Positions 1-64,000 of a stretch of DNA of 64,000 nucleotides are shown in pieces (positions within the stretch are counted from its first letter, which is position 1; each line of letters opens with the position of its first letter). Below the pieces are notes generated by a model. The model searched no databases. It was not told the origin of the DNA and was given only the letters and a program-made list of their open reading frames with translations. Both the position numbers and the translations under genes were made by a program. Source of the stretch: Candidatus Bathyarchaeota archaeon. Its GTDB lineage: Archaea > Thermoproteota > Bathyarchaeia > Bathyarchaeales > Bathycorpusculaceae. The DNA lies in the NCBI GenBank assembly GCA_963733095.1, contig CAVTBV010000004.1:20550-84549 (forward strand), written 5' to 3'.

Positions 1-1
1 A

Positions 2-247
2 GTAGCCTATAGACGTCTTGCCCAAGACAAAATAAGGCAGTATCACGCAGATGCCACATGCAACAGATTATCTTTTGACAGACATGAAGAAGAAACAAAC
101 GTCGATTCTCTCTGTTCAGTCATACTTTCAGGCGGAAGAAAATACTTAGAAAATCCCACAAAAACTCAACTGCCCGACTGGCTACGAACAAGGGCAGCCA
201 TGCCAAATATTCGCGAGCGGCTTAGGGAAACAGCAATTGAACAGTAA
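2..247 (+). CDS. gpgS: Glucosyl-3-phosphoglycerate synthase, C-terminal fragment (gene starts before the window)
   Basis: Frame 2 reads VAYRRLAQDKIRQYHADATCNRLSFDRHEEETNV...LPDWLR...EQ*, resembling the GpgS C-terminus (Y.ADA..N.L.FDRHEEE). It overlaps the start of the downstream phosphatase. Confidence 0.75.
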   Translation, partial: VAYRRLAQDKIRQYHADATCNRLSFDRHEEETNVDSLCSVILSGGRKYLENPTKTQLPDWLRTRAAMPNIRERLRETAIEQ

Positions 248-1013
248 AAACCCAAAGGTTATCGTTTTCGCCGACCTCGACGGAACCCTGCTTAACGAGA
301 AATACTCTTCCAAAGACGTGGAACCAACCCTCAACCAGCTCTTATCCTTAAACGTCTCCATCGTTTTCAACAGTAGTAAAACCAAAAGCGAAATTGCTTA
401 CTACAGAAAAAAATTGTGCATAAACGACCCCTTCATCGTTGAAAACGGGTCAGCCATAATAATACCCGACAACTACTTTCAAGTAAACTACAAATTTTCA
501 AAGCATACTTCAGGTTACAACATAATTGAACTTGGAACTTCCTATGCCAATGTAAGAAAAAAACTATCCGCCATAACGAGGCAAACAGGTGCTGCCATCG
601 TTGGATTCGGAGATATGACAGTGGAGGCTATAGCTAGAGACAGCGGTTTACCCTTATCCTTGGCGCGTTTAGCTAAAAAAAGACAATACAGCGAACCATT
701 CAAGATTTTAAGCGGAAAAGAAAGCGAGGTCTTGCAGGCTATTGGTAAAGAAGGGCTTTGCTACGTTAAAGGCGGGCGGTATTTCCATGCTACTGGAAGC
801 TGCGATAAAGGAAAGGCCATTTTGATTCTAAAAGAGCTGTTTTTGCATCAGTACCCTGAAATCTTTACAATCGGCGTGGGGGATAGCGATAATGACTTGC
901 CCATGCTCGAAGTCGTCGATAAGCCCTTTTGCGTAAAAGATACGGCGGAGAAAAAAGCGGTGTGGAGCAATATCCAAGCGCTTGCTGAACCTAAATTAAC
1001 GGGGTACAACTAA
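237..1013 (+). CDS. Glucosyl/mannosyl-3-phosphoglycerate phosphatase (HAD-IIB)
   Basis: DLDGTLL, SSKT, ENG, GGRYFH, DKGKA and GDSDND motifs; follows gpgS. Confidence 0.88.
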   Translation: MNSKNPKVIVFADLDGTLLNEKYSSKDVEPTLNQLLSLNVSIVFNSSKTKSEIAYYRKKLCINDPFIVENGSAIIIPDNYFQVNYKFSKHTSGYNIIELGTSYANVRKKLSAITRQTGAAIVGFGDMTVEAIARDSGLPLSLARLAKKRQYSEPFKILSGKESEVLQAIGKEGLCYVKGGRYFHATGSCDKGKAILILKELFLHQYPEIFTIGVGDSDNDLPMLEVVDKPFCVKDTAEKKAVWSNIQALAEPKLTGYN

Positions 1014-2245
1014 TACTGGTCATACAAGTAATGCCTAAGTTCTCTGAAGACTTTTGCTTCTTCCAGCACTCTTAATTCAGCTTTTTCACGAGATTCATGC
1101 CACGTCTCTTTTAAGAAAGCAGCAACCCGTCCGATCCAAAGCACCCTTAACGCATCGATTAACGTGGCTCTATCTGTGAGGTGGCTTTTGTGGAATCCTG
1201 CAATAAAAGAATAAACGGTTTTTGCCCAAACCTCAGAAGAAAAGACAATGTCTGTTTTGTCTATGTTTTTTAGTTCATCGAATTTATCAATTATCTCTTG
1301 AGCTAACCATTGTTTGTAGACTGGGTAGAAAGAGTCGTAGTTACTCTTGAATGCCTCTATGGTTCCTGGAAGGGAAACTTGGATTTGTTCGGGTGTAGAG
1401 TGGTTCTGTTTTTCACCGATCATTTCTGTTTCTGAGAAACCATCTGTTTTTTTCCACACCGCTTCGTAATTTTCGATTAAGGTAAACATGGTGTTCATGA
1501 CTTGCCTAAACATGGACGCCAATTGGCTTGATGGGTCTTTGGCGTCGTGTGCTTTGATGCCTAAATAGGCTTGCTTTACTTCGTAGTCTTTTGCCAAAGC
1601 AGTGAAGGTTTCAAAGATATCGATGCCGAATCGGTTAACGTCGGACAGATCCCACATCGGCGAATTCAAAAGGTCGTTCACTAACTCGGAAGAAAAGCCA
1701 AAGTCTCCGCCAATGGGTTGCCTAATATCTTTTCCAAACAAGCTTGTCGTTATAGGATAACATAGGAAATTGGTTATTGTTCCGTCGTATTTTCGACGGT
1801 TATAGTAGGGGGCTACAAACCCTGTTCCAGTCATTGTTGGAGAAATTAATAGTTTCATCCACTCGGGGGTTATGCTGCGTAAGTCTGAATCGACCAACGC
1901 TACACTCTTAACGTTTAAGATTTTTGCTGCCTCAAAGATAGCCCTGACTGCTCTTCCTTTGCCCGATATACCCATGTAGATTGCAGGTATCAATTTGACT
2001 TCAGAGGGTAAATAGACTTTCTTAACAGATGTTAAAGTATCATCCTTGGAGTTTCCATCCGACACAAATATGGCGGATTTATATTTTGGAAAATACGTAT
2101 CCAACCCCTTGGTTACTTGAGAGAGTACATAACTTGCCGTGAGCACGTTGTTGAACGAGGGAATGCCGACTAAAATGTCGGCTGTTTCAATGTTATGCAG
2201 GTAAATGTGAGCATCTAAGGATAATGCGGAATCTTCAATCTTCAT
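1010..2245 (-). CDS. Single-step glucosylglycerate synthase-like glycosyltransferase (Ggs/MgS-like)
   Basis: ADILVGIPSFNN, GKG, VDSDLRSITPEW, YDGTITN, RQPIGGDFG and FGIDI motifs. Confidence 0.75.
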   Translation of the reverse strand: MKIEDSALSLDAHIYLHNIETADILVGIPSFNNVLTASYVLSQVTKGLDTYFPKYKSAIFVSDGNSKDDTLTSVKKVYLPSEVKLIPAIYMGISGKGRAVRAIFEAAKILNVKSVALVDSDLRSITPEWMKLLISPTMTGTGFVAPYYNRRKYDGTITNFLCYPITTSLFGKDIRQPIGGDFGFSSELVNDLLNSPMWDLSDVNRFGIDIFETFTALAKDYEVKQAYLGIKAHDAKDPSSQLASMFRQVMNTMFTLIENYEAVWKKTDGFSETEMIGEKQNHSTPEQIQVSLPGTIEAFKSNYDSFYPVYKQWLAQEIIDKFDELKNIDKTDIVFSSEVWAKTVYSFIAGFHKSHLTDRATLIDALRVLWIGRVAAFLKETWHESREKAELRVLEEAKVFRELRHYLYDQY

Positions 2246-2351
2246 TAAGCATCCTGAATGTAAATCGTTTCTTTTCTAAAAAATCATTCGCATAAAAACG
2301 CAGCTAACTGGAGAATAACTGAAACATGGGTTTCCAACGAATAATGCGTTT

Positions 2352-3719
2352 TTATCCGATAATCAGTGAAACGTCATTTACGTTGGTTCCCGTTGGTCCA
2401 GTAAAGATCAAATCCCCGAGTTTTGACAAGAAATGGTAAGAATCATTTTCGGCAAGATAGTGTTTAGGATCTAACCCCAACTTTTCTGCCCTCTTAAGAG
2501 TGTATGAATCCACGATTGCTCCTGCCGCATCGGTTGGTCCATCAACACCATCCGTACTAAAAGAAACAAAAACGCATTCCCGATTTTCCTTCAAGTTTAA
2601 TGTAGCAGAAAGCGCAAGCTCTTGATTTCTACCCCCTAATCCTTTGCCGGTCACGGTTACCGTTGTTTCTCCACCTGCAACAACCGCCAAAGGCTTTGGA
2701 ACAGGCGCGTCAGGAGCAAGCAACCTGCAAGCAAATTCCGCCAAACTTTTGCCTGTGTCCCTTGCTTCTCCCTCTAAAGTGTCAGCCAAAAATAGTGTGT
2801 TGAAGCCTTGTGAGTTTAAGTAATCAACGGCGGTTAAGGTTGCAGTTCGATTGTTACCGATAATCATGTTGTAAACTTTTTTGAACACTGGATCCTTCGG
2901 CTTAGGTGTCTCTTCTATCAACCCTTCCGTTCCTTTTGATAGGACTTGACGAATGGATTTGGGCGTATTCGCCCACAGGTTGTATTTTTCCAGAATTTGT
3001 TTTGCCTGCTCAAATGTGGATTGATCGGGTACTGTTGGTCCGGAAGCGATTGAATCTAACGGGTCACCCATGACATCGGATAGGACAAGATTTAGAACTG
3101 TAGCTGGATACGCTTTTTTTGCGAGCCAACCGCCTTTGATTGCGGAAAGATGTTTGCGTACACAGTTAATCTCAGTGATCGGAGAGCCGCTCTTAAGAAG
3201 CATACTTGTTAACGTTTGCTTATCCTTCAGACTTATCCCTGTTCTTGGAAGTGGCATAAGACTTGAACCCCCACCCGAAATTAAACAAACAACCAGATCA
3301 TCCTTTTCTGCTTTTTCAGCAATTTCTATAATAAGTTGGGTGCCTTGAACGCCTGCTTCGTTGGGAATTGGATGGCTAACCTCGTTAAGTTCGATGACTT
3401 GGGTATTTTGTCTTGTGCCGGTGGGTATGTTTACCGCGCCCGCAGTTATGTGCTCTCCCAGAACTTCTTCGATGGCTTGCGCCATTTTAGCCCCCGCTTT
3501 GCCGCCGCCAACCACATAAACATGCTTGAACTTGCTTAAGTCAAAAGAAAAGCTTTCCACTTGAAGATGACCGTTTTCAACTTTAACTTTACGCTTTACC
3601 AACTGCTTGGGCTCAACCGCGTTAACTATATGCTCTATACATTGGAGTCCTATGGCGCGGTATTTTCGCGTGATCGGCGTTTCGCCGTTTTCGACTAATT
3701 TTTCTTGATTTTGTGTCAT
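2352..3719 (-). CDS. Glycerate 2-kinase (MOFRL family)
   Basis: GGGKA, ISGGGSSL, RKHLSAIKGG, ASGPT, GGETTV, GGRNQE, TDGVDG and TGTNVND motifs. Confidence 0.92.
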   Translation of the reverse strand: MTQNQEKLVENGETPITRKYRAIGLQCIEHIVNAVEPKQLVKRKVKVENGHLQVESFSFDLSKFKHVYVVGGGKAGAKMAQAIEEVLGEHITAGAVNIPTGTRQNTQVIELNEVSHPIPNEAGVQGTQLIIEIAEKAEKDDLVVCLISGGGSSLMPLPRTGISLKDKQTLTSMLLKSGSPITEINCVRKHLSAIKGGWLAKKAYPATVLNLVLSDVMGDPLDSIASGPTVPDQSTFEQAKQILEKYNLWANTPKSIRQVLSKGTEGLIEETPKPKDPVFKKVYNMIIGNNRTATLTAVDYLNSQGFNTLFLADTLEGEARDTGKSLAEFACRLLAPDAPVPKPLAVVAGGETTVTVTGKGLGGRNQELALSATLNLKENRECVFVSFSTDGVDGPTDAAGAIVDSYTLKRAEKLGLDPKHYLAENDSYHFLSKLGDLIFTGPTGTNVNDVSLIIG

Positions 3720-3892
3720 TAGTTTACCGTCGAATAAATATCAGCTAAGAGTTTAGATAATAAAAATATTTACTAAAACGTTAACACGACTCCGCCGCGT
3801 GGAAAAAAAATTTTTTAGTATAGGAGCTGGCTGCAACAAACAAGATAAGAAATTAGCAACACTAATATGGCACAAAACTGCTTATCCATCTT

Positions 3893-3990
3893 AGTTCTTG
3901 GGGAGCTGGGAAAATGACCTGGCTGAGAGGACGGCTGTTTGCTGTCGACCCTTAGGAACCTGAACCAGGTAATACTGGCGGAGGGAAACA
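3893..3990 (+). ncRNA. TPP (THI-box) riboswitch
   Basis: GGGGAGC, P3 (GCTGGG/CCTGGC), CTGAGA, P3a (GACGGC/GCTGTC), ACCCTT, GAACCTGA, CCAGGTAATACTGG and CGGAGGGAA match the TPP aptamer consensus; it sits directly before a thiamine transporter. Confidence 0.93.
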
Positions 3991-3993
3991 TAA

Positions 3994-4542
3994 TTGAACA
4001 CCCCAAATACAAGTGAATATAAAAACCAAAATTCCTTTAGAAATCCCAAAGTTTTAGCTGAAACCGCGATTTTTATTGCCTTGGCAACCGCGCTAAGTCT
4101 AATTGTTGTGTATACTTTGCCACAGGGTGGATCCATCACTGCTGCATCGATGGTTCCGATTTTGTGGTTGGCGCTTAGAAGAGGACCCAAAGTAGGTATA
4201 GCCGCAGGAGTTTTGTACGGGTTTATTCAGCTTGGCCTTTTACCCTATGTGATTAATCCAGTGCAGTTGTTACTTGATTATCCCTTAGCATTCGGAGTCC
4301 TTGGCTTAGCAGGATTATTCCAAAAATATCCTCTTGCTGGTGCAGCTGTTGGAATTTCTGGAAGATTCATTATGCATTTTGTTGCAGGTGTATTTTACTG
4401 GGCACCAATAGAGGCTCCAAACCTAAACCCGTTTGTTTACTCAGCCGTATACAACGCAAGCTACATACTCCCAGAACTTGTAATAAGTGGATTCATACTT
4501 TATTTGCTGCAGAAGAGTAACGTCCTGCGAGCGTTCATGTAA
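3994..4542 (+). CDS. thiT: Thiamine transporter ThiT (ECF S-component type)
   Basis: LPQGGSIT, RRGPKVG, PVQLLLDYPLAF, RFIMHFVAG and YSAVYN motifs; hydrophobic; upstream TPP riboswitch. Confidence 0.88.
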   Translation: MNTPNTSEYKNQNSFRNPKVLAETAIFIALATALSLIVVYTLPQGGSITAASMVPILWLALRRGPKVGIAAGVLYGFIQLGLLPYVINPVQLLLDYPLAFGVLGLAGLFQKYPLAGAAVGISGRFIMHFVAGVFYWAPIEAPNLNPFVYSAVYNASYILPELVISGFILYLLQKSNVLRAFM

Positions 4543-5541
4543 TTGGGAAAACTTAATGCTAAAGAACTCCAAAAAATGTTGGATTGCATTCGGAAGGATT
4601 TTCGAGTTATCGTCCCACCCATGATTGGGTACGATGCAGGAGTACACCTTTTACATGGCAAGTATGTGGCCGTCGCAACGGATCCATGCACTGGCGTTCC
4701 TGAAGAGTGGTTTGGTTGGTTAATGATTAATTATGCTGCTTCGGATGTGGCTTTGTTTGGAGCTAGACCTGAATTTTGCACCATAACCCTCCTCGGACCG
4801 ATAGGAACAAAACCTGAAGTCTTCCAAAAAATCATGAAACAAACCTGCAGTGCCGCCGACGAATTAGGAATAGCTATTGTTCGCGGGCACACAGGTATGT
4901 ACGGCAGCATCAAAGAACCGCTTGGAGTATGCACAGTTTACGGAATCGTGGAACCCAAGAAGTTGATTACGCCGGGAAACGCCAAGGCGGGCGATTTGAT
5001 TCTGTGCACAAAGCCGCTTGGTTTAGAGACAATTACCAACTTCTCGCTGACCCAAAAGGAAAAAGCCCGGGAGCTCTTTGGTGCTGATAAACAAGGAGAA
5101 TTCGAAAAACTGGTCTACTTGCAAAGTTGCGTAAAGGAAGCTTTTGAGCTTGCAGAAGTAGGTGGGGTCCATGCGATGCATGACGCGACGGAAGGCGGGT
5201 TTGTGGCAGCGCTCAATGAGTTGGCCGGGGCTTCCAAGGTTGGTTTTAAGGTTGAATGGGAAAAATTGCCCCTAACCAACGAGGTCTTTGCCTTGCAGAA
5301 TCACTTTAAGCTCACTGATGAACAGGTCTTGGCGATGTCTTCAACGGGCACTATTTTGGCGGCTATTAAATTAGAAATGCAAGAAAAAGTTAAAGCAGCA
5401 TTAAACAAAAATGGGCTTTCATCTTGCATCATAGGTGAATTCACTGAAAAACAAGAACGCATCTTGATTAAGAAAGGAAAAGATACACCTTTTCCAAGCC
5501 TTGCCGACGATCCCTACACACAGATTCTTTCAGGGAAATAG
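4543..5541 (+). CDS. AIR synthase-related (PurM/HypE/ThiL superfamily) protein
   Basis: G.DAG, ATDP, SDVA..GA.P, GHT, GDLIL.TK and AMHDATEGG motifs; starts immediately after the thiT stop. Confidence 0.85.
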   Translation: MGKLNAKELQKMLDCIRKDFRVIVPPMIGYDAGVHLLHGKYVAVATDPCTGVPEEWFGWLMINYAASDVALFGARPEFCTITLLGPIGTKPEVFQKIMKQTCSAADELGIAIVRGHTGMYGSIKEPLGVCTVYGIVEPKKLITPGNAKAGDLILCTKPLGLETITNFSLTQKEKARELFGADKQGEFEKLVYLQSCVKEAFELAEVGGVHAMHDATEGGFVAALNELAGASKVGFKVEWEKLPLTNEVFALQNHFKLTDEQVLAMSSTGTILAAIKLEMQEKVKAALNKNGLSSCIIGEFTEKQERILIKKGKDTPFPSLADDPYTQILSGK

Positions 5542-6420
5542 TTATTTTTTGATTTCCTTTAGGACAAAAGTGACTATTTCTTCGGCGATATTAACTTTTG
5601 CGACAACCTGCAAGCCCTTCCAACCAGGCTGACTATTCACGTCAACAATGCGTGGTCCATCTGGTCCTTCAAGAATGTCTACGCCCGCGATTTTGCAGCC
5701 AACGGCCTTCGCAGATTTGACTGCTAATTCCTTGAATTCGTCACTGATTTCTGCGGGTGCAGGTTTTGCTCCTTGGCTGTAATTTGTTTTCCAGCCTGTT
5801 GCCACACGCCGCATGGAGGCTACAACTTGGTCTCCGATGACGAATGCGCGTAAGTCTGAGGTTCCGTGGGGCACGAATTCCTGCATGTAGATTACGCCGT
5901 GGTGGAAGGTGATTGCTTTGAAAACTGTGTCGGCGATGTCTACGTCGTTTATTCGTGTGGCTCCTTGTCCGCGTGAGCCAAAGATGGGTTTAACAACGAT
6001 GTTGCCGCCGAGTTCACTAAAAGCCCTCAGCGCCTCGTTTACGCTTTCGGTGGCTAAGGTGCGTGGCACAGGAACGCCTACATCTTCGAGAATGGCTAAA
6101 ATGTCGTATTTGTCGACGCAGTGCTCGATGGCTGTGGGTGGGTTGACCATGTAGAAGCCTTTGCGTTCCAGCTTGTAGAGCATATCCATGCGGAAAACCA
6201 GTTCCTCCAACGAACCGCGCCCAATTGGGCGAATTATAAGGGCGTCCAAATCGTCAAGGATGCTGGTGCCGTTAACTTTAAAGTAAGGCCTATACGCCAG
6301 TCGCGCGACAAGTCTTGGAAAAGTAAAACACTCATAGGGGATGCCCCTCTTGGTTAGTGCTTCTCTTACTTGTGTGGAGCTCCATGCTTCCATGTTCCGT
6401 GTCATGATTCCAAATTTCAT
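5542..6420 (-). CDS. RimK-family ATP-grasp alpha-L-glutamate ligase (MptN/CofF-like)
   Basis: DK, VP.T, VVKPIFGSRG.G, QEFV, DLRAFV, WKTN, GVDIL and DVNSQPGW motifs; likely start MKFGIMTRN at 6420. Confidence 0.85.
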   Translation of the reverse strand: MKFGIMTRNMEAWSSTQVREALTKRGIPYECFTFPRLVARLAYRPYFKVNGTSILDDLDALIIRPIGRGSLEELVFRMDMLYKLERKGFYMVNPPTAIEHCVDKYDILAILEDVGVPVPRTLATESVNEALRAFSELGGNIVVKPIFGSRGQGATRINDVDIADTVFKAITFHHGVIYMQEFVPHGTSDLRAFVIGDQVVASMRRVATGWKTNYSQGAKPAPAEISDEFKELAVKSAKAVGCKIAGVDILEGPDGPRIVDVNSQPGWKGLQVVAKVNIAEEIVTFVLKEIKK

Positions 6421-6636
6421 CTGGGTCGGTCCTTGCTTTTCTTTTAGAACATGCACAGGGTTTAGCTCTTAAAGCTTCTGTGTTAAATATGGGGTTTCAG
6501 AAATTTGTCGCCAAAGAGTCAGCCAAAAGAGCTTGACGATAAACGTACATGAGGATACTGATTTGATTGATTTGGTTGAGATTTGGGAATTATTTTATAT
6601 GGTATTTTTGTCATAGAAGCTTTTGGTGAATTATTT

Positions 6637-6717
6637 TTGGCCATTCAAGAACAAAGAGTCCGAAAGCCCAAGTTGCCTAAAAATAAACGGTTACTTAAAA
6701 AGATCAACCGCAGATAA
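6637..6717 (+). CDS. Putative 26-aa basic peptide (MAIQEQRVRKPKLPKNKRLLKKINRR)
   Basis: TTG start preceded by GGTGA, with TATA-like TTTTATAT at 6593-6600. Below the ORF-track cutoff. Confidence 0.3.
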   Translation: MAIQEQRVRKPKLPKNKRLLKKINRR

Positions 6718-6832
6718 ACTCCTTTAAGTCTAATGTTTTCTTCCCAAAAAAATAGTCGAGGGTATGTCGCTACAAATTAGTTTCGGGAGAAAACAGAAAA
6801 AAATTGGGCTTTCCAATGTTAAATTGCCGAAA

Positions 6833-7333
6833 TCAAAAGCTTCTTAATCTGGTGTAAAACGATTCTAAGGCTTCTCTGTTTTTACCCAACACGTCACCGA
6901 TGAACGCACCAAAAGCCAAGCAGATTATTAGGCTTGTTATAGCAAAGAAGTCAACACCTATGGCGCTTGAAATCTGCTCAGTAACTCCAGTTGCGTTGAA
7001 GGAAAGCACCATTGCAGCCCATATGCAGAAGCCAACGATGGATGCTCCAACAAAAAAGAACGTTGCACGTTTATCATAACCTTCGGTAGACTTGAACCCG
7101 ATGTAAAATGCTAAGCCCATGATCGAAAAAATAGTACCCAAGAGAAGTAGCTCTCTTCCCAAGGAAATCTGCATTACAAATCCAATAGTTACAGCAAAAA
7201 CCAAAATGACCACAGCCAAGGTTATCCAGTAATATTTGCTCTTCAATAGGCTGAACGGTTTTGGCTGTTCCTTAAGCTGTTTCTTCTTCAGTTTGTTCTT
7301 TTTTGGCTGGTTTTTTGGATAAGTCTTGGGCAT
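6833..7333 (-). CDS. Hypothetical membrane protein (Lys-rich N-terminus, about 4 TM helices)
   Basis: Hydrophobic segments; likely start MPKTYPK. Confidence 0.65.
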   Translation of the reverse strand: MPKTYPKNQPKKNKLKKKQLKEQPKPFSLLKSKYYWITLAVVILVFAVTIGFVMQISLGRELLLLGTIFSIMGLAFYIGFKSTEGYDKRATFFFVGASIVGFCIWAAMVLSFNATGVTEQISSAIGVDFFAITSLIICLAFGAFIGDVLGKNREALESFYTRLRSF

Positions 7334-7410
7334 GATACATTGACTATTTTTAACTCTTATTAATTTTTCATAGAAAAATCTCAAAGTCCTCGGTCAACGC
7401 TCTAAACCTG

Positions 7411-9363
7411 TTATTTTACTCTTTCAAGTCGGAGCGTGTTGAGTAGTAGCAGCATCGTTACTCCGTCGTCTCCTGATGCCACCGTAAACCATAACGGCGT
7501 CAAACCCATCAACCCCAACGCACCCAAAATCAACTTCACAACAAGCGATGCAGCTATGTTTTGTCTTGCGATAGTCATTGTTTTGTCGCTTAACTTGAGC
7601 AAATAGGGAATTTGGGCAAGTTCATCTTTGACCAGCACAACATCCGCAGATTCCAAGGCAACATCCACTCCGCGTGCACCCATCGCGATTCCCACGTCAG
7701 AAGCCGCAAGGGCTGGAGCATCGTTAACACCGTCACCAACCATCGCAACCAAGCCACCCTTTCCCTTCATATCCTCAATGCATTGCAACTTATCTTCGGG
7801 AAACAGCTCAGAATGCACATCATCAATACCCAATGTATGCGCCGTATCGTCTGCTATCTCAGCTCTATCACCCGTTAACATGGCAGTCTTTACTTTAGAT
7901 TGCTTTAGCAAACGGATAGCTTTCAAGGCGTCTTCCCTGACTTCATCAACTACGCAAACAGCAGCCAAACCCGTTTTCCCAACCGAAACACAAACTGCAG
8001 TGTGGGTATCCCCGGCAATAACCTCAAAGGCTTCCGTGCAATCGCAGCCCAGCTCACGCATTAACTCCAAGTTACCGATTGCAACGTGTTTTCCGTTCAC
8101 GATGCCCACAATTCCTTTGCCTGGGACCTCCAAAACATCAGTTACCGCGACTTTGCTTAGGTCGATGCCTCGCTCTATAGCTTTGCGCACTATAGCTTGG
8201 GCGATTGAGTGGTTAGAATATTGGTCTAAAGCGGCTGCGTAAGTCAAAGCTTCAATTTCGCTTTTGGTGGTGTCGGGTCGTCTAATTTCGTGGACGGCTT
8301 GTCGCCCAAGCGTGAGCGTTCCTGTTTTATCGAAGACTACGGTTTTTACCTGTGCGAGTTTTTCGATGAAAATTCCGCCTTTTATTATCACACCCCTTTT
8401 CGCGGCGATTGTTATGGCTATGAAGACGGTTGCGGGAACAGATATTATGAAGGCGCTTGGACAAGATACCACAAGCAGGATGAGGGAGCGGTAGAACCAT
8501 GTGCGGAAAGTTCCACCTACGAGATATGGGAGGGCACCAGCGGTGAAAATTGCCAGTGCAATCACGATGGGTACATAAACCTTAGCGAACCTATCAACCA
8601 ACCGTTCTATCGACGCCTTCCTTTTCTGTGACTCCACTACAAGCTGAACAATTCGCGAAACCAACGTTTCCGTAGCCTTCTTGGTAACCACAATCTTAAG
8701 CACCCCAGTCGTGTTTAGTGTGCCTGCGAAGACGCAGTCATTTATGTTTTTGGTCACAGGTACCGACTCACCCGTAACCAACGCCTGATCAACATGCGAA
8801 AAACCCTCAACCACGTTGCCGTCTAAGGGAATTCTTTCTCCAGGCTTAACAAGCAGAACCGCGCCAATTACAATTTCGTTTACATTGACGCTTTTTTCAG
8901 TGCCTTCACTTATTACGCGAGCGTTTTCAGGTATGACTTTGGATATTTTCTCGACTGTCCGTTTTGCCCTGTTTTGGATGTAGCCTTCAAAGTACTCTGC
9001 TAAACAGTAGAGAAACAGCACAGTTGCAGCTTCAAAACGGTAATCCAGGAAAAGTGCACCTAAACCTGCAACCGCCATCAGGAACTCAACGCTAAAGCGT
9101 TTCTCCAAAACCAGCTCTTTTAAGCCGACAGCCCCGATGTAGATAGCCGCGATAAGTACTGCAACATAGTAGAGCACCATGGATAGGGTGGCTGGGACAT
9201 TCAAGATTGGCATGGAGAAGCCAAGCTGCAAACCCTTGGCAAAAAGGTCCAGTAAGCCGCCGACAAGTATAGTTATGCCTAACCAAACAGCAAAGCCAAC
9301 CAGAAGCCGCTTGTTTTCTTCGCCAGCTTTTTCTTTTTCTGGTTTCTCTTTACAAGTGCCCAT
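7411..9363 (-). CDS. Heavy-metal-translocating P1B-type ATPase (Zn/Cd-like)
   Basis: TGES, DKTGTLT, MLTGD and GDGVNDAP motifs; TM motif SCPSA; no N-terminal metal-binding domain. Confidence 0.92.
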   Translation of the reverse strand: MGTCKEKPEKEKAGEENKRLLVGFAVWLGITILVGGLLDLFAKGLQLGFSMPILNVPATLSMVLYYVAVLIAAIYIGAVGLKELVLEKRFSVEFLMAVAGLGALFLDYRFEAATVLFLYCLAEYFEGYIQNRAKRTVEKISKVIPENARVISEGTEKSVNVNEIVIGAVLLVKPGERIPLDGNVVEGFSHVDQALVTGESVPVTKNINDCVFAGTLNTTGVLKIVVTKKATETLVSRIVQLVVESQKRKASIERLVDRFAKVYVPIVIALAIFTAGALPYLVGGTFRTWFYRSLILLVVSCPSAFIISVPATVFIAITIAAKRGVIIKGGIFIEKLAQVKTVVFDKTGTLTLGRQAVHEIRRPDTTKSEIEALTYAAALDQYSNHSIAQAIVRKAIERGIDLSKVAVTDVLEVPGKGIVGIVNGKHVAIGNLELMRELGCDCTEAFEVIAGDTHTAVCVSVGKTGLAAVCVVDEVREDALKAIRLLKQSKVKTAMLTGDRAEIADDTAHTLGIDDVHSELFPEDKLQCIEDMKGKGGLVAMVGDGVNDAPALAASDVGIAMGARGVDVALESADVVLVKDELAQIPYLLKLSDKTMTIARQNIAASLVVKLILGALGLMGLTPLWFTVASGDDGVTMLLLLNTLRLERVK

Positions 9364-9753
9364 ATCTCAATCCCTGAGTTGCTTAAATAAAAAAATACGC
9401 CCAGCTATAAGAACAAAACATTGAATTAAAAGTATTCTAAAAACTTGAACCTTTCAGACGTTCTGTTTCTTAAAATGATAGTCTATTCTGTTTTCGAGCA
9501 AAACATCTATGAAAGCCGTACTTAGGCTTGATCCACCTCAAGTATCAACTATTAACGAGCTTGTTTATTGTGAGCGACGTGTGCGACTGAGCGTTTTCTG
9601 TAGCTGGGCACTTCAAATTCAAAGAGCGATGTTTTCCTCAATGATTTCTCTCTCCGCCAGTGGATTAGTCGTTTTAGTTTAAAACATTTTCGCCGTTGCG
9701 TTAGCGTTTGTCATGTTAAGCAGGCACTAAACCCATATGTCTAAGGCTGCACC

Positions 9754-10380
9754 CTAAAAGAAGCAGGGAATATATTCCCTCACTTTGAACTTTACACCTA
9801 AACTGTCAGCAACAGATTGAACTTTTGCTAAATCAACCTCAGGCACACGCACCGCCGTAACCTCAACATCAAGCACGAAATTTGCTTTGCACACGAAATC
9901 TCGAACGGCTTCATAAGCATCCGGGGATGTAGGCCTGCAAATCTCATCGTAAGTTTTTTTGTCTCCAGCGTTTAAGCTCACGCTTACTTTATCTACGCCA
10001 GCCGCCTTCAACTCCACCGCAACGTCCCTGCTTGGGTTCAATGCATAACCGTGCCCATTTGTGTCCAAGCGAATCTGAAGCGGTCCCCCATAGTGCTGCC
10101 TCACCCACCGTGTAACTTCAAGCAAAACATCCAATCGCTCTGTAGGTTCGCCGAAACCACAGAAAACCAACTCCCCCCAACTCCTCCTATGCAAAGCCTT
10201 CTCAAGCTCAGCTTTGATTTGAACGGTGCTGGGTTCCGCTTCGAGTTTAAGATTGAAGGCACCGACTCCGCGTTTGTAGCGTTTTAGGCAGAAATAGCAA
10301 CTGTTGGAGCATTGGTTAGTTATATTTAGGTAGAGTGTGTTGTCCAGCCAGTAGACGAATCTTGGTTTTTCGTTTGACAT
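9754..10380 (-). CDS. TatD-associated-type radical SAM protein
   Basis: YLNITNQCSNSCYFC, FCGFGEPT, RLDTNG and SVSLNA motifs. Confidence 0.82.
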   Translation of the reverse strand: MSNEKPRFVYWLDNTLYLNITNQCSNSCYFCLKRYKRGVGAFNLKLEAEPSTVQIKAELEKALHRRSWGELVFCGFGEPTERLDVLLEVTRWVRQHYGGPLQIRLDTNGHGYALNPSRDVAVELKAAGVDKVSVSLNAGDKKTYDEICRPTSPDAYEAVRDFVCKANFVLDVEVTAVRVPEVDLAKVQSVADSLGVKFKVREYIPCFF

Positions 10381-10618
10381 TTTGCCACCGCAGCATCTAT
10401 GAAATGTTGTAGGTGTTGACTAAGAAAAACAATATCCTTCTCTACTAATTTTAAAATGTTAATTGCCGTGCAAATCGCCAATTCGCTTACCTCTCTTAGG
10501 CGATTGACCCTGTCCCTCCATCGTTTCAACATAGAACCTCTAATAGGATCCAAATTTGTTTCCTACCGAAAAAAAGTTCAAAAATTTGCGCCTGACGAAA
10601 AAGGGGTGCGCATATGTT

Positions 10619-10912
10619 TTATTCAACGGTTAACTTGCCGAATTTGCCAACGTTAAGCTGAATTTCGCTCTTAAAGCTGGTAACATATCCGTTCTCGATT
10701 TTTATGTTGTCGCCGACATTGATTTGGTCAATCTGCTCGTTCCAAAGCGTCAATTTTACGCTACCCGTTTCATCTGCAACTACTGCGTCAACTATTCGGT
10801 AAGTTTCATCTTTGAATCGTGATTTAACTTCTCGCGGATCGCCTTTGTCAACCACTTTGGCTTCAACGCTGACCCGCTTCATGCCATCCTGTAAATCTTT
10901 AATCGCAACCAT
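10619..10912 (-). CDS. ssb: Single OB-fold single-stranded DNA-binding protein
   Basis: DETGSVKLTLW, I.IENGYV..FK...QLNVGKFG; crenarchaeal SSB-like. Confidence 0.85.
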   Translation of the reverse strand: MVAIKDLQDGMKRVSVEAKVVDKGDPREVKSRFKDETYRIVDAVVADETGSVKLTLWNEQIDQINVGDNIKIENGYVTSFKSEIQLNVGKFGKLTVE

Positions 10913-11038
10913 TTCAATTCACTTCTATAAACTGCTCACTAACAGACAGTTTTCAATTGCAAAAGTGACCTACAATCATATAAATCTTGCTAACTAAAAA
11001 AAAATGAAAAAAAGATGGGTAAACGTCTTTGGCGCTGC

Positions 11039-12322
11039 TTAGATTGCCCCGACCAAGAAAATCAAGAGCAAGACAACTATAACTAAGCTTACGCCCGATA
11101 TCGCGATCCGTTTGAGCATTGAGAACTCGGGTTTGAGTGCTCCAATAACAATGGCGCCAACTGCTCCGAGCCACACGTAGGATACTAGGAACATACTCGA
11201 AACGATTGTTCTGAACGGCAGGGTTGCTGCGTCGATGTTGTTGAAGATTGTGTGTGACATTGCAGGTAATGTTCCTAAAGCGTCGGATGGGAAATATAAT
11301 GCTGCGTATGGGTCAAAGCGCACTCCCAGCGATAGGTCGTAGGGATAGTAGACTGTTGGCAATGTAAGGGTTGCTGCAAAGTTCACTAATGCTCGAATAA
11401 CCATAACCATCATGGCAAAACCTATTGCCGTAAAAAGCGGCTTCCACAGCACTGCGCTTTTCAGCAGATATCTGCAGAGAATGTAGATTAGCCCTGTCAG
11501 GATGAACCATGAGAAGATGAACTGCAGCGTGAACAGTTGCAGGAATTGGAGAAGGATTCCGGTGCTGTTGTATTGTACAGGGGTTAGGTATTCGCCGTGG
11601 AAGAACAACGCTCCGACTTGGATTGTTATGTTGGAGCTCGTGGGGTAAGTGAAAGAGAGTGTGAGTGATGTTATGTTGCTCCATGTTGGTGTGCCGCTTT
11701 CGGTCCAACCTGTAGCGTTGGGGCCTAGTGTGATTGTTAGGTTGTTCCATTGACCGATAGTTGATGCACTTGACAAGTCAGATGTTAAGTCATACTGATA
11801 GAAGGATGTGTCGCTGAGTGAATACAGCGCTAAAGTAACGTTTTGGGGTGCGCCATTGGGCTGCATCTGTTTTAGTGTTATGGAAAGGTTCTGGAATCCG
11901 CTTGGACTGCAGTCCACGTCAGTTGTGTTAGTCAAAGCAGCTACGATAGTGTTAGTGCCGTTGGCTTGCATCTGAAGACTGCTGTTTCCAAAGAGGCTAT
12001 AGTATGCGTTCGAATCTGTTGGGGGAAGCCCAAAACCAGCTACATAAACACTATAGTTGAAGAAGTCGTCAAAATTGTTGGTTAATGCAACGTTTGAGTT
12101 GCTTTGCCAGGCTGTCGCATTGATGAAATTGCCCAGTTGGTCGATTGTTGGCGTGGTCTGCTCAGTATAAGTTTTTGAGAACTGTGAGTACTCATAACCA
12201 ATCGAGAGAGCAATGAATAGTACCAAAACAAGTATCGCGCCAAGATATTTTGGGTTTGAAACAATATCTTTAAAGACTTTGTGCGGCGCATAAATGACCT
12301 TCAGGATGTCGTTAATAATCAA
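11039..12322 (-). CDS. Yip1-like membrane protein with a large extracellular Ser/Thr/Asn-rich domain
   Basis: N-terminal I..VIYAP.K.F plus TM helix, a soluble beta-rich insert and C-terminal TM helices. Confidence 0.55.
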   Translation of the reverse strand: MIINDILKVIYAPHKVFKDIVSNPKYLGAILVLVLFIALSIGYEYSQFSKTYTEQTTPTIDQLGNFINATAWQSNSNVALTNNFDDFFNYSVYVAGFGLPPTDSNAYYSLFGNSSLQMQANGTNTIVAALTNTTDVDCSPSGFQNLSITLKQMQPNGAPQNVTLALYSLSDTSFYQYDLTSDLSSASTIGQWNNLTITLGPNATGWTESGTPTWSNITSLTLSFTYPTSSNITIQVGALFFHGEYLTPVQYNSTGILLQFLQLFTLQFIFSWFILTGLIYILCRYLLKSAVLWKPLFTAIGFAMMVMVIRALVNFAATLTLPTVYYPYDLSLGVRFDPYAALYFPSDALGTLPAMSHTIFNNIDAATLPFRTIVSSMFLVSYVWLGAVGAIVIGALKPEFSMLKRIAISGVSLVIVVLLLIFLVGAI

Positions 12323-12442
12323 TCTTTTCGTTCCCTCGCAATGTGAAGCTACATAGCATTTATTAAGTGTTATTCAAGTCGCAAATTAAGCTTACGATAA
12401 GTCGCTTAATTTAGGCAAGCTACGAAAAAGTGAGATGCTACG

Positions 12443-13951
12443 TTACATTCCTGTTTTGAGTCGCCGATAGGTTGTGTAGTCTACATACTCTATGAACGGG
12501 TTTTCTGCTTGGAATTTAACTGTGATTTTTTGGCGTTTGCGTTTGTCGAGGATCTGGCTTGTTGTTCTAAGCAGGTATGCGTCGCTTCCGGCGCCTGAGC
12601 CGTAACTAGCAACCAAAATGCGTTCATCGGGTTTTGCAACATCAAGTACAGCCGCTAAACCTACGAGGGTGGCTCCAGAGTATGTGTTGCCGAACTTTGT
12701 TATTTGGATCGCGGGCAAATACTGCTCGTCTCTAAACCCAAGTTCTTTGGCGATTCTTACAGGGAACTGGGGGTTTGGCTGGTGGGGAACAAAATAGTTC
12801 AAATCCGAAGCCGAGATGTTGTGGCGTTCCATGATTTTGGTGGCCGATTTGCGTACGTGCTTGAAGTATGCTGGGTCACCCGTAAACCTGCCGCCATGCA
12901 TGGGATATTGTTCGCCATCTCTGCGCCAGAAATCTGGAGTATCGGAGGTGCAGGAGTACCAGCCTTCGACTTCGGCTATGACGTCGCGTTTTCCAAATAT
13001 GAATGAGGCGCCGCCGTATCCGACGTATGTGTCTAATTCTCCTCCTGCGCAGCCTCGCGGTGCTGCTTGGGAGTTGTCAGCGCCGATAACCATGGCGTAG
13101 TTTATTCCTGAACGTGGATAACTGACTAAGGCTGAGGCGTCTTTGAACATGCTTGTTCCGGCTTTGCAGGCAAATTCTGTGTCTACTGCGTCGACGCTTT
13201 GGATGTCTCCGTCTTCTTCCCCGAGCTGGAGAACTTGAGCAACTTTTGAAGCTATGGGTTTGACTGCGTAGGGGTTAGATTCCGAGCCCACATAGACTTT
13301 GCCTATCCATGCGCTGTCAAGGCCTGAGTGGATAAGCGCAAGTTTGCCCGCTTCAACAGCCGCCGTCACCGCGTCTTCATCGATGAATGGAACCGCACGT
13401 TCTAAACCGGGTTCTTTTATTCGAAAACGAGAAATGTAAGCGCCATAACCTACAATTCCCGGCAATTCATATTCTTTAGTAGGCTCAATAACCCTGTATT
13501 CCTGGTGTGGATAGTATTCGTCGGCTAAGGTGAAAGCTAAAGAAATCGTTGGAACAACCTCGCTTTTTCCCACGGTATAGCGTCTTCGGAAGCGGGGAAT
13601 TACTTCTCTGCCTTCGAGGCTGGCTAAATCCACATTGTCGCCATCACAGATTAACTGGTCAGTTAGTCTTGCTGGAACACGGATTTTGCCGTCATGGAAA
13701 GAAACGATACCATAAACGTAGCTTGAGAGTTTGGTGAACTTGTTTGTGGGCTCGTTGACGTAGGTGCAGACTTCAAGTTTGCCCTTATCAAAGAACAAAT
13801 CGATGCTGTCCATTTTGCCAAAGCTCTTTCTGCCACAGTTGCTACAGTAATCGCGGACTTCAAAGTATTCTTTGCCACAGCTCTTACAGCGACATGCCTT
13901 TAAGCGGTCGCCTAAAAAAGAAACCCGTCGCTCTATCGGTTCACTACTCAT
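12443..13951 (-). CDS. HMG-CoA synthase with N-terminal DUF35 (Zn-ribbon/OB-fold) fusion
   Basis: N-terminal CKSC...CSNC Zn ribbon and OB-like segment; HMGCS motifs GSESNPYAVKP, EFACKAG, HQPN, GNTYSG and SYGSGAGSD. Confidence 0.88.
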   Translation of the reverse strand: MSSEPIERRVSFLGDRLKACRCKSCGKEYFEVRDYCSNCGRKSFGKMDSIDLFFDKGKLEVCTYVNEPTNKFTKLSSYVYGIVSFHDGKIRVPARLTDQLICDGDNVDLASLEGREVIPRFRRRYTVGKSEVVPTISLAFTLADEYYPHQEYRVIEPTKEYELPGIVGYGAYISRFRIKEPGLERAVPFIDEDAVTAAVEAGKLALIHSGLDSAWIGKVYVGSESNPYAVKPIASKVAQVLQLGEEDGDIQSVDAVDTEFACKAGTSMFKDASALVSYPRSGINYAMVIGADNSQAAPRGCAGGELDTYVGYGGASFIFGKRDVIAEVEGWYSCTSDTPDFWRRDGEQYPMHGGRFTGDPAYFKHVRKSATKIMERHNISASDLNYFVPHQPNPQFPVRIAKELGFRDEQYLPAIQITKFGNTYSGATLVGLAAVLDVAKPDERILVASYGSGAGSDAYLLRTTSQILDKRKRQKITVKFQAENPFIEYVDYTTYRRLKTGM

Positions 13952-13953
13952 TT

Positions 13954-15141
13954 TTATGCCCTTCCTAGAATGGTAACATATGCTTTAGTGCCAAACCCCT
14001 CAAACTCCAAAACACCGCCATGTTGAGGTGAATCATTACCAACATGAACTTGTCTTTCGGCAGCTTCGCCGCGGAGTTGGCGGAAAATCTCATAAATCTG
14101 CGCTCCGCCAGTAGCCCCCAAAGGATTACCGTTTGCTTTTAAGCCGCCATCTGTGTTTACATAGAGCGGTTTGCCGTCTAGGTTATAGCAGTTTTGGCAT
14201 CCATGAATGCTTTTCCAGGCGGTTCCAGGGGCGCAGAAGCCTAAGTCTTCCAAAGAAACCATCTCCATTACTGTTGACTGGTCGTAAACTTCGATTACTT
14301 GCAAGTCAGAGGGAGATACTTTAGACATTTGGACTGCTTTTTTCATTGCTAGTTCAGCTGCAACAAAATGGGACAGGTCTTCTCTTTTTGGATAGTTGAG
14401 GTAGTCGGTTGCTGAGCCAACGGCCAAGATGCTCACTGGCTGCTTTGTCTTTTTTTTGGCAACTGAGTCGCTTGTGAGGATTAGGGCTGATGCGCCATCT
14501 GAGATAGGCGCAAAATCGTAGAGTCCTAAGGGTTTATGCGCGGTTTTTCTTGCGCTTAGAACTTGTTCGATGGTGATTTTTTTTTGGAATTGGGCGTATT
14601 TGTTTTTGGTTGCGTTTGCATGGTTTTTAACGGTGACCTCTGCCAGCGCCATGTTCAGGTTGTCGAGGTTTTCGCCCGTTATGTTGTGTTTTTTTATGTA
14701 TGCGCGCAACATGAGTTCGTGGTTTGATTCGGGTGTGCCACCTGCGTAGTAACTCCATGGGTCGTCGAGCAACATGAGGTCGTCGCGGATTTTGTCCCAT
14801 CGATCCGTCATCTTCTCGATACCGCCCACCAACACGGTGCTGTAAACGCCTGCCTGAATCGCATGACAAGCCGTTAGCAAGGCGGCGCTAAATGAGCGGG
14901 TAACTTCCATGGGTACATGAAGTTCAGTTAGTTCTGAGAGGAAACCTTCTTCAAGACCCAGCTTGTTGGTGATGGGTAGAAAACAATCTGACATGTAACA
15001 AGCTTCTAGGTCTTTGCGTTCGATGTTGCATTCGTTTGAAGCGGCAAGCCAGGCTTCCTCGATAAGTTTTTCCGGTTCTTTGCCGTAGTGTTCTCCAAAC
15101 TTGGTGCGGCCAACAGCAACGATAGCTGGGCGATTTTCCAT
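13954..15141 (-). CDS. Archaeal/SCP2-type thiolase homolog with degenerate catalytic motifs
   Basis: GRTKFG, GGIEKM, KNH.NA..N..AQ, PISDGA and VN.DGGL motifs; canonical Cys and His motifs altered. Confidence 0.85.
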   Translation of the reverse strand: MENRPAIVAVGRTKFGEHYGKEPEKLIEEAWLAASNECNIERKDLEACYMSDCFLPITNKLGLEEGFLSELTELHVPMEVTRSFSAALLTACHAIQAGVYSTVLVGGIEKMTDRWDKIRDDLMLLDDPWSYYAGGTPESNHELMLRAYIKKHNITGENLDNLNMALAEVTVKNHANATKNKYAQFQKKITIEQVLSARKTAHKPLGLYDFAPISDGASALILTSDSVAKKKTKQPVSILAVGSATDYLNYPKREDLSHFVAAELAMKKAVQMSKVSPSDLQVIEVYDQSTVMEMVSLEDLGFCAPGTAWKSIHGCQNCYNLDGKPLYVNTDGGLKANGNPLGATGGAQIYEIFRQLRGEAAERQVHVGNDSPQHGGVLEFEGFGTKAYVTILGRA

Positions 15142-15436
15142 AGTAATTCTCCCCTTTGGATAGCCTTAAACGTTTTCTAAAACAACTATTAAGTGTTTGC
15201 CAAATTGCCCCCGCAAATATGCGGAGAACAAATATGTCAATGTATAAAACCAAATATAGACATTGGAGGTGGGGGCAAAAAAGAGATTGCTAAGTAGTTT
15301 ACACGAGAGAATTGATGGGTTTTTTTATAAGTGTGAATACCTAAAAGGATGCAATAAACTTTCACCGGAATTCCGACATGCCTGAAACAGCTATTGTGGC
15401 GAATATAGAAAGCGAAACCGCAAAAAAATAATCCGT

Positions 15437-16831
15437 TTAGAATCCCTTATTTATCTCATTTTTTGTTAACTGCGACTTGGTTGTTTTTATCAGGGTCTGA
15501 AGTTTTTGGCTCAGCTCCACAGGAAACACAGGAGCATTCGTCAATACCTTGTATTGGTCTGGCAGTTTAGACAGGTTTTCCGAGGCGGCAGTGCGGATTT
15601 GCTCAAGCGACGGAGAGTCACGGAAAGTTTTGCCGTTTTTCATTACTTGAACTAGCAAACCCTCACCGCCCAAATCCTCATCAGCCAAAGCAATAACATC
15701 CCAGCTAAAACCGCCCTCTTTATCTTTAAAGCGGTAAACTTGCTTTCGCCCAGGAAGCGTGATCTTGTCTTTGCTCAGTTTCATTATTGGTGAGAACCTA
15801 CCGTCTGCCATTTGGGTTTCGCAGAGTTTGTAGATGACATCCAGATAAGGTCGATCTGCGGACGTTCCCATTTTGGTCCCGACCCCAAACGCATCAATCT
15901 GAGCGCCCTCGTCGATTAGTTGTGTGATTTTGAATTCGTCCAAGTCGCCGCTGACAAAAATCTTAACATAATCCAAGCCGTTAGTGTCCAGGATTTTTCT
16001 GACTTTTTTACTGGTTTCGGTCAGGTCGCCGCTGTCCAATCGAACGCCGCCAAGTCTGAATCCTTTTTTTTCAAGCTCTTTAGCCACTATGACGGCTTTT
16101 TCAGCGCCCACTATATCATTGTAAGTGTCTATTAGGAGGGTGGATTTGTTTGGGAAGGTTTTGGCGAAGGCGCGGAAGGCGTCGATTTCTCGGGAGTAGG
16201 ACATTATAAACGAGTGTGCCATGGTGCCGAAGACTGGAATCCCGTAAGCCATCCCTGCAAGGACGTTACTTGTTCCTTGACACCCTGCGATGTAGCTTGA
16301 ACGCGCCACTTTCATTCCCGCGTCAATTCCCGGTTCTCTTCGCAATCCAAACTCAATCACTGATTTGCCCTTGGCGGCGTGGACTACCCGTGAGGCTTTG
16401 GAGGCTATCATGGTTTGCAGGTTGATAGTGTTTAAAAGAAAAGTCTCCACGAGTTGTGCTTCGATAATGGGTGCGGTAACGCGAATTAAGGGTTCTTTGG
16501 GAAAAGCCACGGTGCCCTCAGGAACAGCCCAAACTTCTCCCGTAAACTTGAAGTTGTGGAGGTATTCCAGGAAGTCTTGGCTGAACCCCTGATTTTTTAG
16601 GTAGTTCAAATGGTCCTCATTGAATTTTATGTTCTGGAGGTACTGCAACGCCTCTTCCAAGCCTGCAAAAAGAAAATAGCCTCGGTTTTCTGGCAACCGT
16701 CGTATGAAGAGGTCGAATGTGGCTGGCTCAAAGTCTTTGTTGTCAAAGTAGCTTGCACACATCGTTAACTCATAGTAGTCAGTGAATAAGCTCATGTTTT
16801 GCGGCTTAAGGAAGCCAAGAAAACTGTTCAT
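15437..16831 (-). CDS. pncB: Nicotinate phosphoribosyltransferase
   Basis: LFTDYYELTM, EFGLRR, GTSNV, GTMAHS, LIDTY, RLDSGD and FGVGT motifs. Confidence 0.95.
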   Translation of the reverse strand: MNSFLGFLKPQNMSLFTDYYELTMCASYFDNKDFEPATFDLFIRRLPENRGYFLFAGLEEALQYLQNIKFNEDHLNYLKNQGFSQDFLEYLHNFKFTGEVWAVPEGTVAFPKEPLIRVTAPIIEAQLVETFLLNTINLQTMIASKASRVVHAAKGKSVIEFGLRREPGIDAGMKVARSSYIAGCQGTSNVLAGMAYGIPVFGTMAHSFIMSYSREIDAFRAFAKTFPNKSTLLIDTYNDIVGAEKAVIVAKELEKKGFRLGGVRLDSGDLTETSKKVRKILDTNGLDYVKIFVSGDLDEFKITQLIDEGAQIDAFGVGTKMGTSADRPYLDVIYKLCETQMADGRFSPIMKLSKDKITLPGRKQVYRFKDKEGGFSWDVIALADEDLGGEGLLVQVMKNGKTFRDSPSLEQIRTAASENLSKLPDQYKVLTNAPVFPVELSQKLQTLIKTTKSQLTKNEINKGF

Positions 16832-16956
16832 GCGCTAGTAGTAAAAGCAGACAGGATTTAATTCTTTCTAACCCCCAGAAAATGCTACCGAGTTATGGGA
16901 TCGTTGGTTTGCTGTTCTAACAAGTAGACTTAAAGGCAAATATTACAAACAAGGGG

Positions 16957-16992
16957 TTGATATCAAATTCCTCTAACTTTTTAGATCTAAAA
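16957..16992. promoter_or_regulatory. Two palindromes (TTGATATCAA and TTTTAGATCTAAAA) in the divergent pncB/radA intergenic region
   Basis: Perfect 10-bp palindrome at 16957-16966 and perfect 14-bp palindrome at 16979-16992. Confidence 0.35.
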
Positions 16993-17082
16993 GAATTTCA
17001 CTTTCACTTAGCCCCCCACTGCGGAAAATAAATCATTATTCGCTTGTTTTAAATATCCCTAATCATACATCAACACTAAAGT

Positions 17083-18132
17083 GTGAATATAATGCCAGAA
17101 GACTCCGACGCTCAACTGCAAGAAAAAGAAGAATCCATACTGGAAACAAACAAGAAAAAATACGAGTTCATAGAAGACCTGCCAGGAGTTGGACCGGCAA
17201 CAGCCCAGAAACTTCGAGACCTCGGTTATCACACAGTAGAATCTTTGGCCATGGCAACATCGCGGGAACTTGAACCTGTCGGAGTAAGCGAGAAAAAGGC
17301 GTTCCAAGTCATTGAAGCCGCACGTTCATCCATTGGCATCGCATTTATTCGGGCAGACGAGTTGTTTAAAATGCGCGAGACGGTTCTACGAGTAACCACC
17401 GGCAGCAAAGCCCTCGACAAAATCGTCGATGGCGGCTTAGAAACCCAAACTATAACAGAGTTTTACGGTGAGTATGGCTGCGGCAAAAGCCAAATGTGCC
17501 ACCAACTATGCATCAATATCCAGTTGCCTCCGGAAAAAGGTGGTCTAAACGGAGCCGCCTTGTACGTTGATACCGAAAACACCTTCAGGCTCGAACGCAT
17601 TGTGCAAATGGCAAAAGCCGCTGGTTTAGACCCAGCGGAAGCCGTTAAAAAAATCATTTACGCGGAAGCGTATACTTCTGATCACCAGATGTTCCTCTTG
17701 GAAAACGCTGATGAAATAATCAAAGCAAACAACATCAAACTAATCATAGTTGATTCACTAACCGCTCACTTCAGAAGTGAATATATCGGAAGAGAAATGC
17801 TCGCATCAAGACAACAAAAACTAAACAAACACATGCATAAACTCATCGCGTTAGCGCGAGCATTCAACGCCGTTGCGATTGTAACTAACCAAGTTATGGC
17901 AAAACCCGACCAATTCTTCGGCGATGCTATTCATCCAATCGGCGGAAACATCGTTGGCCACACAAGCGCTACAAGAATCTACTTAAGACGCGCTTCACAT
18001 GGACCAATACGCATTGCACGGTTAGTTTCAAGTCCATATTTGCCTGAAGGCGAGGAAATCCTTAAAGTAACCGAGAACGGAATAGAAGATGTCTCTGAAG
18101 AAGAGAAAGCAACTAAACCGCGTGGACGCTAA
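17083..18132 (+). CDS. radA: DNA repair and recombination protein RadA
   Basis: N-terminal HhH (DLPGVGP), Walker A GEYGCGKS, YVDTENTFR, VDS, RQQKL and TNQV. Confidence 0.97.
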   Translation: MNIMPEDSDAQLQEKEESILETNKKKYEFIEDLPGVGPATAQKLRDLGYHTVESLAMATSRELEPVGVSEKKAFQVIEAARSSIGIAFIRADELFKMRETVLRVTTGSKALDKIVDGGLETQTITEFYGEYGCGKSQMCHQLCINIQLPPEKGGLNGAALYVDTENTFRLERIVQMAKAAGLDPAEAVKKIIYAEAYTSDHQMFLLENADEIIKANNIKLIIVDSLTAHFRSEYIGREMLASRQQKLNKHMHKLIALARAFNAVAIVTNQVMAKPDQFFGDAIHPIGGNIVGHTSATRIYLRRASHGPIRIARLVSSPYLPEGEEILKVTENGIEDVSEEEKATKPRGR

Positions 18133-18134
18133 GT

Positions 18135-18596
18135 ATGCCCATTTCACAAGCCTTAGTTACGAGGTACTTTCAGCTCATAGTCAGCCGGCAATTTACCGAA
18201 GCTGAACGTGAGTTGGAACGAGTTAAACAAAAAATGCAGAAAACCGAATGGAACCGCGGATACTTCCGGGCACTCTACGGAATGTACCTTTCACGCAAAA
18301 ACAACTCCTCCGACGACTATGCATTCTTTTCAAAGGTAGATTTAACCGACAAAGTAAGCCTGCATGCGCACAGAAAAGAGTTCCTCGAGCATATGGGCAA
18401 CGGGTTACACGGGGACTTTGACCGCGGATACTTTTCAGCATGGGCAGATTGCATGCGCATAATAGCGCGTATGGACCTTCCAAGTCCAACCAGCGGGAAA
18501 GCGTCTGGAGAAGCAAAGATTGAGACTCTGCGAAGTGATAAGAGCCAAGCTACTATAGCTAATTTTCTCAAGAAATCCGCTGAAAAAGAAGCCTAA
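18135..18596 (+). CDS. Hypothetical helical protein coupled to radA
   Basis: Starts 2 nt after the radA stop; duplicated RGYF.A motif. Confidence 0.7.
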   Translation: MPISQALVTRYFQLIVSRQFTEAERELERVKQKMQKTEWNRGYFRALYGMYLSRKNNSSDDYAFFSKVDLTDKVSLHAHRKEFLEHMGNGLHGDFDRGYFSAWADCMRIIARMDLPSPTSGKASGEAKIETLRSDKSQATIANFLKKSAEKEA

Positions 18597-18604
18597 ATTA
18601 TTTT

Positions 18605-18916
18605 TTAGGCGAGCCCAAGCACTACAACAAATACTGTGTAGAACAGGACAAAAAAGGATAGCCAAGCAAAGAAGTACATGCCAATGGCCGTACTGAGGAT
18701 TTTTGATTGTTTCTCAATTTTGTTCTTGTAGTATCCTCTTATGACGTAGTAGCTAACAAAGTAGATGAGTAGGGCTATTGTGATGCTGTTTATGAGGGTG
18801 GTAAAGTCTACCATGCCAGCACTGCCGCCGAAATAAGCAGCTATAAACGCCGTTATTGCGCCTGCAACGATGCCCAATACAACTCTTAACCAGTAAAGCT
18901 GAACTACAGGTGTCAT
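18605..18916 (-). CDS. Small three-TM membrane protein, possibly EMC6-like
   Basis: YWLRVVLGIVAG, three hydrophobic segments and a C-terminal F..W..F..LFY pattern. Confidence 0.5.
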   Translation of the reverse strand: MTPVVQLYWLRVVLGIVAGAITAFIAAYFGGSAGMVDFTTLINSITIALLIYFVSYYVIRGYYKNKIEKQSKILSTAIGMYFFAWLSFFVLFYTVFVVVLGLA

Positions 18917-19050
18917 CTGAATCTAATCCTTTGTGTGTATATTTTGTTCTTACTTAAAAAAGATGCCTAAGTATTAATCGTTTCTGCCAGTTCAAACGGC
19001 ATTTTTGCAATTTCTCAGTTTTTCAGTGAAAACGGTTATTTTGTAGCCCA

Positions 19051-21141
19051 TTGCAATATAGAGTTCAGAAACGGGTGGATGCCTTGCGCAAGAAAGAATT
19101 CTCAAGCTTCGACATTGCCGCAGCAATCAAAGAATTGAAGACAATTTTAGCCGACTGCCGAGTTAACAACATCTATCAACTCGACGAAAAAACCGTGGTC
19201 TTCAAACTGCACAAAACCGACAAGCCGCCGATACGGCTAGTTATGGAGGCAGGCAGAAGGTTACATGTCACCAGTTACGCTGAAGAAAACCCATCGGAGC
19301 CGCCAGCGTTCTGCATGGCACTCAGGAAATACCTGCGAAACGCATGGGTAGCAGGCATTGACCAGTACGAGTTTGAAAGAATCGTAACTGTTGGCTTCCG
19401 ATCCAAAACTGGAGTGCTTAAACTGGTTGTGGAGCTCTTCGGCGAAGGCAACATTATACTGACAAACGAGCAAAACGTGATTATCCACGCATTAGTCTAC
19501 AAAAAAATGCGTGACCGAGACATCCTCCACAACTTGGTGTTGGCGCTTCCGCCCTCAAGCGGCAAAAACCCCTTCAAAGTCACCCAAAGCGAGCTTGAGG
19601 AAGTTTTCAAAAATGCGGGCGAAACGGAGGTTGTTAGGGTTGTGGCGCGGTTTTTGGGTGTTGGAGGAGTTTATGCTGAAGAAATTTTGATTCGAGCAAA
19701 CATAGATAAAACAAAATATTGCAGCGCCTTAGTAAGCGAAGAGGTTAAGGGGGTTTTTGATGCTCTGCAAACTTTGCTGGCAGCGGTTTCAGGGAGTAAC
19801 TTGGAAGCTTGCATTGTTCTAAGTGAGGCGGACGATTTCGTGGATGTTGTACCCATTAAGCTGAAGCGCTATGAAGGCTGCAAAATTCAGGTTTACGACT
19901 CTTTCAACCAGGCGTTAGACGAGTTCTATTTGCGGGTAATTACCGCTGAGAGGGCGTTTGCAAGCGTTGAGGTGGACACTATAAAAAAAGAGGCCGAGCG
20001 ACTAAGACGCCTAGTGGCAGAACAAGAAAAATCTATCCGTGAAGATGAAACTAAAGCCGAACGAGATAAACAAATCGGCGACGCCATCTACGCTCACTTC
20101 AACGAACTCCAAACCTTCCAAGATCAACTCCTCAAAGCCAACAATCAAGGACACGACTGGAGCACAATCATCGCTGCCATTATGTCGGCAAAGAAAACAG
20201 GCAAAACTCCTGCGTCCTACGTTGAATCGTTTGATGGCAAAAACCTTGCATTAAATCTTGGTATGGATAATTTCCATTTTAGCTTTAACCTAAGAGATTC
20301 CCTCTTTGACAATGCTAACAGGTACTATGAACATGGCAAACGGGCTAAAGAGAAATCTCAAGGTGCTCTCTTTGCACTTCAGGACTCCAAGAGAAAACTC
20401 GCTAAAATCGAACGTGAATTGGCAGAAGCAGAACAACTCAAAAGCCTAAAACCAGCAGAAATGATGGAAGCACTCTCCAAACGCAAGGTGGAGCTGGAGA
20501 ACAAGGAATGGTTTGAGAAGTTCCGCTGGTACATTTCCTCGGATGGTTTTTTGGTTGTTGCTGGCAAAGACACGGTTAGCAACGAAGTGCTTATAAAAAA
20601 GTACACGTTGCAGGAGGATGTGGTTTTTCACGCTGAAATTACGGGTTCGCCCTTCGTGGTCATCAAGGCGGAAGGTAGATCTGTAAGTGAGCAAGCGTTA
20701 CGTGAGGCGGGTGAGTTTGCAGCTTCTTATTCTAGGGCTTGGCGAGAAAACTTGGGCACTGCGGATGTTTACTGGGTTAAGGTTGACCAACTTAGCAAGA
20801 GCGGCCCGTCTGGGGAGTCGGTTCCTCACGGCGCCTTCTTTGTGGTAGGCAAACGTAACTGGATGCGAAACACGCCGCTTCGGGTTGCTGTAGGCATCAT
20901 TGTGGGGGAAGAAACCAGCTTTGCCGGTGGTCCAGTGGAGGCTGTAAAGTCGAAAACCAAAGCTTACGTGATCCTTGTTCCAGGAGACTCAACAGGTAAA
21001 GAGTTGCTCAAACAAATCCTCAAATCCCTGATGCTAAAGCTGCCCAAGGAACAGCGGGAAAAAGCAGGCAAAACATCTGTTGAACAAGTCCGCGAGTTTG
21101 TGCCCTACACAAAAGGCATGATAAATCAGAAAGCAAGCTGA
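19051..21141 (+). CDS. rqcH: Ribosome quality-control factor Rqc2/NEMF homolog (NFACT family)
   Basis: SSFDIAA, FCMALRKYL, ELFGEGNIIL, coiled coil, WFEKFRW, AGKD...NE, FHAEI.GSP and GAFFV.G.RNW. Confidence 0.92.
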   Translation: MQYRVQKRVDALRKKEFSSFDIAAAIKELKTILADCRVNNIYQLDEKTVVFKLHKTDKPPIRLVMEAGRRLHVTSYAEENPSEPPAFCMALRKYLRNAWVAGIDQYEFERIVTVGFRSKTGVLKLVVELFGEGNIILTNEQNVIIHALVYKKMRDRDILHNLVLALPPSSGKNPFKVTQSELEEVFKNAGETEVVRVVARFLGVGGVYAEEILIRANIDKTKYCSALVSEEVKGVFDALQTLLAAVSGSNLEACIVLSEADDFVDVVPIKLKRYEGCKIQVYDSFNQALDEFYLRVITAERAFASVEVDTIKKEAERLRRLVAEQEKSIREDETKAERDKQIGDAIYAHFNELQTFQDQLLKANNQGHDWSTIIAAIMSAKKTGKTPASYVESFDGKNLALNLGMDNFHFSFNLRDSLFDNANRYYEHGKRAKEKSQGALFALQDSKRKLAKIERELAEAEQLKSLKPAEMMEALSKRKVELENKEWFEKFRWYISSDGFLVVAGKDTVSNEVLIKKYTLQEDVVFHAEITGSPFVVIKAEGRSVSEQALREAGEFAASYSRAWRENLGTADVYWVKVDQLSKSGPSGESVPHGAFFVVGKRNWMRNTPLRVAVGIIVGEETSFAGGPVEAVKSKTKAYVILVPGDSTGKELLKQILKSLMLKLPKEQREKAGKTSVEQVREFVPYTKGMINQKAS

Positions 21142-21198
21142 ATTAAGCAGATACGAAACTTGGATTAAGAGTTGCTATTGAAAAAAAGTCGGGTTCGC

Positions 21199-21519
21199 TT
21201 AGGGATGCTGAAACATCTGTGTTGAGAATACTCGATAACTTTCTATTCTTGGCTGTTTTTCAATTAGCTCTTGGACTTTTTTTATTGCTTGGGCAAACTC
21301 GCCCTTCTCAGATGCGTTCATTGTTTCTTCATCCTGCCAAAGCGTCAAGACAGATAACGCATTTGGATCCTCATAAGAAAGCAGCGACATATAACCGCGA
21401 AAACCCTTTGAATTCTGCGCTAAAGTGTTTAGAATTCGGTCAAGCTCTGAAAAACCTTCTTCGCGTTTTCCCTTTTTAAAATACCAAAAAGACATTCTTG
21501 CTAAAACCACAAAATTCAC
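21199..21519 (-). CDS. Antibiotic biosynthesis monooxygenase (ABM)-domain protein
   Basis: KGFRGY...LTLWQDE pattern of a dimeric alpha/beta barrel. Confidence 0.7.
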   Translation of the reverse strand: MNFVVLARMSFWYFKKGKREEGFSELDRILNTLAQNSKGFRGYMSLLSYEDPNALSVLTLWQDEETMNASEKGEFAQAIKKVQELIEKQPRIESYRVFSTQMFQHP

Positions 21520-21642
21520 CTAAAAAGAATTATAGCTCCTGTCATTTAAATTTTTAACGTTGACATCTATGGATATTAAGAAGTTAGGCGATAGCTACTT
21601 GGCTGTACACTATTTTTTTATTTTCAGTCAGCCAATAAGGAA

Positions 21643-22260
21643 ATGGGTGGTTTGTTGGATAAAATTGACTTAAAAAAAGAGTTAAAAAGCCTGTATAATC
21701 CGTCGGCAAAGGAAGTTTCGGTTGTTGAGGTTCCAGCCATGAACTTTCTGTTGGTTAACGGCGAAGGTGAACCCACATCACCGCAGTTCAGCGACGCTAT
21801 TGAGGCATTATTCAGTGTCGCTTATACCCTCAAATTTATGGTTAAGAAAGGAAAGGGTATCGACTACGGTGTTATGCCGCTTGAAGGCTTATGGTGGGTA
21901 GATGACATGACAAAGTTTAGTCCTGACCGGAAAGATGAATGAAAGTGGACAGCCATGATAATGCAGCCCAAGTATGTCTCCGTCGAAGATTTCAACTTGG
22001 CGGTTGAACAGGTAAAAAAGAAAAAGAACCCAAATGCGCTGCCCAAGGTGAGTTTTGAAAACTTCGAAGAGGGACCTGCTGCACAAATAGTGTACATAGG
22101 ACCTTTTTCGGCTGAAGGACCAATCAAAACAAAAATACACGCTTATATCCAAAACAGCGGGCACTCATTGAGTGGAAAACACCACGAAATCTACCTAAAC
22201 AACCCAGCCACAACAGTGCCAGAAAATTTAAAAACCATCCTAAGGAAACCTATGAAATAA
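21643..22260 (+). pseudogene. GyrI-like small-molecule-binding protein interrupted by an in-frame TGA at 21940-21942
   Basis: Two in-frame ORFs: ...PLEGLWW...RKDE*KWTAMIMQP...GP...HHEIYL. The stop sits where homologs usually have Trp (W.W..MI.QP). Confidence 0.8.
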
Positions 22261-22365
22261 TCTGAACAGTTAGTAGGTTGAAAGAAGCCAAATCAACTTC
22301 TCCTATGGTTTCTGAAATGAACCACTATTAGAATCCAAATATGACGCATTTTAGACAATACTTGA

Positions 22366-22869
22366 TTATTTTTGCTGTAGTCGCTTCGCCAGTTCAGCGA
22401 TTTGTTGCCTGAATTTTTCACGCATTTTGGTAAAACGCATTGCTGCAGATGGATGAATAATTTGGATGTATTCTATGCCGTCAATGCGCGGAGTTTCCTT
22501 TGCTGATGCACCCAAAAGCACGATTATATCTGGTTTGATAATTCTGATTTGTGTGATTAAATAGGGCAAGCATGCTCTAACCTCATCGTCAAAGGGTTTG
22601 CGGTTTTTGGGGGAAACATGCTTGACAATGTTGGTTATGAAGATGTCTTCGCGGTTTATGTCGAATTCTGTGAGGGTTTTGGTTAAATATTTTCCTGCTC
22701 GTCCAATAAAGGGTCTGCCCAACTCGTCCTCGTCGGCGCCTGGGTTTTGACCCACAAGCATAACTTTAGCGTTTAGAGGGCCTTCCCCTGGCACGCCATG
22801 TTTTGCGCCCTGCCAGAGCCGGCATTTTTTGCAGCTATAGATTTCCATGTTCAATTCTTCAATCGACAA
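22366..22869 (-). CDS. Uracil-DNA glycosylase family 4-like
   Basis: C..C.L, GEG, VGQNPG..ED..GRPFIG.AG, TNIVK, NRKP and HPSA motifs. Confidence 0.88.
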   Translation of the reverse strand: MSIEELNMEIYSCKKCRLWQGAKHGVPGEGPLNAKVMLVGQNPGADEDELGRPFIGRAGKYLTKTLTEFDINREDIFITNIVKHVSPKNRKPFDDEVRACLPYLITQIRIIKPDIIVLLGASAKETPRIDGIEYIQIIHPSAAMRFTKMREKFRQQIAELAKRLQQK

Positions 22870-23008
22870 AGTTATCCTGCCTCGTTGTTGCCAATTAACA
22901 GCTACGAAACCTTAAAAAATGCATCCTGACTAATATGTAATCAAGTTCTTGTGCGCCAAGCAGGAATGTATTCGGTAGTTTTTAAGCTAAATTTTAAGAG
23001 GAAAACAA

Positions 23009-23311
23009 ATGACAAATGCAGGATCTGTGTCAGAATCTTTAATCGGCAGCGCAGTCCGCGTATTAATGAGGGTGGCTTTTGTCTTTGAACCTTTAGCACC
23101 CACAGCCATCACGGCGCTGATGAACCAGCAGCTTCGCAGGTATAAGGATGCAGGTGCAATCGGCAAATACAAAACTCACACTAAACGCCTGGGCAAGTAC
23201 CACTACCGAATCGAGATGGATTTAGATTTGACGGGGATGCAGGCAGCACATCTTTTGGGTAACTTGTTTCCTAAACAATTAAGCAGGTTTAGGAGGTGGT
23301 TCCATGACTGA
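23009..23311 (+). CDS. Hypothetical protein
   Basis: 100-aa ORF with upstream GAGG; overlaps the next small ORF. Confidence 0.6.
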   Translation: MTNAGSVSESLIGSAVRVLMRVAFVFEPLAPTAITALMNQQLRRYKDAGAIGKYKTHTKRLGKYHYRIEMDLDLTGMQAAHLLGNLFPKQLSRFRRWFHD

Positions 23312-23456
23312 AATGCCAGATAAGAAAGGGAAGTTGAAAGTAACAGTTGAACTTGAAGTTAACGAGGAATTGATGAGTGTGGTTAAAGACGCAATGTCTA
23401 AGGCTTCCACCAAGATTCCTGAGATGATGAGGCGAGGCGGAGAAAACAAACAATAA
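23304..23456 (+). CDS. Hypothetical 50-aa protein (MTEMPDKKGKLKVTVELEVNEELMSVVKDAMSK...)
   Basis: Strong RBS AGGAGGTGG; ATG overlaps the end of the upstream gene; not in the ORF track. Confidence 0.6.
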   Translation: MTEMPDKKGKLKVTVELEVNEELMSVVKDAMSKASTKIPEMMRRGGENKQ

Positions 23457-23510
23457 AGATCTTTGCCTCAAACTATTTCTAAATATTTTTCTTATTTTTT
23501 TTAATAACAT

Positions 23511-23774
23511 TTAATCTTTTGCTGCTTTCTCTAAAGCTTGTCTGATTAAATCGTTCCTTATACCCTCAGCTTCTTCTTCACCAGCTTTTCGACCTTTCAC
23601 TTTTTCCTTATGTGTCTCAGCATGGTCTTCGATGGCTTTGCTCATAAGTTTAACGTTGGGAATCAACATTATTTCTTTCCCGCAAGAGGGACACTTAATC
23701 GCCGGCAAACCTTCGTTGTGACCGATTTTTTTCTTTCTAATACTTGGCACCAATCGAACCTTCAAATTTTGCAT
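23511..23774 (-). CDS. Small CxxC/HxxxH zinc-finger-like protein
   Basis: KCPSCGKE...IEDHAETH. Confidence 0.6.
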   Translation of the reverse strand: MQNLKVRLVPSIRKKKIGHNEGLPAIKCPSCGKEIMLIPNVKLMSKAIEDHAETHKEKVKGRKAGEEEAEGIRNDLIRQALEKAAKD

Positions 23775-23980
23775 TCACATATACCCTGCTCTATTTGTAT
23801 AAAGGTTTATTTCCCAAATCTTTAAGTTTCAGATCATAAACCCCATTGAAGGAAACATTTTGGTTAAACGCGATGCTATATTTTCAATTTTTTGCAAGGC
23901 TAAAAAACAATCAAACGAGGCTTTCTTAGTTAGAGAAAGACTTTTTACACCAAAAGAGAACCTTCTTTTAAGGAATAAAC

Positions 23981-24292
23981 ATGAAGTTTTTAATCATTCA
24001 GAAAATCAAACACAACGTACCCCTGGAGAAATGGGCAAAGCTTCTCCCTCTGCAATTTAAGTATTTTGAAAACCTCGAAAAAGAAAAAACCCTTGAAGTA
24101 ACCTACCACCTCATCGGCCAGCAAGGTAGTATGCTTATCGTCAACGTTGAATCAGACGAAAAACTCTCCAAAATCATCGGACAAGACCCAATGTTCTTCG
24201 ATTCCGAAAGAGAAATCTACCCCTTAACAACACGACAAACACACGAAAAACAAATCCGAGAACTCTTCAAGCCAGAGCCAGCAGGGTTTTAA
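23981..24292 (+). CDS. Muconolactone-isomerase/DUF3303-like dimeric barrel protein
   Basis: MKFLII...G...I.NVES.E.L..I...DP...EIYPL pattern. Confidence 0.55.
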   Translation: MKFLIIQKIKHNVPLEKWAKLLPLQFKYFENLEKEKTLEVTYHLIGQQGSMLIVNVESDEKLSKIIGQDPMFFDSEREIYPLTTRQTHEKQIRELFKPEPAGF

Positions 24293-24294
24293 CG

Positions 24295-24849
24295 ATGGGT
24301 TGCCACGGCGGTTTTAACCTCGATGAAACAACGAGGCGTTCATGGTACAATCCAGAAGCAATTCTGCAGGACCTAAAGCGCGGCATGGTGTTTATTGACG
24401 TTGGTTGTGGCGATGGCTACTTCAGCATTTTAGCTGCCAAAAAAGTTGGAGCAAACGGGAAAGTCTACGCTGTGGATACTGATGCTTCGGGGATAGATAA
24501 GCTCCAACAAAAAGCCGCTACAGAAGGACTAAAAAGCATCACTACTAAGGTTGGTAGAGCTGAGGATACTGTTTTCTGCAAACAATGCGCTGATTTCATT
24601 TTGTGTAGCATGGATCTGCATGATTTTGATGACCCTGCAAAAGTGCTCCATAATGCCAAACAAATGATTAAGCCGTCGGGGGTTCTAGTTGATTTGGACT
24701 GGAAGAAACAGGAGATGCCGTTTGGTCCACCCGTTGCCATAAGGTTTAGCGAAGAAAAAGCCTCAGGTCTCATAGAGTCGGCAGGTTTTAAGGTAGCAGA
24801 CGTTAAGGATGCTGGACCCCACCACTATATGGTTAGGGCAAAACTGTGA
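24295..24849 (+). CDS. Class I SAM-dependent methyltransferase
   Basis: DVGCGDG, VYAVD, KPSG.L..LDW and GPP motifs. Confidence 0.88.
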   Translation: MGCHGGFNLDETTRRSWYNPEAILQDLKRGMVFIDVGCGDGYFSILAAKKVGANGKVYAVDTDASGIDKLQQKAATEGLKSITTKVGRAEDTVFCKQCADFILCSMDLHDFDDPAKVLHNAKQMIKPSGVLVDLDWKKQEMPFGPPVAIRFSEEKASGLIESAGFKVADVKDAGPHHYMVRAKL

Positions 24850-24855
24850 TTTGTC

Positions 24856-25482
24856 CTATTCAGCGTGAGCGTAGAGTTCAAGCAAATCATGGTTAAACCG
24901 TTCAGGCTCATCTTTGTAGGCCGAGTGGTTTGCGCCATCGTAGACTATAAGTTTTGCATTTGGCAGCTTATCGGCTAAGGTACGCATGTCTTCGCCTCCG
25001 ATGATGTTATCTTGAGAACCCCAGATTATGGTTGTGGAAAACGTGAATTGGCTAAACTTTTGCACTAAGTCTGGTTCAAGAGCGCGTGCAGGAGCAACTA
25101 AAAGTAAACCCTTAACTGGAAACTGGATAGCGTACCGCATGGCCATGTTGCCGCCTATGCTGGCGCCGACAAGTACCGGGTCCGCTTCCCCAAAAACGGT
25201 TTTGACCGCTTCATTTGCGAATGTAATGTTTTTTTCTGGAGAACGAGTCTTAGGTTGACATTGGCTTTTCATGCCATAAGGCATGTCTAAAGCCAAAAAA
25301 GGCACCCGCTTTCTCATAAGTAGATCAGTCACCCCAATCCGCTGCCAAATGTCGGATGTGTACGATAAACCGTGGAAAAAAACGATGGGAACACCAGGCG
25401 CCGTATAGTATAAGGCTGGGCACTTGTGGCCTGCAACGTTTAATGTTCTCTCCAACCAAATCTCCCTGTTTCCTATGTGCAA
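24856..25482 (-). CDS. Alpha/beta hydrolase
   Basis: FFHG, LDMPYG, GASIGG nucleophile elbow, WG.QD and HSAY. Confidence 0.88.
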   Translation of the reverse strand: MHIGNREIWLERTLNVAGHKCPALYYTAPGVPIVFFHGLSYTSDIWQRIGVTDLLMRKRVPFLALDMPYGMKSQCQPKTRSPEKNITFANEAVKTVFGEADPVLVGASIGGNMAMRYAIQFPVKGLLLVAPARALEPDLVQKFSQFTFSTTIIWGSQDNIIGGEDMRTLADKLPNAKLIVYDGANHSAYKDEPERFNHDLLELYAHAE

Positions 25483-25553
25483 AGCCGCTTATATCATTAA
25501 TTTGGGTGCGAAAGGAATAATAGCCCTACAGGGCAAGTATTGTTGGTGATTTT

Positions 25554-26030
25554 TTGACAGTTAAAGTCGGCGATAAAGCGCCTGATTTCACACTTCCCTC
25601 TCAAATGGGCGATAACGTGACGCTTTCGGAGTTTTTGGGCAAAAAAAACGTAATTTTATATTTTTATCCAAAAGATGAAACGCCAGGTTGCACAAAAGAA
25701 GCCTGCACATTCAGAGATAACTATGAACAGCTAACAAGTTTGGGTGCGGAAGTGCTCGGCGTAAGTGGGCAGAGCGTAGACTCTCACAATTCATTCGCAA
25801 CACACTACGGATTACCATTCCTGCTTCTAGCCGATGTAGACAACAAGGTACGCGAGCTTTATGGAGTGCCTTCAACCATGGGGTTTCTTCCCGGCAGAGT
25901 TACCTACATCATTGACAAGAAGGGTATTGTCCGCCACATTTTCAATTCCCAAAGCCAAGCGCAGCGGCACGTTGAAGAAGCCAAGAAAACGCTGATAGAA
26001 ATAGAGAAAGAAGAGCAAGCTACCCCATAG
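25554..26030 (+). CDS. bcp: Peroxiredoxin (BCP/PrxQ family)
   Basis: [19 protein letters not shown] and GRVTYIID. Confidence 0.93.
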
Positions 26031-26040
26031 ATGGCGAACA

Positions 26041-27279
26041 ATGATGCTCAACATTTACAACACGTTAACGAGGAAAACCGAACAGTTCCAACCAGCAGAA
26101 GACATGCTGATTAAAATGTACACATGTGGACCCTCAACCTACCAACCTGCCCACATCGGAAACTACCGCACTTTTCTCTTCGAAGACATCTTTCAACGTT
26201 ACCTCGAATACTTAGGGTACAAAGTAACTCGACTGATGACCCTAACCGACGTAGAAGACAAGGCGATTGAGCAAGCTAAAAAAGAAAACATAACCGTTGA
26301 AGAGTTAACACGTAAAAACGAAGCAGTTTTCTTCAAGGATTTCGAAGCTTTGAAAATTAAAAAGCCCGATTACCCAGTGAGGGCTTCAACAGCGGTAGAC
26401 CAAGCAGCAAAACTAATCACACAATTAGTCGATAAAGGCTATGCCTACTGGAACACCTACAACGGCGCCCAAAACGTCTATTTTGACCCCAAAAAATTCA
26501 AGGGGTTCGGCAAACTTTCCAATTTAGACATGAGTAAGTGGCCCAAAAAGAAACGCCGCTTCCACAAAGACACCTATCCGGGAACACCTTGGAACCTTGG
26601 GGACTTTGTGCTTTGGCACGGATGCGAGGAACAGGGATTCTGTTACCAAACGCCGATTGGCAATGGTCGACCCGCATGGAATATTCAAGATGCATCCATC
26701 ATAACTAAACATCTGGGCTTCACCGTTGATGTTGGATGTGGCGGAATCGACAATTTAGTCAGGCATCATGACTACACTATTGCTGTTATGGAAGCGGTTT
26801 CGGGTAAGCATTCCTCAAGGTACTGGCTGCACGGCGCCCACCTGTTTGTCGATAGCAAAAAGATGTCTAAAAGTAAAGGCAACGTGTACTACCCAAACGA
26901 CCTCCTAGCCAAAGGTTTCAGCGCCGAACAGCTAAGGTTCTTCCTTATCTACGCACCATATCGGAAAAAACTAAACTTCACCTTTGAAAAGTTGAAAAAG
27001 ACAAGTCAAAGGCTGGATTCATTTAAAGGCATGGTTTCGGAGTTGGAGAAAACAAAGTCGACGAGCCAAACTGAAAAACAAGTACGCCTCACAAGCAAAA
27101 TTACCGTCGATTTTGAAGAGCACATGAACAACGATTTGGACGTAAAATCTGCATTCGATAGCCTGTATGAAACAACAAATCAACTTTATGAGATGCGGGA
27201 GTCGTTGAGTTCAAAAGATGTAAAAAATGTGTTGAGTAATTTGCACAGGGTTGATGGAGTGCTTCAATGTATTCTTTAG
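26041..27279 (+). CDS. Cysteinyl-tRNA synthetase paralog (truncated, altered active site)
   Basis: YTCGP, HIGN, TDVEDK, DFVLW and KMSKS present; GRPAWNIQD and RHHDYT replace GRPGWHIEC and PHHENE; ends after the DALR-like region. Confidence 0.85.
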   Translation: MMLNIYNTLTRKTEQFQPAEDMLIKMYTCGPSTYQPAHIGNYRTFLFEDIFQRYLEYLGYKVTRLMTLTDVEDKAIEQAKKENITVEELTRKNEAVFFKDFEALKIKKPDYPVRASTAVDQAAKLITQLVDKGYAYWNTYNGAQNVYFDPKKFKGFGKLSNLDMSKWPKKKRRFHKDTYPGTPWNLGDFVLWHGCEEQGFCYQTPIGNGRPAWNIQDASIITKHLGFTVDVGCGGIDNLVRHHDYTIAVMEAVSGKHSSRYWLHGAHLFVDSKKMSKSKGNVYYPNDLLAKGFSAEQLRFFLIYAPYRKKLNFTFEKLKKTSQRLDSFKGMVSELEKTKSTSQTEKQVRLTSKITVDFEEHMNNDLDVKSAFDSLYETTNQLYEMRESLSSKDVKNVLSNLHRVDGVLQCIL

Positions 27280-27524
27280 ACGAGTTCGCCTACAAGCTTT
27301 ACTCTTGTGAACGTTTCTTCGCGGTGCGGGGCCATCTCAAGTTCTTCAGTTAAGTCTTTGCCTGCATCATGCATGCCCATATGGTCGCCTTCCATCCAAA
27401 AACTGCTGTCCGTGACCTCATAGACTTTGCCTTGATAGGCTATATAGGCTGGTTTACCGTTTTTTCCATTATTTTCCTGTAGTTGTTGGCGCGTTATCTT
27501 TTTTTGTTCTGCCAAAAAATTCAC
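27276..27524 (-). CDS. Cytochrome b5-like heme/steroid-binding protein
   Basis: NGKNGKPAYIA..GKVY.VT, W..G.H..H.AGKDLT and APH. Confidence 0.88.
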   Translation of the reverse strand: MNFLAEQKKITRQQLQENNGKNGKPAYIAYQGKVYEVTDSSFWMEGDHMGMHDAGKDLTEELEMAPHREETFTRVKLVGELV

Positions 27525-27578
27525 CTTTTCTTATCTGTTAAAAGTTTGAGGAGTTTTAAATGTTTAGTGGTTGCTGGG

Positions 27579-28646
27579 TCAGTTTTTTATGATGGGACCA
27601 GATGATGCTTGATAAGCCGCGTTTATGTTGATCCTGCCAAGGTTTGTTTTGCTGTTTATGTCGATGTTGCTAAGAGAAGGGTAGTTGTCTGATTGGATTG
27701 GGGATTGTTTGCCTGAAAAATGCTGCAAGTCAGCGTTTATGCTTCCCAACTTTGTTTGTGAAATGAGTTGGGCTCCAACATCACCGTCGATGACTAACCC
27801 GACGTTTACTGAACCTAAGTCCGTAACTGCGTTGATTTGCAGTTTTCCCTGAAATGTTTTAGTTTGGGTTATATCCATGGTCACTGAGCCAGCGTTTGTT
27901 TTTAGAGCAAAGGTGTTGTTGCCTTCAACGTTGATTTGGCTCATTCGGAGATCTATATTTCCCGCTTGGGTTCTAAGTGTCACGTTCCCCGCGATGGTGA
28001 TGTTTTGCAGGTTTGCGCCTACAGTTCCAGCTGTCGATTGCAGGTTGAGGTTCTCAAAGGTTGAAGGTTTATCGGCTGTTAAGCTGACTTGCCCCGCTTG
28101 TGAGGTCACGTTGAGGTTTAGGGTTAGGGCGGTGTTAAGGTAGATGTTACAGTTAGCGTTAAGTCTTGAAAAAGCAGTAGATTCCTTGATCTTCGCAGTT
28201 ATTGTTAACTCGTTGCCTACTGTATCATTGTAGAAGCTAACTTGTATTGGACTATCACCGCTGCCAAAAACAGTTTTTGAAGCTGTCCCATCGAGCGTAA
28301 TCAGGAAATTATCGTTGGAAGCATTTTGGATAAAAACATTTACTCTAAGCCCCTCCGTTTGGACGTTGAGATTTAACTTGTTAATATCAGAGGTTTTGTC
28401 TTGGTATGTTTGCCCAAAAGTTACTGTTGAGAACGGTGCAGCCAGTAAGGCAGCCATGATTATGCCTCCAACTAAGATGGCAATTAACACTATGGCTCCA
28501 ATTATTATTGGGTCATTTCTGATTGGTTTCATCGGGGTTAGCGGTGGCGAAGAAGCATAAGTGGCTGGTTCGACTGGGGTTCCGCATCTGTTGCAGAAAT
28601 GCGCGTCCTCATCAAGTTTTGTTCCGCATCTTCTGCAATAAGGCAC
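27579..28646 (-). CDS. Zinc-ribbon, single-TM protein with beta-repeat (DUF4097-like) extracellular domain
   Basis: YCRRCG...FCNRCG, a TM helix and repeated T.AG.V/I motifs. Confidence 0.75.
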   Translation of the reverse strand: MPYCRRCGTKLDEDAHFCNRCGTPVEPATYASSPPLTPMKPIRNDPIIIGAIVLIAILVGGIIMAALLAAPFSTVTFGQTYQDKTSDINKLNLNVQTEGLRVNVFIQNASNDNFLITLDGTASKTVFGSGDSPIQVSFYNDTVGNELTITAKIKESTAFSRLNANCNIYLNTALTLNLNVTSQAGQVSLTADKPSTFENLNLQSTAGTVGANLQNITIAGNVTLRTQAGNIDLRMSQINVEGNNTFALKTNAGSVTMDITQTKTFQGKLQINAVTDLGSVNVGLVIDGDVGAQLISQTKLGSINADLQHFSGKQSPIQSDNYPSLSNIDINSKTNLGRININAAYQASSGPIIKN

Positions 28647-28804
28647 AGTGAAACCTCAGGCTACGAGGTATGTGTTTAAAAATTTAAGCATTTACCAAGA
28701 ATTTGGCCTCAACAATTAATTGCGCATGATTGTTTTGTTCTGCAGTTTATTTTAAGTGCCCTTTCTGTTTAGTGTAAAAGCTAATAGCGACCTTTACCTA
28801 CCGT

Positions 28805-30103
28805 TTGCTTAATACTTGGTGTCATATGGAAGAGAAGCGCGGAGAATCACCTCATATGAGAAAGAAGCTTTTAGACGAAAACGAAGAAACATACAAAACA
28901 ATGGAAGAAATAGCCAGCATTGCAGACAAAGGAAAAAGCACGCTAAGCTCAATGGGGTCCCAAAAGAAATTGCCATATTCTTTAAACGACCTGCACTTTG
29001 TACCTGCCCAAATTTCCAAAATCCCCCTCAACACAAACGAAATAGTAAACACCCAAGTTGTCATTGGACCTCAAGCAAAAAAACCTCTGAGAGTTTCTTC
29101 TCCAATCATGTTTAGCGGAATGAGTTATGGTGCTGTATCCAAAAATGTAAGGTTAATTCTGGCAGAAGTCGCTTCAAACTTAGGAATCGGATTAAACAGT
29201 GGAGAAGATATCGTTCTAACTGAGGAGATGGATATTGCATCTAAACAGCTTATTGTGCAGTACCCAACGATGAGGTTTGGAATCACCCAAGAAATTCTAA
29301 GAAAGAGCTCAGCGGTGGAAATCAGGTTTGGGCAAGGTGCTTTTCCTGGATGGGAGAGCTTGTTGCCTGCAACAAAGGTGTCGCCTGAAGTAGCAAAGTT
29401 GATAGGAGAAAAGGCGGCTGAAGATGCTTTCTCACCTGCACATCATCCAGACATAAGAAACGAATCCGAGCTTAAAGAAAAAATAAGCTGGCTAAAAGAG
29501 CTAACAAGTGGCATACCCGTGGGGGCTAAGATGGGTTGTGGGAACATAGAAACTGATGTCGAGATTCTAGCTGAAAGCGGCGTAGATTTTATTGCACTTG
29601 ATGGGTTTGGAGGAGGAACGGGCGCAACTGACTTTTTTGTCAGAGAAAACGTTGGAGTGCCCATCATCGCTGCGCTTCCAAGGGCTGACAAACATTTGAG
29701 AAAGATTGGCAAACGAAACAATGTAAGCCTTATCGCGGGAGGAGGATTAAGGACCTCAGCTGACTTCGCAAAGTGTCTTGCGTTAGGTGCAGACGCCGTT
29801 TACATTGGAACTTCGGCGCTAATTGCTATAAACTGTCAGCAATACAGAATCTGCCACACTGGACAGTGCCCCATGGGAGTCACAACAAATGACCCTGCAT
29901 TGGTTCAAAGATTAGGTGTTGACGAAGGCGTTCGTCGATTGACAAATTTTATCAATGTTTCAAATACGGAAGTTGCGAATTTTGTGAGGATTGTTGGAAA
30001 AGATGACGTAAGCAAGTTGGGGATAGAAGACCTTGTTGCTTTGAAAAGAGATTTAGCTGAAGTCACGGGGGTTATTTGGTTAAATGGAAAAGGGTTTTCT
30101 TAA
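28805..30103 (+). CDS. Standalone FMN-binding glutamate synthase-family protein
   Basis: GMSYGA, NSGE, GQGA, SP..HPDI, DG..GGTGA, GGGLR, LGAD and CQQYRICHTGQCP (3Fe-4S). Confidence 0.88.
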   Translation: MLNTWCHMEEKRGESPHMRKKLLDENEETYKTMEEIASIADKGKSTLSSMGSQKKLPYSLNDLHFVPAQISKIPLNTNEIVNTQVVIGPQAKKPLRVSSPIMFSGMSYGAVSKNVRLILAEVASNLGIGLNSGEDIVLTEEMDIASKQLIVQYPTMRFGITQEILRKSSAVEIRFGQGAFPGWESLLPATKVSPEVAKLIGEKAAEDAFSPAHHPDIRNESELKEKISWLKELTSGIPVGAKMGCGNIETDVEILAESGVDFIALDGFGGGTGATDFFVRENVGVPIIAALPRADKHLRKIGKRNNVSLIAGGGLRTSADFAKCLALGADAVYIGTSALIAINCQQYRICHTGQCPMGVTTNDPALVQRLGVDEGVRRLTNFINVSNTEVANFVRIVGKDDVSKLGIEDLVALKRDLAEVTGVIWLNGKGFS

Positions 30104-30213
30104 GACTCAGGAAGTTAGTTTATACTAAACTTGGATATTGGGACGTATTGTCCCTGTTTTGGTACAATTCATTTTAAATACGCGTGGTGCTAACGATTTG
30201 TTGGAGATAGAGT

Positions 30214-31908
30214 TTGCCTGAAAAAGTTTTAGTTACATCCGCTTGGCCATACATTAACGTCACCCCACACCTTGGCAACCTCGTCGGCTCCGTCTTGTCC
30301 GCCGATGTTACAGCCCGATACTACCGCCTAAAGGGCAGTGACGTTTTGATGGTGAGCGGTTCAGACACACATGGCACACCCATCGAGGTAGAAGCCATAA
30401 AACAAGGAATAACACCCAAAGAATTAACTGACCGCAACCACGCCAAAGTATCCGAACTACTCCGACGATGGGGCGCCTCCTTCGATAACTACACCAGCAC
30501 CGAAAGCTCAATCCACAAAGAATTCGTCCAAAAAACCCTCCTCGAAATCCAAAAGAACGGTTACATATTCGCTCAAGACACCCAAATGCTCTACTGTGAA
30601 ACCGACCAACGCTTCTTGCCCGACCGCTTCGTAGAAGGCAAATGCCCCTATTGCGGCTGCGAAAAAGCCCGCGGCGACCAATGCGACATCTGCGGCAAAC
30701 TCTTGGAACCCACCGCTTTAGTAGACCCGTACTGCGTTATATGCAAGAACAAACCCACAGTGAAAACCACGCGGCACTGGTACATCGACCTCACAAAACT
30801 TTCCAAACCCTTAACTGAATACTTAAAAAACAACCCTCAACTTCCAACTAACGTCAAAAATTTTAGTTTAAACTGGATAAAAGAAGGTTTAAAACCCCGA
30901 GCCGTCACCCGCGACATCGAATGGGGGATTCCCGCGCCGTTTGAGGGTGCACAAGGCAAAACCATCTATGTTTGGGTTGATGCAGTTTTAGGCTATGTTT
31001 CTGCGACTATTGAGCAGTGCCAGCGGTTGGGGCAGCCTGAAAAGTGGCGTGAGTTCTGGTTCGACAAGCAAACCAAGACATTATACTTTGTGGGTAAAGA
31101 CAACATTCCCTTCCACACCATAATCCTGCCAGCGCTACTGTTGGCTTCAGGGCAAGGATATAACTTGCCATGGAATGTTTCTGCCACCGAATTCCTCCAG
31201 TTCCGCGGACAAAAAGCCTCCAAGAGCCAGCGCGTGGGCATCTGGATAGACGAAGCCTTAGAAATGTTCCTCGTGGATTACTGGCGATTTTTCCTCATTG
31301 CCACACGCCCGGAGAGCAAAGACACAAATTTCACCTGGACAGCATTCGCCGAGAAAATTAACGCCGACCTAAACGATACCTTCGGCAACTTTATCCACCG
31401 CACCCTATCATTCATAAACAGCAAATTCGACGGGCAAATCCCAGCGCCAACTAAACTTGACAAAGACGACGAAGCTATACTGCAAATAGTTAAAGAAAAG
31501 GTAGAGCAAGCTGCCAAGGAGATTGAAGATTCATGGCTTCAATCCGCCGCTAATACGCTCATCGCCATAAGTCGTATCGGAAACCAGTACTTAAACACCA
31601 AAGAACCCTGGAACCTGATGAAAACCGACAAGGAAAAAGCTGGAACCATCTTCTACGTGGCAACACAAGTGGTCAAGGCAATCGCCGTGGTATCTGAGCC
31701 TTTCATGCCGCAAACGGCGCAACAGCTTTGGCAAACATTAAACCTGCCCGAAAGCGTAGGCAAAAGCAGTTGGAGCGACGCAATTAAACCCATAGAAGCA
31801 GGACACAAAATCGCCAAGCCCACACCGCTATTCCACAAAATCGAAGCCGACGAAACTAAACTCGATGAGCTGCTGGCACAGATAAGAGCTGAGGCACCTC
31901 CAAAATAG
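30214..31908 (+). CDS. metG: Methionine--tRNA ligase (no C-terminal Trbp domain)
   Basis: TSAWPY, HLGN, SD.HG, Zn knuckles, YVWVDA, GKDNIPFH and KASKS. Confidence 0.95.
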   Translation: MPEKVLVTSAWPYINVTPHLGNLVGSVLSADVTARYYRLKGSDVLMVSGSDTHGTPIEVEAIKQGITPKELTDRNHAKVSELLRRWGASFDNYTSTESSIHKEFVQKTLLEIQKNGYIFAQDTQMLYCETDQRFLPDRFVEGKCPYCGCEKARGDQCDICGKLLEPTALVDPYCVICKNKPTVKTTRHWYIDLTKLSKPLTEYLKNNPQLPTNVKNFSLNWIKEGLKPRAVTRDIEWGIPAPFEGAQGKTIYVWVDAVLGYVSATIEQCQRLGQPEKWREFWFDKQTKTLYFVGKDNIPFHTIILPALLLASGQGYNLPWNVSATEFLQFRGQKASKSQRVGIWIDEALEMFLVDYWRFFLIATRPESKDTNFTWTAFAEKINADLNDTFGNFIHRTLSFINSKFDGQIPAPTKLDKDDEAILQIVKEKVEQAAKEIEDSWLQSAANTLIAISRIGNQYLNTKEPWNLMKTDKEKAGTIFYVATQVVKAIAVVSEPFMPQTAQQLWQTLNLPESVGKSSWSDAIKPIEAGHKIAKPTPLFHKIEADETKLDELLAQIRAEAPPK

Positions 31909-31918
31909 AGGCTAACTG

Positions 31919-32581
31919 ATGCAGATAAAAGCAGACCTCCACGTTCACACAACATACAGCAAAGATTCACTCATAACCCCCAAAGACCTCGTTTACTACG
32001 CTAAAAAGTGTGGGTTGAACGCTGTCGCAGTCACAGACCACAACCAACTCGATGGCGCCTACAAGATCGCCGAAGAAACCGATTTTTTAATCATTCCAGG
32101 CATGGAAGTGTCCAGTGCTGACGGACACATAGTTGCGCTTAACGTACATGAACTCATACCTCGCGGTTTAAGTGCCGTCGAGACGGTTGAGCGAATCCAT
32201 AATGCAGGTGGAATTGCAATCGCCTGCCACCCCTTTGTCCTGTTCAAGGGATGCCTAAAAGAAAACGTCGGCGAAACCTTTGACGCCATCGAAATCATAA
32301 ACGCCCGAGCATTTCCCTTCAAAAGAAGCATAAAGAAGGCTACTGAAACGGCTGAGCGCTTAAATCTTTCTTGCGTGGCTGGAACCGACGCGCATTATGG
32401 TCCCCAAATCGGCTATGGCTATACTGTCATCGAAGCATCTGAACCGAGTGTGGAAGCCATAACAAAAGCCATCGTGGAGGGACATTGCCAACCCTTTGGC
32501 AGACCAGTACCAGTCACATTGAACCTTATGCAAGAGTTTCAACGGATAAAACGCAGGTTAAAAATAGGCAACCGCGTTTAA
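31919..32581 (+). CDS. PHP-domain metal-dependent phosphoesterase
   Basis: DLHVHT, TDHN, GMEVS..GH, CHP and GTDAH motifs. Confidence 0.9.
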   Translation: MQIKADLHVHTTYSKDSLITPKDLVYYAKKCGLNAVAVTDHNQLDGAYKIAEETDFLIIPGMEVSSADGHIVALNVHELIPRGLSAVETVERIHNAGGIAIACHPFVLFKGCLKENVGETFDAIEIINARAFPFKRSIKKATETAERLNLSCVAGTDAHYGPQIGYGYTVIEASEPSVEAITKAIVEGHCQPFGRPVPVTLNLMQEFQRIKRRLKIGNRV

Positions 32582-32616
32582 GCAGATTCACGCTTAAGAT
32601 AATCTACACTTAGTTA

Positions 32617-33411
32617 TTACGCGGAATTAAGCCGGAAAGCCAACATATCCAAACCAATCTTCTTCGCATCCCGAACAGGATTAACTTTTGAGGCGCCTTT
32701 TTCCCGCTCAGACCATTGAACCGCCACTTCAGCCACGGGGAACCCAAGTTTTTTGCACCGCACAATCATTTCCGTATCAAAGAAATAGCCGTCAGATTTG
32801 GAAACGTTGAGCACTGCTTCGGCAACTTCACGATTCATCGTTTTGAATCCGCATTGGTGGTCGTGGATTCCGTCAAGAAAAAGCAGGCGCACAGCCAAAT
32901 TATAGGTTAGACTAAACAGAGTCCGCGAAAAACTGCGTTGCACACGTGAGCCCTCAACGTGCCTTGAACCGATAGCCATGCCACCGTTCTTCTTAACTAC
33001 CTGAAGAAGCTGAGGTAAACATTCAAGGTTAGTGGCTAAGTCAACATCCATGAAAGTTATGATTTTGCCTCTGGAAAAGCTAAGGGCGTTTTTTATGCCT
33101 TTGCCTTTTCCCAAGCGTGTGGGTGAATGCAGCAGAAACAGGTTAGGGTTGCGTTTAGCCATCTTCGCCACGATAGCATCTGTGCCGTCGGTGCTGCCGT
33201 CTTCGGACACGATTATCTCGTAGGATTTTGAAAAAGAACGAACAGCCCCCTCAACTTCAAGGACGCATTTTTCAATCTGTGCCGCTTCGTTGTAAGCTGG
33301 CAGAAGGATTGAAATTTCTTTGTCAGGTACCCCACGCTTCAATTCGTTATTCGCCCTTTCCAAACTGGAAAAACAAAGCATTCTTAACCATAAATGAATT
33401 GTGTATCTCAC
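32617..33411 (-). CDS. GT2 polyprenol-phosphate glycosyltransferase
   Basis: LPAYNE, EDGSTD, GKG, DVD, GSR, DHQCGFK and FDTE motifs. Confidence 0.9.
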   Translation of the reverse strand: MRYTIHLWLRMLCFSSLERANNELKRGVPDKEISILLPAYNEAAQIEKCVLEVEGAVRSFSKSYEIIVSEDGSTDGTDAIVAKMAKRNPNLFLLHSPTRLGKGKGIKNALSFSRGKIITFMDVDLATNLECLPQLLQVVKKNGGMAIGSRHVEGSRVQRSFSRTLFSLTYNLAVRLLFLDGIHDHQCGFKTMNREVAEAVLNVSKSDGYFFDTEMIVRCKKLGFPVAEVAVQWSEREKGASKVNPVRDAKKIGLDMLAFRLNSA

Positions 33412-33607
33412 ACAAATTTTGACGCCGACGCCCTAGGGCTATCACAAACTCTTTTTAGATGCCACCACTAATTCTCATCCTAAAAAGGGGTCGCTAAACA
33501 TCACCTCATCAACTGGCACTAGCGAGCAGCCTCCATTTAGAAAAGCGAAGCTAGGTCAGCGACCCAAAACCAGCCTGCGTCAAAAGTGGCAGGCAACTGT
33601 TGCTTTC

Positions 33608-35191
33608 ATGGAAAAATACCATTATCGACCTGTACTTCTAATTTTCTTGGTTATTTTTGCGGTTGCTGTCCTGTATAATCTGGGTTATATGTCGGTACAA
33701 TGGGACGAAATGCCTCATTTGAACGGCGGCTTGCTTCTCAGTCGGGGGCAAACATGGGATTACATGACAACCTACGGTTACTACCCGCCCATCTTTGACC
33801 TTGTAACTACGGGTTACTTCCAAATCTTTGGGGCAAACCAGGTTGCAGGACGTTTGGTGGCGGTGGCTTTTTCGTTGTTGTCGATTTTGGTTTTGTTCGA
33901 GTTTTCCAAGAAAACCTACGGACCCAAAAACGCCTTAATCGCAGCCGTTCTACTGGGGACGATGCCAGGGTTCTTTTGGCTCTCAAGAGTAACCATGCTA
34001 GAAACCATGCTTATCTTCTTCTTCACTCTGGTGATGTTTACTTTCTATTCATGGTTAGCAAAGGACACCTACAAAACGCTGCTCTTTAGCGGCTTAGCCA
34101 TAGGCATAGGTGTTTTAGCTAAATATCAGATTGTTGTTGCTGCCATTGCCATGTTGTTGAGTATCCTGTTTCTGAGCCGAAAACGGTTGAAACTGAGCTT
34201 GGCAAAATTGCTATTGATTTTTGTGATTGTGGTTTTGGTTGTGGTGCCTTGGTTTGTGATGATTTACCATTATGATGGAGTCACAAAGTTCCAGACCCTA
34301 CAGTATGTTATGACTGAAGGCGGCCAAGACCGCCCAGCCTACAGCAACCGATTCCAACCCACCCCAATATTCTACCTTGTCGAGATGACATGGCCCTTCA
34401 ACGACATACCTGTCCACCCGATTTCGCTGCCGATTTTCGCTTTAGGATTATGTGGCTTAGGATTGTTTGCTTACCGAAGAAAAAAACAAGATATCTTCTT
34501 TCTCACATGGTTTGTAGTGGTTTATGTTTTCTTCACCCTTATTCCCAACAGGCAATGGCGGTATGTAACGCCGCTTTTTCCGATTTTAGCCGTTTCAGCC
34601 GCCTCCTTCATATTTTTCCTCTACGGAAGAGTCCGCGCATGGAAGCCAAGGCAGGTAGGCTTCAAGGCAGACCGCTCAAAGAAGCTGGCAGCCGCATTCT
34701 TTATTGTCGTAATAGCGTCAGCGATTGCTTACGCCAGCTACGATTCGTACCTGATGACTGCCAGAGACCAAATACACATCCCCATCCAAGAAGCAACCAA
34801 CTATCTAGCAGCCCACATGGACCAAAACCAATCGGCAGTGCTTGTGTGTGCTTTCAACCTGCTCGACCAAGATATGTTCCGTTTCTACCAGCCCCCAACC
34901 ATGTCCAGCGACCAAATTTGGCAGTACCCAGCTCTGGCGGTTGATGCGTTTACGCCCAACTTTAACATAACTGAATTCGTCAGTCTCTGTCAAGAACGCA
35001 ACGTCAAGTACATCATTCTTTTTGATTGGGGACCACACACAACCTTCTTCAACACAACGCTCGATTATGCCCAGGTTCAAACTTTGATTTATAACACACA
35101 TAGGTTCGGAGACCCACAAGACCAGCCGTTTTTCGGTGAATTCTCAAACAATAAAGGCTTTAGGCTATTTTTGGTTCGATTTTTGGGTTAA
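33608..35191 (+). CDS. ArnT/PMT-like (GT-C) membrane glycosyltransferase
   Basis: WDE, YPP, GRL, LAKY and RY..P motifs; many TM helices. Confidence 0.82.
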   Translation: MEKYHYRPVLLIFLVIFAVAVLYNLGYMSVQWDEMPHLNGGLLLSRGQTWDYMTTYGYYPPIFDLVTTGYFQIFGANQVAGRLVAVAFSLLSILVLFEFSKKTYGPKNALIAAVLLGTMPGFFWLSRVTMLETMLIFFFTLVMFTFYSWLAKDTYKTLLFSGLAIGIGVLAKYQIVVAAIAMLLSILFLSRKRLKLSLAKLLLIFVIVVLVVVPWFVMIYHYDGVTKFQTLQYVMTEGGQDRPAYSNRFQPTPIFYLVEMTWPFNDIPVHPISLPIFALGLCGLGLFAYRRKKQDIFFLTWFVVVYVFFTLIPNRQWRYVTPLFPILAVSAASFIFFLYGRVRAWKPRQVGFKADRSKKLAAAFFIVVIASAIAYASYDSYLMTARDQIHIPIQEATNYLAAHMDQNQSAVLVCAFNLLDQDMFRFYQPPTMSSDQIWQYPALAVDAFTPNFNITEFVSLCQERNVKYIILFDWGPHTTFFNTTLDYAQVQTLIYNTHRFGDPQDQPFFGEFSNNKGFRLFLVRFLG

Positions 35192-35631
35192 CATTCTAGA
35201 AATTCAAAGCCTGTTTCCTTGTTCTTTTCCCGTTTAGCCGAGCCACCTGTTAACTCGAGAATCACAACCTCACCTATTTGCCAAACGTCCACACCCATAC
35301 GAACGCAACCGGTGATGGCTTTGTCGTTTCTGCCAAAACTAGCATGCATATGCAACTTGGGGGTTCCTTCTTGGTCTGTAAAGATTGTACCTACCCCGCA
35401 GCCTTCATGGACACCCTTCAAAAGCGTAACCATAGGCTGAGGAGGCATCGCATTGCCTTCTTTTGGTCCCACAACGACTTTGCTTTTATCCTGTGCGCCA
35501 CCAAGGAAGAAGCAGAGGGCGCTTTTGATTTGTTTTTGGGCTGCAAATTTCTCTATCACTTCGTGGAGTCGTTCGTCGTTGTGGAGTCTTATGATAAAGA
35601 TTCTTCCGAGGTTTGCTTCGGTGTAATTCAA
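35188..35631 (-). CDS. PPC/DUF296-domain protein
   Basis: GR.F.IRL, E..G.G and PKLHMHASFG. Confidence 0.85.
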   Translation of the reverse strand: MNYTEANLGRIFIIRLHNDERLHEVIEKFAAQKQIKSALCFFLGGAQDKSKVVVGPKEGNAMPPQPMVTLLKGVHEGCGVGTIFTDQEGTPKLHMHASFGRNDKAITGCVRMGVDVWQIGEVVILELTGGSAKREKNKETGFEFLEC

Positions 35632-36024
35632 GGTTTATGCCTCTTTCGTGTTTAAAACGGAGAGTATCAAGTATAAAAGAATTGAATTATGGAAAACTGT
35701 TCTGCTTAAAAAGAAGCTTGTGCTTATATTCTGTTTAAGTAGAGTGTTTTTTGGGCGTCTTCTTTTCTTTTCTGTGAAGGCACGGTTGGTTTGCTGGCGT
35801 CTGCTGTTGTAACCGTTATTTTGGTGGTTATTTGGCAGTTTGAGCGGTGCCTTGCTTCATTTTTCTGTGACATATTTTTCGACCTCTTGAAGAGCCATCG
35901 ATGTGGCAAGTTGCACTTATAAACTTTATTCTAATTTTAAAAATGTGCTTTGAATTAATAAATGGTTGTAAATGAAAAATATGACACACGCATAGGCAGT
36001 TTATTCTACACAGCATTATAATAG

Positions 36025-36623
36025 TTAGCGCTTGAAACGGTCATTTCTCCACACATCAGCGCTGTCACTGTACCCCCGCCGCTCCCAAAAACCAAGTTCC
36101 TTGCCCTAGTAAACCGCAAACGCACAACCCAGAGCGCACTCTTATACGCATACTTACTCGGCACAATCAAACGTACAGGAAAACCCAACCCCTCATCCAA
36201 CACCTCACCATTAAGCTTGTACGCCAACAACACATCATCACAAGCAAGCTCCTCACGGAAGAGCGAAGTCGTATATATGTCGGCACACTCAAAAGTCACA
36301 GCACGCGCCACATCCTTTGGCTTAACAAGTTTTTCGATGTCTTTAATTTTGACGCCTTCCCACTTGCAATCCAAAACACTCCAGCCCTCCACACAGTGAA
36401 AATCGCTGATGGAAACGGTTTTGGGAAGTTGCATAAAATCGTTCCAGCTTAGCTTCAAGGGGTTTTCTACTTCACCGTCAACGGTCAGCATGTAGGTTTC
36501 CAGTTGCACTTGTGGGTTGGTTGAGGTTATTCCCGGATGGTCTTTTCCCCAGCGTAAGATTCTGTCAGTAACCTGCTGGTCGGGCGGCAACCTGCTTTTA
36601 TGTTTACTATCCAAAATAATCAC
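36025..36623 (-). pseudogene. Molybdopterin-dependent oxidoreductase (sulfite oxidase/MsrP-like), frameshifted near 36105
   Basis: DFHCVEGWS, YTTS and GFPVRLIVPSKYAYKSA.W. The conserved tail ELGFWERRGYSDSADVWRNDRF* lies in another frame after a GGG run. Confidence 0.8.
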
Positions 36624-36689
36624 TAAGATACATACCGTTTAGGGAAAAGAAAAAGTTTGCTCAGGTAACTGGAAACGTTGACAGAATAG

Positions 36690-36920
36690 CTATGGTTTTT
36701 GGAAGATTGTGTAGCCATCTGCTGTTACTGTGGTCATTAATCCCCGGTCATTGACGATCTTATCGAAGCAGCCTCTTTCGTTTTCATCGTCCCATTTGAT
36801 ACTTAAGCTCCATCTTCCTTGCTTAAGGCTTGGCATGAGGGAGACAACCGGCGAGAAACGCATCGATTCGCATACAACCATCAATTCCTTCAGCAATGAA
36901 AGCACTTCGTCTCTTTTCAT
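36690..36920 (-). CDS. Hypothetical protein
   Basis: 76-aa ORF with protein-like composition, downstream of dinB. Confidence 0.55.
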   Translation of the reverse strand: MKRDEVLSLLKELMVVCESMRFSPVVSLMPSLKQGRWSLSIKWDDENERGCFDKIVNDRGLMTTVTADGYTIFQKP

Positions 36921-37001
36921 AGTTTCAACTCAGGGGATTATATGTTCGATAGCTTACAAGTTTGATTTAAGGCTTATTCAGAAAAAACGAAAAAATATGT
37001 T

Positions 37002-38108
37002 TCAAAGGGTGTTTTGGAAAAAGCTCGTCAGTGATTTCTGCCTTGGCTCATCCTTGCTAAAACCCGAAACTTTAACGCCGACTCTGCGTACTTCAAGCGT
37101 GGATTCGGCCAAAAATCTCTCAAAAAGAAACTTGACGTTTCGAGTTATTGTTTCTTTATCTTTTGCGGGTTGCTCAAGCGTTATCAAGCGACTTTTGCTG
37201 CTCAAATCGGCGTTAACCACATAAATTGAAACTGTCTTAAAACTTAAGCCTTTCTCAGAAACTTCCCGGTAGACAGGCTCGACTAGTTCATAGGTTTTCT
37301 GCAAAATAAACTTTAAATCATGTGTGTCCTGCTTTAGTGTGCCGATTCTGCTTATGGATTCCGCTTCACCCTGCTCGATGACGGGTTCGTTGTCTATGGC
37401 GTTTGAGGCGTTATGAAAGTAGAGGCCGAGACTTTTGCCAAATATGCTGATGAGCCCCTGAACATCGTACTCAGCCAATTCACCTATCGTTTTTACACCC
37501 ATCTGCTCCATCTTGACCGACGTCTTTTTCCCGACCCCCAGCAAGCAATCAACAGACAAGGGCATAAGGAAAACTTGAGCTTCTTCAGGTTTAACTATTG
37601 TTAAGCCGTCGGGTTTTTGGCTGTCACACGCAATCTTTGCGATAAGCTTGTTGGGTCCAACACCGATCGAAAAAGATATGCCAACTTCTGCTTTCACATC
37701 AGCTTTGATTTTTTGTGCATAGTCTCTTGCTTTCTCAAAATTGCCTTCAACTTGTTCAGTAACATCCAAGTACGCTTCGTCCACGCTGACTTGCTCAAGA
37801 CTGGTTGCGTAGCTGCGGAATATCTGCATTATACGGTCGCTGATTTGATCATAATAATCGTGGTCTACAGGGAAGAAAACTGCATCGGTGCCCTCCAACT
37901 TGCGTTTAGCCATGAATAGGGGCATGCCAGATTTGACGCCATATTTGCGGGCGATGTAGTTGCTGGTGCTTACAGCGCCACTTTCCTCTGTGCGACCAGA
38001 ATAGACGCCTACGACGATGGGTTTATCCTTAGAGGCTGGGTTGCGCAGTTCCTCGCATTGAGCAAAAAAATAATCGAAGTCAGCCAGCATAATTACCCGA
38101 TTTTGCAT
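37002..38108 (-). CDS. dinB: DNA polymerase IV (Y family)
   Basis: DFDYFFAQ, NY.AR.YGV.SGMP, SVDEAYLD, AKIA.D..KPDG and GVGKK. Confidence 0.95.
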   Translation of the reverse strand: MQNRVIMLADFDYFFAQCEELRNPASKDKPIVVGVYSGRTEESGAVSTSNYIARKYGVKSGMPLFMAKRKLEGTDAVFFPVDHDYYDQISDRIMQIFRSYATSLEQVSVDEAYLDVTEQVEGNFEKARDYAQKIKADVKAEVGISFSIGVGPNKLIAKIACDSQKPDGLTIVKPEEAQVFLMPLSVDCLLGVGKKTSVKMEQMGVKTIGELAEYDVQGLISIFGKSLGLYFHNASNAIDNEPVIEQGEAESISRIGTLKQDTHDLKFILQKTYELVEPVYREVSEKGLSFKTVSIYVVNADLSSKSRLITLEQPAKDKETITRNVKFLFERFLAESTLEVRRVGVKVSGFSKDEPRQKSLTSFFQNTL

Positions 38109-38983
38109 TGCTCATCCTCCTTTACCTTGGGCATAAGCCATGACCCATCACACACCGCCGTGCTTAAACCATGTAGACCTTCGCGGCAAACCCCAAACTG
38201 CAACCCCCTTGCCAACGCCACATCCCTCACACCCTTTAGGAGCTTATAGCGGAAATCTTTAGGAAGCAACGCGCTTCCCCCGACTTTTTCACCCTCTTGG
38301 AAATACAACGGCTTTAGCTGCTCCATCACCCGGGGCAAAGCTTGGCTTAAACGCGCCCAATTGTCGGATTTGGCTTTGTAAGTCGAGCATGTTATATGTT
38401 TGACACCGATTTCTGCAAGGGTTTTGATGAGTTTTTGGGGTTGGTCGTTAACGGTGGGAATAATTGGGTCGATACGAACTGAGACAGGTACGCCTGCTTT
38501 AATCAAGTCTTGGGCAGCGCGTAGCCTTTGAGAAGGTGTCGGCGCTTTGGGTTCGATGGCGCTAGCTATAACCTCGTTGTCAGTGGTTATGGTTAGAGCC
38601 ACTGTTGCGGGAATCTTGCTTAGAATGTCGTCATCTCGAGCTACGATGTTGCTTTTAGTTATGATTTGAACTTTACAGTTGCACTCTGCCAAAACTTCAA
38701 GACATCGCCTAGTTAATCCTTCTGAGGCTTCGATCCGGGGGTAGGGGTCAGAGGAGTTTGCAATGGATATGGTTTCGCCTCTAAGTTTTGTTGCTTCCCG
38801 CCTTAAAGTGGCAAGTAGGTCTTTTTTTGGGTGGCAAACCTTGAAGTTCGGAATGTAGCTTGACGCGTAGCAGTAGGTGCATTGGTGGTCGCATCCCGTA
38901 TAGGGGTTAAACGTTAGTTTATTTGGGCATGTGCAGAGGCCAGAGCGCCAAGGGTCAAAGCTTGAGATTAGAGGCACTAACAT
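38093..38983 (-). CDS. Spore-photoproduct-lyase-like radical SAM protein
   Basis: NPYTGCDHQCTYCYA, SDPYP..E, ITKS and RIDPIIP; overlaps the dinB start. Confidence 0.82.
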   Translation of the reverse strand: MLVPLISSFDPWRSGLCTCPNKLTFNPYTGCDHQCTYCYASSYIPNFKVCHPKKDLLATLRREATKLRGETISIANSSDPYPRIEASEGLTRRCLEVLAECNCKVQIITKSNIVARDDDILSKIPATVALTITTDNEVIASAIEPKAPTPSQRLRAAQDLIKAGVPVSVRIDPIIPTVNDQPQKLIKTLAEIGVKHITCSTYKAKSDNWARLSQALPRVMEQLKPLYFQEGEKVGGSALLPKDFRYKLLKGVRDVALARGLQFGVCREGLHGLSTAVCDGSWLMPKVKEDEQCKIG

Positions 38984-39186
38984 TCACTTATGAATAGATG
39001 TGCCGTGGGCAAACAAAAAGTATTCGCACAATCCACCTATTTAGATCCTACTATTGGTTCATTGCAGAAACGATAGGGGTAGGTTTATTGGCTGAAAACA
39101 AGTGTAACGTCATTTTTAAAAACATAGTTATCTTACGACAAAGAAAATTAACATGTAGTTGTTTTATTTCAGAGATGATTTCAGCT

Positions 39187-39807
39187 ATGGTTCTAAAGAA
39201 CGTCTCGCTTTCTTCGCTTTAGTCCTCATCTCTACCTAGCAGTCTCTGTAGTCGCCTTCAACAATATCTATATTGGTCCTTCAACTTAGCCGCACGTTTA
39301 TTTGCCCTAAACGTTTTCATCGCTTTAAGCATCGATGCTATTATATCCCGTTCATAAAGGAAATTACATTTTTCTTCAGAAAATCCTTCATAAGCGTGCA
39401 TCATTATTTCGCCGAAGTTGGGTTGTTGCTCATAACCTTGCACCCGATTGTCGTAGTAATTCTAACGTTAAACCCGATGCTTCTTTTGCCAGACTTTAGC
39501 CCCTTCTACCATTTCCAGTTCTACGGCGCAGCATAGTACTGCTCGCAGTTTACATCGCATTTGACCCGGTGCATTTTGAAAAAAATTAATTCTAATTGGC
39601 GCCTTTTCCACTCGCTAATGTACGTGGCGCTACTTTTCGGTGTGGTTCAGGCTAACCTTGCAGATTAGCTCTTCAAAAGTCTTTCTTATGGTTATTTATG
39701 ATGTGTTGTTTGCGGGTGTGCTGGTGGCGTTTGGTTTGAAACGTTTGCAGTTCTACCGAATTAACGCACGCAAAACAAAATGGTTAACCATGGAAAACAA
39801 ATCTTGA
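39187..39807 (+). pseudogene. Decayed ferric-reductase-like (cytochrome b) membrane protein
   Basis: Fragments in different frames: FNLAARLFALN, SFISVHHYFA..GLLLITLHP and NWRLFHSLMYVALLFGVV.AN. Confidence 0.6.
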
Positions 39808-39831
39808 CTATCCTGCAAGTTGAAGAAACGC

Positions 39832-39872
39832 CTGAATTAAACTAGTTTTTAGAAAAAACTTAATTAATTCAG
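39832..39872. promoter_or_regulatory. 41-bp imperfect inverted repeat upstream of uvrB
   Basis: CTGAATTAA-ACT-AGTTTTT-AGA-AAAAACT-TAA-TTAATTCAG; 16 of 19 arm positions pair. Confidence 0.5.
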
Positions 39873-39877
39873 TCTAT

Positions 39878-41860
39878 TTGGTCATTTATAGTCGTTTATG
39901 GGGAAGCAAAGTGCAATTCGAACTTGTAGCGCCATTTCAAATCTCTCCTGGACAGCAAACTGCGGTAGAGGAGCTTGTGAAAAATTTTTCCACAAAACCC
40001 AAGCAAACACTCTTGGGCATCACGGGCAGCGGCAAAACCTTTGTTATGGCGAACGTAATCAACAAACTCCAAAAATCAACTCTAATCATCGCTCACAACA
40101 AAACGTTGGCTGCGCAGCTTTATGCGGAGTTAAAAGAGCTTTTTCCTCATAATCGTGTGGAGTATTTCATCAGTTTTTATGATTATTATCAGCCTGAATC
40201 GTATTTGCCCGCTCAAGACATGTACATCGAAAAAGACTCCACCGTCAACGAGCAGATAGAGAAGATGCGCATGCATGCGGTTTCGAGCATTGTTAGCCGA
40301 AATGACACGATCATCGTGGCGAGTATAAGTTGCATCTACAGCTTAGGCAACCCCGACGACTTCCGAACTATGGCTGCTGACCTCGAGGTCGGAAAGCAAA
40401 TTTCGCGGCAACAGCTCATCCGTGAACTTGTAGATATGCAGTATGAACGTAACGATATGGTTCTTGAGCCCGGCAGGTTCCGCGTGCGCGGCGACACAGT
40501 GGATGTTGTGCCTTCTTACGAGAACGAAATTCTGCGTGTGGAACTTGAAGGCAATGCAATTAGGAAAATAAAAGAGGTTAACCTGTTAAATGGTGATGTG
40601 AAGACTGCGCTCGACAAGTTTACGCTTTATCCTGCACGCCAGTATGTGGTACCTGAAGAGAAGCATGCCTTGGCGCTGGAGCTTATCAAACAGGAATTGG
40701 AAGCGCGGTTGCCTAGTTTGCCTCCGCTTGAAGCCCACAGGCTCAAACAACGTACCAACTATGACCTCGAGATGATAAAGGAAGTGGGGTTCTGTGCCGG
40801 CATGGAAAACTACAGTCGCCACTTCGATGGACGAAAACCCGGAGAACCTCCTTTTACGCTTATGGATTACTTCCCCAAAGATTACCTGCTAATAATCGAC
40901 GAGAGCCATCAAACCATTCCGCAAGCCCGCGCCATGTACAACGGAGACTACGCAAGAAAAAAGAATCTCGTCGACTTCGGCTTCCGGCTTCCAAGTGCTT
41001 TGGATAACCGACCGCTCATGTTTGATGAGTTTGAGAAGAAGATGGGCAAAGTCCTCTTCGTCTCCGCCACGCCAGCCGAATACGAACTGGAAAAAAGTGG
41101 TCCCCCAGTCGAATTAATCACCCGTCCCACTGGTCTTTTGGATCCTGAGGTTGAAATGCGACCAATCGAGGGGCAGATGCAGGATTTGATGGTAGAAGCC
41201 AAGAAAACCATTGAGCGTGGTGATCGCGTTTTAGTTACAACCTTGACTAAACGGATGGCTGAAGACTTAGCGGACTACCTGTCGAAGGAGGGCTTCCGTG
41301 TTAGGTATATGCACTCCGAAATCGAAAGCCTTGACCGTATCGAACTTATAAGAGAACTACGCGTAGGTGATTTCGATATCCTTGTAGGAATCAACCTGCT
41401 TAGGGAAGGCTTGGACATCCCCGAAGTCTCAACCATATTCATCTTGGATGCAGATAAAGAAGGTTTTTTGCGTGACCAACGGAGCCTAATCCAGACTATA
41501 GGGCGAGCAGCACGAAACGTAAACGGGAAGGTTATTCTCTACGCCGACATTGAAACCCAATCGATAAGGCACGCAATCGAAACTACCTATTATCGCCGCA
41601 GATTACAGAAACGCTACAATCAGCAATACGGAATCACTCCAAAAACCATCGTCAAAGGCGTCTCTCACAAAGAAAGCATCATCAAAGGAGCCAAGCACCT
41701 GCCAAAATCAGACATAAAGCGACAAATAGTCGATTTAGATGCTCAGATGCGGGAAGCAGCGGAGAAGCTTAACTTTGAACGCGCTATTGAACTGCGCGAT
41801 GCGATCGCAGAGCTCAATAAAGCACTGTCTCGTAAGCTGGAAAATGAACCTGTGCAGTAG
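39878..41860 (+). CDS. uvrB: Excinuclease ABC subunit B
   Basis: GITGSGKT, HNKTLAAQL, YYQPE, DESH, GINLLREGLD, QTIGRAARN and C-terminal FERA..LRD; start may be GTG at 39911. Confidence 0.97.
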   Translation: MVIYSRLWGSKVQFELVAPFQISPGQQTAVEELVKNFSTKPKQTLLGITGSGKTFVMANVINKLQKSTLIIAHNKTLAAQLYAELKELFPHNRVEYFISFYDYYQPESYLPAQDMYIEKDSTVNEQIEKMRMHAVSSIVSRNDTIIVASISCIYSLGNPDDFRTMAADLEVGKQISRQQLIRELVDMQYERNDMVLEPGRFRVRGDTVDVVPSYENEILRVELEGNAIRKIKEVNLLNGDVKTALDKFTLYPARQYVVPEEKHALALELIKQELEARLPSLPPLEAHRLKQRTNYDLEMIKEVGFCAGMENYSRHFDGRKPGEPPFTLMDYFPKDYLLIIDESHQTIPQARAMYNGDYARKKNLVDFGFRLPSALDNRPLMFDEFEKKMGKVLFVSATPAEYELEKSGPPVELITRPTGLLDPEVEMRPIEGQMQDLMVEAKKTIERGDRVLVTTLTKRMAEDLADYLSKEGFRVRYMHSEIESLDRIELIRELRVGDFDILVGINLLREGLDIPEVSTIFILDADKEGFLRDQRSLIQTIGRAARNVNGKVILYADIETQSIRHAIETTYYRRRLQKRYNQQYGITPKTIVKGVSHKESIIKGAKHLPKSDIKRQIVDLDAQMREAAEKLNFERAIELRDAIAELNKALSRKLENEPVQ

Positions 41861-41947
41861 GAAAATTAAGGATTTAACGCAAAAAGGTTCTAATCTACCT
41901 GAATAAACTCTTACAAAATATAATCAGATTGAACTTTGGTTTAAATT

Positions 41948-44839
41948 ATGAGAGATAACGTTTCAATTAAGGGTGCACGGGAACACAACTTAAAAAACAT
42001 CGATTTAGAGTTGCCCCGAAACAAGTTTATAGTGATTACTGGGCTTTCAGGCTCAGGAAAATCTACCCTTGCGTTTGACACGATTTACGCTGAAGGGCAG
42101 CGGCGGTATGTGGAGAGCCTAAGCGCTTATGCAAGGCAGTTTCTGGGACTTATGGATAAGCCCGATGTGGATTCGATTGAAGGATTATCACCAGCAATCT
42201 CTATCGAACAAAAGAGCACCAGCAAGAATCCACGCTCAACTGTCGGTACAGTCACCGAAATCTATGATTACCTAAGGCTTCTCTTTGCCCGAATTGGGGT
42301 TCACCACTGCCCCAAATGCGGTAGCAGCATCCACCCGCAGAGTGCAGAAAACATCACCAGCCTCATTGTGGCTGAAAAAGGAAAAACCCTCACCTTCTTA
42401 GCCCCAGTCATACGAGGCATGAAGGGAACACACGAACAGATTTTTGACGACTTAAAAAAAGAAGGCTACACCAAGATTCGGGCTGACCAAAAAATCTACG
42501 AATCCGACTCAATCAAAGAAGAAGTCAAACTAGTGCGATATGAGAAGCACTGGATAGAAGCAGTAATCGACACTGTCACCATCAGCGACGAGGAACGCTC
42601 ACGAATCGCTGAAGCCGTCGAAGGCGCCCTCAAAATGGGCAAAGGTACCATGATTGTAATTGATGCGGCCAACGCGGATGCTGGTAAGAAAAAAGAGCTG
42701 GAACGTTTCGAAGGCGAAACCATGTACAGCACCTTTGGAGCCTGTCCAAACCACCCCGAAATCGTCTTCGAAAGCCTCGAGCCCCGCATGTTCAGCTTTA
42801 ACTCGCCGTTTGGCGCTTGCCCAACTTGCCACGGCTTAGGAGAAATCACTGAGGTTACCGCCGACAAAGTAATCCCTGACCCGTGTCTTTCCATAATGGA
42901 TGGAGGTTTGGCAGTTTATAAGGGCACAATGGAACTGAGTTGGCGTGCCCAGCAGATCGCGATGGTGGGCAAAAAATACGGCTTCGACGTGTTCATGCCC
43001 CTTAAGGATTTCACTGAACAGCAGCTCCAAGTGCTCCTCTATGGCGACAAAGAACCCATTAACGGCAACTGGTCTAACGGCGCGAGCATGTGGATGCGTG
43101 ACGGCTGGGAAGGCATTATCCCACAGACTATGCGTCTTTATCGGCAGACTGAGAGTGAATGGCGCAAAGAAGACATCGAAAAATTCATGACTTCCCGTCC
43201 CTGCGGAACATGCAAGGGCAAAAAACTCCAACCAGTCGTTCTCGCCGTAAAAGTCTTGGACAAAAGCATAATCGACATAACAGACCTCTCCATCGAAGAA
43301 TCAGTTGACTTCTTCCGAGACTTGCCAGAGAGGTTAAACGAAAATGAATTGTTCATAGCCAAGCAGATTCTTAAAGAAATCAACGAGCGGCTCGGTTTTC
43401 TTAAGAACGTTGGTTTGGGTTACCTCTCGCTTTCTAGGGCTGCAAAGACTCTTTCGGGGGGTGAAGCGCAGCGTATTCGTTTGGCGACGCAGATTGGCAG
43501 CAACCTCATGGGTGTACTCTACATACTCGATGAACCCAGCATCGGCTTGCACCAGCGAGACAACGCCAAGCTTATAAGCACTCTTCAGCGACTTCGTGAC
43601 TTAGGCAACACATTAATCGTGGTGGAACACGACGAGGAAACCATGCGACATGCCGACTACATAGTTGACATGGGACCCGGCGCAGGCATCCATGGCGGCC
43701 ACATCGTAGCAGAAGGGAGTCCCCAAGAAGTAATGACGAATCCTCGCAGCCTCACAGGCAAATACCTCTCAGGAGAACTCAAAATCGAAGTGCCCACTGA
43801 GCGCCGCCAACCGATAGACTATCTCACCGTTAAAGGTGCGCAAGAAAACAACCTCAAAAACCTCAGCCTAAAGCTCCCGCTTGGCGTGCTGTGTGGAGTT
43901 ACAGGTGTTTCGGGTTCGGGGAAGAGTACGTTGATGAATTTGACAGTTATTCCTGCCTTACGCAAAATGTTCGGTGAACAAGTTGATAAAGTTGGGAAAC
44001 ATGATGGATTGGATGTTCCCTTGGTCGTACGTAACGTAATCGTTATCGACCAAGATCCGATTGGACGGACACCAAGAAGCAACCCAGCCACCTATACCAA
44101 GCTGTTTGATGAAATCCGTCGCATCTTCGCTTCCACCAAAGAAGCTAAAGCTCGGGGCTACAAAGTGGGTCGCTTCAGCTTTAACGTGAAGGGCGGCAGA
44201 TGTGAAACTTGCCAAGGTGATGGTGTTCTGCGCATAGAAATGAACTTCCTTCCTGACGTGTACGTTCAATGTAGTGAATGTAAGGGCAAGCGCTACAACA
44301 AAGAAACCCTAAGCGTGCTGTATAAAGGCAAGAACATTGCCGAAGTGCTGGATATGACGGTTGAGGAAGCGGCAAAATTCTTCGAGAACACACCAAGGGT
44401 TTCACGCAAACTCGAAACGCTGCTCGACGTTGGCTTGGGCTACATTAAGCTGGGGCAAAGCTCAACCACTCTATCAGGTGGAGAGAGCCAACGCATCAAA
44501 ATCACTCGCGAACTCAGCAAGCACAAATCGGGGCACGTTGTTTACATGCTTGATGAACCCACTACCGGCTTGCACTTTGACGACACCAAACGCCTCATTA
44601 AAGTCCTCAATCGACTAGTGGACAACGGGAACACAGTGTATATCATTGAACACAATTTGGATGTAATCAAAAGCTGCGATTACCTTATAGATTTGGGGCC
44701 TGAAGGCGGAGCCGCAGGTGGCGAACTTTTAGCACAGGGCACGCCAGAAGAAGTTTCAGAGAACTCGAGTTCGTACACTGGGATGTTCCTTAAAAGAATT
44801 CTTCATAAGCAGGCGCCGTTGATTTCGAGTAATTCTTAG
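41948..44839 (+). CDS. uvrA: Excinuclease ABC subunit A
   Basis: GAREHNLK, two Walker A ([16 protein letters not shown]), Zn fingers, LSGGE and DEP motifs. Confidence 0.97.
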
Positions 44840-44886
44840 TTCCTTTTTTCCCTTATTTTTCTGAGTGTTTTGCAGTATTCGAGAGT

Positions 44887-45627
44887 TTATAATTCGCCTC
44901 TCTTCATCCAGTCATGCGCTACTATCTCAGCTGTTCCCTTTTCGATTGCTTCAACAATCTGTTTTGCTACGTGCTCAGGCGGGTCAGCCTTCGCCCAGGC
45001 TTCATCTGCACCTTCTGAGTCTTCCTCCCAATTTTTCGTCTGTGAGCTTTTGATTGTGTTTTTGTCAAAGTCAGTCGATGTTATGTAGGGGTAGAGTACG
45101 CTAACGGATATGTTGTCGCCTTTAAGTTCCTCCCTTGCTGTTAAGCTCAGATGCGCAAGGGCCGCCTTCAAGGCTGCATAACCACCCATACCTTCCATAT
45201 GCATCAACGCAAGCCCAGAGCTAACGTTGACGATGGCACCCTCGCCTTGCTTTCGCATAAGCGGAGCCACCTCCTGCATTGCGACGAGTTGCCCCAGAAC
45301 ATCCAAGTCGAAGATATAGTGGAACACTTTGGGGTCAATCTTCATAACTGGCGCGTCATAGCCAACTCCTGCATTGTTAACCAAAATGTCTACCCGCCCA
45401 AAATGCTCATACGCCTGCTTAACCATCCTTTTAACGTCGTCAACCTTGGAGACATCAGCCTCAATGGCTAAGGCGTCAGGAAGCTGCTTAGCAAGCTTTT
45501 CAAGTTTATCTTTTGAGCGGGTAACCAAAGCTAGTTTGGCGCCTTTTTGTGAGAGCAGTTTTGCAGTGACTAATCCGATGCCCATTGATGCTCCTGTTAC
45601 GAAGGCAACTTTTCCCGCGATGTTCAT
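44887..45627 (-). CDS. Short-chain dehydrogenase/reductase
   Basis: TGASMGIG, NNAG, VSS and YAALK motifs. Confidence 0.9.
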   Translation of the reverse strand: MNIAGKVAFVTGASMGIGLVTAKLLSQKGAKLALVTRSKDKLEKLAKQLPDALAIEADVSKVDDVKRMVKQAYEHFGRVDILVNNAGVGYDAPVMKIDPKVFHYIFDLDVLGQLVAMQEVAPLMRKQGEGAIVNVSSGLALMHMEGMGGYAALKAALAHLSLTAREELKGDNISVSVLYPYITSTDFDKNTIKSSQTKNWEEDSEGADEAWAKADPPEHVAKQIVEAIEKGTAEIVAHDWMKRGEL

Positions 45628-45636
45628 CTTTATCGC

Positions 45637-46215
45637 CTAATCGATCCTTTTGAGGATTTGTGGGGAGCGTTTCTCAGGCGCTTGTGGAAAGCCATTTTTG
45701 GGGTAACCGAATATGATTGCTGCATAGACTTGGTGGTCTTCTGGAACGCCTAGATCCGCTTTGCCTTTTGGAGTATTTGCAGCTTGTACTGCAGCGCCGA
45801 TCCAGCAGCTTCCTACGCCAAGCGTGTACGCGGTAAGCATCATGTTTTGCGCCGCCATGGAACAGTCATTAACAGCAAATTGCGACTTAACACCTGAAAT
45901 AAAAATCAACAATGGTGCATCATAGAAAACATTAAACTGTGGGTTCGATAAAGCGCTCCTAAAACGGGTCAAACCCTCATCTGCAACGTCAGGCAGAGAA
46001 GACAACAAAAGAGGTTTTGCAGTATCAGAGAGACGTTTTATTTCGGATTTGTTAGTGATTATTGTAAATTTCCATGGTTGAATGTTAATGGCGGATGGTG
46101 CATAAGTTGCTGCTTCTATTATGATTTGAATTGCTGATTCAGGAACAGACTTAGCTTCGAAGCTTCGGATTGCCCGCCTCGATTTAATCACTTCCAATAC
46201 AGGATTAGATATCAT
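45637..46215 (-). CDS. Nitroreductase-family protein
   Basis: RRAIRSF, APSAINIQPW and AQNMML.A..LG.GSCW. Confidence 0.9.
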   Translation of the reverse strand: MISNPVLEVIKSRRAIRSFEAKSVPESAIQIIIEAATYAPSAINIQPWKFTIITNKSEIKRLSDTAKPLLLSSLPDVADEGLTRFRSALSNPQFNVFYDAPLLIFISGVKSQFAVNDCSMAAQNMMLTAYTLGVGSCWIGAAVQAANTPKGKADLGVPEDHQVYAAIIFGYPKNGFPQAPEKRSPQILKRID

Positions 46216-46305
46216 AAAAATCTATTTTATAGGGAAATGCGGATTATTAAAACAGTTCTCTAACGCCATTCTCTGATTTTACGGATAAAACCATTGCAGT
46301 TCAAA

Positions 46306-46734
46306 TCAGGTTTCAGAAATCGATTTAGAAACTTTTTTCTGAAGCGTAATCAAATAGGACGGCAAACTTTCAACACACTGAATTTCTCGACCAACCAGCC
46401 CCTCTAGTTCCCGCCAAAACTTTAAGTTTGCTTTGATTTTTGCAATCTCCAAGTCCTGCTGCAAGCGTTTCGTGCCTTCTTTGCCTCGGCGGTCAAAATC
46501 CAAGAGCAAAATAACCTCGCCAGACCCGACTGCTTCTATTTCTCCGGTTGCTTCAAGGAAGGATTTGCCCGCTGTCTTCACCGACAAAATTGTGCCCATA
46601 ACACCCAACTCTATCAGAGCCGACTCGTCCTTTTTGCCTTCAACAACGATGGGTTTGCCCTTCGCTGACTCTTCTATCAACTTAGAGAGGACTTGCTCTA
46701 TTTTCTCCACTCTATCCTTAAGATGCGAAGACAA
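46306..46734 (-). CDS. Small Toprim-domain protein (RNase M5/primase-like)
   Basis: VVEGKKD and LLDFDRRG motifs. Confidence 0.85.
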   Translation of the reverse strand: MSSHLKDRVEKIEQVLSKLIEESAKGKPIVVEGKKDESALIELGVMGTILSVKTAGKSFLEATGEIEAVGSGEVILLLDFDRRGKEGTKRLQQDLEIAKIKANLKFWRELEGLVGREIQCVESLPSYLITLQKKVSKSISET

Positions 46735-46739
46735 ACTCT

Positions 46740-47828
46740 TTACCTAGTAATTTTTGCCTTGCGAACCGTCTCCAAGCAGTCCTTGGCTTCCTTGTTGTTT
46801 TCGAAATAGCGCCGGACGGGCTCAAGGATTGCTGCAAGTTGGGTTGCGACACCGCTTTTGAGGTCCATTGGGTGGAGTTTGCCCTCTGAGTAGGCTAATT
46901 CAAGTTCTTGGAAGCTCTGGAAATCAACGTTTCCGCCGAATTTTGCTGGGCGCTCAATGGTGAAGACAGGTTTTTCCCTGAAAATTATGTATTTACAGAT
47001 GTCCATTATGGGGTTGAATTTTACGATTCTTTCTGGACAGAACGCTTTACTCATCTTTTGTTTAATTTCTTCAGGTGAATCGTAGATAAAGATGCATGTG
47101 TCGGGTTTGCTCTTGGACATTTTTGCTGAAGCAACTGCTTCGCGTTCCTGTCCTTCGGGAATTGGCCAGATTCCAGGTTTTGCTAAACCTTGTAGCAAAT
47201 GGTGATGAACGCAGACGGGTTTCCAACAGCCGATTTTCTCGCCGATTTCTCTACCAACCATGTTTGCTTTTCGCTGGTCCATACCTAACTGGCAAATCTT
47301 CACTTTCATCTCGAAGATGTCTGCAACCTGCATGGGCGTGTAGAGGTAGTCGGAGACGTAGTGGGCTTCGCCTTCTTTTCTGCCTGCGATTTCCAGGGTT
47401 CGGGTGGTTCGGGCTAATGTGAGATTCTTGGCGATTATGACGGTTTTTGCCCAATAATCGATGTCGCTGTAGAGTTCGTCGGAGTAGATGAATTCGATTT
47501 TGTCTCCGGGAACACCCAGTGATAGCCAGGAATGCCTAAAAAGGTCTGCAGCTTTGCGGATTAGTTCGCGATCGCCACCTAGTTTGTTGTTTAACCATGC
47601 ATGCCACGTTGCCAAAAACGCCTTGAAATGAACGCCGGCATCAGCGAAGTCTTTCATCTTGTAAGCGCAGATAACTCCAGTTCCCAAATGCGCTAACCCA
47701 GAAGGTTCCCAACCATTGTATGCGATTGGATGCTCTTCGGTCTCCAAAAGCTTGCGTAGGTCTTCAGGAGTTACCACTTCTTCTGTTGGCTGTCGGCAGA
47801 TAAGCTCAATTTTTCTTTCTAAATCCAA
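46740..47828 (-). CDS. tyrS: Tyrosine--tRNA ligase
   Basis: YNGWEPSG..HLG, YTPMQVAD, GMDQRK, KMSKS and LHPMDLK. Confidence 0.95.
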   Translation of the reverse strand: MDLERKIELICRQPTEEVVTPEDLRKLLETEEHPIAYNGWEPSGLAHLGTGVICAYKMKDFADAGVHFKAFLATWHAWLNNKLGGDRELIRKAADLFRHSWLSLGVPGDKIEFIYSDELYSDIDYWAKTVIIAKNLTLARTTRTLEIAGRKEGEAHYVSDYLYTPMQVADIFEMKVKICQLGMDQRKANMVGREIGEKIGCWKPVCVHHHLLQGLAKPGIWPIPEGQEREAVASAKMSKSKPDTCIFIYDSPEEIKQKMSKAFCPERIVKFNPIMDICKYIIFREKPVFTIERPAKFGGNVDFQSFQELELAYSEGKLHPMDLKSGVATQLAAILEPVRRYFENNKEAKDCLETVRKAKITR

Positions 47829-47908
47829 CGAATTATCAACTCAATCGTCATAGCCTAATCATACTTGGCAATTTAAGATTTTACTCACTGTGGAGAGTTT
47901 TTCTCGTT

Positions 47909-50116
47909 TTAGCTTTTTCTTTTGCTCCGACTATACATGATAACCAAGGTTGTGACTGAGAAACCTAATATGATGAGTAACACGGATGGGATAATCCATG
48001 GCGGATATTCAGGCGTGGACGGCAAATTAGCGAAAACAATGGATACTTCATGTGTGCTGAAATGGGTTGTACACCATACGTAGTAGTTGTCGCCGTCTTG
48101 CACGTATCCTTGGTCAGTGGCTACTTGACTGTCAACGTATATTGTTGGGGTTGCCCCGTTGGGTACTGCACCTTTGGGAATGGTTATGTTGCAAAAACCC
48201 CAGTTGCCGTTTTGCCCAATTATAATGAAAGAGATGTTTGTCGCTGTTTGGTTTGCGGATAAGGTGACGTTAGAGATTTGTTGAGCTGTCATATTGCTCC
48301 AAATCGGCAGTTCCACGGTGGTGTTGTCGTCTGTGGTTACTTCGATTGTCAGGATGTTAGGGGTTGGGGTTGGTGTGGAAATGTTTGTGAGAAGCGGGGT
48401 TGCTGTGGGTACGGGTGCTGGAGTTGTGGTGGGTAGCAGAGGTGATTGGGTTGGAGTCGCAGTTGCCGTAGGCGTAGGTGCAGGTGTTGGTGTAGGTATT
48501 ATGGTTGGTTCTGGGGTTGGAGTCGCCGTTGGAGTTGGTGTAGGTGATGGAGTGGGTGTAGCAGAAGGGGTTGGATTTGGTATCGATGTTGGCCTTGGGG
48601 TAATTGTTGGTTTAGGTGTCTGGGTTGGAATAGGGGTCGATGAAGGTGTGGGAGTAGGAGGGGTGGTTGGCGTGGGGGTTGGGTTAGGTGTAGGGGTTGG
48701 TGTGGTTGTTGGGGTTGGTGTGGGAGTTGGCGTTGGTGTAGAGGTTGGAGAGGGTGTAGGGGTAGGAGTTAAGGTGGGAGTAGGGGAGGGGGTCGGAGTT
48801 TTTGTGGGGGTTGGGTTAGGTGTAGGGGTTGGCGTGATTGTTGGCGTGGGAGTAGGTGTTGGTGTGGCCGTTGGATTTGGTGTTGGACTTGGTGACGGTG
48901 TTGAGCTAGGAGTAGGTGTTGGAGTAAGAGTCAGTGTTGGCGTGGGGGTCTCTGTTGGAGTCGGGGTTGGAGTGGGCGTCGGGGTATCGCTGGGTATTGG
49001 AGTCGGAGTAGGCGTTGGTTGGAAATCGCACCTTAGAGGGCTACCTAACCCCGTAACATAGTCATATCCTTCTGTTGCGTTGTAGCCGTTTGAGCCGTTG
49101 GTTATGTCTCGGAAGTAAGAGGAATAATCGGTTTTTGCTCTGGTATATAGGTTGGCGTTTGTTGCAGATTCGTTGAGGGCGTGGATTGCTGCCCACTGTG
49201 GTGTACCTGCACTTGTGCCTCCAACTGCTTCAACCCGAGAGTTCCAAACTACAATAAATCCTGTTTTAGGGTCAGCGTCGTAAGAAACGTCGGGTACACA
49301 CCGTTGGGTATTATTGAGTCCATAATTACTTTGGTATTGAGGCATACTTTCATAGGCGCTGACTCCGCCGCCGCTGCCGTTCCAACCAGTTTCGGAAATC
49401 ACTGACCCGTCTGAGCCTATGTTCAGTGTGGTTCCCCCTACAGCAACCACGTTTGGTGAACTTGCAGGCCAAATCGTTCCTGCCCCAAGGTCACCGGAGG
49501 CAGCGAAGAACACTTTTCCGTTGCTGACAAGATGTGAATCGTAGCCCAGTTGATCGTGTGATTCAGTGCTCCCCCAACTCATCGATATTGCAACCACATC
49601 TGGTCGACTGGCAGCATAATCCACCGCTGCGATTAGGTCGCTTACCGTGTTGCTGGTTGCTTCCACCAGCAGAATTTTTGCTTCAGGTGCAATAGCGTGA
49701 GCCCATTCGACATCCAAACATGTTTCCACCTGCCAGTCGACGTTTGTGCTGCTAATGTTGTCTGACATCATATGCACTTCAAAATTGCTTTCTGTGGGCA
49801 AGGGAAAGTCGAATTGGCTGGAAAACAAAGTCAAATCATGCGAGATTGTGGGGGTCTGGAAGGCGTCAATTATGGCGATTGTGGTACCATTTCCACCCGA
49901 CGAAGGCAACCCATAAGCGGCTTTTATCTGGGATGGAATATACAAGTCTGTGTAGTTGTTGGCAAAAGAATAAACACTCAGCGGAACACAGTAGAATTCG
50001 CCCAGCGATTTTGAAACCTGAATCAAACGAAATTCCAGAGTAAAACTACTGAAAACGACAAGTGCAATCGCCAAGACAGTTAAGGCACGGAACAGTAGAT
50101 GCCTCAAATCTAACAC
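47909..50116 (-). CDS. Cell-surface S53 (sedolisin-family) peptidase with Pro/Thr linker and C-terminal membrane anchor
   Basis: Signal/TM N-terminus; ETCLDVE, ASGD, PDVS, GGTSAG and GYD.VTGLG motifs; long PT repeat; PEYP plus TM plus basic tail. Confidence 0.9.
48350..49020 (-). repeat. Degenerate (Pro-Thr)n coding repeat
   Basis: About 220 codons of TPTP-rich sequence with diversified synonymous codons. Confidence 0.9.
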
Positions 50117-50594
50117 TCCTAAAAGAATATATGCCTAACCGTTAAGGGGTTAATTATTCTATTGGTCAAAATACCCATACGACACAGGTTAAACCGTCGA
50201 ACACATTTGTAAAAAGCCGAAAAATAACAGCGACAAGTTATTTCCTCTTGATAAAAACTGCATCAATTTATGGCTTCTTTATTTCTTAAGACTCCACGCT
50301 ATTTATGAGAAAAAGCTTTTTTTACGGGCTGTTTGTCTCCCACGTAACCAAACACTTAACCTCATAGCTGAGCGTCGCTTTAAGCTTGGCTAAGCTCTCT
50401 CGGCATGGGACTTTACGCCCGACACTCACCTGTTCCATAATTGGGTAGAACTCTATCGTCATGGGTGCAAGATTTGTGTTTCTTACGTTCCTCTGTTGAG
50501 TCCGTCGTTATGGGTGCTCATTTTCGGTGAGGTAAATAACATTAGATTGGCGGTGTTGGTTAAACGTTGCTGTGTCAAAAATCGGTAAGCTTGA

Positions 50595-50671
50595 TGGGGC
50601 CGGGGCCGAGATTTGAACTCGGGCGAAAGGCTCCACAGGCCTCTATGCTGCCAAGCTACACCACCCCGGCC
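50595..50671 (-). tRNA. tRNA-His(GUG), intronless, with encoded G-1 and CCA
   Basis: Acceptor GCCGGGG/CCCCGGC; anticodon arm GAGGC-CTGTGGA-GCCTT; T arm CCGAG-TTCAAAT-CTCGG; C73 followed by CCA. Confidence 0.96.
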
Positions 50672-51265
50672 GCACTTGACTGTTTTTGCTTGGCTCGTAA
50701 CTGATGTCTGGTTTGTCCTTATTTTTGTTTTCGGAACACTTACTTATATCACAAAGAGCAAGATAACAACGACCAGAAAACCCACAGATATCGTAAAATC
50801 CTCGTTGTGCCCAGTAGATTCTCTACAGGCTCCAGCGATGGTTTGCCCTATGCGAACCCATGACAGCAGCGAAGAATATGCCTAACGTTGCAAAAAGCGC
50901 TCGCTTGGAGGGAGAATAGTTTAAGTAGATTACAATTAGGGCGCCGACTGGGAACGCCACCGCTACTACAAAGTCTGCACGGAAGGTTTCTAAGAGTGTG
51001 GGGTCAATTTAACTCAATGCTGCATCTCTCAGATTGGAGCAATTTAAATCATTTAAAATATCTAATTATTGTACTATGGGGCTTTCTAATCAGCTTCTTC
51101 CGGGCATTCCCTATTTAGCGAAACAGCATTGACCGTTAAGTACAAGGTCGTTTGAGCTCTATTTTGGCCCCCGAGCTAACAGACACACTATTTTCAGACC
51201 CAGAGCTACAAAGCATAACAAAGCATTCGCTAAAAAACAGCACTTTTCTCCAAGTAACCCCAAAC

Positions 51266-52406
51266 CTACCTGATGTACGCTTGGCTCGTCAACGCTCTAA
51301 CACATCCATTCTGAACCCTAGCAAGAGCAACCGCAACCTCGCAAAGCATACAAAGAGCCGCATGCAGCCTTGCCTTACGCAAACCCTTCTCCACCAACCC
51401 ATCCAAGATCCAGCCAATCCTTCTGGTGTCCATGCGTACCCTCAATGACACTGCGAGGAGAAGAATACAGCGACAGCCAACATTTCCTGTCACGTCTAAA
51501 CCAAGCTAAACTCTGGTTCCCAAAATAGGCGCCAGCATACTCATGCTCACCCAGCGATTGCTAATGCACAAACTATGTCTTCCAACTTATTCTTCTCAGG
51601 ATCTGGCTGCAATGCCTAGCTCAGCGAGCTTCCCAAGAGTCAGCTTACCAGCCTTGATCATTTTCGGAAAGCGTAGCTTAAGGGTCTTGGGATTACCTCT
51701 CCAACTGAATTTGTTTCGTTTGCGAAAGCCGATGAGCAGTTTGATGCCTAGGAAATTTGGGATTTCAAAGTTGAAGTAATGAGCATAGCCATTATCTAGT
51801 GCTAGCAGTTCAGGTTTAAAGTCGTCAGCTAACGTCTTAGCAAGTATGGGAACCATGAATTGGCCTTCGTCAACGTTGCCTGGCGTGACAACCCAGTTTA
51901 GGGTCAAGCCAGTCACTGCGCAGATGAGATGATGGAGAAGATAGCATCTCATCTTGTAGTGGCCGTTGTAGGCTGCTTGCTTATCGCTACTTTGAGCGGC
52001 TATGTGGGTGGCGTCTGCACAGATTATTTTGCCCATTTGAGTTCCTTGTGCAGCGAGGGTTTGATTGATGATCTTCATCATTTCAGTATGTATTGTTTCA
52101 AGTCCGTCGGGGCCTACGCGTTTGTTGAGCCAATGCCAGAGTGTCTTGTAGCTTGGTTTGTGCTTGAAGCCTAGAAGTTTGATTGTTTGGTTGTCGAGTT
52201 CTCTGTAGAGTTCGGTTAGGAATTTGTATCGTTTTAGTTTTTGGAGAGCAAGGAGTTTTAGGAATGCTTCCGGAGGATGCCTGATCTTGTAGGGTTCGAT
52301 GTAGAAGCGTCTTAGGGTATTAACGATTGGCGATAGGTCTAAGAAGACTTATGAACTGTACTGCGTCTATAGGTATATTCGGGGCAGGGTCAACGAAATT
52401 GGCCAT
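51266..52406 (-). mobile_element. Frameshifted DDE transposase (IS4/IS5/IS1182-like DDE_Tnp_1) remnant
   Basis: Pieces across frames: HPPEAFLKL...PSYKTLWHW, ADATH (D), LDNGY (D), RSVIEGTHG..K (E) and GLRKARLH; at least three frameshifts. Confidence 0.82.
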
Positions 52407-52716
52407 TTCCCTCTACATATAATATTATGTGTGGAGGCCTGCTCCAATATGGCGACAAAAGCTGATTAGAAACCCCCACTATAAAAACAATAAAAAAGTT
52501 GGAAGACGGACCTTATGATACTTTATGCTCAGCCTCAAAGCCTTTAAACTCAACCAGGACAAGTATCCTATAAGGTTCATCGTGAACAAAACACCCGCCT
52601 GAGACAAAAAAGACAAGCATTCTATCGAATGACAAAATGAAGCTGTCAGCGCTTTGAGTTTAATCAAACTATCTTATTATGAAAGTTTACGATGTTAAAC
52701 CTGAGAGTGTGCTAAC

Positions 52717-53070
52717 TTGAGTCATACCCATGACATTAAAAAAACCCATGTATCATTTATTGAATTCGACGATGTTATGTTCACCAAATTGGCGAACACC
52801 AGCTATTTTGGTGAAGGCAACTCTAAAGGCAGACTGTTAGAGTTTGATTTTGAATATTGTCTTAATTGCAGCTTAAGGTTGCTCGATGGCAAGCCAATCA
52901 TGACCCGCGATATTTTAGAGGCTGAGTTCGAAAGATTGGTTCTTCAAGCAAAAAAAGGCAACTATGTAAGTGCTGAGAAGACAACGCTTCAGCACTCTGA
53001 TTTTGAATGTCTTGAACGGTTAATTAAAAGTGCCTTAGAATTTGGTAAACTAAGAGAAAGAAAACCTTGA
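52717..53070 (+). CDS. Hypothetical protein
   Basis: 117-aa ORF with TTG start; no recognisable motif. Confidence 0.5.
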   Translation: MSHTHDIKKTHVSFIEFDDVMFTKLANTSYFGEGNSKGRLLEFDFEYCLNCSLRLLDGKPIMTRDILEAEFERLVLQAKKGNYVSAEKTTLQHSDFECLERLIKSALEFGKLRERKP

Positions 53071-53335
53071 ATGGTTAGCTGACAGACATTTTTGGAAGCT
53101 GAGACCTGTTCATGCTTTTAAATCTAGATAGCGTCATCTTTACCCATGGAAGCCTGTGAACTAGTCAGGCTCATCTTCAACAAAGAAATCGTTAGCCATT
53201 CACATCCTATTCTACGCAAGAATCAAAAGCCTCCAAAAACGACACACGCATCCATCATTACCTAAAAAACACACCCCTTCATCGCCCAAAAACTTGGGGC
53301 TACACCAAATCCCAGAAGCAGCACCGGTCTTCGCA

Positions 53336-53735
53336 ATGACTTACGCTATGGGCTTTCAAACTAGCGGTCGGCATCTCAGCCTACTCGTTTGCATTCATAC
53401 TTGAACTGGTCTTATCAGTGTCCAACGTGGCTTTGACTCAGTCATTGCCTCCATCGCAAAATCCTCCAATGCATCCATAGGCTTACACTTCCTGTTTGTG
53501 CTTCCGCAACTATTACTCGGTAGGTTCGTTGGTGCATTGCTCTCTTGTGACGCCCAAATCGCAGGCAAATTCGTCCCTAGCCACTACGTTACAGACACCT
53601 TAACTTCGCTGTTCCTGAAGGGTGCTCCACTGGGAATCTAACCGTGCTTGTGGACTTGGTGTAATTTCAATGTCATTCGTCGTCATAATAGCAGCCGGCA
53701 TAGTGCTGAACGCGAAATACTGCAAAATCTACGCC
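53336..53735 (+). pseudogene. ABC-2-type transporter permease C-terminal remnant
   Basis: Frameshifted fragments AFILELVLSVSNV, IASIAKSSNA, FLFVLPQLLLG and KFVPSHYVTDTLTSLFL.G. Confidence 0.55.
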
Positions 53736-53823
53736 GCTCCAACTTTCCTTTTTCCCTTTCTTCTTTGCTTGGCAAGTATGTTTAACAGCACGTTTTTTAA
53801 TTAGACTTTAAAGGCTGATTGGT

Positions 53824-54450
53824 TTGGTTGATACATGGCGTGAACCCTATCATGTTGTAATCGAAGTCGAAAACAAGGAATGCAAGATGGTTGGAAAACT
53901 TGCATCGCTTGGGTTTAAGCACCTCAAAGTTGTTGACGTGCGAAGTTCAAACAGCGGCTCCGTTCGACATTTGATGGATGTGGGCGAAGACCAAAGGCTC
54001 AAAGTTCCCAAAGAACTCGCCGCCAAAGGCCACGTGGAAGGCAAATCAGCAGTGTGGCTGGAAAGCGAGGGCTGCGGAGTATGCAACACAATTTTGGCTC
54101 ATGACGCTTTTTTGGTGTCGGGCAAAAGCATGCAAGGCAACATAATAACCTACAGTTTCATGGTGCCGACCGCTGACGCCTACAGAGGCATATTGTCTGA
54201 TTTGGAAAAAGCTGGTCACAAAGTAAAAATCCTCAAAGTCGGCAAGTTCGAACAGCAAATAGGCGTTTTAACCGAGAATCAAGAGAGAATTTTTTGGTTG
54301 GCACTCAAAAGCGGCTTTTTTGATTATCCGCGGCAGATTGGTATGGCGGAGTTGGCGGCTAAGTTGGGCATTAGTGCGGCGACGCTCTCTGAGATTATGA
54401 GACGGGGAACGCGGAGGCTGCTGGAGCATTATTTTAAGCGTGAAATATAG
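53824..54450 (+). CDS. HTH_10 (Bat-like) transcriptional regulator
   Basis: LTENQERI..LA...GFFDYPRQI...ELA.KLGIS.ATLSE..RR. Confidence 0.88.
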   Translation: MVDTWREPYHVVIEVENKECKMVGKLASLGFKHLKVVDVRSSNSGSVRHLMDVGEDQRLKVPKELAAKGHVEGKSAVWLESEGCGVCNTILAHDAFLVSGKSMQGNIITYSFMVPTADAYRGILSDLEKAGHKVKILKVGKFEQQIGVLTENQERIFWLALKSGFFDYPRQIGMAELAAKLGISAATLSEIMRRGTRRLLEHYFKREI

Positions 54451-54591
54451 TGACGAGAACCGAAACAAAGTAGAAATCTACTGCACGCTCACGGACTACA
54501 TTACCGGTTTTATGGGAAAAATCAGGGTTTAGCCTTTTGTCTAATATAAATTTTCAAAAATGACTGATGCTATGGTAATTTTTATGGAGGT

Positions 54592-54999
54592 TTAATGGCT
54601 TATTTCAGCGGATTCTTCACGTGTCTTTAGTTTCTCTTCCAAAAGAACGAGCAGTTCCTGAGGTTTCACTGGCTTGACCAAATAAGCATCTGCGCCTTCA
54701 TCGAGCGCTTTAACACCCGTTTCAAGGGATGGAAAACCAGTAATCATGATTTTAACTGTGTGTTGGAGTTGTTTTTTGAGTTTTGCAAGTAAATCAGTAC
54801 CATCCATATCTGGAAGCCTAATGTCTACCAGCGCTAGGTCGTAGTGGCCTTTTTCAGCTTTTTCTATTGCTTCTTTGCCTGTTTCTGCTGTTTCAATTTC
54901 ATAACCGCTCTTTTGCAGAATACGCGTGAAGGTTCGCAGAATCGATTTATCGTCGTCAACAACGAGTATTGTTTTTTTAGATGTTGCCACTTCTAACAT
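54592..54999 (-). CDS. Standalone response-regulator receiver domain
   Basis: ILVVDDD, LVDIRLPDMDG, ITG and YLVKP. Confidence 0.92.
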   Translation of the reverse strand: MLEVATSKKTILVVDDDKSILRTFTRILQKSGYEIETAETGKEAIEKAEKGHYDLALVDIRLPDMDGTDLLAKLKKQLQHTVKIMITGFPSLETGVKALDEGADAYLVKPVKPQELLVLLEEKLKTREESAEISH

Positions 55000-55171
55000 T
55001 CCCTCTTAATTATAATTTTGGCTTTTCTTAAACCTTGCGCGGTCATAATAAGCCCCAAATCTTTGAGTTATCAAGCCAACTTGATGATTGGTTTGATTCA
55101 ACAAAGACTTCTTGCCCTTTACCATGGACAATCCTAACAATGTTTTCCGAGATTAATAAACGCTATCCCCC

Positions 55172-56719
55172 TTGATAAATTCAAAACGAAATGTTAACAA
55201 TAAAGTTATAACTCAGCAAAAGAAGATAAAATTGAGTATAACCGGTTTTGAGCGCATGGTATCTGCACGCATTTCTTACACAATAGACACCGAAGTTCCA
55301 TCCGCATACTATGAGAAGCTATTTGACTTCATTTATACGCAGTACCTTGTTCCGCAAAAACAACGATTCACAAACCTATTTCGGGAAACATCTCCGGGTA
55401 GCAACAAAATCTCATACGTTGTTCTCGATGCGCAAGGAAGACAAATTATAAGAGTTGAAGTGACAGGTAAAGACACCGTAAACGCTAACATAACACCCTT
55501 AGAATCGGATGTTTCAGAGGTAACCCTCAAAGAAGCAAGACAAGATGTTCTCATCGCAACTGAGCTGTTTGAGGAAAAGGCCCGTAAAGCGACATGGTAT
55601 TTTGCGTGGCGAGAAGGCGAAGAAATTGTACCTGAAAAAGTAAAGCTTCATGAAAAAAGCTTCAACCGCCTTTTCTTGGAAACCCAAGTTTTATTAACCT
55701 TCGTATTTATTGGGCTTGGACTGGGACTATTCGTTGTTGTTTTAGCATTTTACCCAAGCTACTTCTGGCTTGTCCCAATAATTTTGATTGCTTCACAATT
55801 CGTATTTGTCTTCTACTCAAACAAGATAATTGCCCGGTCAGGTGAGTGGACAATTACCAAGGAAAACCCCTACATACAATTCTTGGAATATCAGCCTCCA
55901 GTCGGGTCTTTAGGCACGTTAGATGACTATAAACAAATTTCGCCCGAACAGCTGGTAACTTTAAAGAAAGAAGTCTATGAAGAAATAACCGCCAAACACG
56001 GCGCAATCGACTGCCAAGAAGCAGAAAAAATCTTCACCAAATACGATGTATCATGCAGACTCGGCAGTCTATCAGCCAAAAAAATCAACGTCTACGAACT
56101 GGTAAAGAAAGTTGCCGACCGTTTCGGGTACAAAGTACCTAAAATCGTGATTTCGAACACGATGGTTCCCAACGCAGCAGCTTCGGGTCCCAGCCCCAGC
56201 CGAGGCATAGTTTTGATAACTACTGGATTGCTTGTTCAATTAGAGGAGCCTGAGGTCATAAGCGTTTTAGGGCATGAATTTGGGCATCTTAGAGGCAGAG
56301 ACCCCTTAATCCTGTTTGGGCTGTTGAGCGCAGAGTTCCTGTTTCGGTTCTATGTATTGCTAGCGTTTTTCCCCTTCATATTCACTTCTCTGCTGTTCTT
56401 CATCTACTTCTTCGCAGTTATGACCCTAATATTCTTCATAGCGAAATTCTTTGAAGCCCGCGCAGACTTGACGTCGGCTATAATGATGGGGCAACCTAAG
56501 GTGATGGCTAGGTCGCTTGAGAAAATTGGGTTCCACAGACTTTTGTTTGAGCGAACGCCGAGTTTTCGTTTGCAGGAGTGGGTTGGCTTAGATTCGCACC
56601 CGCCGATTTACTTTAGAGTGGAACGTTTAGAGAATCTTGGAGATGAGAAGATTAAACATCCACTGGTTCAGTCGATTAAGGATGTGGTTAGAGGTTTTGC
56701 CGCTACCCTAAAAAGCTAA
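55172..56719 (+). CDS. M48 (HtpX-like) membrane zinc metalloprotease with long N-terminal extension
   Basis: PNAAA.G, TTGLL, HEFGH, EARAD and HPP..R; likely start ATG at 55256. Confidence 0.88.
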
Positions 56720-57195
56720 AATCTTCCCCGTTTGCAACCAAGTCCACCTTTCCGCATTTTGGTTTTTTGTCGATAAAGCCAAACTAAGACTAATCCCTGA
56801 TGAAGCTAAAACAACTTAGTAAGAAGCAACATTATTCATTGCTGGGATTGATGGTGTTGAGGAAGGTGAAGTCGTCGGGGTGCAGATGGTGGCAAAGAAT
56901 AAGCAGGGTTGCCTATCACGAAATTCCTCTCATTATCTAACCCGTAGTAGTAATGCAGAGTTGTTTGTTAAGCACGACTGCGCAACTACTGATCTCTGGG
57001 CTTGTTTTGTGTCCACAGTATTCAGCCAATCATAGAATCGCGCATGGTATTCGGTCTGAGCATACTCCATATTGTAAGAATAATTATGAGTTGAAAAACC
57101 AATAAAAGAAATACCATTCGTCTATCCAAATAAAAAAGTGTCTTCCTTAAATAAGGACACTGAAATCGTATCAATTATTGTCTTGCGGGATTGTC

Positions 57196-58632
57196 TTATT
57201 TTTTAGATTCATTATTTCTTAGAGTTTGGCAAATCTTAATCAGCGAACTAATTCTATGTCTGCTTACCCAAACCAGTCCTGACAACAAAAACGCGTACCC
57301 AAAATACTGGACACTCATGAGGAGGCTAGTTACGCCGATTGGAGCATCATTAAAAAGTGAATAGCCCAAGTTAACATGAGGTTCTACTTTGAAAAGCAAA
57401 TAATTCCACGTGGAAAATAAATGCACATAATTCATGTTATAACTTATTGCTGCCCCCACCAATATGAAGCATGCTAAAGCAACGAAAAAATAGGGTATCT
57501 TGTTTAGTTTCTTTTTTCCCTTGTTTAAATTAATAAGTGAAATGTTTTTGGTTATCAATGATGCAGCTAACAAACTGAAGAATGGTAGTGATTGATAATC
57601 ATATTTTATTGCGTTTTGATAAGGAGATTTAAGGTCTAAACTTGCCCCCAAAAAAGTGTTAACGCCAATAACACAAATAATAGCGGCTAAAAAGATAGCG
57701 TCAAAAACTAAAAACTTGTGAAATAAGCGTCTTTGAATCACGCACATGATTAACGATAAGATTGCTGCATCAATAAAAAACCATCCTAAACCATAGCTTA
57801 CCAGAAAATTGCCAACAAAAAAATATGACGGAACAATGTTGCTGGGTTCATTGATTATAAAATCAGTATGAACAAAAATGGAGAACAGTCCCAATCCAGT
57901 AATTGTTTGATACCATAAATAAGAAACCAGTAACACAGGCAAGAAAAATGCCGCCAACCAGCTTACGATACGCATAATGTTTTTTGGTCTATAATAGAAG
58001 AAGAGGGCTAATAATGGGACAAGAACAAAGATCGCATACAATTTTGTATTAAATGCAGCCGCAAAAATAATCCCAGCAGCAAAAAAAAGTTTGAATGAAT
58101 CCCTGCGAACAGCAATTATTCCTACGAACAAAGCTAATAGACTGAAGAATAAACACTGCACATCTATTAGGAATGTTCTGGAGAGGACAAGGTGCCATGG
58201 GCTAAAAGCGAATAGAGCCGCCGCGAAAAAGCCCGTTGTCTTGTCATACAGAGTCTTCCCAATTCCATAAACTAAGGCAACGCATCCAAGCCCAAACAAA
58301 GTAACCAAGAATGTACCATTGTAAATTGATGAACCGAAAACTTTGAAGAAAACTGCTATAATGTAAAAGCCTAACGGAGGCTGGTTAATTAAGCACAAAC
58401 CGTTCGCATAGGGCAAACCATATTTCATTACTCCCGACACAGCATCGTATTCCCATGCTGTATCGCCGTTGTAGTAGGGTCCTATTGAAATAGCAACGAG
58501 CATGAACCCGATTAAAATGCTTAACAAGGGGTAATTTTCGATAAAGAATTTTTTTAGACTATCCACTTTTACAGGTTTTTCTACAGTTCTGTTCTTTTGT
58601 AGTATTCGGGTAGTTGATGCTCTGTTTTCCAA
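57196..58632 (-). CDS. ArnT/PMT-like (GT-C) membrane glycosyltransferase
   Basis: QPPLG, G..LY...G..AA.LFA.SP, SR..LID and TK motifs; multi-TM. Confidence 0.78.
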   Translation of the reverse strand: MENRASTTRILQKNRTVEKPVKVDSLKKFFIENYPLLSILIGFMLVAISIGPYYNGDTAWEYDAVSGVMKYGLPYANGLCLINQPPLGFYIIAVFFKVFGSSIYNGTFLVTLFGLGCVALVYGIGKTLYDKTTGFFAAALFAFSPWHLVLSRTFLIDVQCLFFSLLALFVGIIAVRRDSFKLFFAAGIIFAAAFNTKLYAIFVLVPLLALFFYYRPKNIMRIVSWLAAFFLPVLLVSYLWYQTITGLGLFSIFVHTDFIINEPSNIVPSYFFVGNFLVSYGLGWFFIDAAILSLIMCVIQRRLFHKFLVFDAIFLAAIICVIGVNTFLGASLDLKSPYQNAIKYDYQSLPFFSLLAASLITKNISLINLNKGKKKLNKIPYFFVALACFILVGAAISYNMNYVHLFSTWNYLLFKVEPHVNLGYSLFNDAPIGVTSLLMSVQYFGYAFLLSGLVWVSRHRISSLIKICQTLRNNESKK

Positions 58633-58742
58633 AGCTATTTACTATCCTTAAAACACCATTTATTGGTCTTTGAACATAAGGTTTTTCTATGATAAGGGTT
58701 TAAAAAAGTTGCAAATCAAAGAAACAGTATTTTAAACAGGTT

Positions 58743-59822
58743 TCAACCGACTATGTTCTTCAGGTAAGGTAACCTCTTTAATGGGGCGATTATGGCGAGG
58801 CAGATGAGTAGGGTAACTACAGTTATTAATGGAATTTCTATTATTGGATTGATTGTTGTTACGCTTATTTTAAAGCCCAAGTACCCTTTTTGGAGAGACT
58901 CCAAGACTATCACGTGGAAAAGGTAGATCGGCAAAGTATTTTCACTAATACTTTTGAGGACTTTGCTGCCGCGGGGAAATTTAGTTTCTACAGTTTGGTT
59001 GGGGATGGCGGCTAAGATAAGGAACAACGTGACTGAAGCGATTATAACACTAAAGCTTGATGCGTCAAGGAAGAATTGACTGTAATTTTCTCCTAATGTG
59101 CCAACCAGGAAATATGTTCCCATTATCGTCCAAACGGTGCTTAATGTTAAGCCTATGTAAAGAATTGACGGTCGAAAACGCAGCTTAGCTACGTAAGCTC
59201 CCAAGACAAAGTAGCCGATTAAACCAATCAATAGAAAAACACTGTCTCTAAACCACACAGCCTGTGGGCTAATGTTTGCGTATAGAATAAGCAGAGAAAC
59301 TATACCTGTGCCAACAAACCAAATGAGCAGAAAATACCGTATGATCCGCCAATCAGCATGAGCCACGACCACCCGCAAAATAGGCGTGACAAGGTATAAG
59401 CCGATCAAAATGTACACGTACCAAAAATGAACATACGGTCCCGCAAGCACACCCTGGAGGATGGAAACTGTTGTTAGGGCTTGTCCCTTAACCGTAAAGT
59501 CCCATGCAAAGAATATTGCGCCCCAAAACAGGACCGGTATCCCAATTCTGTTCCAACGTTTCTTAAAGAAAACCCGCAGTGGCTCATCAGCTTTGTTCGG
59601 CTGGAGCAGTAGGGCACCAGTTAACATGATGAACAATGGTACGGCTGTTCTTGATATCGAATCGTAAACGTTTGATGTCCACCAGAGTTGCACACCCTCA
59701 GGCGACATAAAATTCAAGGTTGGGTTGGGCTCGATTGCGGCATGAAGTAAAATAACAAGAATTATGGCTACTGTACGGATAAGGTCAACGGGAAGAGTAG
59801 TGCCCTGGGTCTTTGGGTACAT
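58743..59822 (-). CDS. Acyltransferase-3 family membrane O-acyltransferase
   Basis: DLIR.VAI..VILLH, AVPLFIM.TG.L, KKR..R, HFWY and IYLFH motifs. Confidence 0.9.
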   Translation of the reverse strand: MYPKTQGTTLPVDLIRTVAIILVILLHAAIEPNPTLNFMSPEGVQLWWTSNVYDSISRTAVPLFIMLTGALLLQPNKADEPLRVFFKKRWNRIGIPVLFWGAIFFAWDFTVKGQALTTVSILQGVLAGPYVHFWYVYILIGLYLVTPILRVVVAHADWRIIRYFLLIWFVGTGIVSLLILYANISPQAVWFRDSVFLLIGLIGYFVLGAYVAKLRFRPSILYIGLTLSTVWTIMGTYFLVGTLGENYSQFFLDASSFSVIIASVTLFLILAAIPNQTVETKFPRGSKVLKSISENTLPIYLFHVIVLESLQKGYLGFKISVTTINPIIEIPLITVVTLLICLAIIAPLKRLPYLKNIVG

Positions 59823-59924
59823 TTCGATCCCTTAAGTTTTATACTGTGTGTTTTGCTATTAACGATTTGCATTTACGCTAAAAAAAACGTTAGTTTGCAT
59901 GGAAAAGCAGTTTTGCAAAAAAAA

Positions 59925-60638
59925 TTAACTTACGTTGAAATAATAATCATTTGGGGAACCATCTGGCAACGTTATTGCGTCATATACGTTGGAAGCAATG
60001 AGTGATGCACCATCAGGGTTTGGATGCACCCCATCCATAAAATATTCTGAGTGGTTACCAAAAACATCGTACATGTTAACTGTAGGCAAATCTAATTGGT
60101 TTGCAACATTGTCAACATGCGGTATCACCGAATTAACAAGGTATGTATTGTTGTAACTTGAGGTAGTGCTGAAAATCGGCGGTGACTCAACAATCCAGAT
60201 TAGCTGATTACCCTCAAGATTTTCAAAAGAGGTGACCAACTGGATATAGTCAGATTCAAAATTGTCTTCGCTGTGAGCGATTTCTGGGTTAGCATCATTT
60301 GTTCCAAGCATTATTACAACTATGTCGGGATCGAAGTTTTCTGCGTTCTTGAATGCGGTCTGGTTCATGTAAGGTATAGTGGAATTTTGTGACACAGTGG
60401 ATCCGCAGACGCCAAAATTACCCACCGTATAGTTAGAGCCAAGTAGCATTTGAAGTTTGTAGGGATATCCGCTTCCCTGAGTTATACTGTCTCCCACACA
60501 AGCAACACGTACTGGTGTACCTAAAACAAGAGGTGTCGTTGCTACGCAGTATGCGGCAAGACCAGCTGACAGAATCATCACGGAAATTACGATTGCTGAT
60601 ACCGTTGTTTTCAGATCCATACCATTTGCCTCGACCAT
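59925..60638 (-). CDS. Membrane-anchored/secreted SGNH (GDSL) hydrolase
   Basis: N-terminal TM; GDSIT, NFGV.G, LGTND and DGVHP blocks. Confidence 0.9.
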   Translation of the reverse strand: MVEANGMDLKTTVSAIVISVMILSAGLAAYCVATTPLVLGTPVRVACVGDSITQGSGYPYKLQMLLGSNYTVGNFGVCGSTVSQNSTIPYMNQTAFKNAENFDPDIVVIMLGTNDANPEIAHSEDNFESDYIQLVTSFENLEGNQLIWIVESPPIFSTTSSYNNTYLVNSVIPHVDNVANQLDLPTVNMYDVFGNHSEYFMDGVHPNPDGASLIASNVYDAITLPDGSPNDYYFNVS

Positions 60639-60736
60639 TCAGCGTTTGACACTTACGCAATTGAAATATTGGTTTCTATTGGAAGATTCGAATGCTAAGG
60701 TTTTAACCAGAATAGAGGCTCATCCAATATAAAATT

Positions 60737-61035
60737 TTAGGTAGAAATAGCCTGTTCGTCTTCATCCACGGTGACAATAAATTCGAGTTCGGGCTCCTTC
60801 ACGATAATGGCACTTCTTCTTTTTATGAGGCTTGCCTTTAGCATTAACGAGCCGCTTATCATAGCTCCTAAACCACCCAAGATACACATGTAACGAGTGT
60901 AGCCTCCAAAAAGTGGGTGAACTCCCTCTGACCACCCAAATAGGGCAAACTCTAAGGCTGAGGTACCTACAATTAACGCTAAAGCTCCAACTGTAATTTT
61001 GTTTTTAAGATGTTCGATTATTTTAGGCGTTGCAT
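60737..61035 (-). pseudogene. Small two-TM protein with apparent 1-nt frameshift near the start
   Basis: ATG CAA CGC CTA AAA TAA; adding one A restores MQRLKIIEHLKNKITVGALALIVG...EDEQAIST. Confidence 0.4.
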
Positions 61036-61517
61036 TGCACCTTCTAGGCGGATATTGTTTAGGTGCACATTAAGTGTGGCATGGGTAAACGGTTTATGAA
61101 ATCAAGGTTCATATTTGAAATATTTTTTCGAAAAAACTTGTTCACCCCACATGTTAATAGTCTGAAAATCAGCTAATGCAGACCTATCCATCTATCGTTT
61201 CTGCATAAAACTACTATTAGGTTCCAAATAAAAAAATTTCAAACTGTCGCAGAAAAAGAAAGAGCACTATCTTACTTTTCTCTTTATTTTGCTTCCATCG
61301 TCAAATGTAAGAACCCTCTGTGCAGGGTTTACTTTTGGAGCGACTTTTTCAACAATTTTCTTTTCAGTTTTATTCGTGTTTAACAAGCTATCCGTTAGAC
61401 AAGAGATTCGACTTAAAACTTTGGTGGCTAATAAAATACTAATCGCTGCATTTTAATCACTAGAGTTTATCCATGCTTACTTTTAGAGGTGGTTTGCAAC
61501 TTCCTTTGTTGGTGTTG

Positions 61518-62819
61518 TTATTCAATTTTACTATGTCTGTACCTCAAGATAGCGGCGAAGCCTCCTAAGGCTGTGAGCTTGGCTTTTTCCGTCGACTCTG
61601 TCGATATCACCTCAACCCTTGCGTCTGTCTGCGAAGCCAAATCCTCCAGAACATCAATTATGTCCTTCTCCTCCACTTCATAATCAACCGCATTGCACCT
61701 CGAACATGGACTCGAAATCATATCCCGCGTTGCTTGAACCTTCTGCTCGTTATGCAAAATTTTCGACTTTGATAATCTGCATTTTTTGCACAATAGAACA
61801 ACTTGAATCATTTCTGTAGTGTCCGCCACTAATGCAACTTCCACTTCACCATTCTTAAGAGCCGCCAAAACCACATCTAAACCGTAAGTAGCTAAATTGT
61901 CTTGTTTGCCCAGATAAGTCAAAAGCCGTTGCACAATCAATCTTTCCTCAGGTGCACACATGTTCTTGATGGTCTCGGATGATTTGTCAAGAACCTCTTT
62001 CACTCCTTCTTTGTCGGCGGATTGTGTATCAACCGTGCTAACTAGGGCATTTTGGAGTTCATAATGAAGATAATCACCCTTTAGAAAATCCTCTTTGGTT
62101 AGCCCCGGTCCCCCAACTGTCAACGCCGTAACTTTGTGTTTTTCAAGAAACGCTTTTGCAGAATGCTCTGCAACTCGGTGGAAATAGTTTGTGAGCGCCA
62201 TATCGCGTTCTCTTTCATACCTTCGTTGGCTTGACCCGCCCTTTCCAGACTTGCCATGAATCCCCGAAGTAATATTCTCAAGAATTTCAAGGCGTTCACC
62301 ATTGAGAACCCCAAAGCTTGCCTCCTTTGAATCCAAAACAATTACCCCAACAACTTTTTGGTTTCTCAGCATTTCTCTTATAGGCTCTAACCGAAAATGG
62401 TTGTCAACTTCGTAGAGGTATGCGGTAATCGGTTCTGGTGGAGCGAGCTCTTCAACGTATAAAACTTCGTTTTCCGAGTTGTTAGGAGCGAAAGTCCCAG
62501 CAAATAAGGCAATTCCATTCTCAGGGATTTGATTCTGTAGTTTCAGTCGTTGGATAATATTCTTGAGAGCATCTTGCAGATGGTCTCTGATGTTCCTTGC
62601 GTTCTCGTACTTTGAGGTTGCCTCTTCGGATTCATCCTTTAGGTTTGCAACTACTTTGTCCAGCGATGAGTCTCGTGGTATGTAGAGCGAGATAAACTCC
62701 ATGCCCTTGCCCTCTTTGTCGGATAACCATGCCACGAGCTTTCTTAGTTTGTGCTGCTTCACTGAATTTGTGGTTGCCATCTGACATCCATGAAAATGTG
62801 TTGAAACCAAATTCGACAC
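61518..62819 (-). CDS. aRF1/eRF1 paralog with atypical motifs
   Basis: G.G.EFISLYIP, PENG.ALF.G, GGPG.TK.DF, YG, CxxC/CxxC insertion and LGGFAAILRY; GGSSQ replaces GGQS. Confidence 0.9.
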   Translation of the reverse strand: MSNLVSTHFHGCQMATTNSVKQHKLRKLVAWLSDKEGKGMEFISLYIPRDSSLDKVVANLKDESEEATSKYENARNIRDHLQDALKNIIQRLKLQNQIPENGIALFAGTFAPNNSENEVLYVEELAPPEPITAYLYEVDNHFRLEPIREMLRNQKVVGVIVLDSKEASFGVLNGERLEILENITSGIHGKSGKGGSSQRRYERERDMALTNYFHRVAEHSAKAFLEKHKVTALTVGGPGLTKEDFLKGDYLHYELQNALVSTVDTQSADKEGVKEVLDKSSETIKNMCAPEERLIVQRLLTYLGKQDNLATYGLDVVLAALKNGEVEVALVADTTEMIQVVLLCKKCRLSKSKILHNEQKVQATRDMISSPCSRCNAVDYEVEEKDIIDVLEDLASQTDARVEVISTESTEKAKLTALGGFAAILRYRHSKIE

Positions 62820-62898
62820 CTTAACGTTCAGTTACGGGGAATACTAATTTATAGAGTTTCTCAATAAGGGTATTTGTTTGGCAAGAGGAAATATTTTG

Positions 62899-64000
62899 AT
62901 GAAGAGAACAAAGATAATATGCACTATGGGTCCTGCTTGTTCTTCAAAGCAAGCTATCAAAAAAATGTTTCATGCAGGCATGAACGGTGCAAGGATAAAC
63001 ACTGCCTATGGAAATCTTGCCCAATATCAAACTGTTATAGAAACGGTGCGGGAAATTGCCGAAATCCCCATCCTTATTGACATTAAAGGGCCCGAAATCA
63101 GAATCAAAGCATCACAAAGAAAAATCTTGCAAAAAGGCGACACCTTGGAAGTGGGGTTTGACGGCGAAGCTGTCTGTTTCAATCACGATTTTTACGATAA
63201 AATGCAGGTTAATGATGAAATCTACATTGACAACGGAAAAATCAGAACCCGCGTAGTTGAAAAGAAAGACCGAAAACTTTTGCTTCTAACCCTAACCAAC
63301 GGTGTGGTAGAGGATGGAAAAGGAGTCAACGTTCCCAATAAGTCCCTTGCAGTTCCAACTTTTCCTGAAAAAGACCTTGAAATCATAAAGTTTGCAAAAA
63401 AACACGACGTCGAATACGTTGCCCTTTCATTTACAAGAAATGCACAGGATGTAAGAAACCTCTCTGAAACCAACAGCTTTAAGGGAGGAATAATCGCAAA
63501 GATCGAGAATTCTGAAGGCGTGCAGAATGTCGAAGAAATTTTGGATGCTTCCAGTGGGTTAATGGTTGCAAGGGGCGACTTAGGTGTTGAGATTGAACCT
63601 GAAAGAGTGCCTTTAGTTCAGAAATCACTCATCAAATTGTGTAATCAAAAGGGTAAGCTCGTCGTTACGGCGACAGAGATGCTTGAATCTATGATTAATC
63701 AACCTAACCCAACTAGAGCTGAGGTAAGCGATGTTGCAAATGCCATACTTGACGGCTCAGATGCAATAATGCTTTCAGGCGAAACAGCGGTCGGTCAATA
63801 TCCATTGGGTGCTGTTGAGATGATGACGCGTATTGCAAATGAAACAGAGAAGGCGGTCAAGAGCAACGTTGAAGACACATCCTTCATCAACATTTCTGAC
63901 ACTGTAAGCCGAGCAATCCAGAGGATAAGCCAAAGCATGCCGGTTCACAAAGTTATTCCCCTAACACGCTCAGGATACACACCCCGAATGATAGCCCGCT
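62899..64000 (+). CDS. pyk: Pyruvate kinase (runs off the window end)
   Basis: TKIICTMGP, DIKGPEIR, KGVNVP, AKIE, MVARGDLG, PTRAEVSDVANA and MLSGET. Confidence 0.95.
   Translation, partial: MKRTKIICTMGPACSSKQAIKKMFHAGMNGARINTAYGNLAQYQTVIETVREIAEIPILIDIKGPEIRIKASQRKILQKGDTLEVGFDGEAVCFNHDFYDKMQVNDEIYIDNGKIRTRVVEKKDRKLLLLTLTNGVVEDGKGVNVPNKSLAVPTFPEKDLEIIKFAKKHDVEYVALSFTRNAQDVRNLSETNSFKGGIIAKIENSEGVQNVEEILDASSGLMVARGDLGVEIEPERVPLVQKSLIKLCNQKGKLVVTATEMLESMINQPNPTRAEVSDVANAILDGSDAIMLSGETAVGQYPLGAVEMMTRIANETEKAVKSNVEDTSFINISDTVSRAIQRISQSMPVHKVIPLTRSGYTPRMIAR

Follow-up and report, generated by a model that had tools for sequence, protein, structure and literature searches.

Synthetase paralogs that lack an anticodon domain have been a repeated source of new chemistry; MshC led to mycothiol, GluQRS to a tRNA modification and CysRS* to UGA recoding. 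MshC is the cysteine:GlcN-Ins ligase of mycothiol synthesis and is tRNA independent, and GluQRS (YadB), a truncated GluRS paralog, glutamylates queuosine in tRNA(Asp). As described by Mukai et al. (2017; PMC5389517), the CysRS* of Desulfobacterales lacks the anticodon-binding domain, presumably aminoacylates a special tRNA and lies downstream of selC* tRNA(Cys)UCA and selB*; the same text reports that deletion of the domain gave a CysRS variant that was less active but still worked. CysRS* and MshC are the only CysRS paralogs named in the accessible part of a review (PMC9437257).

Here we describe a CysRS paralog from a Candidatus Bathyarchaeota archaeon. It belongs to a distinct family, marked by WNIQD and RHHDY motifs, and no description of such a family was found in the literature searched. 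Its members currently carry no annotation beyond 'cysteinyl-tRNA synthetase' or 'class I tRNA ligase family protein'. The family is large, conserved and, as far as its motifs predict, catalytically intact, yet it is annotated as an ordinary synthetase. Annotation pipelines may miscount the paralog as CysRS, which bears on how the Cys-tRNA route of the host genomes is judged.

Locus, domain layout and Cys-tRNA route

The features of the locus are listed in Table 1; the window is the whole 64,000-nucleotide stretch of DNA that was analyzed. As originally predicted, and with the same ORF coordinates, the paralog gene starts 10 nt after a co-directional bcp gene that is directly upstream. The true start of the paralog is likely the second ATG, at 26044, which matches its relatives. 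The bcp product scores 112.6 bits against NCBIfam PRK09437, under the cut-off of 140. The cytochrome b5-like gene, listed for context only, is convergent with the paralog and overlaps its stop by 4 nt. A promoter serving both bcp and the paralog would have room only in the intergenic region upstream of bcp, where there is a TATA-like stretch rich in A/T; we infer that the promoter lies there. A search of 25300..27700 revealed no terminator-like site, and the window has a single tRNA, a tRNA-His 23 kb from the paralog.

Table 1. Coordinates of the features in the window. Residue numbering of the reference follows E. coli CysRS (structure 1li5); A1 is a 19-sequence alignment of the paralog family.
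Feature	Position	Strand	Basis
71-nt intergenic region, divergent alpha/beta-hydrolase gene to bcp	25483..25553	no strand	sequence reading
bcp/PrxQ-type thiol peroxidase gene, 158 aa	25554..26030	+	PF00578 AhpC-TSA, E 2.2e-40
CysRS-derived paralog, 412 aa, without anticodon-binding domain	26041..27279	+	PF01406, E 5.3e-76
C29-G-P (aligned to E. coli C28) through H38-I-G-N (HIGH-type ATP motif)	26125..26163	+	1li5 alignment; invariant in A1
CP1 insertion motif LDMSKWPKKKRRFHKDTYPG, in place of the E. coli Q-A-G-A-R-V stretch	26524..26583	+	1li5 alignment; A1
W213-N-I-Q-D217 for W-H-I-E-C; Zn ligand position C209 to D	26677..26691	+	1li5 alignment
R241-H-H-D-Y-T246 for P-H-H-E-N-E; H234 kept, Zn ligand position E238 to T	26761..26778	+	1li5 alignment
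K274-M-S-K-S ATP/transition-state loop	26860..26874	+	1li5 alignment; A1
Cytochrome b5-like haem-binding domain gene, 82 aa	27276..27524	-	PF00173, E 1.5e-8

The genome has a canonical cysS elsewhere (G000:C14:65451-66836). It encodes 472 aa, scores 507.8 bits against the TIGR00435 (CysRS) cut-off of 340 and matches both CysS_C (E 1.9e-11) and DALR_2 (E 9.8e-9). Because this copy is full length, the gene described here is a paralog, as had been proposed, and does not serve as the Cys-tRNA route of the genome. A second, canonical-type match is likewise present in all six of the class-sample genomes that have the paralog. No SepRS, SepSecS or tRNA-Sec was found above cut-off in the genome, and the weak matches to the tRNA-Sec model are ordinary tRNA-Lys, tRNA-Ser and tRNA-Cys. 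There is one species of tRNA-Cys, in two identical copies, one of which is at a contig end.

The paralog scores 318.6 bits against TIGR00435 (320.8 in the genome search), with a match that spans profile positions 1-399 of 466, and so it does not reach the cut-off. It has no match to PF23493 CysS_C (anticodon-binding) or to DALR_2 at E<=1, and its alignment to E. coli CysRS stops near residue 389-395 of 461. The C-terminal tail past this end has a median of 42 aa in a comparison set of 125 canonical-like 50%-cluster representatives and is 0 in the paralog. These results bear out the claim that the 412-aa protein ends without the C-terminal anticodon region. An AlphaFold2 model (pLDDT 90.2) has its best PDB fold matches in CysRS (TM 0.89) and MshC (TM 0.83-0.85).

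This layout of about 410 aa without an anticodon-binding domain, together with the close fold match and the intact ATP motifs, is what would be expected of an MshC-like ligase, which would join cysteine, or an oxidized or related amino acid, to a small-molecule amine without a tRNA and so make a low-molecular-weight thiol or a redox metabolite alongside the peroxiredoxin. However, the score against TIGR03447 (MshC) is 184.1 bits, far from the cut-off of 485.1. In the genome, which is 95% complete, the best match to MshA has 147.9 bits (cut-off 462.5) and the best match to MshD has 28.2 bits (cut-off 163.1), and there is no match to MshB/LmbE at E<=0.001. The MshC comparison uses HMM scores and fold matches in place of a tree. 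Since MshC shares the domain layout and has a similar fold, architecture alone does not separate an RNA acceptor from a small-molecule acceptor. Nor does the loss of the anticodon domain by itself show the tRNA independence that had been proposed at the outset, because CysRS*, as published, lacks the domain too and presumably aminoacylates a special tRNA (PMC5389517).

Pocket residues and the CP1 motif

The equivalents of C28, Thr68, Trp205, His234 and H235 are kept in the paralog, as are HIGN and KMSKS, and HIGN, T69, W213, H242/H243 and KMSK are invariant in A1 (KMSK occurs in 82 of the 86 family ORFs). The original prediction that HIGN, KMSKS, the CGP cysteine and the HH pair are retained thus agrees with the 1li5 alignment, which shows that nothing required for the binding of ATP and an alpha-amino acid, or for making the aminoacyl-adenylate from them, has been lost from the paralog. 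The intact HIGN motif is not special, however, because it is the usual motif of archaeal-type CysRS, including the genome's own canonical copy. The same is true of the change from DIHGGG in E. coli to DVGCGG in the paralog: the change is present, but its cysteine also occurs in the canonical copy (DIHCGG), and D-x-x-C-G-G is found in 21 of the 125 canonical-like representatives.

The Zn ligands of E. coli CysRS, which we take to be C28, C209, H234 and E238, were positioned here from the alignment. The four positions read C, D, H and T in the paralog, whereas the canonical-like set has C in 125, C in 122, H in 125 and E in 124 of the 125 representatives. The predicted changes of WHIEC to WNIQD (H206N, E208Q and C209D) and of HHENE to HHDYT (E236D, N237Y and E238T) were both seen. 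Of the 86 family ORFs, 80 have WN[IV]QD and another four have WNLQD or WNAQD; RHHDY is present in 83. Six positions are switched family-wide, namely H206N, E208Q, C209D, P233R, N237Y and E238T/N; in the canonical-like set the original residues are found in 124 (H), 124 (E), 122 (C), 115 (P), 104 (N) and 124 (E) of the 125, and every family representative reads N, Q, D, R, Y and T or N. On these alignments, the six pocket changes are far from chance, and the remodeling proposed for this one protein turns out to be fixed across the whole family. The E. coli H224 position, by comparison, varies inside the family (G/A/H/N/Y). A reading as a cysteine persulfide synthase was dropped, because the paralog has KAIE in place of the CARS-type KIIK, which we presume to be the motif for that activity.

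C209D alone also occurs in three of the 125 representatives, which are full-length and CysRS-like, and so cysteine may be the amino acid of the paralog. This observation would suit a stress-proof back-up CysRS, which would make Cys-tRNA(Cys) from the acceptor stem and U73 only and in which an oxidizable Cys ligand would be exchanged for Asp, so that it could serve when zinc is scarce or the cell is under oxidative stress. The retained equivalents of C28, W205, T68 and H234 fit such an enzyme, as do the peroxiredoxin operon in one clade and the accessory nature of the gene, which resembles that of back-up isozymes; published work also describes a working CysRS variant without the anticodon-binding domain (PMC5389517) and Zur-linked CysRS paralogs from bacteria (PMC2770081). 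The bacterial paralogs, however, are described as retaining their Zn ligands (PMC2770081), whereas here five more near-invariant positions (all of the switched ones except C209) have changed and become fixed, beyond what a ligand swap needs. With the TIGR00435 score under its cut-off and the acceptor-reading motif of CP1 replaced rather than kept, a back-up CysRS seems to us quite unlikely.

The replacement in CP1 is a conserved basic motif, WPKKKRRFHKD, that sits where CysRS reads the tRNA acceptor end; its PKKK aligns to QAGA of E. coli CysRS. According to PMC5389517, the CP1 motif of CysRS reads the first acceptor-stem base pair, 1:72, and is altered in CysRS*. The net charge of CP1 is +6.5 in the family (median) versus -1 in the 125 CysRS-like representatives, and that of the KMSKS/SC fold is +7 versus +3. 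The family as a whole has a pI of about 9; of six representatives, five carry a net charge of +7 to +24 and one is at 0. The 129 other representatives, a set that takes in three odd ones and P0133, have a median pI of 5.95 and a net charge of -9. It is CP1 and the KMSKS/SC fold that account for the gain in positive charge. An A-run within the stretch that encodes the motif is the frameshift site of one broken copy of the gene (G326). The conserved basic clamp suggests that a macromolecular or polyanionic acceptor would be bound.

The explanation that we prefer, though we hold it tentatively and at a little under even confidence, is that the paralog is a working ligase that adenylates an amino acid and passes it to a polyanionic acceptor of a non-canonical kind, probably one that resembles RNA. 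Cysteine, or some polar compound close to it, would be activated at a metal site of which Cys29/Asp217/His242 are left, with coordination positions freed. The aminoacyl group would then be passed to a polyanionic acceptor gripped by the basic clamp of CP1 and the KMSKS/SC fold. This acceptor would most likely be an RNA 3' end or a tRNA whose anticodon plays no part in recognition, with CysRS* or GluQRS as parallels; the reaction is probably not the routine formation of Cys-tRNA(Cys), and the acceptor is probably not a mycothiol-type sugar. Several points count against this explanation. No odd tRNA or other candidate partner RNA was found in the genome, and 24 of 25 loci have no tRNA in their flanks (9 were scanned with Rfam and 17 with ARAGORN, with L105 in both); the sole flanking tRNA is a tRNA-Leu(CAG) in L105. 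In addition, the tRNA-independent MshC has the same layout and a similar fold, and the basic surface might equally bind phosphorylated small molecules.

Spread of the family and its gene neighbors

The family has the signature C-G-P-S ... WN[IV]QD ... RHHDY[T/N] ... KMSKS, a length of about 411 aa and no C-terminal tail, and it forms one clade (SH-aLRT 99, branch length 0.32). The query paralog has this length, these motifs and the basic CP1, and it falls in the single clade. More than 120 clusters at 90% identity lie near the query, at 73-91% identity and all about 411 aa long; 80 family loci are in named MAGs, at 52-79% identity, and at least 80 species-level genomes are represented. Most members are from Bathyarchaeia, whose host habitats are peat, fen and soil, and others are from Methanoperedens, Asgard archaea (Hodarchaeota/Promethearchaeota) and Syntrophobacteraceae, including a closed Syntrophobacter chromosome. 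This distribution shows that the paralog spread as a single gene between archaeal phyla and into the Syntrophobacteraceae, in keeping with a function for which universal substrates suffice. No fused forms were found among longer proteins, where the best match is 40% identical.

The family is under purifying selection, with a median dN/dS of 0.114 (range 0.043-0.175) from the 50 of 1081 pairs with dS<1.5. The gene is dispensable, being present in 19 of 201 genomes of the host's taxonomic family, and broken copies occur in G268, G326 and L106. A very divergent relative inside the clade, P0181, is without the CGP, HIGN-type and KMSKS motifs. Such losses, along with the stress-gene neighbors described below, would be expected if there were no aminoacyl transfer, that is, if the protein were a regulatory or scaffold pseudo-synthetase or an adenylate-forming enzyme that makes a nucleotide alarmone of the ApnA type from the aminoacyl-adenylate. 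Stress-inducible synthetase paralogs do make ApnA. However, A1 shows no variation in the ATP motifs, in the Thr that binds the amino group or in the Trp lid. The dN/dS and the basic clamp also count against this possibility, which we regard as very improbable.

The neighborhood survey covered 85 family loci. In 50 of them the gene immediately before the paralog is bcp, with a median gap of 13 nt, and the convergent cytochrome b5-like gene is directly downstream in 50 of the 85. All of the bcp-paired loci fall in one clade, at about 59% identity or more. The proposed operon with a peroxiredoxin therefore holds here and in these 50 loci, but it is confined to that clade. In another clade a Y-family DNA polymerase adjoins the paralog, and the neighbors in the remaining clades are unrelated housekeeping genes (FBA/PFK, Lon, carA/carB, CNNM, PRAI and M48). 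Other redox neighbors are scattered, namely a pyridine-nucleotide disulfide oxidoreductase (L106) and a nitroreductase (L104). Neither the paralog nor bcp nor the Y-family polymerase matched a defense system in PADLOC. In a genome of the same genus (G102), bcp adjoins the cytochrome b5-like gene with no paralog between them. Thus the 'redox module' proposed at first rests on the synteny block of one clade, and part of that block persists without the paralog.

For the MshC-like ligase discussed above, the short gap to bcp and the scattered redox genes are favorable observations. On the other side, no biosynthetic partner is conserved beside the paralog in the 85 loci, and no glycosyltransferase, deacetylase or acetyltransferase is conserved there in the loci surveyed. 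Together with the missing Msh pathway and the lack of a fused form, this leaves the proposed low-molecular-weight thiol without a pathway context. A gene that crosses phyla alone, a strongly basic family and a bcp link that is limited to one clade also argue against it, and we consider an MshC-like ligase unlikely.

The peroxiredoxin link in one clade and the Y-family polymerase link in another give only a hint of a role in damage or stress. More boldly, the paralog could be a horizontally mobile, self-contained synthetase-like enzyme of anaerobic archaea with chemistry unlike that of any known CysRS relative. It would charge a tRNA with an amino acid other than cysteine without use of the anticodon; the candidates are oxidized forms of cysteine, cysteine sulfinate for example, and other small residues that are polar or anionic, selected by the Cys/Asp/His metal site together with Arg241/Tyr245. 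Alternatively, it would aminoacylate a non-tRNA nucleic-acid end when oxidative damage or damage to DNA is being answered. We assign this proposal a low probability.

To our knowledge, the Bathyarchaeia, Methanoperedens and Asgard hosts have no cultured genetic systems, and most of what is said of their redox and translation biology derives from annotation. Naming the amino acid and the acceptor of the paralog is a tractable in vitro problem, and their identity could bring to light an archaeal metabolite, or a reaction that modifies or charges RNA, that is new.

Comparison with known systems

Canonical CysRS (TIGR00435, PF01406) and the paralog share a Rossmann catalytic core, the CP1 insertion, the KMSKS/SC fold and the helical bundle, as well as the retained motifs and residues listed above, with 30-40% identity and TM values of 0.83-0.89. 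The paralog differs in having no CysS_C/DALR_2 match and a score below the HMM cut-off, in being basic where CysRS is acidic, in substitutions at two of the four Zn-ligand positions and at four other pocket positions that are near-invariant in CysRS and in the swap of the CP1 acceptor motif for a basic one. It is also accessory and always accompanied by a canonical copy.

MshC (TIGR03447; PDB 3c8z, 8hfm) is the CysRS paralog with the same size, domain loss and kept ATP motifs. However, the identity in the fold alignment is 22-23%, the second Zn cysteine is Asp in the paralog and MshA, MshB and MshD are missing from its genome, in addition to the large shortfall in HMM score. The paralog comes from anaerobic archaea and Syntrophobacteraceae, not from Actinobacteria.

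GluQRS/YadB resembles the paralog in being a truncated class I synthetase paralog that has no anticodon-binding domain and, according to PMC9437257, still acts on tRNA. It belongs to another synthetase family and shares no sequence membership with the paralog, so that the resemblance is in mode of action only, and no modified-base acceptor is implied.

CysRS*, compared here by its published description (PMC5389517), is also a second cysS copy without an anticodon-binding domain and with an altered CP1 acceptor motif. That motif is PTVS in CysRS* and PKKK in the paralog, and the Zn site is remodeled in the paralog family. The linked tRNA of CysRS* has no counterpart in the 25 loci except for the tRNA-Leu of L105, and the genome lacks SepSecS and tRNA-Sec above cut-off. 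CysRS* is the closest precedent for the possible mode of action of the paralog.

The paralog and the canonical CysRS

The genome (2.84 Mb, 16 contigs, 95% complete), which has named Bathyarchaeota/Bathyarchaeia MAGs out of peat, fen, bog and soil as close relatives and supplies the window (G000:C4:20550-84549), encodes a canonical CysRS that scores 507.8 bits on TIGR00435 (cut-off 340 bits). The CysRS-like protein of the window scores 318.6-320.8 bits, under that cut-off, and beside the canonical copy it is indeed a paralog, as originally predicted. Nothing above cut-off was found for SepRS in the genome. Six of the 151 genomes in a class sample, which includes this one, have a copy that shares over 50% identity with the paralog, and all six also hold a second, canonical-type match. 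Therefore, the paralog is not the sole route to Cys-tRNA. Both tRNA-Cys(GCA) genes have the same sequence, flanks included, and one lies at a contig end; they are probably an assembly overlap and not two genes.

The paralog follows bcp by 10 nt, and no terminator-like sites were found in window 25300..27700. Elsewhere in the window, a strong GC-skew spike at 48-50 kb is neither an RNA gene nor a replication feature; its source is a 735-aa protein, probably secreted or anchored at the surface, which has a long linker of Pro/Thr repeats. The gene at 21643-22260 appears to be split relative to genome G038 of the same genus.

Features of the window and of the genomes compared with it (G000, genome under study; C, contig; L, locus in a related genome)
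Feature	Location	Strand	Remark
PrxQ/bcp-type AhpC/TSA-family peroxiredoxin (bcp)	window 25554..26030	+	158 aa
CysRS-like paralog	window 26041..27279	+	412 aa; class I CysRS catalytic domain
Cytochrome-b5-like gene	window 27276..27524	-	converges on paralog 3' end
TPP riboswitch (RF00059)	window 3889-4003	+	56.3 bits vs gathering score 54.3; extends into start of ORF 3994..4542
Two ORFs	window 21643-21942, 21955-22260	+	99 and 101 aa; both match one 201-aa ORF of G038 (L036 11545..12150)
Pro/Thr-repeat protein	window 47909-50116	-	735 aa
Canonical cysS	G000:C14:65451-66836		472 aa
tRNA-Cys(GCA)	G000:C10:9925-9998, G000:C11:2-75		
Split paralog copy (L124)	G326:C14 244-1553	-	
bcp and cyt-b5-like pair (L125)	G102:C82 1047-1968		convergent, about 184 nt apart

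The remodelled pocket

Alignment with E. coli CysRS (PDB 1li5) bears out the pocket changes and retained motifs noted earlier: C28, T68, W205, H234 and H235 are kept, as are the ATP motifs HIGN (HIGH-type) and KMSKS, and WHIEC has become WNIQD, DIHGGG DVGCGG and HHENE HHDYT. Two of the listed features are not special, because HIGN is also the motif of the canonical CysRS of this genome, and the Cys of DVGCGG is shared with that copy (DIHCGG) and with 21 of the 125 representatives described below. Within the family, position 224 (H in E. coli) is simply variable. The alignment stops at about E. coli residue 389-395 of 461, and neither Pfam CysS_C, the anticodon-binding domain, nor DALR_2 matches the paralog even at E<=1, which agrees with the predicted lack of an anticodon domain; the canonical CysRS of the genome matches both.

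For conservation, the top 150 cluster representatives at 50% identity were taken, and the 134 with at least 380 aa were aligned with the paralog and the canonical CysRS; once the rows of the family and three odd ones were removed, 125 canonical-like rows were left. H206, E208 and E238 are each present in 124 of these, C209 in 122, P233 in 115 and N237 in 104. All of the family representatives have N, Q, D, R and Y at 206, 208, 209, 233 and 237, followed by T or N at 238. Since near-invariant positions are uniformly replaced, the remodelling is, as judged from the aligned sequences, real, specific and fixed.

We take C28, C209, H234 and E238 to be the zinc ligands of E. coli CysRS. CysRS picks cysteine via a zinc-thiolate bond (PMC7373986). 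The paralog may still hold a metal, because Cys29, Asp217 and His242 are in place. Three full-length CysRS-like proteins among the 125 (P0161, P0210 and P0270) have C209D alone, and thus cysteine may still be the amino acid used. Loss of E208 and E238 with gain of R241 and Y245 might accommodate a side chain that is anionic or bidentate.

Family, neighbours and distribution

More than 120 90%-identity clusters, nearly all of 409-417 aa, match the paralog at 73-91% identity under the names 'cysteinyl-tRNA synthetase' or 'class I tRNA ligase family protein'. The best 80 loci in species-representative genomes (52-79% identical) are chiefly from Bathyarchaeia; other hosts are Methanoperedens, Hodarchaeota, Promethearchaeota, a Syntrophobacter with a closed chromosome of 5.6 Mb, and one Desulforhabdus MAG. 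A few bacterial-named records with Bathyarchaeial synteny are probably misbinned. A quick IQ-TREE tree (LG+G4) of 90 hand-picked rows, consisting of 29 family members, the canonical CysRS of this genome and 60 further representatives no longer than 560 aa, groups all 29 in one clade (SH-aLRT 99, branch 0.32) that also includes P0181, a very divergent protein without the motifs. CGP, HxGN and RHHDY each occur in 83 of the 86 family ORFs (85 loci), KMSK in 82 and WN[IV]QD in 80, with WNLQD or WNAQD in four more. The remaining misses are mostly broken or truncated ORFs, yet L103 (418 aa) and L115 (419 aa) have their full length and no KMSK match. The median dN/dS is 0.114 (range 0.043-0.175), taken over the 50 pairs, out of 1081, whose dS is below 1.5. 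The AlphaFold2 model of the paralog is confident (pLDDT 90.2), and its closest PDB folds are CysRS structures (TM 0.83-0.89), then MshC (0.83-0.85).

The gene pair behind the predicted operon with peroxiredoxin is present here and in 50 of the 85 loci, where bcp immediately precedes the paralog in the same orientation (median gap 13 nt); the cyt-b5 gene converges downstream in 50 loci. The bcp/cyt-b5 loci all belong to one clade (identity about 59% or higher) with a longer common synteny block. In a second clade, a Y-family (DinB/Dpo4-type) DNA polymerase, an odd partner for a synthetase-like gene, lies directly downstream in eight loci (L038, L039, L040, L109, L111, L113, L115 and L119; gaps -13 to 19 nt) and within 8 kb in seven more. 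The other family loci have unrelated neighbours. In essence, a single evolutionary event lies behind each association, and therefore neither partner defines the function of the paralog. Both partners act on damage, but this is no more than a hint. A stress-proof back-up CysRS is a reading that we consider improbable beside the uniformly replaced pocket.

The gene is accessory: a sample of 201 genomes from the host's taxonomic family yielded it in 19 (12 of 99 high-quality genomes; 5 of 70 genera), and it was found in 4 of 11 genomes of its own genus, this one counted. Some of the 'absences' are broken copies, which could reflect either errors in sequencing or genuine decay: the G268 copy has three in-frame stops, L106 is split, and the G326 gene is split exactly at the PKKK-encoding A-run (window 26542-26550), which is one A shorter there and likely a hotspot for sequencing errors or true frameshifts. 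Consequently, strict-E-value searches count these genomes among those without the gene. In G102, of the same genus, bcp and the cyt-b5-like gene are direct neighbours with no paralog between them, a clean presence/absence polymorphism.

Acceptor and known CysRS paralogs

The suggestion of an MshC-like ligase making a low-molecular-weight thiol fared poorly. Despite the MshC-like fold, the paralog reaches 184.1 bits with the MshC model, for which the cut-off is 485.1. In the genome, neither MshA nor MshD has a match above cut-off and nothing of the MshB/LmbE type was found, and no sugar-handling or acyl-transfer gene was found to travel with the family. We therefore regard this reading as unlikely, if less so than the back-up enzyme. 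No fused family members were found among proteins of 722-2060 aa. The fused CysRS proteins from that search (P0272-P0276 and P0277-P0390) are unrelated to the family; many are of about 727 aa with a CysRS core and a glycosyltransferase-2 domain (several named Chloroflexota), and others of about 771 aa join CysRS to a PALP (cysteine-synthase-like) domain (one named Thermodesulfobacteriota). These fusions may represent other CysRS-based pathways.

Tentatively, our leading reading is of an active ligase that would form an adenylate and use a non-canonical acceptor, probably an RNA-like one. A non-transferase role seems the least probable of the readings. The family is basic (pI about 9; five of its six representatives have a net charge between +7 and +24) compared with the same region of 129 other representatives (median pI 5.95, net -9). 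The gain is located in CP1, at +6.5 compared with -1, and in the KMSKS/SC fold, at +7 compared with +3; in class I synthetases, it is these parts that grip the acceptor end. That the gene moves by itself between distant phyla is consistent with a reaction dependent on universal substrates only.

Other CysRS-like lineages of about 410 aa (P0129, P0136, P0142, P0162, P0177 and P0200) have no C-terminal domain and an intact Zn tetrad, and two more short forms have partly similar pockets (P0163, WNVQC/HHENT; P0186, WHIQD/HHSAQ). Anticodon-domain loss seems to have occurred several times.

The closest comparison is CysRS*, a published CysRS paralog without the anticodon domain, which is thought to charge a tRNA-Sec-like tRNA(Cys)UCA (Mukai et al., PMC5389517). 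CysRS* has a linked tRNA, whereas the paralog gene has no linked tRNA in the window, and 24 of the 25 family loci checked are without one (the other, L105, has a tRNA-Leu); SepSecS, and tRNA-Sec above cut-off, were not found in the genome. The invariant family motif W-P-K-K-K-R-R-F-H-K-D-T-Y-P-G aligns with E. coli Q-A-G-A-R-V, the CP1 motif that is reported to read the first acceptor-stem base pair in CysRS and to be altered in CysRS* (PMC5389517). Our literature search found no description of the family, and the available part of a 2022 review of synthetase duplications names only CysRS* and MshC as CysRS paralogs (PMC9437257). The family, which we judge to be widespread and clearly functional, is readily testable in vitro, and it would join these two as a further synthetase paralog that, like CysRS*, is without the anticodon domain.

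What the first reader, a model, noticed from the sequence alone, without database searches (positions are those of the whole stretch)
61518..62819. aRF1 paralog without GGQ, NIKS or YxCxxxF: candidate codon-independent rescue or regulatory factor
Seen: a full three-domain aRF1 architecture, but the catalytic loop reads GKGGSSQRRYER (codons GGC GGG TCA AGC CAA), NIKS is absent and YxCxxxF reads YEVDNHF. Known: GGQ is essentially invariant in true release factors, while Vms1/VLRF1 and bacterial aeRF1-like families carry shifted GGSQ/GGxSQ loops; Vms1 acts in ribosome rescue. An Rqc2 homolog is in the same window. Inference: a non-canonical factor acting on stalled ribosomes or 50S-peptidyl-tRNA, or a competitor of aRF1.
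Basis: partly seen in the sequence, partly recalled or inferred. Interest (0 to 1): 0.7.

Follow-up and report, generated by a model that had tools for sequence, protein, structure and literature searches.

The report
Spare archaeal release factor, altered loop
This gene is an extra, horizontally traded copy of the archaeal translation-termination factor that has lost its stop-codon-reading residues and its classic catalytic glutamine but keeps the rest of its ribosome-entering parts tightly conserved, so it probably releases or rescues ribosomes in special situations rather than ending normal proteins.

Summary
Window 61518-62810(-) encodes a full three-domain aRF1-fold protein whose loop reads GKSGKGGSSQRRYERER. 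NIKS is replaced by TSKY and YxCxxxF by YEVDNHF. The likely start is a conserved TTG at 62810, not the GTG at 62819.

It is not the cell's terminator. The same genome has a canonical aRF1 (TASNIKS, YRCDSRF, GGQ) and a Pelota.

The gene belongs to an accessory family found only in its own Bathyarchaeia family: 10 of 101 genomes sampled, and 0 of 284 genomes elsewhere in the phylum sample. The scan met this family before on other DNA (e1-2449357).

- **Catalytic loop:** in 131 members GG, S184 and Q185 never vary, while the classic Gln position changes at least 15 times (S/Q/E/M/W/A).
- **Selection:** purifying, with dN/dS 0.13-0.28.
- **Transfer:** the gene alone moves between genera.
- **Linkage:** no neighbouring gene is conserved. 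The Rqc2 gene lies 40 kb away and is near-universal in the family.

Best reading (about 0.5): an aEF1A-delivered A-site factor that no longer reads stop codons and still reaches the peptidyl-transferase centre with a GGxSQ loop. Three DPANN genomes use GGWSQ in their only aRF1, which suggests such loops work.

It is a new variant of a known kind. Its function is untested.

The parts
61518..62810 (-). Coding sequence of the aRF1 paralogue: 430 aa from the conserved TTG, with the stop codon at 61518-61520.
62846..62853 (-). TATA-box-like TATAAATT, conserved in the closest loci.
   Evidence: sequence alignment only; transcription not shown
62817..62822 (-). AAGGTG, a Shine-Dalgarno-like site 6 nt before the TTG start.
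62772..62810 (-). Family-specific N-terminal tail (LVSTHFHGCQMAT). In 63 homologues that include it, H is kept in 60, F in 60, C in 63 and Q in 58. It is disordered in the model.
62364..62771 (-). N domain (eRF1_1 fold), the stop-codon-reading domain in aRF1. It is the most diverged domain.
62607..62618 (-). TSKY in place of NIKS. N is lost and I is not kept. K is kept in 89% of the family.
62394..62414 (-). YEVDNHF in place of YxCxxxF. V replaces the invariant C in 94% of the family.
61959..62363 (-). M domain (eRF1_2), the best conserved domain.
62226..62240 (-). GGSSQ, the tip of the catalytic loop. GG, S and Q(+2) are invariant in the family. The third residue (S here) sits at the classic Gln position and is variable.
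61521..61958 (-). C domain (eRF1_3) with an inserted CxxC...CxxC zinc ribbon (61695-61790) and the C-terminal ALGGFAAILRY motif (61539-61571).

Best explanation
The gene encodes a member of an accessory, horizontally exchanged aRF1 paralogue family confined to one family of Bathyarchaeia. It works beside the normal terminator, not in its place.

**Proposed mechanism**
- The protein keeps the tRNA-mimic body of aRF1, so it enters the ribosomal A site. It is most likely delivered by aEF1A-GTP, as aRF1 and Pelota are.
- Its N domain has lost the residues that read stop codons and has gained a conserved N-terminal HFxxCQ tail. It therefore probably engages ribosomes that do not show a normal stop codon.
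- Its M domain carries a fully constrained loop of the GGxSQ type that still reaches the peptidyl-transferase centre. There it most likely triggers peptidyl-tRNA hydrolysis through the GG backbone and Gln(+2). That would make it a spare releaser or rescue factor for a special kind of stalled ribosome.

**Shown**
- Paralogue status, the pattern of constraint, purifying selection, gene-only horizontal transfer, restricted distribution, and the absence of linked genes.

**Inferred**
- A-site binding, delivery by aEF1A, catalysis, and the nature of the substrate ribosome.
For: **1. It is not the terminator.**
- G000 has a canonical aRF1 scoring 511 bits with TASNIKS, YRCDSRF and GGQSARRYER, and a Pelota scoring 247 bits.
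- All 10 of the 10 carriers in the family sample also have a canonical copy. Scores are bimodal: 54-100% identity for the paralogue against 35-39% for the canonical copy.

**2. Fold.**
- PDB best hit by sequence is aRF1 4AF1, E 1.8e-60.
- The AF2 model has pLDDT 82.8. Foldseek's top hit is 4AF1, E 5e-37, followed by ribosome-bound eRF1 structures.

**3. Constraint pattern** (131 paralogues against 68 canonical aRF1s).
- In the M domain, 15 of 18 canonical-invariant positions are kept: S172, K177, G181, G182, S184, R187, R190 and others.
- Q183 is the only loop position released (S 0.46).
- Q185 is 1.00 in the paralogues; canonical aRF1s have A there at 0.63.
- Position 183 changes at least 15 times on a tree of the 131.
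- Burroughs & Aravind use fixed loop length plus a conserved Gln as their mark of active families. They describe inactive families (Dom34, most baeRF-1) as having loops that are poorly conserved in sequence and unconstrained in length.

**4. The C-terminal GTPase-binding motif is kept.**
- G407 0.98, A410 0.98, L412 1.00, R413 1.00, Y414 0.97.
- The motif's role comes from Atkinson 2008 (passage).
- The genome has only one aEF1A.

**5. Stop-codon readers are lost.**
- N of NIKS has no counterpart.
- I goes to M at 0.42.
- T of GTx goes to M at 0.70.
- C of YxCxxxF goes to V at 0.94.

**6. Selection.**
- dN/dS is 0.13-0.28 in the 14 least-diverged of 66 pairs. The median is 0.147, against 0.043 for the canonical gene, in the 8 pairs where dS is finite for both.
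- All 14 copies in reference genomes are intact ORFs.

**7. GGxSQ can serve termination.**
- Three DPANN genomes, including a closed 1.05-Mb Aenigmatarchaeota chromosome, have a single aRF1 with GGWSQ and intact NIKS and YxCxxxF.
- Among the representatives, 11 of 14 loops without the classic Gln have SQ next, against 27 of 83 GGQ loops. Eight spurious pattern matches were dropped by eye. Two of the 11 are fragments of this family.
Against: - There is no experimental or expression evidence of any kind.
- The classic Gln position tolerates bulky or charged residues (W, M, E), which would also fit a loop that no longer catalyses.
- The paralogue evolves about twice as fast as the canonical gene: mean identity 63% against 81% in the same 66 genome pairs, and a median dN ratio of 2.0.
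- In the more distant members the YxCxxxF-equivalent varies (FAIDDHF, FAMDRVF, FEVGNLF), so the N domain may not read anything specific.
- The gene is dispensable: 91 of 101 family genomes lack it.
- Degraded copies exist. G177 has two aRF1-like loci with 2 and 8 in-frame stops, and earlier scan note e1-2449357 reports a broken copy.
- In G159 (94% complete) only the paralogue was found. However, three other genomes 90-97% complete show no aRF1 at all with the same search, so this may be incompleteness.
- Binding to aEF1A was not tested.
- That the Gln side chain is not essential for hydrolysis in bacterial RFs is recalled from Shaw & Green 2007. That paper was not held.
Confidence: 0.5

Rival explanations
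1. It is a non-catalytic A-site factor. It occupies the A site and either promotes subunit splitting like Pelota, parks idle ribosomes like the bacterial aeRF1-like hibernation factor Balon, or competes with aRF1 to tune termination.
For: - The classic catalytic Gln is free to vary: S60, Q53, E10, M3, W3, A2 of 131.
- NIKS is lost, as in Balon (passages).
- Foldseek finds Balon and Rv2629 structures at E 2e-18 to 1e-16.
- NCBIfam gives a weak Rv2629 hit.
- Carriers are mostly the larger genomes of the family: 9 of 32 genomes of 2.0 Mb or more, against 1 of 69 smaller ones. This was counted by eye from the rounded sizes.
- Only one of the two Methanosarcina barkeri aRF1 copies is reported to recognise stop codons in vitro (passage in PMC12626013). 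That the other is inactive is recalled.
Against: - Pelota, Balon and most baeRF-1 families have lost the GG loop, or its length varies. Here loop length is fixed and 10 of 11 loop positions are at 0.98-1.00.
- The Rv2629 model scores 29.9 bits against a cut-off of 320.
- A Pelota is already present.
Confidence: 0.25
2. It is a Vms1/VLRF-1-like factor that frees nascent chains from 50S-peptidyl-tRNA complexes together with Rqc2.
For: - The GGxSQ loop matches the one reported for aVLRF-1 and acVLRF-1.
- An Rqc2/NFACT homologue exists in the genome.
Against: - The protein keeps all three aRF1 domains, the zinc ribbon and the GTPase-binding C-terminal motif. aVLRF-1 lacks the C domain and has an N-terminal coiled coil, and acVLRF-1 lacks the N domain.
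- Rqc2 is 40 kb away and sits on other contigs in the other carriers. It is present in 77 of 91 family genomes without the paralogue and in 10 of 10 with it.
- No neighbour is conserved across 13 loci.
Confidence: 0.1
3. It is a release factor with altered codon specificity, reading a subset of stop codons or some other codon or context.
For: - The N domain is under purifying selection.
- It keeps the counterparts of human eRF1 E55 (0.89), K63 (0.89), Y125 (0.93) and F131 (1.00). Residue roles are recalled; numbering is taken from the alignment.
- 53 of 131 members still have GGQ.
Against: - No pyrrolysine genes score above cut-off.
- No suppressor tRNA is among the 33 tRNAs that aragorn found, though intron-bearing tRNAs were not sought.
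- The canonical aRF1 has all of its motifs.
- The N-domain motifs differ among sub-lineages of the family.
Confidence: 0.1
4. It is a redundant duplicate drifting toward loss, with no function of its own.
For: - It evolves twice as fast as the canonical gene.
- Its distribution is patchy.
- Degraded copies exist in G177, and an earlier scan note (e1-2449357) reports another.
Against: - dN/dS is 0.13-0.28.
- About 129 positions are conserved at 95% or more that are not conserved in canonical aRF1s.
- All 14 reference-genome copies are intact.
- There was recent gene-only transfer between genera: paralogue dS is 0.14 where the canonical dS is saturated, and 94% nt identity is confined to 1373 bp.
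Confidence: 0.05

Closest known systems
Canonical archaeal release factor aRF1 (TIGR03676; PDB 4AF1, 3AGK/3VMF)
   Same: - Same three domains plus the zinc ribbon.
- Scores 370 bits on the family model.
- Same loop length.
- GG, the Arg-rich helix and the C-terminal GTPase-binding motif are all kept.
   Different: - Only 36% identical to the genome's own aRF1.
- NIKS, the C of YxCxxxF and the T of GTx are lost.
- The classic Gln is unconstrained and Gln(+2) is invariant.
- It has an extra N-terminal HFxxCQ tail.
- It is accessory and horizontally exchanged.
aVLRF-1 and acVLRF-1 (Vms1-like release-factor clade; Burroughs & Aravind 2019, PMC6514570, sections 2.2 and 2.3 read)
   Same: The GGxSQ catalytic-loop motif.
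   Different: - aVLRF-1 lacks the C domain and has a long N-terminal coiled coil.
- acVLRF-1 lacks the N domain.
- This protein has all three domains, and no coiled coil appears in the model.
- On the trees it sits inside classical aRF1s, next to a group with canonical motifs. VLRF-1 sequences were not included in those trees.
Balon / Rv2629 (bacterial aeRF1-like hibernation factor; PMC10901736, passages read)
   Same: - An aeRF1 fold without NIKS and without the classic GGQ Gln.
- An accessory A-site protein that works with the EF-Tu/EF1A-type GTPase.
   Different: - Balon replaces the GG loop with a lasso loop.
- Balon also has an HP motif, a bL27 trap and a beta-hairpin insertion.
- Here the GG loop is intact.
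- The Rv2629 model scores 29.9 against a cut-off of 320 bits.
Pelota / Dom34
   Same: A paralogue of aRF1 that acts on ribosomes without a stop codon and is delivered by aEF1A.
   Different: - Pelota has an Sm-like N domain and no GG loop.
- TIGR00111 scores 66.5 against a cut-off of 177.65 bits.
- A true Pelota is present in the genome.
Second aRF1 copies in other archaea (Methanosarcina aRF1-2; 4.3% of archaeal genomes have two copies, PMC12626013, one section read)
   Same: An extra aRF1 copy beside the working one, commoner in larger genomes.
   Different: - It is a different lineage. Methanosarcina copies were not compared here.
- This genome has no pyrrolysine system.
- The paper's table of genomes (SI Table S9) could not be read, so it may already list Bathyarchaeia.
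DPANN aRF1s with GGWSQ (seen here; no paper describing them turned up in the one search that bears on it)
   Same: A GGxSQ loop on a full-length aRF1.
   Different: - Those proteins keep NIKS and YxCxxxF.
- Each is the only aRF1 in its genome, so they are presumably the normal terminators.

Membership tests
Canonical aRF1 (TIGR03676 equivalog) | Score above the curated family cut-off | tested here: met
   370.6 bits against a cut-off of 234.7
Canonical aRF1 (TIGR03676 equivalog) | NIKS stop-codon motif | tested here: not met
   TSKY here. In the family, N is lost, I is at 0.42 and K is kept at 0.89.
Canonical aRF1 (TIGR03676 equivalog) | YxCxxxF motif | tested here: not met
   YEVDNHF here. 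V replaces C in 94% of the family; C is 1.00 in 68 canonical aRF1s.
Canonical aRF1 (TIGR03676 equivalog) | GGQ catalytic motif | tested here: not met
   GGS here. 53 of 131 family members keep Q.
Canonical aRF1 (TIGR03676 equivalog) | The genome's terminator (single essential copy) | tested here: not met
   A canonical copy is present in G000 and in all 10 of 10 carriers in the family sample.
Pelota (TIGR00111) | Family score above cut-off; Sm-like N domain; no GG loop | tested here: not met
   66.5 against 177.65 bits. The N domain matches eRF1_1 and the GG loop is present.
aVLRF-1 | GGxSQ loop | tested here: met
   GG.SQ in 131 of 131. Motif as given.
aVLRF-1 | No C-terminal Pelota-type domain; long N-terminal coiled coil | tested here: not met
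   eRF1_3 is present at 3.1e-16. In the model the N terminus is a 13-residue tail followed by one short helix, residues 15-30.
acVLRF-1 (PF18859) | Pfam score above cut-off, and loss of the stop-codon-binding domain | tested here: inconclusive
   41.9 bits against a cut-off of 27.1, but the canonical aRF1 of the same genome also scores 39.8. The N domain is present, so the architecture is not met.
Balon / Rv2629 hibernation factor (NF052289) | Family score above cut-off; lasso loop in place of GG; HP motif | tested here: not met
   29.9 against 320 bits. The GG loop is kept. The HP motif was not examined.
baeRF family 10 (PF18854) | Pfam score above cut-off; bacterial family | tested here: inconclusive
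   35.6 against 27.1 bits. The organism is archaeal, and the much stronger aRF1 match covers the same region. Whether canonical aRF1s also hit this model was not tested.

The most novel reading that the evidence does not exclude
In the a/eRF1 fold, the catalytic glutamine can sit two residues further along the loop (GGxSQ instead of GGQ).

- This family shows the hand-over in progress. Gln(+2) became fixed on the stem, where the closest canonical relatives have Ala. After that the classic Gln drifted freely.
- The same loop serves as the only terminator in some DPANN archaea, and it marks the VLRF-1 rescue factors.
- On this reading the Bathyarchaeia protein is a mobile spare releaser. It has given up reading stop codons and frees ribosomes stalled on messages or ribosomes damaged by some recurrent insult.
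Probability: 0.3. Interest if true: 0.7.

Novelty: new variant of a known kind. Interest (0 to 1): 0.55.

Why it matters
GGQ is taught as universal and indispensable in class-1 release factors. This family is a natural experiment: across 131 sequences everything around the glutamine is frozen while the glutamine itself is free, and a second glutamine two residues on is frozen instead.

Three DPANN genomes have GGWSQ in their only aRF1. Together the two observations make a concrete question testable: is GGxSQ a second working catalytic loop of the a/eRF1 fold, as has been assumed but never tested for the Vms1-like families?

The family also adds a candidate third A-site factor, beside aRF1 and Pelota, to archaeal ribosome rescue. 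That pathway is poorly known. The candidate moves between genera as a single gene.

Tried and rejected
- **Pyrrolysine link (as proposed for Methanosarcina).** PylS and PylB models score far below cut-off in G000. Rejected.
- **Suppressor tRNA.** None among the 33 tRNAs aragorn found. Intron-bearing tRNAs were not sought.
- **Conserved neighbours.** All-against-all BLASTP of ORFs from 13 loci found only the paralogue itself shared by three or more loci, apart from one unrelated cluster. A Pfam scan of 99 flanking ORFs showed ordinary unrelated genes. Pyruvate kinase is adjacent in 2 of 13 loci and a transposase fragment in 1.
- **Virus or defence origin.** No relative was found in viral contigs with single-protein patterns. 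There were no PADLOC or PHROGs hits.
- **Extra GTPase partner.** Only one aEF1A is present.
- **A separate VLRF-1 in the genome.** PF18859 hits only the paralogue and the canonical aRF1.
- **Origin.**
  - On two quick trees the family (support 100, stem about 0.7) is sister to a group with canonical motifs (P0124, P0125, P0127, P0135), apart from the family's own canonical aRF1s.
  - An AU test does not reject an origin next to those canonical aRF1s (p = 0.126).
  - The sister group was not found in 201 class genomes at E <= 1e-160, and its cluster names gave no taxonomy. The origin is left open.
- **RNA evidence.** No RNA holder was listed.
- **Complex prediction (paralogue M+C domains with aEF1A and GTP).** The queue was full at every try, so no job ran and there is no result.
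- **Mapping the published aEF1A contact residues of A. pernix aRF1.** The short-query PDB search did not return that chain.
- **Papers.**
  - PMC2175178 was not held.
  - Searches found no description of this family. One search was swamped by the ARF1 GTPase.
- **DPANN-type searches.** P0224 was not found in the phylum sample or in genome contigs. Alignment A3 was too diverse to search with.
Full report
**What is there**

- The minus-strand ORF 61518..62819 matches all three eRF1 Pfam domains. It scores 370.6 bits on NCBI's aRF1 equivalog model, whose cut-off is 234.7.
YEVDNHF and TSKY stand where YxCxxxF and NIKS should be.
- The best solved relative by sequence is the aRF1 of PDB 4AF1 (E 1.8e-60), with an ungapped loop alignment.
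- An AlphaFold model built on 42 sequences has pLDDT 82.8 and the aRF1 architecture. Foldseek ranks 4AF1 first (E 5e-37) and ribosome-bound eRF1s next.
- The start is probably the TTG at 62810:
  - A GGTG site lies 6 nt upstream and a TATAAATT box about 40 nt upstream.
  - The TTG is conserved across loci, and one relative has ATG at that place.
  - The internal ATG that many gene callers choose is I, L or V in 25 of the 63 homologues that include the tail.
- The tail carries a family-specific motif. Of those 63, E is kept in 59, K in 61, H in 60, F in 60, C in 63 and Q in 58. It is disordered in the model.

**It is a paralogue**

- The window's genome is 2.84 Mb in 16 contigs and 95% complete. 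It holds a canonical aRF1 on contig C9 (511 bits; TASNIKS, YRCDSRF, GGQSARRYER) and a Pelota on C5 (247 bits).
- The two aRF1-type proteins are 36% identical.
- A second, identical copy on C13 is a contig-end overlap of 10.1 kb at 98.8% identity.
- Source names of four close homologues say Bathyarchaeia. Two others carry bacterial labels, which I take for binning errors.

**The family**

- A search of 5.8 billion proteins listed 120 homologues at 69-100% identity.
- In these plus the query, the loop is GG[S60 Q44 E9 M4 W3 A1]SQRRYER. GG, S and the second Q are present in 121 of 121. V replaces the C of YxCxxxF in 119 of 121.
- I compared 131 members (117 of these 121, kept for being 405-445 aa, plus 14 from reference genomes) with 68 canonical aRF1s from across archaea, looking at positions that are at least 85% conserved in canonical aRF1:

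| Domain | Conserved canonical positions | Kept | Switched | Released |
|---|---|---|---|---|
| M | 18 | 15 | 0 | 3 (Q183 is the only released loop position) |
| N | 23 | 14 | 3, including C to V | 6, including the T of GTx and the I of NIKS |
| C | 13 | 7 | 4 | 2 |

- The counterparts of human eRF1 E55, K63, Y125 and F131 persist. Their roles are recalled; the numbering comes.
- Q185 is invariant in the family, where canonical aRF1s mostly have Ala (0.63). The closest canonical sequences all read GGQSA, so Gln(+2) was most simply fixed on the stem of the family.
- Position 183 changes at least 15 times on a FastTree of the 131.

**Distribution and evolution**

- In 101 genomes of the same taxonomic family, hits fall into two classes, 54-100% and 35-39% identity to the query. 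Ten genomes, in 7 of 55 genera, have the first class, and all ten also have the second.
- None was found in 171 genomes of 30 other families of the class (E <= 1e-130), nor in 284 genomes outside the family in the phylum sample (E <= 1e-120).
- Nine of the ten carriers are among the 32 genomes of 2.0 Mb or more. This was counted by eye from the rounded sizes.
- For 12 genomes with both genes (66 pairs), mean identity is 63% for the paralogue and 81% for the canonical gene. By domain, paralogue against canonical: N 57 against 82, M 69 against 87, C 62 against 75.
- dN/dS of the paralogue is 0.13-0.28 in the 14 least-diverged pairs.
- Two genomes of different genera (G262, G267) have paralogues with dS 0.14, while the dS of their canonical genes is saturated. 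The shared DNA is 94% identical over 1373 bp only: the gene plus about 100 bp upstream. Several other pairs show the same contrast. The gene therefore moves between genera on its own, perhaps by replacing resident alleles. That last point is inference.
- No neighbour is conserved among 13 loci.

**Origin**

- Two quick maximum-likelihood trees give the family full support, with a long stem (about 0.7) and short inner branches. They place it beside a group with canonical motifs, several of whose members carry inteins, apart from the family's own canonical aRF1s.
- The alternative is not rejected (AU p = 0.126).
- The organisms holding the sister group remain unidentified. I leave the origin open.

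**Mechanism**

- The anatomy says that the protein still mimics a tRNA, still carries the motif through which aRF1 and Pelota bind their GTPase, and still presents a rigidly conserved GG loop with its Arg-rich helix.
- Families of this fold that no longer catalyse (Pelota, Balon, most baeRF-1) have lost the loop or let it vary in length. Families predicted to be active keep a fixed loop with a conserved Gln, and aVLRF-1 and acVLRF-1 have exactly GGxSQ.
- There is independent support that such a loop works. Three DPANN genomes, one of them a closed 1.05-Mb chromosome, have a single aRF1 with GGWSQ and intact NIKS and YxCxxxF, plus one Pelota-like protein.
- Among 50%-identity representatives, 11 of 14 loops lacking the classic Gln have SQ next, against 27 of 83 GGQ loops. 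Eight spurious pattern hits among 105 were dropped, and two of the 11 are fragments of this family.
- I therefore favour, at about 0.5, a stop-codon-independent releasing or rescue factor delivered by aEF1A.
- A non-catalytic A-site binder comes next at 0.25.
- Less likely are the Vms1-type 50S reading at 0.1, an altered codon specificity at 0.1, and a decaying duplicate at 0.05.
- The Rqc2 gene of the window is no evidence for the 50S reading. It lies 40 kb away and is present in 87 of 101 family genomes: all 10 carriers and 77 of 91 non-carriers.

**Against my reading**

- Nothing has been tested at the bench, and no RNA data were available.
- The paralogue evolves twice as fast as the canonical gene.
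- Its N-domain motifs differ among sub-lineages.
- Degraded copies exist (scan note e1-2449357).
- In one 94%-complete genome only the paralogue was found.

**Novelty**

- Extra aRF1 copies are known. A 2025 paper reports that 4.3% of archaeal genomes have two, with no functional assignment (one section read; its table could not be read).
- GGxSQ is known from the VLRF-1 families.
- In seven full-text searches I found no description of this full-length Bathyarchaeia family, of the shift in constraint from Gln(0) to Gln(+2), or of its gene-only transfer.
- Earlier notes of this scan had already met the family on other DNA (e1-2449357).
- I class it as a new variant of a known kind.

Noticed in passing
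L061/L064 (Candidatus Aenigmatarchaeota chromosome CP070801.1, G541 C1:139215-140399); L060/L065; L057/L063 (Candidatus Iainarchaeum): Three DPANN genomes have a single aRF1 (over the TIGR03676 cut-off) whose loop reads GGWSQ instead of GGQ, with intact NIKS and YxCxxxF. The only other eRF1_2-domain protein in each is a Pelota-sized one. GGQ would then not be universal in primary archaeal release factors. One full-text search found no mention of this.
   Followed up: partly
Representatives P0122-P0270, e.g. P0148, P0124, P0127: Many aRF1 representatives are 500-1450 aa long, with the match split at about residue 183 (right after GGQ, before the Ser) or at about residue 122 (at the Cys of YxCxxxF). 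This looks like inteins inserted exactly in the two key motifs. It was not examined further.
   Followed up: no
window 53923-64000 (= end of contig C4) and the start of contig C13: The last 10.1 kb of C4 repeats the first 10.1 kb of C13 at 98.8% identity. The two contigs probably join here, or represent two strains. The pyruvate kinase differs by one residue between the two copies.
   Followed up: yes
L053 (G177 C2:6751-7896) and L054 (G177 C5:531988-533232): A genome of the same genus holds, beside an intact paralogue, two further aRF1-like loci with 2 and 8 in-frame stops. No intact canonical copy was seen with this query.
   Followed up: no
window 19243-21138 (+): An Rqc2/NEMF homologue (NFACT_N + NFACT-R_1). 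It is a near-universal gene in this family, found in 87 of 101 genomes, and is not linked to the paralogue.
   Followed up: yes
window 47912-49771 (-) and 48001-50000: A 620-aa ORF with no Pfam match lies in a stretch of unusual composition (GC 0.508, GC skew +0.33, against about 0.44 and about 0 elsewhere). A DDE transposase fragment follows at 51599-52081.
   Followed up: no
window 40046-44836 (+): Bacterial-type UvrB and UvrA genes lie side by side in this archaeal genome.
   Followed up: no
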